Below, piece after piece: positions 1 to 32,000 of a stretch of DNA of 32,000 nucleotides. The first letter of the stretch is position 1, and the number at the start of each line of letters is the position of its first letter. The stretch comes from Cupriavidus necator (GTDB lineage Bacteria; Pseudomonadota; Gammaproteobacteria; Burkholderiales; Burkholderiaceae), in contig NZ_CP066018.1 of NCBI RefSeq assembly GCF_016127575.1, forward strand, positions 3,780,001 to 3,812,000, written 5' to 3'. Below the pieces are notes generated by a model. It saw only the letters and a program-made list of their open reading frames with translations. It was not told the DNA's origin and did no database searches. A program made the position numbers and the translations under genes.

Positions 1-1915
1 GGCCGTCGTAATCGTGCTGGGCATCGCGCTGATGGGCGCCATTACGTACTACGGCAAATGGAAATACCTGTGGAACGAATGGATCTGCTCGGTCGACCAC
101 AAGAAGGTCGGCGTGATGTACATCATCCTGGCGCTGGTGATGCTGCTGCGCGGCTTTGCCGACGCCATCATGATGCGCGCCCAGCAGGCGATCGCCTATG
201 GCGATGGCGCGGGCTACCTGCCGCCGCACCACTACGACCAGATCTTCACGGCGCACGGCGTGATCATGATCTTCTTTGTCGCGACGCCGCTGGTGCTCGG
301 GCTGATGAACGTGATCGTGCCGCTGCAGATCGGCGCGCGCGACGTCGCCTTCCCGTTCGTCAATTCGCTGAGCTTCTGGATGTCGGCAATGGGCGCGGTG
401 CTGGTGATGCTGTCGATGTTCGTCGGCGACTTCGCGGCCACCGGCTGGGTCGCCTACCCGCCGCTGTCCGAGCTCGGCTACAGCCCCACGCCAGGGGTTG
501 ACTACTACATCTGGTCGCTGCAGATATCCGGGCTTGGCACCACGCTGACGGGCATCAACTTCATCGTCACGATCCTGCGCATGCGCGCGCCGGGCCTGAA
601 CCTGATGAAGATGCCGGTCTTCACCTGGACCGCGCTGATCACCAACATCCTGATCGTGGCGATCTTCCCCGTGCTGACCGCCACGCTCGCCCTGCTCACC
701 GCCGACCGCTACCTCGGCATGCATTTCTTCACCAACGAGCTCGGCGGCAACGCCATGATGTACGTGAACCTGATCTGGATCTGGGGCCACCCTGAGGTCT
801 ACGTGCTGATCCTGCCGGCGTTCGGCGCCTTCTCCGAGATCATCGCCACGTTCTCGCGCAAGCCCCTGTTCGGCTACAAGTCGATGGTGTACGCCACCTC
901 CTCGATCGGCGTGCTGTCGTTCTTCGTCTGGCTGCACCACTTCTTCACCATGGGCTCGGGCGCGAACGTCAATGCCTTCTTCGGCATCATGACCTCGATC
1001 ATCTCGATCCCCACCGGCGTCAAGCTGTTCAACTGGCTGTTCACCATGTACCGGGGCCGGATCCGCTTCCATACCTCGACCATGTGGACCATCGGCTTTA
1101 TGGTGACGTTCGCGGTCGGCGGCATGACCGGCGTGCTGCTCGCCATTCCCGGGGCCGACTTTGTCCTGCACAACAGCCTGTTCCTGGTTGCGCATTTCCA
1201 TAACGTCATCATCGGCGGCGTGCTCTTCGGCTGCCTGGCCGCAATCACTTTCTGGTTCCCGAAGGTGTTCGGCTTCACGCTCAATGAGTTCTGGGGCAAG
1301 GTGTCGTTCTGGTGCTGGCTGGCCGGCTTCTTCCTGGCCTTCATGCCGCTCTACGTACTGGGCTTCAAGGGCATGACCCGCCGGATGAACCACTATGCCA
1401 ACGTCGACTGGCATCCCTACCTGGTGGTGGCGCTGGTCGGTGCCTTCGTCATCGGCGCCGGCATCCTGGCGATGTTGGTGCAGTTCGCGGTCAGTATCCG
1501 CGACCGCAAGCAGAACCGCGACCTGACTGGCGATCCGTGGGATGGCCGCAGCCTGGAGTGGTCGACGGCCTCGCCCGCGCCGTTCTACAACTTCGCCCAC
1601 GTGCCGCATATCACCTCGCTGGAACAGCACTGGGACGACAAGGAAGCCGGGCGCGCATGGCGCCAGCCGGCCCGCTACGAAGACATCCACATGCCCCGCA
1701 ACACCTCGGCAGGCTTCATCGTGTCGGCGTTCGGGCTGCTGTGCTGCTTCGCGCTGGTCTGGCACATGTGGCTGGTCGCCGTCGCCGGCCTGGTCGGCGC
1801 CATCGCGACCTTCGTCGTGCGCAGCTATGACCGCGACGTCGACTATTACGTGCCGGCCGCCGAAGTCGAGCGCATCGAGCGCGCGCGCTTTGCACAACTG
1901 CAGGAAGCTGCCTGA
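1..1915 (+). CDS. cyoB: Cytochrome bo3-type ubiquinol oxidase subunit I (heme-copper oxidase), 5' end cut by window edge
   Basis: The frame of ORF 14..1915 stays open back to base 2 (AVVIV...). The protein is collinear with E. coli CyoB ([59 protein letters not shown]). It is followed by cyoC and cyoD in operon order. Confidence 0.95.
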
Positions 1916-1917
1916 CC

Positions 1918-2550
1918 ATGAACCCGACTCTCTCCCCCCCCCTGCATCATCCCGGGCACGAGGCGGCCCACGACGCGGCGCACCACCATCACGAAGCCGG
2001 CGCGCACACGCCGCTGGGGTTCTGGCTTTACCTGATGAGCGACTGCCTGATCTTCGCGGTGCTGTTCGCCACCTTCGGCGTGCTGTCCGGCAACACTGCC
2101 GGCGGCCCCGGCGGGCGGCAACTGTTCGAGCTGCCGTTCGTGTTCGCCGAGACCATGGTGCTGCTGCTGAGCAGCTATACCTTCGGCCTGGCCATGCTCA
2201 GGCAGGGCACTGACGACGCGCCGCGGATGATCCGCTGGCTGGCGGTGACCTTCGCGCTCGGCGCACTGTTCATCGCCATGGAGGTCTACGAGTTCGCGCA
2301 CCTGCTGCACCAGGGCGCGGGCCCCGGCGTCAGCGCCTACCTGTCGGCCTTCTTCACGCTGGTCGGCACGCACGGGCTGCATGTCACGTCTGGCCTGCTG
2401 TGGCTGGCGGTGATGATCCACCAGATCCGGCATTTCGGGCTGGACGACATCGTGCGCCGCCGCCTGGCCTGCCTGAGCCTGTTCTGGCACTTCCTGGACC
2501 TGGTCTGGATCTGTGTCTTCACCTTTGTCTACCTGCGGGAGTTCGCTTGA
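1918..2550 (+). CDS. cyoC: Cytochrome bo3 ubiquinol oxidase subunit III
   Basis: 210-aa hydrophobic ORF starting 2 nt after the cyoB stop. It has subunit III-like helices (WLYLMSDCLIFAVLF, FFTLVGTHGLHVTSGL, LFWHFLDLVWI). Its position between cyoB and cyoD supports the call. Confidence 0.9.
   Translation: MNPTLSPPLHHPGHEAAHDAAHHHHEAGAHTPLGFWLYLMSDCLIFAVLFATFGVLSGNTAGGPGGRQLFELPFVFAETMVLLLSSYTFGLAMLRQGTDDAPRMIRWLAVTFALGALFIAMEVYEFAHLLHQGAGPGVSAYLSAFFTLVGTHGLHVTSGLLWLAVMIHQIRHFGLDDIVRRRLACLSLFWHFLDLVWICVFTFVYLREFA
1934..1942 (+). repeat. C9 homopolymer tract inside codons 6-9 of cyoC
   Basis: Direct count gives nine consecutive C at 1934-1942 (CTC TCC CCC CCC CTG = L S P P L). This is the longest homopolymer I noticed in the window. 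Confidence 0.9.
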
Positions 2551-2927
2551 TGAAGCCGTCCCATCTACATTCCGTGCACGCGGACCAGCCGGCCGCGCAC
2601 GGCAGCGTGCGCAGCTACACCATCGGACTGCTGCTGTCGGTCGCGCTGACGATGGCGTCGTTTGCGGCAGTGATGACCGGATCCCTGTCAACGCAGGCAG
2701 CGATCGCGCTGGTTGTCGGCCTTTGTGTCGCGCAACTGCTGGTGCAGCTGGTGTACTTCCTGCACCTGGGCACCGGTCCCGGCCAGCGCGGCAACACCGC
2801 CATCTTTGCCTGTACCGGCTTCCTGATCGTCATCGTCGTGGCCGGCTCGCTGTGGGTGATGCACAACGCCGATATCAACATGATGCCGACCGACATGTCC
2901 ATCGAACGGGCCCGGGCAAAAGACTAG
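2550..2927 (+). CDS. cyoD: Cytochrome bo3 ubiquinol oxidase subunit IV
   Basis: The internal ATG at 2550 of ORF 2400..2927 overlaps the cyoC stop (TGATG). The 125-aa product has three hydrophobic helices and a SYTIGLLLSVALT start typical of CyoD. The upstream part of the ORF lies in an alternate frame of cyoC. Confidence 0.85.
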   Translation: MKPSHLHSVHADQPAAHGSVRSYTIGLLLSVALTMASFAAVMTGSLSTQAAIALVVGLCVAQLLVQLVYFLHLGTGPGQRGNTAIFACTGFLIVIVVAGSLWVMHNADINMMPTDMSIERARAKD

Positions 2928-2954
2928 CGCTCGCGCGCAAGGAGGCTTTCCACC

Positions 2955-4694
2955 ATGTATGTCTATGACGCCATTGACCAGAAGCTCGTCGACGAACGGG
3001 TCGTGCAGTTCGCCGACCAGACCCGCCGCTTCCTGGGCGGCCAGCTCACCGAGGATGAGTTCCGCGTGCTGCGGCTGCAGAACGGCCTCTATATCCAGCG
3101 CCATGCGCCGATGCTGCGCGTGGCGATTCCGTACGGCATGCTGGCGTCCCGGCAATTGCGCAAGCTCGCGGAGATCGCGCGCCGCTGGGATCGCGGCTAC
3201 GGGCATTTCAGCACGCGCCAGAACCTGCAGTTCAACTGGCCGCGGCTCGAGGATGCCCCTGCCATTCTCGCCGAGCTGGCCACGGTGCAGATGCACGCGA
3301 TCCAGACCAGCGGCAACTGCATCCGCAATACCACCACCGACCACTTTGCCGGCATTGCTCCCGACGAACTGGTGAACCCCCTGGTGTGGTGCGAGATCGT
3401 CAGGCAATGGTCGATGCTGCATCCCGAGTTCGCCTTCCTGCCGCGCAAGTTCAAGATTGCCATCAGTGGCGCGCGGACGGACCGGGCCGCGGTCGGCGTC
3501 CATGACATCGGGCTCCAGGCGGTTGAACAGGACGGCCAGGCCGGCTTCAAGGTCTGGGTCGGTGGCGGCATGGGCCGCACGCCGATGGTGGGCAAGCTGA
3601 TCAACCCCTTCGTCCCCTGGCAGGACCTGCTGACCTACCTGCAGGCCACACTGCGCGTCTACAACCTGCACGGCCGCCGCGACAACAAGTACAAGGCGCG
3701 CATCAAGATCCTGGTAAAGGACCTGACCCCGGAGGTGTTCCGGGCGCAGGTGGACGAGCAGTGGCAACGCATCCGCGGGGGCCCGGACACCGTGTCCGAG
3801 GGCTTTGTCGCGTCCATCGCCGAGCGCTTCACGATCCCGCCGTATGAAGCCGCGGCCGCCGACGAGCCGGACCAGTCAGCCGACCTGGCCAAGACCGACC
3901 GCGCCTTCCGCCTCTGGCTGAAAAGCAATGTGCACCGGCACCGGGTGCCTGGCTACGCCGCCGTCACGGCATCGCTGAAAGCCGCGGGCCAGGCGCCCGG
4001 CGACATCACTGCCGAGCAGATGGAAATCATGGCCGACCTGGCCGAGCGCCACGGCTTCGGCGAGCTGCGCGTGTCGCATGAGCAGAACCTGATCCTCGCC
4101 GATGTCCGCCGCAGCGGGCTGCACGCCTTGTGGCAGGCGCTGGACGCCGCCGGGCTGGCCACGCCAAACGTCGGCCTGATCACCAACATCATCGCCTGCC
4201 CCGGGGGCGACTTCTGCTCGCTGGCCAATGCGGTCTCGATCCCGCTTGCGCAGGCCATCCAGGAGCGCTTCGACGACCTCGACCATGTGCACGACATCGG
4301 CGAACTGGACCTGAACATCTCCGGCTGCATCAACTCCTGCGGCCACCACCATATCGGCCACATCGGCATCCTCGGCGTCGACAAGGCCGGCGAGGCCTGG
4401 TACCAGATCACCATCGGCGGCCGGCAGAACGGCGCCGACGGCCTGGGCCGCCCCGATGGCGTGGCGGCCGGCGGCGCGGCCATCGGCCGCATCATCGGGC
4501 CGTCCTTTGCACAGGAGCAGGTTCCGGATGTGGTGGAGCGGCTGATCGAGACCTATTTGCTGCATCGGGACAGCGAAGCCGAACGCTTTGTCGACGTGGT
4601 TGGCCGAATCGGCATAGAACCCTTCCAGCGCGCCGTGTACCCGGACTCTGACAGCGGCGCGCGGCGAGCTCGCCAGGAGGCGGTGAATGCCTGA
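2955..4694 (+). CDS. Siroheme/[4Fe-4S] sulfite (nitrite) reductase hemoprotein, NirA/Sir/CysI family
   Basis: 579-aa ORF with AAGGAGG 9 nt upstream of the ATG. It shows the duplicated nitrite/sulfite reductase architecture. The Cys cluster ACPGGDFCSLA ... SGCINSCGHHH is encoded c. 4195-4350. An overlapping DUF934 gene lies downstream, as in betaproteobacterial sulfite reductase loci. Confidence 0.85.
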   Translation: MYVYDAIDQKLVDERVVQFADQTRRFLGGQLTEDEFRVLRLQNGLYIQRHAPMLRVAIPYGMLASRQLRKLAEIARRWDRGYGHFSTRQNLQFNWPRLEDAPAILAELATVQMHAIQTSGNCIRNTTTDHFAGIAPDELVNPLVWCEIVRQWSMLHPEFAFLPRKFKIAISGARTDRAAVGVHDIGLQAVEQDGQAGFKVWVGGGMGRTPMVGKLINPFVPWQDLLTYLQATLRVYNLHGRRDNKYKARIKILVKDLTPEVFRAQVDEQWQRIRGGPDTVSEGFVASIAERFTIPPYEAAAADEPDQSADLAKTDRAFRLWLKSNVHRHRVPGYAAVTASLKAAGQAPGDITAEQMEIMADLAERHGFGELRVSHEQNLILADVRRSGLHALWQALDAAGLATPNVGLITNIIACPGGDFCSLANAVSIPLAQAIQERFDDLDHVHDIGELDLNISGCINSCGHHHIGHIGILGVDKAGEAWYQITIGGRQNGADGLGRPDGVAAGGAAIGRIIGPSFAQEQVPDVVERLIETYLLHRDSEAERFVDVVGRIGIEPFQRAVYPDSDSGARRARQEAVNA

Positions 4695-5226
4695 CCATGA
4701 CCATTTAGCCGGGCAGGACCGGCGCAACGTCATCCGTGACGGACAACTGGTCGCGGATAGCTGGCTCGCTCACATCGGGGATGCGCAAGACGCCGACAAC
4801 ACCTGCCCCCCCGACGAGCCCGGCTACCTGGTGACACTGGAGAACTGGACCACCCACCGCCAGCGGTATCGGCTTCGACAGTATCCGCTCGCGGTCTACC
4901 TGTCGCCGGATGCGGAGCCCCAGACCCTGCTGGAACCCGGTGCCACGGCCGTTGATCCGACAGGCATCGCGATGATTGCCATCGATTTCCCGGTCTACAC
5001 GGATGGTCGTGGCTATTCGATCGCACAGCTGCTCCGGCACCAGCTAGGCTGGACCGGAGAGCTGCGCGCCGTGGGTGACGTGATGATCGACACCGTGCAC
5101 TACCTGGCACGTTGCGGCTTCAACAGCTTTGCGCTCAAGCCCGGGCACGACCCGGCAGCGGCATTGCGCGCGCTGGCCACGTTCTCGTCGTCGTACCAGC
5201 GCAGCTATGGACCCGCAAGCCGATAG
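4687..5226 (+). CDS. DUF934 family protein (sulfite-reductase-associated)
   Basis: 179-aa ORF whose ATG overlaps the upstream stop by 8 nt (ATGCCTGA). The C-terminal signature FPVYTDGRGYSIAQLLRHQLGWTGELRAVGDVMIDTVHYLARCGFNSF matches what I recall of DUF934 proteins. Confidence 0.75.
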   Translation: MPDHDHLAGQDRRNVIRDGQLVADSWLAHIGDAQDADNTCPPDEPGYLVTLENWTTHRQRYRLRQYPLAVYLSPDAEPQTLLEPGATAVDPTGIAMIAIDFPVYTDGRGYSIAQLLRHQLGWTGELRAVGDVMIDTVHYLARCGFNSFALKPGHDPAAALRALATFSSSYQRSYGPASR

Positions 5227-5503
5227 CAAGCGCCGCCGGGCGCCGATACGAAACATACCCGTCCAGCCCTGCGCAAGGCCTGATAGCTTGTGGTCCGCTG
5301 TCGCCGAACTCTCGGGCAAGCAGCTGCATACGATTATCGATATCGCACAGCGCTCACCAAAGGCGACGACGGATATGGCTTCGTTCAGGGCGCGCATTCT
5401 CGGTGTTTTCGGAAACGTCGCCGGTTTTGACATCACACCGCCTTCGGAGTCCATGCTGCAAGAGCTCTGGGAAAGGTATCGCTCGACACTCTCCTCGTTC
5501 TAG
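5207..5503 (+). CDS. Possible small orphan ORF, start uncertain (ATG 5207, TTG 5288 or ATG 5375)
   Basis: The 3' part of ORF 5129..5503 reads protein-like (LWSAVAELSGKQLHTIIDIAQRSPKATTDMASFRARILGVFGNVAGFDITPPSESMLQELWERYRSTL). No SD and no recognisable family were seen. It lies in the lower-GC islet. Confidence 0.2.
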   Translation: MDPQADSKRRRAPIRNIPVQPCARPDSLWSAVAELSGKQLHTIIDIAQRSPKATTDMASFRARILGVFGNVAGFDITPPSESMLQELWERYRSTLSSF

Positions 5504-5553
5504 CAGCGCGGATCACTCGAAAGATCGGCCCGGCCCGGAGCGATGCCGCACGT

Positions 5554-5934
5554 TCAAAAATTGGCTTCGATGGCCTTCCTGGCGCCCTCTGGCACCTCGT
5601 TCGGTATGACGCGGTGCGCAAGTATGGCGTAGCTCCGGGCAGCCGCCACTGCAGTGGGATTCACAAGCCGCTTCGGGCCGCCCAGCCACGCAAAATGATC
5701 TTTTCCATCGTCACTACTGAACCACGCGAAGTCGCCGATGGCGTCCAGGCCGCGCTTCACCAGCTTCAGCAGCGCCAGGGCTTCCTCTGAAACACCCAGG
5801 TGCCGCCCTGTGTCATGAATGACCGTGGCCAGGTTGCGGAGCTTGTTGGTCGGGGTGGCCTCGTCGTTTGCCTCGTCAGGTAACAGCTCGACGACCAGAA
5901 TCCCCCTGTGCGCGGTGATGCGTGCGTGCTGCAT
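5554..5934 (-). CDS. Hypothetical protein (126 aa), no family recognised
   Basis: The internal ATG at 5934 of ORF 5554..5988 is preceded by GGGAGGAA (reverse complement of 5937-5944). The product composition is balanced and non-shadow-like. It is convergent with the small ORF above. Confidence 0.55.
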   Translation of the reverse strand: MQHARITAHRGILVVELLPDEANDEATPTNKLRNLATVIHDTGRHLGVSEEALALLKLVKRGLDAIGDFAWFSSDDGKDHFAWLGGPKRLVNPTAVAAARSYAILAHRVIPNEVPEGARKAIEANF

Positions 5935-6184
5935 GGTTCCTCCCAACTGATGGCTGCCGGCTTGCGACCTTACGCATTGACCTAGCAAGTTCTTGGCCAG
6001 GTCATGCCAAAAGTGCAGCTTACAGGCCGCTTATGACACTGCGCCCTCATTTGGCCGCGGGAGCGGCAGTGGGCGCCGGTGCGCCGCCAAATGGTCTAGT
6101 GTTGGTACCGCCCCGCCACTTCCAGTGGACTGTTGGACCGCAGGCGACTCGCGAGGCCCAATCGCACCTGCACAATCCGCCACT

Positions 6185-6219
6185 CCCATGGCAAGACGCT
6201 GCCCTATCCTTGCTATGGG
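6185..6219. repeat. Imperfect inverted repeat (11-bp arms, 1 mismatch, 13-nt spacer) about 70 bp upstream of the MFS gene
   Basis: CCCATGGCAAG (6185-6195) pairs with CTTGCTATGGG (6209-6219); the perfect complement would be CTTGCCATGGG. Confidence 0.4.
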
Positions 6220-6289
6220 AGGCTCAGCGCGGCAGTCCAGCCGTCGAGCACAGGAATAGGCTGTTGGTCAATCCAGGCGGGAGGGCGGC

Positions 6290-7477
6290 ATGCGCGCGTT
6301 GGTCTTCTGCTCTGTGCAGTTCCTGTTGGCGGTGACATGGACCCTCTATGTGGCCTTCCTGCCCCAGCTGGCCGCGCAGGCCGGCATCGCGCGCGCGCAC
6401 GTCGCCTTGATCCTGCTGATGGACCAGTTGATCTTTGTCGCCATGGATTTCACGGTGGGCGTCGCGGCCGACCGTGTCGCCAACGCGATGCGCAGGCTGG
6501 GAGGCTGGATGCTGGGGCTGTCGGTCATCTCCGCACTGGCTTTCGTGCTGCTGCCCCGGGCAACTTCACCAGCGCTGCTGCTGGGCCTGACCGCGCTCTG
6601 GGCAGCCACCTCTTCGGCGTTGCGGGCGCCGCCCATGGTAATCATTGCCCGGCGGCTGCCGGCGACCGCGTCGTCATTCCTGGTGGGATGCTCGCTGCTC
6701 GGCGTCGGCCTTGCCGGAGCCGTGGCGCCGCTGCTGACGGCCCGGCTGCGCGATGCGTCGCCCATGCTGCCGTTCCTGGCCGCAAGCGTGGGGCTGGTGG
6801 TGGCCGTGGCCGCGCTGCGATGGATCGAATCCGGCCCGGCGCGCCACGATGCCGACGCCGCGCCGGCAGCCGGCGTTGCGCTCAAGCGCGTCTGGCTGCT
6901 GTTTGCCGCGGTCTGGGTGCTTGCGCTCGGCTTCCAGATCCACACCACCGTCAACTCCGCGCCGGCGTACCTGCGCTTTGTCACGGCTGCCGAGCTGGAG
7001 CGCGTGACGCCGGTGTTCTGGATTAGCTTCGCGCTGGGCACGCTGCTGCCCGCGACGTCGTTGCTGCGGCGCTATCCGCCCTATACGCTGCTGTTGACCG
7101 CCGCGGCCCTTGGCGCCCTGTCGTTGTTCGGCTTCACAGTTGCGGGCTCGCTCGGGGCCATCCTCGCCGTGCAGTGTCTTGCCGGCGGCCTGTGGGGAAT
7201 CATGTTCGCCGCGACGGCCAGTGCGGCGCTCGACGCCGGTCACGTCGGCCGCGAAGGGATGTACACCGGGCTGGTATTTGCCGCTTTGGCGGTTGCCGCG
7301 TTCATGCGCATTGCCCTGGTGTCATCGGGCGCCAGCAAGACCCCCGTGCTGGCAAACCTGCTGCCATGGCTTCCGGCCGTGGCCTGGAGTGCCGGTGCCT
7401 TGCTGCTGGCGGCTTTCCTGTCGGGGAACCTGAGCTGCCTGATGACGCGCAGACAGGTGCTGCACCCGCATCCGTGA
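6290..7477 (+). CDS. MFS-type transporter / polytopic membrane protein
   Basis: 395-aa ORF with GGGAGGG upstream of the ATG. It consists of about 12 hydrophobic segments throughout. All other ORFs over this span are Arg/Ala/Gly/Pro-rich shadows. Confidence 0.7.
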   Translation: MRALVFCSVQFLLAVTWTLYVAFLPQLAAQAGIARAHVALILLMDQLIFVAMDFTVGVAADRVANAMRRLGGWMLGLSVISALAFVLLPRATSPALLLGLTALWAATSSALRAPPMVIIARRLPATASSFLVGCSLLGVGLAGAVAPLLTARLRDASPMLPFLAASVGLVVAVAALRWIESGPARHDADAAPAAGVALKRVWLLFAAVWVLALGFQIHTTVNSAPAYLRFVTAAELERVTPVFWISFALGTLLPATSLLRRYPPYTLLLTAAALGALSLFGFTVAGSLGAILAVQCLAGGLWGIMFAATASAALDAGHVGREGMYTGLVFAALAVAAFMRIALVSSGASKTPVLANLLPWLPAVAWSAGALLLAAFLSGNLSCLMTRRQVLHPHP

Positions 7478-7600
7478 ACTGATCCCTTGAGCTATATCCG
7501 ACCTACTCGGAAATTGGAGACTACTGTCCTGCTTAAGGCTGACTGAGATCAATCGGCCTTCGAACAAGCCCTGTGCTTGCCCGTTCCCAAGGAGCGCGCC

Positions 7601-7967
7601 ATGTCCACCCAACTTGCCGTATGGCATGCCGAGCACCTCAATTTCTCTCGTCTGCTCGACCTACTGGAAGAGCAGGTATGCGTATTCCACCAGGGAGGGA
7701 GACGCTATAAGTTCGCGAGCGGCGCTGGAGGCAGCCGCAGCCATGTACCTTGTGTACTGCCGTAACCATCTCTCTACCGAGGAGAGACAGGCAATGCCGC
7801 GCGCTGCCCAGTTGCTGACACAAGAGGACTGGGCAGCTATTGCCGACGCGGCTCCCGAAAGCTCTGATCCTATGTTCGGGGAAGAAGTGCAAGCGCGCTT
7901 CGCGACACTACGCAAGCAGATCGCGGCTGAGGCGAGCTTATCCACGCAGCAGCAGTGCTGCGCCTAA
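7601..7967 (+). pseudogene. Hemerythrin-like (HHE cation-binding) gene disrupted by an internal deletion/frameshift
   Basis: AAGGAG lies upstream of ATG 7601. Frame A gives MSTQLAVWHAEHLNFSRLLDLLEEQVCVFHQGG and then nonsense to a stop at 7765. Another frame, from about 7700, gives ...LEAAAAMYLVYCRNHLSTEERQAMPRAAQLLTQEDWAAIADAAPESSDPMFG... to 7967. Both halves resemble the ends of hemerythrin-domain proteins, while the central His/Glu region is missing. Confidence 0.5.
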
Positions 7968-8866
7968 TCCGAAAACAAGCCGACGAACTGGTCGCGCAGC
8001 CACTGATTCGCCGGATCGCGATGATACCGGGCATGCCAGAACAGGTTGATCTGGATTTCCGGCAACGCGAACGGATGCTTGACGTACCTGAGCCCGAAGT
8101 ACCTGGCGCATCGCTCCGCAAACGTCAAGGTCACCGTGGCGACCAGGTCGGTGGTGGCAATGATGTCCGCCAGTGCGACGAAATGGGGGACACGCAGCCG
8201 GATCTTGCGCTGTACGCCGTGCTGGGCGAGGATCTCGTCGACCCGGGCATGCCCCGTCCCCGCCGCCGTGACCACGATGTGCTCCGCCGCCTCGAAGTCG
8301 CGCATGCTGACCGTCTTCTTGTCCATGGCATGACCGGGCCGGAACAGGCAAACGTATCGCTGGCGAAATAGCCGCCGTTGAAAGAACGTCGTGCCGAGTT
8401 CAGGAAGATGGCCAACCGCCAGGTCGATCTTTCCCTGGCTCATCTCCGCCGCCAGGTCCACTGCCGTATTACGCACTGTCGTTACCGTGACACCCGGGGC
8501 GCGGTCGCCAAGCGCGCCCATTAGCGGCGGGATGAAGTGCACCTCGCCGATATCCGTCATGGCGATCCGGAATGCGCGCACGCTGCGCAGCGGATCGAAC
8601 GACACCTTGTGGCTGAGCGCCGTCTGCAGCGACTCCAGCGCATAGGCAACCGGTTCCGCCAGTTCCTCGGCAAGGGGTGTCGGCAGCATGCCCTTGCTGC
8701 TTCGTACAAACAGCGGGTCGCCGAACAAGGTGCGCAAGCGGGCCAGCGCATTGCTGACCGCGGGCTGGCTCAGATTCAGGGTCTTCGCGGCGCCGGAAAC
8801 GGTGCCCTGCCGCAGCAGGTTATCGAACACGACCAGCAGGTTCAGATCGACGTCCTTGAGCTCCAT
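7964..8866 (-). CDS. LysR-family transcriptional regulator
   Basis: 300-aa ORF with the N-terminal wHTH LNLLVVFDNLLRQGTVSGAAKTLNLSQPAVSNALARLR and a C-terminal substrate-binding domain. It is divergent from the oxygenase operon. Confidence 0.9.
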   Translation of the reverse strand: MELKDVDLNLLVVFDNLLRQGTVSGAAKTLNLSQPAVSNALARLRTLFGDPLFVRSSKGMLPTPLAEELAEPVAYALESLQTALSHKVSFDPLRSVRAFRIAMTDIGEVHFIPPLMGALGDRAPGVTVTTVRNTAVDLAAEMSQGKIDLAVGHLPELGTTFFQRRLFRQRYVCLFRPGHAMDKKTVSMRDFEAAEHIVVTAAGTGHARVDEILAQHGVQRKIRLRVPHFVALADIIATTDLVATVTLTFAERCARYFGLRYVKHPFALPEIQINLFWHARYHRDPANQWLRDQFVGLFSD

Positions 8867-8980
8867 GGTGCCGTCTATTATTGATTTTATGAATGTTCAT
8901 TATAGCCAGAATTCTATTGGTTAATTTTCCTCCGTGCACCATGATCCTTCCCATACGAAGAGACATAGCCGGAGACAAGC
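8867..8980. promoter_or_regulatory. AT-rich divergent control region with a candidate LysR-type palindrome
   Basis: This is the most AT-rich stretch I noticed in the window. It contains the inverted repeat ATGAA-TG-TTCAT at 8889-8900, embedded in a T-N11-A arrangement (T8890...A8902). GGAGA lies 5 nt before ATG 8981. Confidence 0.4.
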
Positions 8981-10231
8981 ATGGCAATCCCCCCGCAAGC
9001 CGGCCCGGTGTGGGCCGACGACAGCATCAGCCGCATCCCGTTCCGCGTGTATACGGATGCACAGCTATACCAGCGTGAACTCGAACGCTGCTTCTACCGC
9101 GGTCATTGGAACTACGTCGGGCTCGAGGCGGAGATCCCGAATCCCGGTGACTTCAAGCGCACCACGCTTGGCGAGCGTTCCGTGATCCTGGTGCGCGACC
9201 AGGACGGCGAGATCAACGTCGTCGAAAACGTGTGCGCCCATCGCGGCATGAAGTTCTGCCGGGAACGCAGCGGCAACCGGAAGGACTTCCACTGCCCCTA
9301 CCACCAGTGGAACTATGACCTGAAGGGCAACCTGCAAGGCGTGCCGCTGCGTCGCGGGGTCAAGCAGGACGGCAAGGTCAATGGCGGCATGCCCGCCGAC
9401 TTCAGGCCGCAGGAGCACGGGCTCACGCAACTGAAGGTCGCGACACGCGGTGGTGTCGTGTTTGCCTCGTTCGACCATGAGGTTCCATCACTCGAGGAAT
9501 ACCTCGGGCCGGATATCCTCGGCTACTTCGACCGGCTCTTCAACGGCCGCAAGCTGAAGGTCCTCGGCTACAACAAGCAGCGCATTCCGGGCAACTGGAA
9601 GCTCATGCAGGAGAACATCAAGGACCCCTACCACCCCGGCCTGCTGCATACCTGGTTTGTCACCTTCGGCCTCTGGCGCGCCGACAACAAGGCACGCCTG
9701 GTGATGGACCCGCACTTCCGGCATGCCGCCATGGTGTCGACCCGCGGCCAGGGCGGCAAGAGCGACGTGACCTCCGGTGTATCCAGCTTCAAGGACCAGA
9801 TGGCGCTGCACGACGACCGCGTCCTCGACATCGTCCACGAGCCGTGGTGGGGAGAGCCTACCGCCGTGATGATGACGGTGTTCCCGAGCGTGATCTTCCA
9901 GCAGCAGGTCAACTCGGTCTCCACGCGCCATATCCAGCCCCATGGCCCGGATTCCTTCGATTTCGTCTGGACGCACTTCGGCTTCGAGGACGACACCGAG
10001 GAGATGACGCGGCGCCGCCTGCGCCAGGCCAATCTCTTCGGCCCCGCCGGCTTCGTGTCGGCCGACGATGGCGAAGCCATCGAATGCTCGCAGGAAGGCT
10101 TCTCCCAGAAACCCTGGCATCGCGTGCTCGCCGAACTGGGCGGCAAGACCGCGGAGAACACGGACCACATGGTGACCGAAACCCTGATCCGCGGCATGTA
10201 CGCCTATTGGCGCAAGATGATGGAGGTCTGA
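8981..10231 (+). CDS. Rieske non-heme iron aromatic-ring hydroxylating oxygenase, large (alpha) subunit, NagG/AndAc-like (salicylate 5-hydroxylase / anthranilate dioxygenase group)
   Basis: Rieske motif CAHRGMKFC...CPYHQWNY; catalytic-domain signature NWKLMQENIKDPYHPGLLH; 416 aa. It is followed by beta subunit, ferredoxin and reductase genes. Confidence 0.9.
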   Translation: MAIPPQAGPVWADDSISRIPFRVYTDAQLYQRELERCFYRGHWNYVGLEAEIPNPGDFKRTTLGERSVILVRDQDGEINVVENVCAHRGMKFCRERSGNRKDFHCPYHQWNYDLKGNLQGVPLRRGVKQDGKVNGGMPADFRPQEHGLTQLKVATRGGVVFASFDHEVPSLEEYLGPDILGYFDRLFNGRKLKVLGYNKQRIPGNWKLMQENIKDPYHPGLLHTWFVTFGLWRADNKARLVMDPHFRHAAMVSTRGQGGKSDVTSGVSSFKDQMALHDDRVLDIVHEPWWGEPTAVMMTVFPSVIFQQQVNSVSTRHIQPHGPDSFDFVWTHFGFEDDTEEMTRRRLRQANLFGPAGFVSADDGEAIECSQEGFSQKPWHRVLAELGGKTAENTDHMVTETLIRGMYAYWRKMMEV

Positions 10232-10235
10232 CGCC

Positions 10236-10706
10236 ATGGACTTCACTGACTACTACGCCCTGCTCTCCCTGTTCGCCGACTACACCGGCGCCGTGGACAA
10301 CGGCGACTGGGACCGCTGGCCGGAATTCTTCACCGAAGACTGCCTCTACCGGGTCCAGCCCCGCGAGAACCACGAGCGTGGCCTGCCGCTGGCAACGCTC
10401 TCGCTCGAAAGCAAGGGCATGCTCAAGGACCGCATCTACGGCATTCGCGAGACCCTGTTCCACGATCCCTACTACCAGCGCCACATTGTCGGCGCGCCGC
10501 TGATCAGGGAGGCCGACGGCGACAGGATCGTGGCCGAGACCAACTACGCGGTGCTGCGCACCAAGCCGGACCAGATGACCGATGTCTACAACGTTGGCCG
10601 CTACCTCGACACCGTCGTCCGGACGCCGGCGGGCTTGCGCTTCGCCTCGCGCATCTGCGTATTCGATAGCGAGATGATCCCCAACTCGCTGATCTACCCC
10701 ATCTAG
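10236..10706 (+). CDS. Aromatic-ring hydroxylating oxygenase small (beta) subunit
   Basis: 156-aa NTF2/SnoaL-like ORF 4 nt after the alpha subunit stop, with GGAGG upstream. Size and position are typical of this subunit. Confidence 0.85.
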   Translation: MDFTDYYALLSLFADYTGAVDNGDWDRWPEFFTEDCLYRVQPRENHERGLPLATLSLESKGMLKDRIYGIRETLFHDPYYQRHIVGAPLIREADGDRIVAETNYAVLRTKPDQMTDVYNVGRYLDTVVRTPAGLRFASRICVFDSEMIPNSLIYPI

Positions 10707-10718
10707 CAGGAGTGATTC

Positions 10719-11033
10719 ATGACCGAAACCTGGATCGAGGCAGCGCTGCTGTCCGACGTCCCGCAGGACGATGTCATCGCCGTGGCCGTGCAAGGCCAGG
10801 AGATCGCCTTGTACGGCGTGGACGGCGACGTCTACGCGACCGACAACATCTGCACCCATGGTCATGCGCGCCTGTGCGAAGGCTTCCTGGAGGGACATGA
10901 GATCGAGTGCCCGCTTCACCAGGGCAGGTTCGATATCCGCGACGGCGCTGCGAAGTGCGCCCCGCTGACCGAGAACATTCGCACCTACCCGGTCCGGATC
11001 GACGGCGACAAGGTGTACCTCGATCTCGGCTGA
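10719..11033 (+). CDS. Rieske-type [2Fe-2S] ferredoxin component
   Basis: 104 aa with [11 protein letters not shown] ... CPLHQGRF (CxH...CxxH). AGGAG lies upstream. Confidence 0.9.
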
Positions 11034-11064
11034 GAGGTCGCGTCACCAACCAGAGGAGACAGCC

Positions 11065-12318
11065 ATGGATTCCGAGCGCTCAGACACCGCGACTCCCATT
11101 TCGCCAACCGCCACCATCGTCATCGTCGGTGCCGGCCAGGCTGGCGGCTGGGCCGCCCAGACGCTGCGCAACGAGGGCTTCACCGGTCGGCTCGTGCTGA
11201 TCGGGGACGAGGCCCATCCACCGCATGAGCGGCCGCCGTTATCCAAGGCCGTGCTGGCCGGCGAGGCCGCACCCGCCAGCACGTGGCTGCTCAAGCCTGA
11301 AGCGTTCGCTGCGCTCGGGCTGGAGTGGTGGCTGGACACGCGCGTCACCCGCATAGACCGGGCCGCGAAGCGCCTGGAGATAGCCAACGGAGAGATGCTG
11401 CCTTACGACAAGCTGATCCTGTGCACCGGCGGCAGGGCCCGCGCGCTCACCGTTCCGGGCGTCGACACGGCTGCCGTGCATACATTGCGCACGATTGGCG
11501 ATGCCCTGGCGCTGGCGCCGGCGTTGCGGCCCGGGCGCAGCATCGTGGTGATCGGCGGCGGCTGGATCGGCCTCGAAGTCGCCGCCACGGCACGCCGCAA
11601 AGGTGCCGAGGTCACCGTGCTCGAAGCCCAGAGCCGGCTGTGCGAGCGCACCGTGCCGCCGGAAGTCTCGGAGCACCTGCTCGGGCTGCATGCCTCGCAT
11701 GGCACCCGTGTCATGCTCGGCGCCAATATCGCCGGCATCGCCCCCGGTACCGGCGGCCGGTCCGTCGTGAAGCTGGCCGATGGCAGCACGCTGGCTTGCC
11801 ACGCCATCGTTGCGGGTGTCGGTCTCGTGCCGAACGACGAGCTTGCCTGGGAAGCCGGATTGGAGTGCGACGGCGGCGTGGTCGTCGACGCGGGTTGCCG
11901 CACGTCCGACCCCGACATCTTCGCCGCGGGCGACGTCGCGGTCACGCCCAACCCGTGGGCCGGCCGGCGCCTGCGGCTGGAATCCTGGCAGAACGCCCAG
12001 GAACAGGGCATTGCCGCCGCGCGCGCGGCGCTCGGTCTCGCGGTCGACTATCAGCCGCTGCCTTGGTTCTGGTCAGACCAGTACGGCATGAACCTGCAGA
12101 TCCATGGCATCCCCCTTCCCTCGCACCGCGTGGTGGCGCGCGGCACGCCCGGCGCGGACAGCTTCGTGCTGTTCTACCTCGACGGCGACGTGGTCAAGGC
12201 CACGCTAGGGTCCAACGCCGCGCGCGACCTGCGCTTCGCGCGCCGCCACATCGAGCAGTGCAAGCCGGTCGATGCCAGCCGCCTGGCCGACCCGAACGTG
12301 CCGATGTCCAGGCAGTAA
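11065..12318 (+). CDS. FAD-dependent ferredoxin--NAD(+) reductase component
   Basis: 417 aa with dinucleotide folds IVIVGAGQAGG and IVVIGGGWIGLEVAA, plus FAAGDVA. GAGGAG lies upstream. Confidence 0.9.
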   Translation: MDSERSDTATPISPTATIVIVGAGQAGGWAAQTLRNEGFTGRLVLIGDEAHPPHERPPLSKAVLAGEAAPASTWLLKPEAFAALGLEWWLDTRVTRIDRAAKRLEIANGEMLPYDKLILCTGGRARALTVPGVDTAAVHTLRTIGDALALAPALRPGRSIVVIGGGWIGLEVAATARRKGAEVTVLEAQSRLCERTVPPEVSEHLLGLHASHGTRVMLGANIAGIAPGTGGRSVVKLADGSTLACHAIVAGVGLVPNDELAWEAGLECDGGVVVDAGCRTSDPDIFAAGDVAVTPNPWAGRRLRLESWQNAQEQGIAAARAALGLAVDYQPLPWFWSDQYGMNLQIHGIPLPSHRVVARGTPGADSFVLFYLDGDVVKATLGSNAARDLRFARRHIEQCKPVDASRLADPNVPMSRQ

Positions 12319-12357
12319 GCCCAGCCATAAGAACAGACCGACCGGAGACAAGCCCCC

Positions 12358-13734
12358 ATGCAGCAAATCGACATCCACAAGCTGGCCGACACGGCCCGCT
12401 TCAACCGCTTCCATGCGCTCGTGCTGTTCTGGTGCGCACTCATCATCATCTTCGACGGCTATGACCTCGCGGTCGTGGGCATCGCGCTGCCTTCGATCAT
12501 GAAGGACCTCGGCGTCGCCCCGACCCAGGCGGGGCTCATGGTCAGCTCCGCGCTGTTCGGCATGGTGTTCGGCGCGATCTTCCTCGGCACCATGGCCGAC
12601 AGGATCGGCCGCCGCTGGACGATCGCGATCTGCGTCGCCCTGTTCAGCGTCTTCACCGCTGCGGCCGGGCTGGTCAAGGACCCGCTGCTGTTCAGCATGG
12701 CCCGCTTCCTGGCCGGGCTCGGCATCGGCGGCGTGATGCCGAATGTGGTCGCGCAAATGACCGAGTACGCGCCGAAGAAAATCCGGGCGACCCTGGTCAC
12801 CGTGATGTTCAGCGGCTATGCCGTGGGCGGGGTCCTGGCGGCGCTGCTCGGCAAGAGCCTGATCGAGGCCTACGGCTGGCAGTCGGTCTTCCTGGCGGCC
12901 GGCCTGCCCGTGCTCCTCATTCCTGTCATTCTCGGGTCGCTGCCAGAATCGATGCCGTTCCTGCTGGCCAGGGGCGACCACGAAGCGTTGCGGCGCATCG
13001 TCTCCAGGCTTGCGCCGGAGCAACGGTGGTCGGCCACCGACCGCTTCGCCGTGCCGGCGCAGGACAAGGCCGCCAGCGCGCCAATCCGGCACCTGTTCCA
13101 CGAGGGCCGTGGCTTCAGCACCATCATGTTCTGGATCGCGTTCTTCATGTGCCTGTTCATGGTGTACGCGCTCAGTTCATGGCTGACCAGGCTGATGGCG
13201 GGCGCCGGCTACAGCCTGGGTTCCGCGCTGACCTTCGTGCTGGTCCTCAACCTCGGGGCGATGATCGGCGCCGTGGGCGGCGGCTGGCTCGCCGACCGCT
13301 ACCACATCAAGTACGTGCTCGCCGCCATGTACGCGCTGGCCGCGGTCTCGATCACGCTGCTCGGATTCAGGATGCCGACTGAACTGCTGTTCGTCGTGGT
13401 GGGCCTGGCCGGTGCGTCGACGATCGGCACGCAGATCGTCGCCAATGCCTACACCGGGCAGTTCTACCCGACCGCCATCCGTTCCACCGGTCTTGGCTGG
13501 GCCCTGGGCATCGGCCGCAGCGGGGCCATCCTCGCCCCAATCGTCATCGGGGTACTCGTCGCCATGGAACTCCCGCTGCAGCAGAACTTCATCGCGATCG
13601 CCATTCCGGCGGTGATTGGCATGGGCGCGGTCCTGCTGATCGATCACAGGCGCTCGGCATCGGCCCGCTACGACGAAATGAGCGCCGGGCTGCCTGCGTC
13701 GCCGGTCGGGCTGTCCATCGCGGACCGGAACTGA
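12358..13734 (+). CDS. MFS aromatic acid:H+ symporter (AAHS) family transporter
   Basis: 458 aa, 12 hydrophobic segments, GYDLAVVGIALPSI, and MFS motif A (GTMADRIGRR). It is the last gene of the oxygenase operon. Confidence 0.85.
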   Translation: MQQIDIHKLADTARFNRFHALVLFWCALIIIFDGYDLAVVGIALPSIMKDLGVAPTQAGLMVSSALFGMVFGAIFLGTMADRIGRRWTIAICVALFSVFTAAAGLVKDPLLFSMARFLAGLGIGGVMPNVVAQMTEYAPKKIRATLVTVMFSGYAVGGVLAALLGKSLIEAYGWQSVFLAAGLPVLLIPVILGSLPESMPFLLARGDHEALRRIVSRLAPEQRWSATDRFAVPAQDKAASAPIRHLFHEGRGFSTIMFWIAFFMCLFMVYALSSWLTRLMAGAGYSLGSALTFVLVLNLGAMIGAVGGGWLADRYHIKYVLAAMYALAAVSITLLGFRMPTELLFVVVGLAGASTIGTQIVANAYTGQFYPTAIRSTGLGWALGIGRSGAILAPIVIGVLVAMELPLQQNFIAIAIPAVIGMGAVLLIDHRRSASARYDEMSAGLPASPVGLSIADRN

Positions 13735-13872
13735 TTCCCCAGGCCGGCGCGGCCCGGCGGGCAGCGCTCCGGGGACAGGCGCGGGCACGGCTAGAATGTA
13801 TTCATGGGAACCACGTCGGGATCACTCCCAGGCCCCGACCCCGGTTCAGTCAGAATCGAAGAGGTTGTCGCG

Positions 13873-14124
13873 ATGAAGGCAAGAGCCTCGATCATTGCAT
13901 TCGTATTGGTGACCCTGGCCACTCCGATGGCGCACGCGGGGGTGGCCGAGGACGCGCGCGGGTTCAAGAACGGCGTCAAATCGGCTGGCAAGCAGGCCGG
14001 GCATGCGGTGCGCGACGGCGCGCATGCCATTGGCCGCGGCGCGAAGGCGGCCGGCCATGCGATTGCCGATACCACTAAACAGGGCTATCGCGCGACCAAG
14101 AGGGCCGTGAAGGGTCACGAGTAA
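13873..14124 (+). CDS. Small exported basic His/Gly/Ala/Lys-rich repeat protein (83 aa)
   Basis: The internal ATG 13873 of ORF 13804..14124 follows GAAGAGG. A signal peptide MKARASIIAFVLVTLATPMAHA is present. The mature part contains reiterated AG(K/H)..GHA(I/V) units (SAGKQAGHAVRDGAHAIGRGAKAAGHAIAD). Confidence 0.55.
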   Translation: MKARASIIAFVLVTLATPMAHAGVAEDARGFKNGVKSAGKQAGHAVRDGAHAIGRGAKAAGHAIADTTKQGYRATKRAVKGHE

Positions 14125-14177
14125 GGACTTGTCCTGCGGAGCCGGATCCTGCCGCGCTCCCTTGCTCCTTTACGCCC

Positions 14178-15023
14178 TCAGGCCGACTGGGAAGGCATCC
14201 GCGGCACGAAGCGGCGGCGCTCGATCTCGCCACCCCGGGCCACCAGGGTGGTCGCCTCGGGAATTTCCTCCCATACCCCCTGCACCTCGATCAGCGGCTC
14301 GGACAGCACCAGGAAGGCGTTGTCGCCGGCGGCGATGATGCGCGGATCGTCCGGGTAAAGCGCGCGCAATTGCCGGAACGAGGTGCTGTGGAACAGCGAG
14401 CGCGAGTCCGTCTCGCTCGAATAGCGCACCGCCACGATCTGCTGGCCGTCGGTCACGCAGACGGTCATGTTGAGCGGAAACTGCACATCGTAACGGTGGC
14501 CAACGTCCTCGATCAGCCCGGCCATCTGTTCCAGCGCGCCGCCCGGATCGCGCTCCAGGCCGAAACTCAGGGCCAGGAAGAACATCACCTCGGAGTCGGT
14601 CGACCCCTCGATCCAGCGGAACAGGTGCGGCGCCACGGCCAACATCAGGTCGCGCCGCAACAGCGGGTATTCGCGGATCAGGCCGTTGTGGACGAACAGC
14701 CAGCGGCCGAAGCGGAACGGATGGCAGTTGGTCTCCTGCGTCGGGGTGCCGGTGGCTGCGCGCACGTGGGCAACGAAAAGTGGCGCTCTCACCGCCCGCG
14801 CGGTCTCGCGCAGGTTGGTGTCGCTCCAGGCCGGGTGCAGGCAGCGGTAGCGGAACGGCACCTCCGAGTGACGTCCATACCACCCGACGCCGAACCCGTC
14901 GCCATTGGTCGTGGTATGACCCAGCCGCGAATTCAGGCTCTGGTCGATCAGCGAGTGTTCCGGCTGGAACAGCACCGTTTCCAGCGGAACGGATTTGCCC
15001 GAGTAAGCCAGCCAGCGGCACAT
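14178..15023 (-). CDS. Class II (Ntn-type) glutamine amidotransferase, YafJ/EgtC-like
   Basis: The internal ATG at 15023 is preceded by AAGGAGGAG. The product starts Met-Cys (MCRWLAYSG), as expected for the Cys nucleophile of class II amidotransferases. It also carries NGDGFGVGWY and HVRAATGTPTQETNCHPF. Confidence 0.85.
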   Translation of the reverse strand: MCRWLAYSGKSVPLETVLFQPEHSLIDQSLNSRLGHTTTNGDGFGVGWYGRHSEVPFRYRCLHPAWSDTNLRETARAVRAPLFVAHVRAATGTPTQETNCHPFRFGRWLFVHNGLIREYPLLRRDLMLAVAPHLFRWIEGSTDSEVMFFLALSFGLERDPGGALEQMAGLIEDVGHRYDVQFPLNMTVCVTDGQQIVAVRYSSETDSRSLFHSTSFRQLRALYPDDPRIIAAGDNAFLVLSEPLIEVQGVWEEIPEATTLVARGGEIERRRFVPRMPSQSA

Positions 15024-15289
15024 GATGCTCCTCCTTGACCGGTGCGGCCCGGTGGCTTCCGGCCCACACTTCCAGTTGTAGGACGACAACGCGCGAACGC
15101 AAAGCACGCGCAGCTGTGGCGCACCGGCTACCCTCAACTGTACGCCGGCTCCACCGGGATACGGCGAGTTGACGCTGCGAAGCAGCAATGGCTGTAGAAT
15201 ACGCGTCCTCCCCGATTCCAATGGTCACGGCGTCCGATATCGGCCCGCGCCGCACCGGTACCTCACGAGCCTTGACAGCAGGCCCGATA

Positions 15290-15308
15290 GCGCACGCACA
15301 GCGTGCGC
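15290..15308. repeat. Perfect 8-bp inverted repeat with 3-nt spacer, 41 nt upstream of the rpoD start
   Basis: GCGCACGC (15290-15297) ACA GCGTGCGC (15301-15308). It lies just downstream of a TTGACA hexamer (15272-15277). Confidence 0.5.
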
Positions 15309-15348
15309 GCTGCTGTCGAAACGCGATTCACGAAGGAAACAGTAGTAA

Positions 15349-17319
15349 ATGACAAGCGGCGTACAACGAACGGCAGCTAAAACACGAGAAACAGGCGCAA
15401 TCAAGGACCCTGGCCAGACCAGCGCAGGGTCGACGGCGCAGCCTGATCCATCGACGGAAGCCGCCGCGCGTAGCCAGCAATTGCGTGCGCTGATCCAGCT
15501 GGGCAGGCAGCGCGGCTACCTGACCCACGCGGATATCAGCGACCACCTGCCGGAGAACTTCACTGACACGGCGGCGATGGAAAGCATCGTCAGCACGTTC
15601 GCCGAGATGGGCGTGAAGATCTATGAGCAGACGCCGGATGCCGAGACGCTGCTCCTGAGCGATGGCCCGGTGGTGGCCTCGGACGACCAGGCCGATGAAG
15701 AGGCCGAGGTAGCGCTTGCGACTGTGGACTCCGAGTTCGGCCGGACCACCGACCCGGTGCGCATGTACATGCGCGAAATGAGCTCGGCAACGCTGCTCAC
15801 GCGCAAGCAGGAAGTCGAGATCGCCAAGCGCATCGAGGAAGGCCTGAACAATATGGTGCATGCCATCTCGGCCTGCCCGTTCACCATCGCCGCGATTCTC
15901 GAGCTGTCGGGCAAGGTCGCCAGCAATGAAATCAGCATCGACGACCTGGTCGATGGCCTGAGCGACGAGAGTATTGCCGAAGCAGCCGTGGCGGCGGCAG
16001 CTGACGAGACCGACGACAGCGTCGATAGTGCCGACGAGGCCGATGACGATTCCGAAGACTCCGACGACGAAGGCTCGACCCAGCAAAGCAACGAAAAAGC
16101 CCTGGCCCAACTGCGTGAGGAATGCCTGAAGCGGTTCGCGCGCGTCACCGCGCAATTCGAGCTGATGTGCCAGGAAAGCGCCGCAAATGGCGCGGGCTCG
16201 GCAGCCTTCCTGGCCGCAAGGGATGCGGTGCGCGAAGAACTGCGCACGATCCGCTTTACCGCGAAGACCATCGAGCGCCTGTGCGCCAACGTCCAGGCCA
16301 TGGTCGACGAGGTGCGCACGGTCGAGCGCCAGGTGGTCCAGCTGCTGGTCGAGCGCTGCGGGATGGAGCGCGAGGAGGTCATCGCCCGCTTCCCCGGCAA
16401 TGAAACCAACCTGGCCTGGGGGCAGGAGCTGGTCGCCCAGTCCCGTCCGTACAGCGCGGCGGTCGCGCGGGCCCTGCCGGACCTCGAGGCGCACCAGCAA
16501 AAGCTGATCGACATCCAGGCCCGGGCGGCGCTGTCGCTGCCCGACCTGAAGGGCGTCAACCGCAAGATGCTGGCTGCCGAGCGGCAGATGCGCCAGGCCA
16601 AGCACGAGATGACGCAGGCCAACCTGCGGCTGGTGATCTCGATTGCCAAGAAGTACACCAACCGCGGGATGCTGTTCCTGGATCTGATCCAGGAAGGCAA
16701 CATCGGCCTGATGAAGGCGGTCGACAAGTTCGAATATCGCCGCGGCTGGAAATTCTCCACCTACGCGACGTGGTGGGTGCGCCAGGCCGTGACGCGGGCG
16801 ATTGCCGACCAGGCCCGCACCATCCGCGTCCCGGTGCACATGATCGAGCAGATCAACAAGCTCAATCGCCTGTCGCGCGAGATCATGCAGCAGACCGGCA
16901 AGGAACCCGATCCGGCGGTGCTGGCCGAGCGCCTGGACATGACCGAAGACAAGGTTCGCTCGATCATGAAAATCGCGAAAGAGCCGGTCTCGATGGAAAC
17001 CCCGGTCGGCGAGGATGGCGATACCAGCCTGGGCGACATGATTGCCGACTCGGACACGGCCACGCCCGCCGACGCCGCATTGCAGGCGGGCCTGCGCGCC
17101 GTCGTGCGCGAAATGCTCGACGAGCTCACGCCGCGTGAAGCCAAGGTGCTGCGGATGCGCTTTGGCATCGATATGTCCACCGACTACACGCTGGAAGAAG
17201 TCGGCAAGCAGTTCGATGTCACGCGCGAGCGGATCCGCCAGATTGAAAGCAAGGCAATGAAGAAGCTGAGGCATCCCAGCCGGGCAGACCAGCTGATCAC
17301 CTATCTGCGCGACGCCTGA
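15349..17319 (+). CDS. rpoD: RNA polymerase sigma-70 family primary-like sigma factor (RpoD paralogue by context)
   Basis: 656 aa. Present: region 1.1, region 1.2 ([11 protein letters not shown]), an acidic non-conserved insert ([24 protein letters not shown]), region 2 ([75 protein letters not shown]) and region 4 ([32 protein letters not shown]). An in-frame TAA directly precedes ATG 15349. Confidence 0.9.
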
Positions 17320-17375
17320 TACTTGCCGGCAACAGCCGCTTGGCCGACTGACACAGAGCAGACAGGAGCTTTCGG

Positions 17376-17960
17376 ATGACTGACTCGAACCTATCTTTCT
17401 TCGGCAGGGTCTCGCTTGCCATGGGCACCTTCTTCGCCATCCTTGGCAACCGCGAACTCGCGGCCGGTGTCAAGCGCCTGCGTGACGGCGAGGGATTCGC
17501 CGCGGCGCCGGCGCCCGCGGCTGTATCAGCACCTGCTCCCGCCCCGGTGGCGGAGGCTGCCGCACCCGTGCTGAAGGAAGCCAGCCCGGTGGCGGCGCTG
17601 CAGTTGCTCGGACTGCTCCAGCGCGATGCACGCTTCATCGACTTCGTCGAGGAAGATATCGCGCGCTATTCCGACACGGAGATCGGTGCCGCCGCGCGCC
17701 TGGTGCACGATGGCTGCCGCGGGGTGCTGCGCGAGCACTTCACCATCCGGCCGGTGCGCGAGGAAGCCGAGGGCAGCCGTGTCACGCTGGCCGACGGCTT
17801 CGATGCCACCGCCATCCGCCTGACCGGCAACGTGGTAGGCAGCGCGCCGTTCCATGGCAGCATCAGCCACCGCGGCTGGAAGGTCGAGGAAGTCCGCCTG
17901 CCGCGCGTGGCCGAACGCCATGACGCCACCGTGATTGCCCCCGCCGAGGTGGAGCTTTGA
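17376..17960 (+). CDS. DUF2760-like protein: N-terminal hydrophobic helix, Ala/Pro linker, conserved C-terminal domain
   Basis: 194 aa with AGGAG 8 nt upstream. It contains LSFFGRVSLAMGTFFAIL, then AAAPAPAAVSAPAPAPVAEAAAP, then LQLLGLLQRDARFIDFVEEDIARYSDTEIGAAARLVHDGCRGVLREHF...RLTGNVVG..PF.G...H.GW, which matches my recollection of PF10816 members. Its stop overlaps the next ATG (ATGA, 17957-17960). Confidence 0.7.
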   Translation: MTDSNLSFFGRVSLAMGTFFAILGNRELAAGVKRLRDGEGFAAAPAPAAVSAPAPAPVAEAAAPVLKEASPVAALQLLGLLQRDARFIDFVEEDIARYSDTEIGAAARLVHDGCRGVLREHFTIRPVREEAEGSRVTLADGFDATAIRLTGNVVGSAPFHGSISHRGWKVEEVRLPRVAERHDATVIAPAEVEL

Positions 17961-19807
17961 TGAGCGAAGCACGCTATGCCATCGGCATCGACCTGGGCAC
18001 CACCCATGGCGCGGTCTCCTACGTCGACCTGGCCGCCAGCGATGGCGAGAAGACCAGCCAGCGCGTCCTGCCCATCACGCAGCTGACCGCGCCGGGGGCC
18101 GTCGAAGACCTGGACCTGCTGCCCTCCTTCCTGTACCTGCCACACGCCAGCGAACTCGCCCCGGGCGACCTGGCGCTGCCGTGGAACGCCGCGCGCGACT
18201 TCGCCGTGGGCGAGCTGGCGCGCAGCCGCGGCGCGGCCACGCCGATCCGCCTGGTGTCGAGCGCGAAGAGCTGGCTGTGCCATCCCGGCATCGACCGCCG
18301 CGCGCCGGTCCTGCCCAACGACGCACCGCCCGAGGTGACGCGCGTGTCGCCGCTGGAGGCTTCCGTGCGCTATCTCACGCACCTGCGTGAAGCCTGGGAC
18401 CAGGCCCACCCCGAAGCGCCGTTTGGCGAGCAGGACGTCACCGTGACGATTCCCGCATCGTTCGACCCGGCCGCACGGGAGCTGACGGCCGAGGCGGCCG
18501 CCGCGGCCGGCTATGCCCGCATGACCCTGCTCGAGGAACCCCAGGCCGCGCTCTATAGCTGGATCCAGAAAAGCGGCGGCCAATGGCGCAAGCAGGTCAA
18601 GGTCGGCGACATCATCCTCGTCGTCGATGTGGGTGGCGGCACCACCGACCTTTCGCTGATCGCCGTGATCGAGCGCGAAGGCAACCTTGAGCTGCACCGT
18701 ATTGCGGTCGGCGACCATATCCTGCTCGGCGGCGACAACATGGATCTGGCGCTGGCCCACGTGGTGGCGCGCAAGCTGGCGGCCCAGGGCACGCAGGCCG
18801 ATCCGTGGCAACTGCGCGCGCTGACCTATGCCTGCCGCGCGGCCAAGGAAACGCTGCTGACCGACCCGGATACCGATACCGTGCCCCTGGTCGTGCCCAG
18901 CCGCGGCTCCAGGCTGATCGGCGGCTCGATCCGCACGGACCTGACCCGCGCCGAGCTGACCCAGACCATCCTGGAAGGCTTCTTCCCGCAAGTCGAGGCC
19001 TCGGCCCGCCCGGTGAGCCGCGCGCGCGCCGGCCTGACGCAGCTTGGCTTGCCCTATGCGCAGGATGCGGCCATCACGCGGCACCTGGCCGCGTTCCTGG
19101 GCCGGCAGGTGGCGGCGCTGGCCGAAATCGAAGGCTTGCAGAGCGCACAGCCGGAAGGCGCGACCTTGCTGCACCCGACCGCCGTCCTGTTCAACGGCGG
19201 CGTGTTCAAGTCCGGCCTGCTGGCGGACCGCATCCTGCAGACGCTGAACGGCTGGCTCGCCGCGGAAGGCGCGGCCCCTGCCCGCCTGCTTGACGGCGCC
19301 GAGCTGGACCTGGCCGTGGCACGCGGCGCCGCCTATTACGGCTACGTGCGGCGCGGCAAGGGGGTGCGGATTCGTGGCGGCACCGCGCGCGCCTACTATA
19401 TCGCCGTGGAATCGTCGATGCCCGCCGTGCCTGGCTTCGAACCGCCGATCCAGGCCCTGTGCGTGGCGCCGTTCGGCATGGAGGAAGGCACCGAGGCCGC
19501 GCTGCCGCCGCAGGAATTCGGCCTGGTGGTGGGCGAACCCGTGCACTTCCGCTTCTTCGGCTCGTCGGTGCGCCGCCAGGACCAGGTCGGCACCCTGCTG
19601 GACTACTGGGGGCCGGAGGAACTGCAGGAGCTGGAAGAAATCCAGGCGACCCTGCCGGCCGAAGGCCGCACCGCGGGCGAAGTGGTACCGGTCAGGCTGC
19701 ATGCGCGGGTGACCGAGGCCGGCACCCTGGAACTCGAAGCCGTGCCCGGCGGCAGCGCTGAGCGCTGGAAGGTCGAGTTCGATGTGCGCGGCAGCGCCGA
19801 TGCCTGA
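17957..19807 (+). CDS. Atypical Hsp70-family ATPase A (616 aa; no canonical helical lid)
   Basis: Actin/Hsp70 NBD motifs are present: YAIGIDLGTTHGAVSYV (phosphate 1), SAKSWL, TIPASFD..LLEEPQAAL, VVDVGGGTTDLSLI (phosphate 2), LFNGGVFKS (adenosine), LAVARGAAYYG. A beta-rich C-terminal part ends TEAGTLELEAV..RWKVEFDVRG. Confidence 0.85.
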   Translation: MMSEARYAIGIDLGTTHGAVSYVDLAASDGEKTSQRVLPITQLTAPGAVEDLDLLPSFLYLPHASELAPGDLALPWNAARDFAVGELARSRGAATPIRLVSSAKSWLCHPGIDRRAPVLPNDAPPEVTRVSPLEASVRYLTHLREAWDQAHPEAPFGEQDVTVTIPASFDPAARELTAEAAAAAGYARMTLLEEPQAALYSWIQKSGGQWRKQVKVGDIILVVDVGGGTTDLSLIAVIEREGNLELHRIAVGDHILLGGDNMDLALAHVVARKLAAQGTQADPWQLRALTYACRAAKETLLTDPDTDTVPLVVPSRGSRLIGGSIRTDLTRAELTQTILEGFFPQVEASARPVSRARAGLTQLGLPYAQDAAITRHLAAFLGRQVAALAEIEGLQSAQPEGATLLHPTAVLFNGGVFKSGLLADRILQTLNGWLAAEGAAPARLLDGAELDLAVARGAAYYGYVRRGKGVRIRGGTARAYYIAVESSMPAVPGFEPPIQALCVAPFGMEEGTEAALPPQEFGLVVGEPVHFRFFGSSVRRQDQVGTLLDYWGPEELQELEEIQATLPAEGRTAGEVVPVRLHARVTEAGTLELEAVPGGSAERWKVEFDVRGSADA

Positions 19808-22607
19808 GCAAGCGGCCGGGCCGGCGACGAAGCAATACGTCGTCGGCATCGACCTCGGCACCAGCAACACCGTCGTCGCCTACGCGAAGGCCGGGTCCGA
19901 CGATATCCGCGTCTTCGATATCGACCAGCTGGTCAGCCCGGGCGAGGTCGCGGCCCGTCCCCTGCTGCCCTCGGTGCGCTACCACGCGGCACCGGGCGAG
20001 CTCAGCGGCGACGACCTGCAGCTGCCCTGGCAATCCGCCGCCAGCGCCGCCGCGCGCCGGACCGTGTTCGGCCGCCTGGCGGCCACGCTCGGCGCGCAAG
20101 TGCCCGGCAGGCTCGTAGCCAGCGCAAAGAGCTGGCTGTCGCATGCTTCGGTCGACCGCACCGCGGCCATCCTGCCTTGGGGCGGGAATGACGATCTCGA
20201 CAAGATCTCGCCCGTCGTCGCCAGCGCCAGCTACCTGGGCTATGTATGCGCGGCGTGGAACCACCGTTTTCCCGATGCGCGGATCGAGGACCAGGACGTG
20301 GTACTCACCGTGCCCGCCTCGTTCGACGAGGGCGCGCGCGCGCTGACGCTTGAGGCGGCGCGCCTGGCCGGTCTGCCCGCGCTGCGCCTGCTCGAGGAGC
20401 CGCAAGCCGCGCTCTACGACTGGCTGTTCCATCATCGCCAGAGCCTGGACACCGACCTGGCGCAAACCCGCCTGGTGCTGATCTGCGACGTGGGCGGCGG
20501 CACCACCGACCTCACCCTGATCCGGGTGGACATGCAGGACGGGCAGCCGCAGCTGACCCGCATCGGCGTGGGCAACCACCTGATGCTCGGCGGCGACAAC
20601 ATGGATCTTGGCCTGGCGCATCTGGTCGAGGCGCGCCTCGGGGCCGGCGGGGCCGCGCAGCCGCGGCTGTCGGCGGCCGGCCTGTCGCAGCTGGTCGCGC
20701 GCTGCCGCGCCGCCAAGGAACAGCTGCTCGGCGCGCAGGCGCCGGACTCGGTCGCGGTGACGCTGCTGGGCGCGGGCGCCAGGCTGATCGGCGGCGCACG
20801 CTCGGTGGAAGTGACGCGGCAGGAGGTCGAACAGCTGATCGTCGACGGCTTCTTCCCCAAGGTGCCGGCCAGTGAAAGGCCGGGGCGCGCACGGGGCGCG
20901 ATTGTCGAGTTCGGCCTGCCGTATGCGTCCGACCCCGCCGTGACCCGGCACGTTGCGGCGTTCCTGAGCCAGCACGCGGCGCAGTCGCGGGCGGCACTGG
21001 ACGCACCACAGGCGCCGGCCGATGCCTTGCCGATGCCCGATACCCTGCTCCTCAACGGCGGCGTATTCAGGGCGCAGGCGCTGGCCGGCCGCATCGCCGA
21101 CACGCTGGGCACGTGGCGCGGCGCGCCGCTGCAGGTCCTGCACAACGACAATCCCGACGTTGCCGTGGCCCGGGGCGCGGTTGCGTATGCCCGGGCCCGT
21201 GCCGGGCAGGCCCCGCGCATCGGCGGCGGCTCGCCGCGCAGCTACTTTCTGGTCCTCGATGATGGCGCGTCGGGGCCGCAAGGGATCTGCCTGCTGCCGC
21301 GCGGCACTGAGGAAGGCCACGAGATTCACCTCAGCGACCGCACTTTCGCCTTGCGGCTCGGCCATCCGGTGCAATTCCACCTGGCATCCTCCGTCGCCGA
21401 CACGGCCTATCAGCCCGGTCAGCTGACCGACCTGTCGGCGGGCGACTTCATCCGCCTGCCGCCGATCGCCACCGTCGTGCCGCCGCGCGGCGCCAGCGGC
21501 CCGCGGGAAACGCCGGTGCAGATCACCGCCTCGCTGACCGAGGTCGGCACGCTCGAGGTCCACTGCATCGACATCGCGGATGCCTCGCAGCGATGGCGCC
21601 TTGAGTTCCAGTTGCGTGGCAATGACACCCAGGCGGCACCAGCGCCCGATACGGCACACCCGTCCCTGCCCCAGGCCCTGGAGGCGATTGACCGCACCTT
21701 TGGCGCGCGCTCGCAGGACGTCGGCCCCAAGGAGGTCAAGCGCCTGCGTGCGCAGCTGGAACAGCTGCTGGGTGCGCGCGAGCAATGGGACAGCGCCGTG
21801 CTGCGCGAGCTGTTCGGCGCCTTCTGGGAACGCGCCCGGCGCAGGCGGCGCACTGCCGACCATGAACGCCTGTGGCTGAACCTGGCCGGCTATTGCGTGC
21901 GCCCGGGATTCGGCTATCCGCTCGACGAATGGCGCGTCGGGCAACTCTGGTCGCAGTACGACCAGGGCATCCAGTACGTCAACGAAAGCCAGAACTGGTC
22001 CGAGTGGTGGACGCTGTGGCGGCGCGCGGCAGGCGGGCTGGACGAAAGCGCGCAACTGCGCCTGCTGGAAGACATGGCCTTCTACCTGCAGCCACCCGGC
22101 AGCACCCGCTACAAGAAGCCCGCCGGGCCCGCCAGGGGCGGCTATGCCGATATGGTGCGCCTTGCCGGCTCGCTCGAGCGCATTCCCGCCGACGCCAAGA
22201 TCGAACTGGCCGAATGGCTGCTGGCCCGGCTGCGCAAGCCATCCGAAAACAGCCAGGGCTGGTGGGCCGTGGGCCGCATCGGCGCGCGCCGGCCGTTCTA
22301 CGGCAGCGCGCACAGCGTGGTGCCGGCCGGGACCGCCGCCCAATGGGTGGACGCGATCCTGGCCCTCGACTGGAAAAAGGTCGAGCCGGCAGCGTTCGCC
22401 GCCGTGCAGATCGCGCGCATGACCGGCGATCGCAGCCGCGACCTGCCCGACGAGATCCGGGCAACCGTGGTGCGCCGGCTGGAAGCCGCCAACGCGCCGC
22501 CAAGCTGGATTGCCATGGTGCGCGAAGTGGTGGAACTCAATACCGCGGACGAGGGGCGGGTGTTTGGGGAGGCGCTGCCCGCCGGGCTCAAGTTGATCGC
22601 GGGGTAG
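19800..22607 (+). CDS. Atypical Hsp70-family ATPase B (935 aa) with ~330-aa C-terminal Trp-rich helical extension
   Basis: Start chosen at ATG 19800 (MPEQ...), overlapping the upstream stop by 8 nt (ATGCCTGA). Motifs: VVGIDLGTSNTVVAY, SAKSWL, TVPASFD..LLEEPQAAL, ICDVGGGTTDLTLI, LLNGGVFRA, VAVARGAVAYA. The beta-rich part ends TEVGTLEVHCI..RWRLEFQLRG, paralogous to ATPase A. It is followed by an unrecognised domain (ERLWLNLAGYCVRPGFGYPLDEWRV..NWSEWWTLWRR..). Confidence 0.85.
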   Translation: MPEQAAGPATKQYVVGIDLGTSNTVVAYAKAGSDDIRVFDIDQLVSPGEVAARPLLPSVRYHAAPGELSGDDLQLPWQSAASAAARRTVFGRLAATLGAQVPGRLVASAKSWLSHASVDRTAAILPWGGNDDLDKISPVVASASYLGYVCAAWNHRFPDARIEDQDVVLTVPASFDEGARALTLEAARLAGLPALRLLEEPQAALYDWLFHHRQSLDTDLAQTRLVLICDVGGGTTDLTLIRVDMQDGQPQLTRIGVGNHLMLGGDNMDLGLAHLVEARLGAGGAAQPRLSAAGLSQLVARCRAAKEQLLGAQAPDSVAVTLLGAGARLIGGARSVEVTRQEVEQLIVDGFFPKVPASERPGRARGAIVEFGLPYASDPAVTRHVAAFLSQHAAQSRAALDAPQAPADALPMPDTLLLNGGVFRAQALAGRIADTLGTWRGAPLQVLHNDNPDVAVARGAVAYARARAGQAPRIGGGSPRSYFLVLDDGASGPQGICLLPRGTEEGHEIHLSDRTFALRLGHPVQFHLASSVADTAYQPGQLTDLSAGDFIRLPPIATVVPPRGASGPRETPVQITASLTEVGTLEVHCIDIADASQRWRLEFQLRGNDTQAAPAPDTAHPSLPQALEAIDRTFGARSQDVGPKEVKRLRAQLEQLLGAREQWDSAVLRELFGAFWERARRRRRTADHERLWLNLAGYCVRPGFGYPLDEWRVGQLWSQYDQGIQYVNESQNWSEWWTLWRRAAGGLDESAQLRLLEDMAFYLQPPGSTRYKKPAGPARGGYADMVRLAGSLERIPADAKIELAEWLLARLRKPSENSQGWWAVGRIGARRPFYGSAHSVVPAGTAAQWVDAILALDWKKVEPAAFAAVQIARMTGDRSRDLPDEIRATVVRRLEAANAPPSWIAMVREVVELNTADEGRVFGEALPAGLKLIAG

Positions 22608-22679
22608 CAGACCAGCGCGAAGCGACTGGCAGGCGCCTCATTTGCCACTTATCTGCGCCAGCCAGGCCGATGATCTACG

Positions 22680-23459
22680 ATGACGGTAGGCTCCTTGCCT
22701 GCCCCACTCGTGAAGCCATCAGCGCCCCGCCCACTCCTCCCAATCCTGGTCGCCGCCATCGCGCTGGCCTTGCCCTGCTCGATCACCGCCGCCGACGACG
22801 CCCTTGCCCCGCAGCGCGCCGACATGGTCAGGGAGATCGCCGCGGTCGCGGCAGCGGCCGCCGCCCAGAGCGGCAGGCATGCCATCGACCCGCGCGTCAT
22901 GGCCGTGATGGGGCAAGTGCCTCGCCACGAGTTTGTGCCGGACGCGCAGAAGCCGCACGCCTATGAGAACCGGCCGCTGCCGATAGGCCATGGCCAGACC
23001 ATTTCGCAGCCGTATATCGTCGCCCTGATGACCGACCTGATGATGGTCAAGCCTGGCGACACCGTGTTGGAAATCGGCACCGGATCCGGCTACCAGGCCG
23101 CGGTGCTGACCGGGCTGGCGCGCGCGGTCTATACCATCGAGATCATCGAGCCGCTGGGACGGCACGCCTGCGACCGCCTGAAGCGGCTGGCCTACCGGCA
23201 GGTGGCGTGCAAGGTGGGCGACGGCTACTACGGCTGGGACGAACACGCGCCCTATGACGCCATTGTCGTCACCGCGGCGGCCAGCCACGTGCCGCCGCCG
23301 CTGATCCGGCAACTGAAGCCAGGCGGGCGCATGGTGATCCCGGTGGGCGCCCAGTTCCTGACGCAGTACCTGCTGCTGGTCGAAAAGTCCGAGGACGGCA
23401 CCGTTTCCACCAGGCAGATCCTGCCGGTCAGGTTCGTGCCGCTGGTTGGCAAGCACTGA
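22680..23459 (+). CDS. pcm: Protein-L-isoaspartate (D-aspartate) O-methyltransferase with N-terminal signal-peptide-like extension
   Basis: PIMT signatures are present: VPRHEFVP, IGHGQTISQPYIVALMTDLM, VLEIGTGSGYQAAVL, YDAIVVTAAA, LKPGGRMVIPVG. About 45 extra N-terminal residues comprise a K/R n-region, the hydrophobic core PLLPILVAAIALALPC, and SITA/AD. Confidence 0.85.
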   Translation: MTVGSLPAPLVKPSAPRPLLPILVAAIALALPCSITAADDALAPQRADMVREIAAVAAAAAAQSGRHAIDPRVMAVMGQVPRHEFVPDAQKPHAYENRPLPIGHGQTISQPYIVALMTDLMMVKPGDTVLEIGTGSGYQAAVLTGLARAVYTIEIIEPLGRHACDRLKRLAYRQVACKVGDGYYGWDEHAPYDAIVVTAAASHVPPPLIRQLKPGGRMVIPVGAQFLTQYLLLVEKSEDGTVSTRQILPVRFVPLVGKH

Positions 23460-23491
23460 AGCGCGGCACATCAGCCCGGCCAGCTGACGCC

Positions 23492-25942
23492 ATGCCACGC
23501 CCCCCGCTGTTCGCCCTGGCCTTGCTCTCTGCCGCCGCGCTGGGCTACGAGATCCTGCTGATGCGGCTGCTTTCCATCATCCAGTGGCATCACTTCGCCT
23601 ACATGATGATCAGCGTGGCACTGCTGGGCTATGGCGCGGCGGGTGCGCTGGTGGCGCTGGCGCAGCGAACGCTGGTCCGCCATTTCGTGCCAGTGTTCGC
23701 GGGCGGGGCCCTGCTGTTCGGCGTCAGCGCGATGGGTTGCTTCGCCCTGGCTCAGCACGTGGCGTTCAACCCCCTGGAGATCCTGTGGGAGCCATCGCAG
23801 CCGCTGCGCCTGTTGCTGATCTACCTGCTGCTGTTCGTGCCGTTCTTTTGCGCCGCGACCAGTATCTGCCTGAGCTTTTCCCGCTTCACCGGGCAGGTTC
23901 CGCGCATCTACAGCTTCGATATCCTTGGCGCCGGGCTGGGCTGCCTGGGCATCATCGTGGCGCTGTTCGCGCTGCATCCGGTCGATGCGCTGCGGCTGGT
24001 CGGCATGGCAGGCATGGCGGCGGCGGCGCTGGCATGCGTGGAATGCCGCTGGCACCGGCCCTGGCTGCCGGCGCTGCTGCTGTTGGCGGCAATCGTTCCG
24101 GCCGGCGTGCCAGGTGACTGGATTGCGCTGCGGCCGTCCGAGTACAAGGAGTTGAGCCAGGCCCTGCGCATCGGCAACGCGCGCGTGGTGGCGCAGCGCT
24201 CGAGTCCCCTCGGCCTGGTCACGGTGGTCGAGAGCCCTTCGATCCCGTTGCGGCACGCACCCGGGCTGAGCCTGAATGCCAGCCAGGAGCCGCCAGCACA
24301 ACTGGCCGTATTTACCGATGGCGACGGGCTCAGTGCGCTCAATCGCCATGACGGCCGGCGCGAACCGCTTGCCTACCTGGGCGACCTGACCTCTGCCCTG
24401 CCCTACCACTTGCTGCGCAATCCGAAGGTGCTGGTGCTGGGCAGCGGTGCGGGGGCGGACGTGTTGCAGGCGGTCTATCACCAGGCCAGCGCGGTCGATG
24501 CCGTGGAACTGAATCCGCAGGTGATCGACCTGGTGCAGGGCCGCTTCGCTGCGTTTTCCGGCAAGCCGTACAGTGCCGCCGGCGTGCGTGTCTTTGCCGG
24601 CGAGGCGCGCGGCTTCCTGGCGGCCAGCACGGCACGCTACGACCTGATCCAGGTGGCCCTGCTGGATTCATTCAGCACCTCATCGGCCGGACTGTACGCG
24701 CTCTCCGAGAGCTATCTCTATACCGTTGAGGCCTTCCAGGGCTACCTGCGCCATCTTCGGCCCGGCGGCCTGCTTGCGATCACGCGCTGGGTCACGCTGC
24801 CGCCGCGCGACATACCCAAACTGCTCGCCACCGCCGTGGCCGCCATGGAAGGCGCGGGCGTGCCCGATCCGTCCCGGCGGCTGGCACTGATCCGTGGCTG
24901 GAAGACGGCCACGCTGGTGGTCAAGAACGGGGAATTCAGTGCAGCGGACCTTGCCGCCCTCGCCGACTTCTGCCGCGCCCGTTCCTTCGACGTCGAATAC
25001 TATCCCGGCATCCAGCCCGGCCAGGCGAATCGCTACAACGTGCTGGACCAGCCCTACTTCTTCGACGCCGCGCAGGCCCTGCTCGGCCCCGAACACGACC
25101 GGTTCCTGTCCCGCTACAAGTTCGATGTGCGGCCCGCCACCGACGACAGGCCGTATTTCTTCCATTTCTTCAAATGGCGCACGCTGCCTGAACTGCTGTC
25201 GCTCAAGGCGCAGGGTGGCCTGCCCTTGCTGGAATGGGGCTATCCGGTGCTGGTGGCGACGCTGCTGCAGGCCACCGCCCTGGCATGGCTGCTGATCGTG
25301 GTCCCGCTCTGGATTCTGCGGCGGCGCCCCCGGCCGCAGCCCGCCGCGGGGCCTGGCGGCAATGGCGCAGCCGTGCGGCGCTTGCCCGAATGGCGAGCCG
25401 GCTTCTACTTCCTCGCGGTCGGCCTCGGCTTCATGTTCGTGGAGATCGCCTTTATCCAGAAATTCATCCTGTTCCTGAGCCACCCGCTCTACGCGGTCGC
25501 GGTGGTGCTGTGCGCCTTTCTCTGCTTTGCGGGACTGGGTAGCCGATACGCCCAGCGCATGCCCGCGCGCGCTGGCGATGACCGCGGCCGGCGGCAGGCG
25601 GCGCTGGCCGTCAACGGCATCTGCGTGGCCGCGCTGGTCTACCTGGCGGCGCTGCCGACGGTGTTCAGGCTGCTGATCGGGTTGCCGGACCCGGCCAGGA
25701 TAGGTGTCTCAGTGCTGCTGATCGCGCCGCTGGCGTTTCTGATGGGAATGCCGTTCCCGCTCGGCCTGGCCCGGATCGCGGCGCGCGACGAAACGCTGGT
25801 GCCCTGGGCATGGGGCATCAACGCCTGCGCCTCGGTGGTGGCGGCGGTCCTTGCCACGCTGGTCGCGATCCATGTCGGATTCACCGCGGTGGTGCTGCTG
25901 GCGCTGCTCCTGTACGCTGCCGCGGCGCTTGCGTGCCCATGA
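23492..25942 (+). CDS. Polytopic membrane protein with central spermidine-synthase-like / class I SAM-methyltransferase-fold domain
   Basis: 816 aa, starting 32 nt after pcm. It has N-terminal and C-terminal multi-helix hydrophobic blocks. The central soluble part carries motif I VLVLGSGAGAD (from nt 24428), AVELNPQVIDL and YDLIQVALLDS. DDRPYFFHFF precedes the second membrane block. Confidence 0.7.
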   Translation: MPRPPLFALALLSAAALGYEILLMRLLSIIQWHHFAYMMISVALLGYGAAGALVALAQRTLVRHFVPVFAGGALLFGVSAMGCFALAQHVAFNPLEILWEPSQPLRLLLIYLLLFVPFFCAATSICLSFSRFTGQVPRIYSFDILGAGLGCLGIIVALFALHPVDALRLVGMAGMAAAALACVECRWHRPWLPALLLLAAIVPAGVPGDWIALRPSEYKELSQALRIGNARVVAQRSSPLGLVTVVESPSIPLRHAPGLSLNASQEPPAQLAVFTDGDGLSALNRHDGRREPLAYLGDLTSALPYHLLRNPKVLVLGSGAGADVLQAVYHQASAVDAVELNPQVIDLVQGRFAAFSGKPYSAAGVRVFAGEARGFLAASTARYDLIQVALLDSFSTSSAGLYALSESYLYTVEAFQGYLRHLRPGGLLAITRWVTLPPRDIPKLLATAVAAMEGAGVPDPSRRLALIRGWKTATLVVKNGEFSAADLAALADFCRARSFDVEYYPGIQPGQANRYNVLDQPYFFDAAQALLGPEHDRFLSRYKFDVRPATDDRPYFFHFFKWRTLPELLSLKAQGGLPLLEWGYPVLVATLLQATALAWLLIVVPLWILRRRPRPQPAAGPGGNGAAVRRLPEWRAGFYFLAVGLGFMFVEIAFIQKFILFLSHPLYAVAVVLCAFLCFAGLGSRYAQRMPARAGDDRGRRQAALAVNGICVAALVYLAALPTVFRLLIGLPDPARIGVSVLLIAPLAFLMGMPFPLGLARIAARDETLVPWAWGINACASVVAAVLATLVAIHVGFTAVVLLALLLYAAAALACP

Positions 25943-25989
25943 ACCGGGGCCGGGATCGATCTCGCATGCCATGGCTGCGGGTCACCCCG

Positions 25990-25998
25990 TGCTAGGAT
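25990..25998 (+). promoter_or_regulatory. Candidate extended -10 promoter element (TGCTAGGAT) for the J-domain gene
   Basis: TGnTAnnnT pattern at 25990-25998, 36 nt upstream of ATG 26035. No convincing -35 was seen. Confidence 0.3.
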
Positions 25999-26034
25999 GA
26001 ATGCCCGCCCGGCAGAAAGACGCCCAATCGGCCC

Positions 26035-26640
26035 ATGACCACCCTCTACACAACCCTCGGCGTGGCACCGGACGCCACCCTGGACGAGATCAAGCGCGCC
26101 TACCGCCGCGCCGCGATGAAGTGGCACCCCGACCGCAACCTTGGCCGCGAGACTGAGGCGCATGCGGCATTCCAGGAAATCCGCGACGCCTACACCATTC
26201 TCTCCGATGCCGGGCAGCGCCAGATCTACGACGAGGTATTCGAGCGGGAGATGCGGCGCTGGCAGGCCGAGCGCGAGGCCCAGGAAGAGCAGGAGCGCGA
26301 GGCGCAACGCGAGAGCCAGCGCATCGCGCAGGAACACTACGAGAAAATGCTCGGTATCGCGATGCGCTTTGCCGACGACGGCCACAACCGCGACGTCATC
26401 TTCGGCGTGCTGCTCGGCCGCGACTGCGAGGCGGAACTGGCGTCACGCATCGCGGACAGCATATGGGCGCTGCAGGAGTCGCGGCGGGCAAGTGCGCGGG
26501 ACGCGCACGCGCCGGACACCGAGGCCGCCCAGGCGCCCGACGGGGCGGCAGCGTCAAACCCCGACGAGGAAACGCGGCCCAGGCGTCATGCCGGCGCCTT
26601 CGATTCGTTCTGGCACGGCTTGTTCGGCATCCGCTCCTAG
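26035..26640 (+). CDS. J-domain protein (DnaJ-like co-chaperone, no Zn-finger/CTD) with charged coil and unknown C-terminal domain
   Basis: LYTTLGVAPDATLDEIKRAYRRAAMKWHPDRN...AFQEIRDAYTILSD..QRQIYD is a complete J domain with the HPD motif. It is followed by the ERE/QEE-rich stretch and an unrecognised ~100-aa tail. Confidence 0.85.
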   Translation: MTTLYTTLGVAPDATLDEIKRAYRRAAMKWHPDRNLGRETEAHAAFQEIRDAYTILSDAGQRQIYDEVFEREMRRWQAEREAQEEQEREAQRESQRIAQEHYEKMLGIAMRFADDGHNRDVIFGVLLGRDCEAELASRIADSIWALQESRRASARDAHAPDTEAAQAPDGAAASNPDEETRPRRHAGAFDSFWHGLFGIRS

Positions 26641-26939
26641 ATGTCGGGGGCGACCAGGAGCCCGCTTTTCACCGTATGGATCAGCGCAAGGCGATCTTCA
26701 ACCGCCTTGCGCAGGACTTCGCGTCCCCTGAACGGATCCGTCAGGTAACTGGCGTACTGGCTTGCCCGAATCTGCACCTTGAGATGCATCGTCGTCGGTC
26801 CACTCTCCGGCCATGTCACCAGGAACGCCGGATGGCTGTCCGCGCACTCAACGAAAGCAGCGTCAGGGGACGGGAAACAGGAGTCGGCGCCCTGGGCAAG
26901 GAACTGTAGATCCTTGTCCTTGAACTCGTAGGTTGCCAT
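26637..26939 (-). CDS. Hypothetical protein (100 aa)
   Basis: GGAG lies 7 nt upstream of ATG 26939 on the minus strand. Composition is balanced. The stop codon overlaps the J-domain gene stop by 4 nt (convergent). No family was recognised. Confidence 0.5.
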   Translation of the reverse strand: MATYEFKDKDLQFLAQGADSCFPSPDAAFVECADSHPAFLVTWPESGPTTMHLKVQIRASQYASYLTDPFRGREVLRKAVEDRLALIHTVKSGLLVAPDI

Positions 26940-26969
26940 TGCTTACTCCCATCGCGCGAAGCCGGCCCC

Positions 26970-27422
26970 TCAGTGAATCTGCATCCCGCGCATGGCATGA
27001 ATCCGGCCATGATGCTGCGTCAACGCCTCATACTGGCGCTGCAGCGCCGCGCTGGCCTCTGGCGGCAGCGGCTTCATCATGACGGACTGATACTCGCGCC
27101 TGGCGGCATCTTCCTCGTGCTCGCACATGCCCAGCACGGCGTCGTCGTTGTTCGGCGACAGCATGTGGCGGAATGCCATCCAGCGGCGGTACAGCATGCC
27201 ATTCATGCTGCCCCGGTCAGCTGGCGCGCCGCCCATGGCGCTGACCATCGACTGCAGTTCCTTCACCGACGCCCGGTACGATTCCGCGGTGCTGGTCAGA
27301 ATGTCGCGCAGCGCTGCATCGCGCACTTCGCTGGCTCCGCTCATGCAGGCCAGTTCGCTGTCCTTGCCAGCCTCGATCAGCTGGTTCAGCGCCAAGACAG
27401 CTTGTTGCTGGTTGTTGCCCAT
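26970..27422 (-). CDS. PA2169-type four-helix-bundle (ferritin-like, DUF2383) protein
   Basis: The internal ATG 27422 is preceded by GGGAGA. The 150-aa product follows the family pattern LNQLIEAGKDSE...ELQSMV..MGG.P...GS..G...R.W...DDAVLGMCEHEEDAARREY...LP...L.RQY. Confidence 0.6.
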   Translation of the reverse strand: MGNNQQQAVLALNQLIEAGKDSELACMSGASEVRDAALRDILTSTAESYRASVKELQSMVSAMGGAPADRGSMNGMLYRRWMAFRHMLSPNNDDAVLGMCEHEEDAARREYQSVMMKPLPPEASAALQRQYEALTQHHGRIHAMRGMQIH

Positions 27423-27632
27423 GGAATTCTCCCAATTTGCATGCCAGCGATGCGCAACTTCGGCGCAAGTCGCCAGGTCTCGCCAACGGACGGACCGCCA
27501 CGGCGCAACCGGCCGCGAGGGGAACGTCGGAGACGCCATCAACATGAATCAGCCGGTTCGCGCCGGGCCCCATCTGCCTGCCCGTTCAGAGGCAAGGCGT
27601 GATTCCATGATAGGAGATGGCTGAACCTCGCT

Positions 27633-28061
27633 TCAGCCCTTGCCCAGGATTGCCATTGCCTTGTTCGCATCGTCGAGCGAGTCCACCGACACGTACGCGA
27701 CAAACTGTATCCCGATGACGGAGGCAGAGAATCCGCGCAGGTTGATTCCGCCTTCCGCCAGCTTTCGGGTCAGTTCCGCCACGATGCCGGGCCGGTCCCC
27801 GCCCATGATTCGCACCGAATGCAGGCTGTGCGTGACGTTGAAGCCGACCTGGGCAGCGGCACGGATTTCCCTGTCATTCTGCAGCGGTGTCACGAACACG
27901 ACACCCTTGCCGGGGTCCTCCGGCGTGCGGCGCGCAATCGCGAATTGCAGGTCCGCACCGGCATCGCGCAAGGTCTCCAGTACCTCGGCGAGGCCGCCGG
28001 GACGGTCCGGTATGGTTGCCGCCCACACGTCCACGCGTTCCACGAGAAGATCGTTGGTCAT
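27633..28061 (-). CDS. Stand-alone tandem ACT-domain (small-molecule-binding) protein
   Basis: 142 aa with GGAGGAA upstream. It has two beta-alpha-beta-beta-alpha-beta-like halves, each beginning with a PDRPGGLAEVL / GDRPGIVAELT motif typical of ACT domains. Confidence 0.7.
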   Translation of the reverse strand: MTNDLLVERVDVWAATIPDRPGGLAEVLETLRDAGADLQFAIARRTPEDPGKGVVFVTPLQNDREIRAAAQVGFNVTHSLHSVRIMGGDRPGIVAELTRKLAEGGINLRGFSASVIGIQFVAYVSVDSLDDANKAMAILGKG

Positions 28062-28152
28062 TGCTCATTCCTCCAATGCCCTCCTACGAATCTAGCTCAT
28101 GGCGGCCGCCAGGCAAGCTCCGGGCTCGGCGGACAGCGGCAGGGCGAATTCC

Positions 28153-28181
28153 TGGAAACTCCCCGTGCCCGGACTTAATAT
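28153..28181 (+). promoter_or_regulatory. Candidate sigma70-type promoter for the CoA-ligase gene (TGGAAA-N17-TAATAT)
   Basis: -35-like TGGAAA at 28153-28158 (4/6 match), an exact 17-nt spacer, and -10-like TAATAT at 28176-28181. It lies about 85 nt upstream of ATG 28266. Confidence 0.3.
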
Positions 28182-28224
28182 GGACTAGTCGTTTCAGGCA
28201 GCTATCGCAGGATAGTGGCACCGA

Positions 28225-28238
28225 CCATCCCTGGATGG
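28225..28238. repeat. Perfect 14-bp palindrome CCATCC-CT-GGATGG, 27 nt upstream of the CoA-ligase start
   Basis: Read directly from the sequence. A second small inverted repeat, CTATC-GCAG-GATAG, lies at 28202-28215. Confidence 0.45.
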
Positions 28239-28265
28239 ATGCCATGAAAGTGAAGGGGGATCGTC

Positions 28266-30323
28266 ATGTCTGAAGGCAAAGCGCCACGCCATGCTGCCCA
28301 GCAGGAATTGGCCGATGTGTCCGAGGCCGAAATCGCGGTCCATTGGCCCGAGGAGGACTATGTCCCGCCGGCCGGCCAGTTCATTGCGCAGGCCAATCTG
28401 ACCGATCCCCATATTTTCGAGCGCTTCTCCCTCGAACGTTTCCCCGAGTGCTTCAAGGAGTTCGCAGACCTGCTGGACTGGTACAAATACTGGGAAACGA
28501 CCCTGGATACCAGCAACCCGCCTTTCTGGCGCTGGTTCGTCGGCGGCAGGATCAACGCCTGCCACAATTGCGTGGATCGCCACCTCGCTGCATACAGGAA
28601 CAAGACCGCGATTCATTTCGTGCCCGAGCCGGAGGATGAGGCGGTGCATCACCTCACCTACCAGGAGCTCTTCGTTCGCGTCAATGAGCTGGCCGCCCTG
28701 CTGCGCGAGTTCTGCGGCCTGAAGGCCGGCGACCGCGTCACGCTGCATATGCCGATGGTGGCCGAACTGCCCATCACCATGCTCGCCTGCGCCCGCATCG
28801 GCGTGATTCATTCGCAGGTATTCAGCGGCTTCAGCGGCAAGGCCTGCGCCGAGCGCATCGCGGACTCCGAGAGCCGGCTGCTGATCACCATGGACGCCTA
28901 TCACCGCGGCGGTGAATTGCTCGATCACAAGGAAAAGGCCGACATCGCCGTGGCAGAAGCCGCCAGCGCCGGTCAGCAGGTCGAGAAGGTCCTGATCTGG
29001 CAGCGCTACCCGGGCAAGTATTCCAGTGCCGCCCTACTGGTGAAGGGCCGCGATGTCATTCTCAATGACGTGCTCGCCGGGTTCCGCGGCAGGCGTGTCG
29101 AGCCCGAGCCGATGCCGGCGGAGGCGCCGCTGTTCCTGATGTACACGAGCGGCACCACGGGCCGGCCCAAGGGCTGCCAGCATTCCACTGGCGGCTATCT
29201 GTCCTATGTGGCGTGGACCTCTAAGTACATCCAGGATATCCACCCCGAGGACGTCTACTGGTGCATGGCCGATATTGGCTGGATCACCGGGCATTCCTAC
29301 ATCGTCTATGGCCCGCTCGCGCTCGCCGCTTCGTCTGTCGTCTATGAAGGCGTGCCGACCTGGCCCGACGCCGGCCGGCCCTGGCGTATTGCGGAAAGCC
29401 TTGGCGTCAATATCTTCCACACCTCGCCCACCGCAATCCGCGCGCTGCGGCGCAACGGGCCCGACGAGCCGGCGAAGTACGACTGCCATTTCAAGCACAT
29501 GACCACGGTGGGCGAGCCGATCGAGCCCGAAGTCTGGAAGTGGTACCACCGTGAAGTCGGCAAAGGCGAGGCGGTGATCGTGGACACCTGGTGGCAAACC
29601 GAGAATGGCGGCTTCCTCTGCAGCACGCTGCCGGGCATCCACCCGATGAAGCCCGGCAGCACTGGCCCGGGAATCCCGGGCATTCATCCGGTGATCTTTG
29701 ACGAGGAAGGCAATGAGGTCCCGGCCGGCTCGGGCAAGGCGGGCAACATCTGCATCCGCAATCCCTGGCCGGGCATATTCCAGACCGTCTGGAAGGATCC
29801 GGACCGCTACGTGCGCCAGTACTATGCGCGCTATTGCAAGAATCCCGACAGCAAGGACTGGCACGACTGGCCGTATATGGCGGGCGATGGCGCAATGCAG
29901 GCGGCGGACGGCTACTTTCGCATCCTTGGCCGCATCGACGACGTGATCAATGTTTCCGGCCATCGCCTCGGCACCAAGGAGATCGAATCCGCAGCACTGC
30001 TGGTGCCGGACGTCGCCGAGGCGGCGGTGGTGCCGGTGGCCGACGAGGTCAAGGGCAAGGTGCCTGATCTCTATGTATCGCTCAAGCCGGGACTGTCGCC
30101 CTCCATCAAGATCGCGAACAAGGTCTCGGCCGCGGTGGTATCCCAGATTGGCGCGATTGCGCGTCCGCATCGGGTCGTGATCGTCCCCGACATGCCCAAG
30201 ACACGCTCGGGCAAGATCATGCGCCGCGTGCTGGCGGCGATCTCCAACCACCAGGAGCCTGGCGACGTATCCACGCTTGCCAATCCGGAGGTCGTCGAGA
30301 AGATCAGGGAGCTGGCGACATAG
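28266..30323 (+). CDS. Acetyl-CoA synthetase family AMP-forming acyl-CoA ligase (acetate/short-chain acid--CoA ligase)
   Basis: 685 aa, collinear with E. coli Acs. Shared signatures: LFLMYTSGTTGRPKG, TGGYLSYVAWT, ADIGWITGHSYIVYGPL, TWWQTENGG, INVSGHRLGTKEIESA, PKTRSGKIMRRVL. Confidence 0.9.
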   Translation: MSEGKAPRHAAQQELADVSEAEIAVHWPEEDYVPPAGQFIAQANLTDPHIFERFSLERFPECFKEFADLLDWYKYWETTLDTSNPPFWRWFVGGRINACHNCVDRHLAAYRNKTAIHFVPEPEDEAVHHLTYQELFVRVNELAALLREFCGLKAGDRVTLHMPMVAELPITMLACARIGVIHSQVFSGFSGKACAERIADSESRLLITMDAYHRGGELLDHKEKADIAVAEAASAGQQVEKVLIWQRYPGKYSSAALLVKGRDVILNDVLAGFRGRRVEPEPMPAEAPLFLMYTSGTTGRPKGCQHSTGGYLSYVAWTSKYIQDIHPEDVYWCMADIGWITGHSYIVYGPLALAASSVVYEGVPTWPDAGRPWRIAESLGVNIFHTSPTAIRALRRNGPDEPAKYDCHFKHMTTVGEPIEPEVWKWYHREVGKGEAVIVDTWWQTENGGFLCSTLPGIHPMKPGSTGPGIPGIHPVIFDEEGNEVPAGSGKAGNICIRNPWPGIFQTVWKDPDRYVRQYYARYCKNPDSKDWHDWPYMAGDGAMQAADGYFRILGRIDDVINVSGHRLGTKEIESAALLVPDVAEAAVVPVADEVKGKVPDLYVSLKPGLSPSIKIANKVSAAVVSQIGAIARPHRVVIVPDMPKTRSGKIMRRVLAAISNHQEPGDVSTLANPEVVEKIRELAT

Positions 30324-30336
30324 GACGGCACGCCGC

Positions 30337-32000
30337 TCACTTCCGCTCATCGGCAGCCCCTGCCCCGAGCGCCTCGAGCAGCGGCCGCAAGGCATCGAGC
30401 TCCGCGCCAAAGCCGCTCCAGTCCCCCGCCTTCAAACGCTCGACGGCGCGGTCATAGTGCGCGAGTGCTTCGCGCGCGCGGGCGTTCGCTGCGCCCTGCG
30501 CCGGAATCGCCGCCGGCGCGGATTCCTTGAACAGGGCCGCAAGCGCTGCGCCCAGGGTGTCCTCCATGACCACGCGATCGCCATAGGCGGCGATCACCCG
30601 CTTGAGTTCGGGCAACTGGCCGGACTCCGCACGCAGGTAGAGCGGCGAGACATAGAGGATGGAGTTCTCGATCGGCACGACCTGCAGATGGCCGCGGATG
30701 ACGCGCGAGCCCATCTGGTTCCACAGCGAAATCTGCTGCGAGATCTCGGTATTCTGCTGGATGCGCGCCTCGATCTGGAACGGCCCGTAGACCAGCTTTT
30801 CCTTGGGGAAGGTGTAGGCGACGAGCTTGCCGTAGTTGGGGGGATCGGAGCGCGCAGCCAGCCAGGCGATCATGTTCTCGCGCTGGCTCGGCACCATCGG
30901 CAGCATCAGGACGAACTCGGCGCGCGGTTCGTCCGGCAGCCGCAGGATCATGTAGTAGGGCATCATCCGCGCGGCGGGCGTGTTCCCTGTGCTCATGCCG
31001 GTCAGCTGGCGAGGAAACTCCCACAGATCCTCGCGGTTATAGAAGACTTCTGCCGCTTCCATGTGGTAGGCGCGGTAGATCCGCGCCTGGATCAGGAACA
31101 GGTCCTCAGGGTAGCGGATATGCCGCTGCAGGTCCTGCGACATGGCGCCCAGCGGCCTGAACATGCCCGGGAAGATGCGCTGGTACACCTGCACGATCGG
31201 ATCGGCCGGGTCGCTGGTGTAGAAGTCGACCGTGCCGTTGTACGCATCGATCACGACCTTGACGGCGTTGCGGATGTAGTTGGCGCCGCCACCGGTGCCG
31301 GGCTGCGAATAAGGGAACCAGCGGCTGGTAGTGTAGGCGTCCTGGATCCAGTAGAGGCGACCATCGCTCACGACCACATAGGGGTCATGGTCGAGGCTGA
31401 GGAACGGCGCAATCGTGCGCACGCGGTTCCGGATATTGCGATGGAGCAGGATGCGGCTTTCCTGCGTGATGTAGCCGCTCAGCAGGATATTGGGATCGCC
31501 GAGATGCCAGGCGAACAGGGTCCGGCGCGCAATGCCGCCGATTCCGATGCCGTCGCGCCCGCGATAGGCCGTATAGACGTTGTCCTTGCCCTTGGGGTAG
31601 TCGAACTCGGGCACGCTGCCTTTGACGATGACATAGCCTTTGCCGCCTTCACCGAAATAGAGGCGCGGCTCCTGGATGACCGGGCCGCCGTCGGAGAGCG
31701 GGGGAATGTCATGCAGATAGAGCGAGGGCAGGCCTTCGGCGGATTTCTCGGTGACCGGCGACATCACCACGCCATTGCCATGGGTGAACAACAGATGCAG
31801 GTTCACCCAGGTCTGGGCATTGGCCGGAATCAGTGCCGGCTCAAGCTCCCGCGCCGACAGCATGACCTGCTGGTAGCCAGCGCCGAGCTGGTAGCGGTCG
31901 ATGTCCGTCGCGAGGAACTTGTAATAGGTCCTGATCTCCTGCAGCTGCGCATAGGTATCGCGCAGCGGCTGCAGGTCCCACAGGCGGATGTTGTCGATGG
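30337..32000 (-). CDS. UPF0182 family large membrane-associated protein, C-terminal ~550 aa (N-terminus beyond window)
   Basis: The frame stays open upstream of the listed Met (31863) to the window end (...DIDRYQLGAGYQQVMLSAREL...). Family-like blocks are present: YTTSRWFPYSQP, DAYNGTVDFY, FPRQL, MPYYMILRLPDE, AEFVLMLPMVPSQRENMIAWLAARSD, GKLVAYTFPKEKLVYGPFQIEARI, ISLWNQMGSRVIRGHLQVVPIENSILYVSPLYLRAE. Confidence 0.75.
   Translation of the reverse strand, partial: IDNIRLWDLQPLRDTYAQLQEIRTYYKFLATDIDRYQLGAGYQQVMLSARELEPALIPANAQTWVNLHLLFTHGNGVVMSPVTEKSAEGLPSLYLHDIPPLSDGGPVIQEPRLYFGEGGKGYVIVKGSVPEFDYPKGKDNVYTAYRGRDGIGIGGIARRTLFAWHLGDPNILLSGYITQESRILLHRNIRNRVRTIAPFLSLDHDPYVVVSDGRLYWIQDAYTTSRWFPYSQPGTGGGANYIRNAVKVVIDAYNGTVDFYTSDPADPIVQVYQRIFPGMFRPLGAMSQDLQRHIRYPEDLFLIQARIYRAYHMEAAEVFYNREDLWEFPRQLTGMSTGNTPAARMMPYYMILRLPDEPRAEFVLMLPMVPSQRENMIAWLAARSDPPNYGKLVAYTFPKEKLVYGPFQIEARIQQNTEISQQISLWNQMGSRVIRGHLQVVPIENSILYVSPLYLRAESGQLPELKRVIAAYGDRVVMEDTLGAALAALFKESAPAAIPAQGAANARAREALAHYDRAVERLKAGDWSGFGAELDALRPLLEALGAGAADERK

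Follow-up and report, generated by a model that had tools for sequence, protein, structure and literature searches.

The three-gene operon of Cupriavidus necator H16 described here is real and widely conserved. In the window, the 32,000-nucleotide stretch of C. necator DNA that was analyzed, it comprises three open reading frames on the forward strand with coding-type GC3 values of 0.81 to 0.88, which encode a DUF2760 protein and two Hsp70-like proteins, HspA and HspB. The features are as follows.

17364..17368, +, SD-like AGGAG, 7 nt 5′ of the DUF2760 start codon, read from the sequence
17376..17960, +, DUF2760 protein, 194 aa, PF10816, CAJ92757 (C. necator H16), identical to the NCBI C. necator protein
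17391..17483, +, N-terminal hydrophobic/amphipathic helices, residues ~6-36, putative membrane-association segment (AF2 helices 8-24 and 26-36)
17484..17582, +, Ala/Pro-rich flexible linker, residues ~37-69 (pLDDT <50 for residues 39-58)
17583..17942, +, DUF2760 alpha/beta domain, residues ~70-189 (AF2 pLDDT 80-88)
17943..17957, +, invariant C-terminal pentapeptide AEVEL (AEVEL in 82/90 and AEIEL in 8/90 homologues)
17946..17962, +, junction 1 with SD-like GAGGTGGAG, TTG 17957, stop TGA 17958-17960 and ATG 17960, from the sequence
17957/17960..19807, +, HspA, Hsp70-like, 616/615 aa, CAJ92756, partial match to PF00012
~17960-19363, +, NBD of HspA
~19364-19804, +, SBD-beta-like domain of HspA
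19800..19807, +, junction 2, ATGCCTGA, HspB start overlapping the HspA stop, from the sequence
19782/19800..22607, +, HspB, Hsp70-like with DUF3731, 941/935 aa, CAJ92755, PF00012 and PF12531
~19800-21215, +, NBD of HspB
~21216-21629, +, SBD-beta-like domain of HspB
21855..22595, +, DUF3731 domain, residues 692-938 of the 941-aa form (PF12531, E=4.6e-110)
26035-26640, J-domain protein near the operon in the window

The upstream stretch ACAGAGC...AGGAGC was kept before orthologues of the DUF2760 gene. The original prediction described three open reading frames fused by start/stop overlaps. The three genes do abut, and junction 2 lies exactly at 19800-19807, but the ATGA placed at 17957-17960 turned out to be TTGA, the letters of junction 1 being CTT TGA TGA. 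HspA can start at ATG 17960 with a 1-nt overlap or at TTG 17957 with a 4-nt overlap with the DUF2760 stop codon. For HspB an in-frame ATG at 19782 provides an alternative start, and the NCBI annotation corresponds to the 941-aa form. In other genomes junction 1 has the family-typical ATGA or GTGA, with CTATGAGCGA occurring 68 times and CTGTGAGCGA 34 times. Junction spacings were projected from alignments and are therefore approximate: 69% of the DUF2760/HspA junctions overlapped and 90% lay within 30 nt (162 measurable loci), and the respective values for HspA/HspB were 78% and 92% (125 measurable loci). As most of the measured junctions overlap or lie within 30 nt, the tight spacing of the triad is not due to chance.

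Domain architecture of the three proteins

The assignment of the first gene product to DUF2760 was borne out by a Pfam HMM search (PF10816, E=4.6e-54, residues 73-193). Its proposed membrane tethering is plausible for the family, as true transmembrane (TM) helices are present in some homologues. At the same N-terminal position, a classical TM helix with a Kyte-Doolittle (KD) value of ≥2.8 was found in 11 of 90 homologues, and 16 of 90 passed a looser filter (KD ≥1.6, ≤1 charge). In several homologues an unmistakable TM helix is followed by basic residues, which would place the domain on the cytoplasmic side. The C. necator protein is probably membrane-anchored as well, but its tethering stays putative because its own helix is only moderately hydrophobic, the best 19-aa window having a KD value of 1.52 and one charged residue (Arg). 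The linker differs in length and composition among homologues and is replaced by (VEKIVE)n repeats in some of them. The domain that follows consists of four helices and then five strands in the AF2 model, and its invariant residues include R86, D89, F90, GAAAR 104-108, H111, H165, G167, and W168. It is an orphan: Foldseek against the PDB returned nothing at E≤0.001 (best E=2.3), and a profile search against the PDB and other Pfam families gave no match, not even weak Pfam hits. The AE(V/I)EL tail is also kept in the absence of an overlap with the following gene, as in Bradyrhizobium, and in variants lacking HspB.

HspA and HspB matched PF00012 with E=3e-16 and E=3.5e-18, respectively, the match being limited to profile positions ~111-304 in both. 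The complete set of Hsp70/actin motifs quoted earlier was found in both proteins, and the catalytic residues predicted to be conserved were indeed retained: D8, K70, E171, D194, T199, and D201 (DnaK numbering) occur unchanged in HspA and HspB of three distant lineages, and those of HspB are invariant across 42 orthologues. The site for ATP hydrolysis is complete in both proteins, and an SBD-beta-like domain is assigned to each. They differ from DnaK in that the linker VLLLD is replaced by R-I-x-G-G, that R167/N170/T173 align to T/E/Q in HspA and to R/E/Q in HspB, and that two family-specific insertions are present, e.g., DGFFP...GLPY...ITRH. HspA terminates just past the last beta-strand motif, RWKVEFDVRG, and as it stops directly after the beta-domain, it has no lid of the DnaK type, in line with the original prediction.

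The two proteins were also correctly described as paralogues of each other. They share 41% identity over 618 aa and formed a clade of their own with 100% bootstrap support, apart from E. coli DnaK, HscA, HscC, and YegD; this clade branches with DnaK, HscA, and HscC and not with the NBD-only YegD. Judged from their sequences, HspA and HspB are ancient duplicates. Their NCBIfam scores were 77-94 bits versus cut-offs of 620-822.

The Trp-rich helical extension noticed in HspB is present and all-helical, but it is already catalogued as PF12531 (DUF3731), which had not been recognized. This region is basic as well as Trp- and Arg-rich (pI 9.2, 4.6% Trp), and AF2 secondary structure indicates ~13 helices in residues 623-916 (935-aa numbering, start 19800). 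The DUF3731 family comprises 1,680 clusters at 50% identity; in nearly all of the best 150, the domain is C-terminal or close to the C-terminus, and full-length proteins have ~900-1,000 aa. Its C-terminal motif G-E-x-L-P-x-G-L is invariant, and a profile search detected no relatives in the PDB or among other Pfam families. The AF2 model of HspB is of low confidence (mean pLDDT 54), and the SBD-beta and helical-domain assignments therefore depend on the alignment, on secondary structure, and on Foldseek, which placed the N-terminal ~600 aa of this weak model on two-domain DnaK/BiP structures with E down to 3e-16.

Conservation, genomic context and alternative functions

The triad occurs in alpha-, beta-, and gammaproteobacteria, including gammaproteobacterial MAGs and Bradyrhizobium plasmids. 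Its anticipated conservation as a unit was evident from the gene order DUF2760-HspA-HspB, which held for 78 of the 80 genome loci and for 29 of the 31 sufficiently long metagenome or plasmid loci. The idea that DUF2760 always occurs with exactly two Hsp70s did not hold, as the comparison across genomes revealed a monophyletic sub-lineage with DUF2760 and HspA only, in which the AEVEL tail is kept. Among the three proteins, conservation is strongest in HspA, at 83-96% within Burkholderiaceae, 61-76% against gammaproteobacterial loci, and 44-45% against Bradyrhizobium. The SBD-beta and the NBD of HspA are conserved to the same degree (47-74% and 45-76%, respectively); the SBD-beta of HspB is the most or near-most variable HspB domain. 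The 465 genes neighbouring the triad fell into 223 clusters and 179 Pfam families and are mostly metabolic or regulatory; there was no fourth conserved gene among them, and the neighbourhoods did not point to a client. As a module, the triad is autonomous: it moves as a block, and its flanks vary freely.

Such highly variable flanking genes would fit an anti-phage or conflict system in which the Hsp70-like ATPases sense an invader protein or RNA and the anchored DUF2760 protein acts as a membrane-damaging effector, and so would several copies on plasmids or beside integrases or IS elements. On a conjugative plasmid of Bradyrhizobium, one such copy has transfer genes on one side and a VapC toxin gene on the other, a defence island of a Thiodictyon plasmid contains a two-gene copy together with DUF499/DUF3780/DUF1156, PLD, and TIR genes, and others stand beside an integrase and a methylase gene or are flanked by IS1. 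These copies may equally fit a mobile accessory function. Both Hsp70s gave weak hits to PADLOC PDC-M61B, but these hits (E=1e-6 and 3e-4) cover ~90 residues in the phosphate-2 region, which is generic. CoCoNuT CnuD proteins combine an Hsp70-like NBD/SBD with helical repeats (PMC11090510), yet no McrB or McrC partners were present among the triad neighbours. PADLOC matches were obtained in a handful of 129 representative neighbours, each family once; an enrichment of the module in defence islands was not found, nor was the module itself in phage genomes and IMG/VR contigs. The triad proteins have no recognizable effector domain, the near-housekeeping conservation of HspA is unlike that of fast-evolving defence genes, and the module was present in every one of 78 long-enough species loci of Burkholderiaceae and relatives, with identical proteins across hundreds of B. 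multivorans contigs (140-220). We consider a role in conflict unlikely; the behaviour of the triad is housekeeping-like.

It is likewise doubtful that HspA and HspB are co-chaperones of DnaK, i.e., Hsp110-like exchange factors or disaggregation boosters acting via NBD-NBD contacts. Both possess an intact NBD, and pairing with DnaK has been proposed in general for NBD-containing prokaryotic DnaK paralogues and derivatives (PMC13580251). In C. necator the operon has neighbours of the stress/repair type (a sigma-70 paralogue, PCMT, the J-domain protein, and DUF2383), and in Bradyrhizobium sp. CB82 it adjoins groES/groEL, but the stress-type neighbours were not conserved outside Cupriavidus, and linkage to dnaK, dnaJ, or grpE was absent from all triad loci. 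The J-protein, once considered as a possible partner, does not belong to the system; it has no counterpart in the flanks of any other locus except for one weak J-domain hit on the opposite strand (L129). A Pfam scan of 23 open reading frames in the window yielded no GrpE, as the original prediction had stated. Moreover, the strict co-inheritance of two paralogues with DUF2760 points to an internal partnership, and the well-conserved SBD-beta of HspA would be needless for a pure exchange factor.

A candidate membrane-associated Hsp70-type machine

Our preferred reading, with a rough probability of 0.45, is that the operon encodes a self-contained Hsp70-type ATPase machine, probably located on the cytoplasmic side of the inner membrane, that would operate without a J-domain protein or GrpE. 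This membrane-tethered, J- and GrpE-independent mechanism is inferred. The DUF2760 protein would serve as a dedicated tether or adaptor that is held to the membrane by its N-terminal hydrophobic or TM helix and given reach by its flexible linker. The cytoplasmic alpha/beta domain, or the AE(V/I)EL tail, would engage HspA, for which we infer a core role, because HspA is the most conserved component and the only Hsp70 in the two-gene variant. This engagement could possibly occur as a pseudo-substrate of the HspA SBD-beta, which matches the NBD in conservation. HspB, as a paralogue of HspA, would have a regulatory or partner role comparable to that of Hsp110 towards Hsp70 or of Ssz1 within the ribosome-associated complex (RAC), and might supply nucleotide exchange or client recruitment via its basic, Trp/Arg-rich DUF3731 domain. 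Since HspB is dispensable in one sub-lineage, it cannot be an obligatory exchange factor. The machine could plausibly remodel proteins close to the membrane or take part in their quality control.

Use of the ASKHA fold in a non-chaperone job, e.g., as a membrane-attached nucleotide-dependent scaffold or filament with a beta-domain that binds no client, would agree with the missing DnaK allosteric linker and lid and with weak MreB_Mbl, MamK, and BeeR profile hits overlapping the phosphate-2 region of HspA/HspB, but is very improbable given that the MreB-type hits cover the shared core only and lie under the curated cut-offs (25 vs 27 bits and lower), that two-domain Hsp70s including SBD-beta gave the best matches in both sequence and fold, and that the proteins branch away from the NBD-only YegD. 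The original description of the system as uncharacterised was borne out, as neither a paper on the module nor a published function for DUF2760/HspA/HspB was found. The operon does not amount to a new kind of biology; it marks a gap in the knowledge of chaperone-like machines of bacteria.

Comparison with known systems

HspA and HspB belong to the same superfamily as DnaK, HscA, and HscC, share the domain order NBD followed by SBD-beta and all ATP-site residues, and find their best PDB sequence and fold matches among DnaK/Hsp70 proteins. They differ from DnaK by an identity of only 22-25%, a separate clade, scores far under the NCBIfam cut-offs, the two insertions, and the absence of VLLLD linker, J-contact residues, and alpha-lid, and no cognate J-protein or GrpE is encoded beside them. 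In CnuD/CnuCD of Type III CoCoNuT systems, an Hsp70-like NBD/SBD is followed by an alpha-helical repeat-like domain as in HspB. The CnuD gene accompanies genes for a McrB-like GTPase and a McrC-like protein (DUF2357), and the Walker-A-like motif of CnuD is degenerate (PMC11090510), a description that sets it apart from the triad, which has intact phosphate-binding motifs and no McrB/McrC nearby.

StkA of the Myxococcus xanthus stk locus, an Hsp70-like regulator of exopolysaccharide (PMC4319316), is a lid-truncated DnaK homologue encoded in a small operon with non-chaperone partners; it is not heat-inducible and has a regulatory phenotype. Its partners are SCP2-like and PhaE-like proteins, and as the stk locus contains neither DUF2760 nor a second Hsp70, we rejected an identity of the two systems. 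DjlA in bacteria and Tim44/Sec63 in organelles follow the logic proposed for a DUF2760 anchor, namely that of a small membrane-anchored protein with a cytoplasmic or matrix-side domain that is encoded with an Hsp70 or acts together with it, but DUF2760 lacks a J-domain, and a Tim44/NTF2-like relationship could not be detected, the best Foldseek E-value being 2.3 and the NTF2-like hit non-significant.

In Hsp70-Hsp110 and in yeast RAC (Ssz1-Zuo1 with Ssb), an Hsp70 works with a divergent Hsp70 paralogue whose C-terminal region is modified. In RAC, whose structure 6sr6 was among the fold hits, a partner holds the lid-less Ssz1 and inserts a pseudo-substrate into the Ssz1 SBD. Hsp110 and Ssz1 are eukaryotic lineages, HspA and HspB both keep all catalytic residues, and DUF2760 and DUF3731 are unrelated to Zuo1 or the Hsp110 extensions. 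Hsp110 and RAC may nevertheless serve, by architecture only, as a working analogy for the pairs HspB-HspA and DUF2760-HspA.

Gene organisation of the triad and its surroundings

The original prediction described three abutting ORFs on the same strand, encoding a DUF2760-type anchor protein and two Hsp70 paralogues, here termed HspA and HspB. This observation was confirmed: all three ORFs are present on the plus strand with coding-type GC3 (0.81-0.88). The three proteins and the sigma factor encoded upstream are identical in sequence to CAJ92755-CAJ92758 of C. necator H16, and the window belongs to chromosome 1 of this strain.

Features of the window
7964-13734: aromatic-catabolism cluster, with a LysR gene divergent from genes for a Rieske-type ring-hydroxylating dioxygenase and an MFS transporter
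14178-15221, minus strand: class-II glutamine amidotransferase, the divergent upstream neighbour of the sigma-70 gene
15349-17319, plus strand: sigma-70 factor annotated RpoD, complete group-1 type (regions 1.1, 1.2, non-essential region, 2, 3 and 4)
17376-17960, plus strand: DUF2760 protein
17957/17960-19807, plus strand: HspA
19782/19800-22607, plus strand: HspB
22680-23459, plus strand: protein-L-isoaspartate O-methyltransferase, if ATG 22680 is the true start
23492-25942, plus strand: multi-TM protein of 816 aa with a spermidine-synthase-like domain, following the O-methyltransferase gene
26035-26640, plus strand: J-protein of 201 aa (J-domain at residues 4-66, acidic coiled tail)
26970-27545, minus strand: DUF2383 protein (ferritin-like stress family), adjoining the J-protein gene

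The second junction reads ATGCCTGA at 19800-19807, exactly as first described. At the first junction an ATGA overlap had been reported, but the window reads CTT-TGA-TGA and thus TTGA at this site; the stop codon lies at 17958-17960 and HspA starts at either ATG 17960 or TTG 17957. An ATGA or GTGA overlap is the usual form of this junction across orthologous loci, and the genes of the triad nearly always overlap or are separated by less than 30 nt.

Between the sigma-70 gene and the DUF2760 gene, which starts 56 nt further downstream, no terminator is predicted. As it does not adjoin dnaG and has another gene upstream, it may represent a second rpoD paralogue. Its adjacency to the triad was seen in Cupriavidus loci only, and rpoD together with pcm flanks the triad in this genus only. 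A scan of positions 15200-23600 for sigma-70 promoters and plus-strand terminators returned no promoter-like site and no terminator and was uninformative.

Two elements are common to the upstream regions of the Burkholderiaceae loci from our genome scan (L001-L080), about 30-200 nt before the DUF2760 start (e.g., at about 9800-10000 in L014). One, GGGCAAAATACGGGTTTT, is an AT-rich box located about 170-200 nt before the start codon; the other, AGGACAGCTCGTCCT, is a hairpin with ACAGAGC after it, shortly before the ribosome-binding site. Because the hairpin loop AGCTC is complementary to the Shine-Dalgarno sequence AGGAGCT, translation could be controlled through loop pairing. The conserved 5′ region had no match in Rfam, and the window retains only ACAGAGC...AGGAGC (about 17354-17369) of these elements.

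With ATG 22680 as its true start, the O-methyltransferase would carry a signal-peptide-like hydrophobic N-terminal extension of about 48 aa. Its gene and that of the multi-TM protein recur as a pair in some Cupriavidus loci, on either side of the triad. The dioxygenase cluster, comprising alpha, beta, ferredoxin and reductase genes, is ordinary and unrelated to the triad.

Properties of HspA, HspB and the DUF2760 protein

In searches with the Pfam profile PF00012, both HspA (59.2 bits) and HspB (65.6 bits) scored above the gathering cut-off of 20.6, with E-values of about 1e-16 to 1e-18. The match was limited to profile positions ~111-304 of 599, corresponding to the central nucleotide-binding domain (NBD). 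Against the NCBIfam DnaK and HscA equivalogs the best scores were 77.2 and 93.7 bits, far below the cut-offs of 620-822. The best relatives in the PDB were Hsp70 NBDs (E ~1e-11 to 1e-13), and no close relative was among the matches of this sequence search.

All motifs quoted in the original prediction were found in both proteins. We aligned HspA and HspB with DnaK, HscA, HscC and YegD of E. coli MG1655 and with orthologues from Bradyrhizobium and Methyloglobulus. The residues equivalent to DnaK D8, G10, T11, E171, D194, G196-198, T199 and D201 were invariant in the alignment, and K70 was kept by all of its Hsp70-like proteins. The ATP-site residues were thus the same in HspA and HspB of Cupriavidus, Bradyrhizobium and Methyloglobulus as in E. 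coli DnaK, HscA and HscC, and they were also invariant across 42 HspB orthologues. Both proteins contain the phosphate-1, phosphate-2 and adenosine motifs. Since the ATP-site residues are invariant, HspA and HspB look catalytically competent, as had been predicted.

Outside the ATP site, both proteins depart from canonical Hsp70s. In DnaK, the hydrophobic segment VLLLD forms the interdomain linker, and R167, N170 and T173 are involved in J-domain contacts. DnaK 389-VLLLD-393 aligned to GV-RIRGG in HspA and AP-RIGGG in HspB, with R-I-x-G-G in its place, and the positions of R167, N170 and T173 are occupied by T, E and Q in HspA and by R, E and Q in HspB. Family-specific insertions are also present (e.g., DGFFP...RP...GLPY...ITRH). 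The beta-rich segment of both proteins aligns to the beta-rich substrate-binding domain of DnaK and ends in the shared signature TE(A/V)GTLE...RW.(V/L)EF. HspA lacks a lid, as it stops at this signature, its C-terminus lying about 12 residues past the last beta-strand; in HspB the lid position is taken by DUF3731 (see below). The alpha-helical lid and the C-terminal tail were accordingly absent from both proteins in the alignment, which bears out the original reading.

HspA and HspB share 41% identity over 618 residues. A neighbour-joining tree (594 columns, 100 bootstraps) united them in a clade with 100% support, apart from a DnaK/HscA/HscC clade also supported at 100%; they are therefore paralogues of each other rather than of DnaK or HscA, as proposed. 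HspA orthologues from alpha-, beta- and gammaproteobacteria formed a single clade (100%), so that the HspA/HspB duplication is older than the spread of the module. HspA is the best conserved component, with 83-96% identity within the Burkholderiaceae, 61-76% when compared with gammaproteobacterial loci and 44-45% with Bradyrhizobium, whereas HspB and the DUF2760 protein change faster. The beta-domain of HspA matches its NBD in conservation, while that of HspB is the most variable or nearly the most variable part of the protein.

The C-terminal extension of about 330 aa in HspB had been described as helical and Trp-rich. It belongs to a family that was already catalogued but had gone unrecognised in the original prediction, DUF3731 (PF12531, 'DNA-K related protein'; 367.8 bits, cut-off 25, E = 4.6e-110). 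The region is basic (pI 9.2, 4.6% Trp), in contrast to the acidic remainder of the system. In a library of 1.84 billion proteins, DUF3731 formed 1,680 clusters at 50% identity; nearly all of the best 150 of these have the domain at the C-terminus or close to it, and the full-length proteins are ~900-1,000 residues long, as expected of the HspB architecture. R62-P63-G64, W101-R102-R103 and a C-terminal G-E-x-L-P-x-G-L motif are invariant in a diverse alignment. This motif forms the extreme C-terminus of HspB (22563-22604), where even distant DUF3731 proteins share an unchanged G-E-(A/S)-L-P-x-G-L-(K/R)-L. The Leu-rich end resembles an Hsp70 client peptide and might serve as a built-in pseudo-substrate. 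Profile searches against the PDB and a relaxed Pfam scan yielded no relatives of DUF3731 among HEAT, TPR or other recognisable families.

The AF2 model of HspB was based on a shallow alignment (mean pLDDT 54) and was used for no more than secondary structure and a rough assignment of the fold. It showed an NBD pattern, a beta-rich part (residues 482-601) and about 13 helices (623-916). With this weak model, Foldseek placed the N-terminal ~600 residues on two-domain DnaK/BiP structures (E down to 3e-16), in alignments spanning 620-870 columns.

The first ORF matched PF10816 (DUF2760) over profile positions 4-124 of 124 (182 bits, cut-off 25, E = 4.6e-54), in line with its original assignment. 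DUF2760 comprises thousands of clusters. Across 90 diverse homologues the layout was constant: an N-terminal hydrophobic helix, common to the whole set; a low-complexity linker that varies and is either Ala/Pro-rich or (VEKIVE)n; a domain of ~120 residues with invariant positions including R86, D89, F90, GAAAR, H111, H165, G167 and W168; and a C-terminal pentapeptide, AEVEL in 82 and AEIEL in 8 of the 90. A classical TM helix (Kyte-Doolittle score of at least 2.8) was present in 11 homologues. In those examined, basic residues follow the helix, so that the positive-inside rule places the domain in the cytoplasm. Most homologues have a conserved, only moderately hydrophobic helix, SFxxR(I/V)xLAxxxFFxIL, and the protein of the window belongs to this majority (score 1.52, one Arg). 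The AEVEL-type tail persists in Bradyrhizobium despite a gap of 116 nt to the next gene, and its conservation is therefore not caused solely by overlap with the ribosome-binding site of that gene.

In the AF2 model, the DUF2760 domain (pLDDT 80-88) consists of four helices and five strands. At a threshold of E ≤ 0.001 Foldseek found no fold match in the PDB, its best value being E = 2.3. A PDB sequence search, a PDB profile search and a relaxed Pfam scan were also negative, and these results do not support a GrpE-, J-domain- or Tim44/NTF2-like fold.

Conservation, two-gene variants and mobility

A scan of one genome per species yielded 80 loci from Cupriavidus, Paraburkholderia, Burkholderia, Caballeronia, Azoarcus and Luteibacter. 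As predicted, the triad is conserved as a unit: the order DUF2760-HspA-HspB was found in 78 of these loci, the other two ending at contig edges. Of 31 metagenome and plasmid loci that extend far enough downstream, 29 carry the full triad. It was likewise found in gammaproteobacterial MAGs, Methyloglobulus among them, and on two plasmids of Bradyrhizobium, one of which is conjugative. In Bradyrhizobium sp. CB82 it lies just upstream of groES-groEL.

Related loci (positions within each locus)
L081, 11716-14234: two-gene variant on a Thiodictyon plasmid, in a defence island (DUF499/DUF3780/DUF1156, PLD, TIR, VapC)
L149, 9968-12390: two-gene variant just upstream of nuo genes
L170, 10001-12393: two-gene variant between IS1 copies
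L082, 11312-17161: triad on the conjugative plasmid pCC829_3 of Bradyrhizobium barranii

Whether DUF2760 always occurs with two Hsp70s had been raised as a question; it does not, as the three two-gene loci hold DUF2760 and HspA alone. Their HspA proteins form a single subclade (100% support), and their DUF2760 proteins have kept the AEVEL tail. No replacement for HspB was found nearby, the neighbours being nuo genes, a PALP enzyme and opposite-strand hypothetical genes. Given the monophyly of these loci and the retained tail, DUF2760 plus HspA constitutes the minimal core, with HspB as its usual but dispensable partner, and DUF3731 is unlikely to be the ligand of the DUF2760 tail.

For a census of neighbours, two genes on each side were collected (465 proteins in 223 clusters) and 129 representatives were scanned. 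These matched 179 Pfam families, foremost GGDEF, MFS, LysR and response-regulator families, and no fourth gene was conserved with the triad among the 465 flanking proteins. DnaJ and GrpE families were absent from the commonest families of the representatives. The J-protein of the window had been considered a possible part of the system; in 167 related loci, a single weak J-domain match was obtained (L129, on the opposite strand), and the J-protein was rejected as a component. Other genomes show no linkage of its gene or of the DUF2383 gene to the triad.

On pCC829_3 the triad follows a gene for a MarR-family regulator, with the trb transfer genes to one side and a topoisomerase/VapC region to the other, which shows that plasmids carry the module as cargo. 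That it is transferable is seen from its plasmid-borne and island-adjacent copies. Such copies might suggest a conflict system, for which the only match in PADLOC-DB v2 was to PDC-M61B over ~90 residues (E = 1.2e-6 and 3e-4). None of the triad components gave a significant full-length match to a system in this database, the DUF2760 protein had no match at all, and the 129 representative neighbours gave only a few single PADLOC matches, so that enrichment in defence islands was rejected. Identical DUF2760 proteins occurred on 140-220 B. multivorans contigs, and the conservation pattern looks like that of a cellular machine under purifying selection, less like that of an arms-race gene. We therefore consider a role in conflict improbable. 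A phage or prophage origin was rejected, as no copy was found in 50,697 INPHARED phage genomes or in IMG/VR.

Interpretation and comparison with known systems

Hsp70 action is usually described in terms of the DnaK-DnaJ-GrpE triad. The operon described here is autonomous, conserved and tightly coupled, and the module has no canonical linker, lid, J-protein or GrpE. Judged from their sequences, HspA and HspB are a pair of Hsp70s in a clade of their own whose active sites are intact, and the DUF2760 protein has the layout of a membrane tether and ends in an invariant peptide. The original interpretation as a chaperone-like machine is thus partly supported, with corrections concerning the obligatory presence of two Hsp70s, the J-protein and the C-terminal extension.

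We assign a probability of about 0.45, somewhat below even odds, to a general model in which the DUF2760 protein would tether or activate HspA at the inner membrane and HspB would be a regulatory paralogue of the Hsp110/Ssz1 type; its details are less certain. The likeness to Hsp110-type exchange factors, which pair with an Hsp70 NBD to NBD and speed its release of ADP, is one of architecture. A more specific version, for now doubtful, is an autonomous bacterial two-Hsp70 machine free of J-protein and GrpE. In such a machine, the DUF2760 protein would be a membrane-anchored adaptor that uses its AE(V/I)EL tail or its domain to clamp the core ATPase HspA; HspB, by way of its orphan DUF3731 domain, would serve as a built-in regulator like Hsp110 or Ssz1, and the clients would be membrane-proximal.

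Alternatively, HspA and HspB might be auxiliaries of DnaK. One review has proposed, by analogy with Hsp110, that DnaK derivatives assist DnaK (PMC13580251); we hold this to be unlikely. A non-chaperone ASKHA role is highly improbable.

The Myxococcus stk locus, which we considered as a candidate match for the triad, was rejected as the same system, as StkB is SCP2-like, StkC is PhaE-like, and neither DUF2760 nor a second Hsp70 is present. Full-text searches for DUF2760, DUF3731, their accessions and guessed H16 locus tags gave no paper mentioning them, and a search on Hsp70 and defence gave none on the module, in line with its original description as uncharacterised. The module is already catalogued in databases, yet functionally unexplored. 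According to recent reviews, bacterial 'DnaK derivatives' are many and functionally unexplored (PMC13580251, PMC8265645), and surveys of bacterial Hsp70 paralogues treat them as uncharacterised. Among these the module is a clear-cut case that is widespread and accessible to experiment: it offers two paralogues with apparently intact catalytic sites and a small dedicated partner, has no J-protein or GrpE, and exists naturally in a minimal form of two genes. Its hosts C. necator H16 and Burkholderia are genetically tractable. For the chaperone field its interest is moderate, it can readily be tested, and its solution would provide a function for two Pfam DUFs.

Of the systems described, CnuD of CoCoNuT combines an Hsp70-like NBD and substrate-binding domain with HEAT-like repeats, has McrBC partners and carries degenerate ATP motifs (PMC11090510). 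Genes for a McrB-like NxD GTPase or a DUF2357 McrC were absent both from the window and from the families found most often in the neighbour census; compared with Type III CnuD as described, the triad thus lacks McrB/McrC neighbours and has intact phosphate motifs. Solving the module would also tell whether Hsp70-Hsp70 partnerships of the Hsp110 and RAC types have bacterial equivalents. If the two-Hsp70 machine proves true, it would be a prokaryotic counterpart, and a possible evolutionary precedent, of these eukaryotic partnerships.
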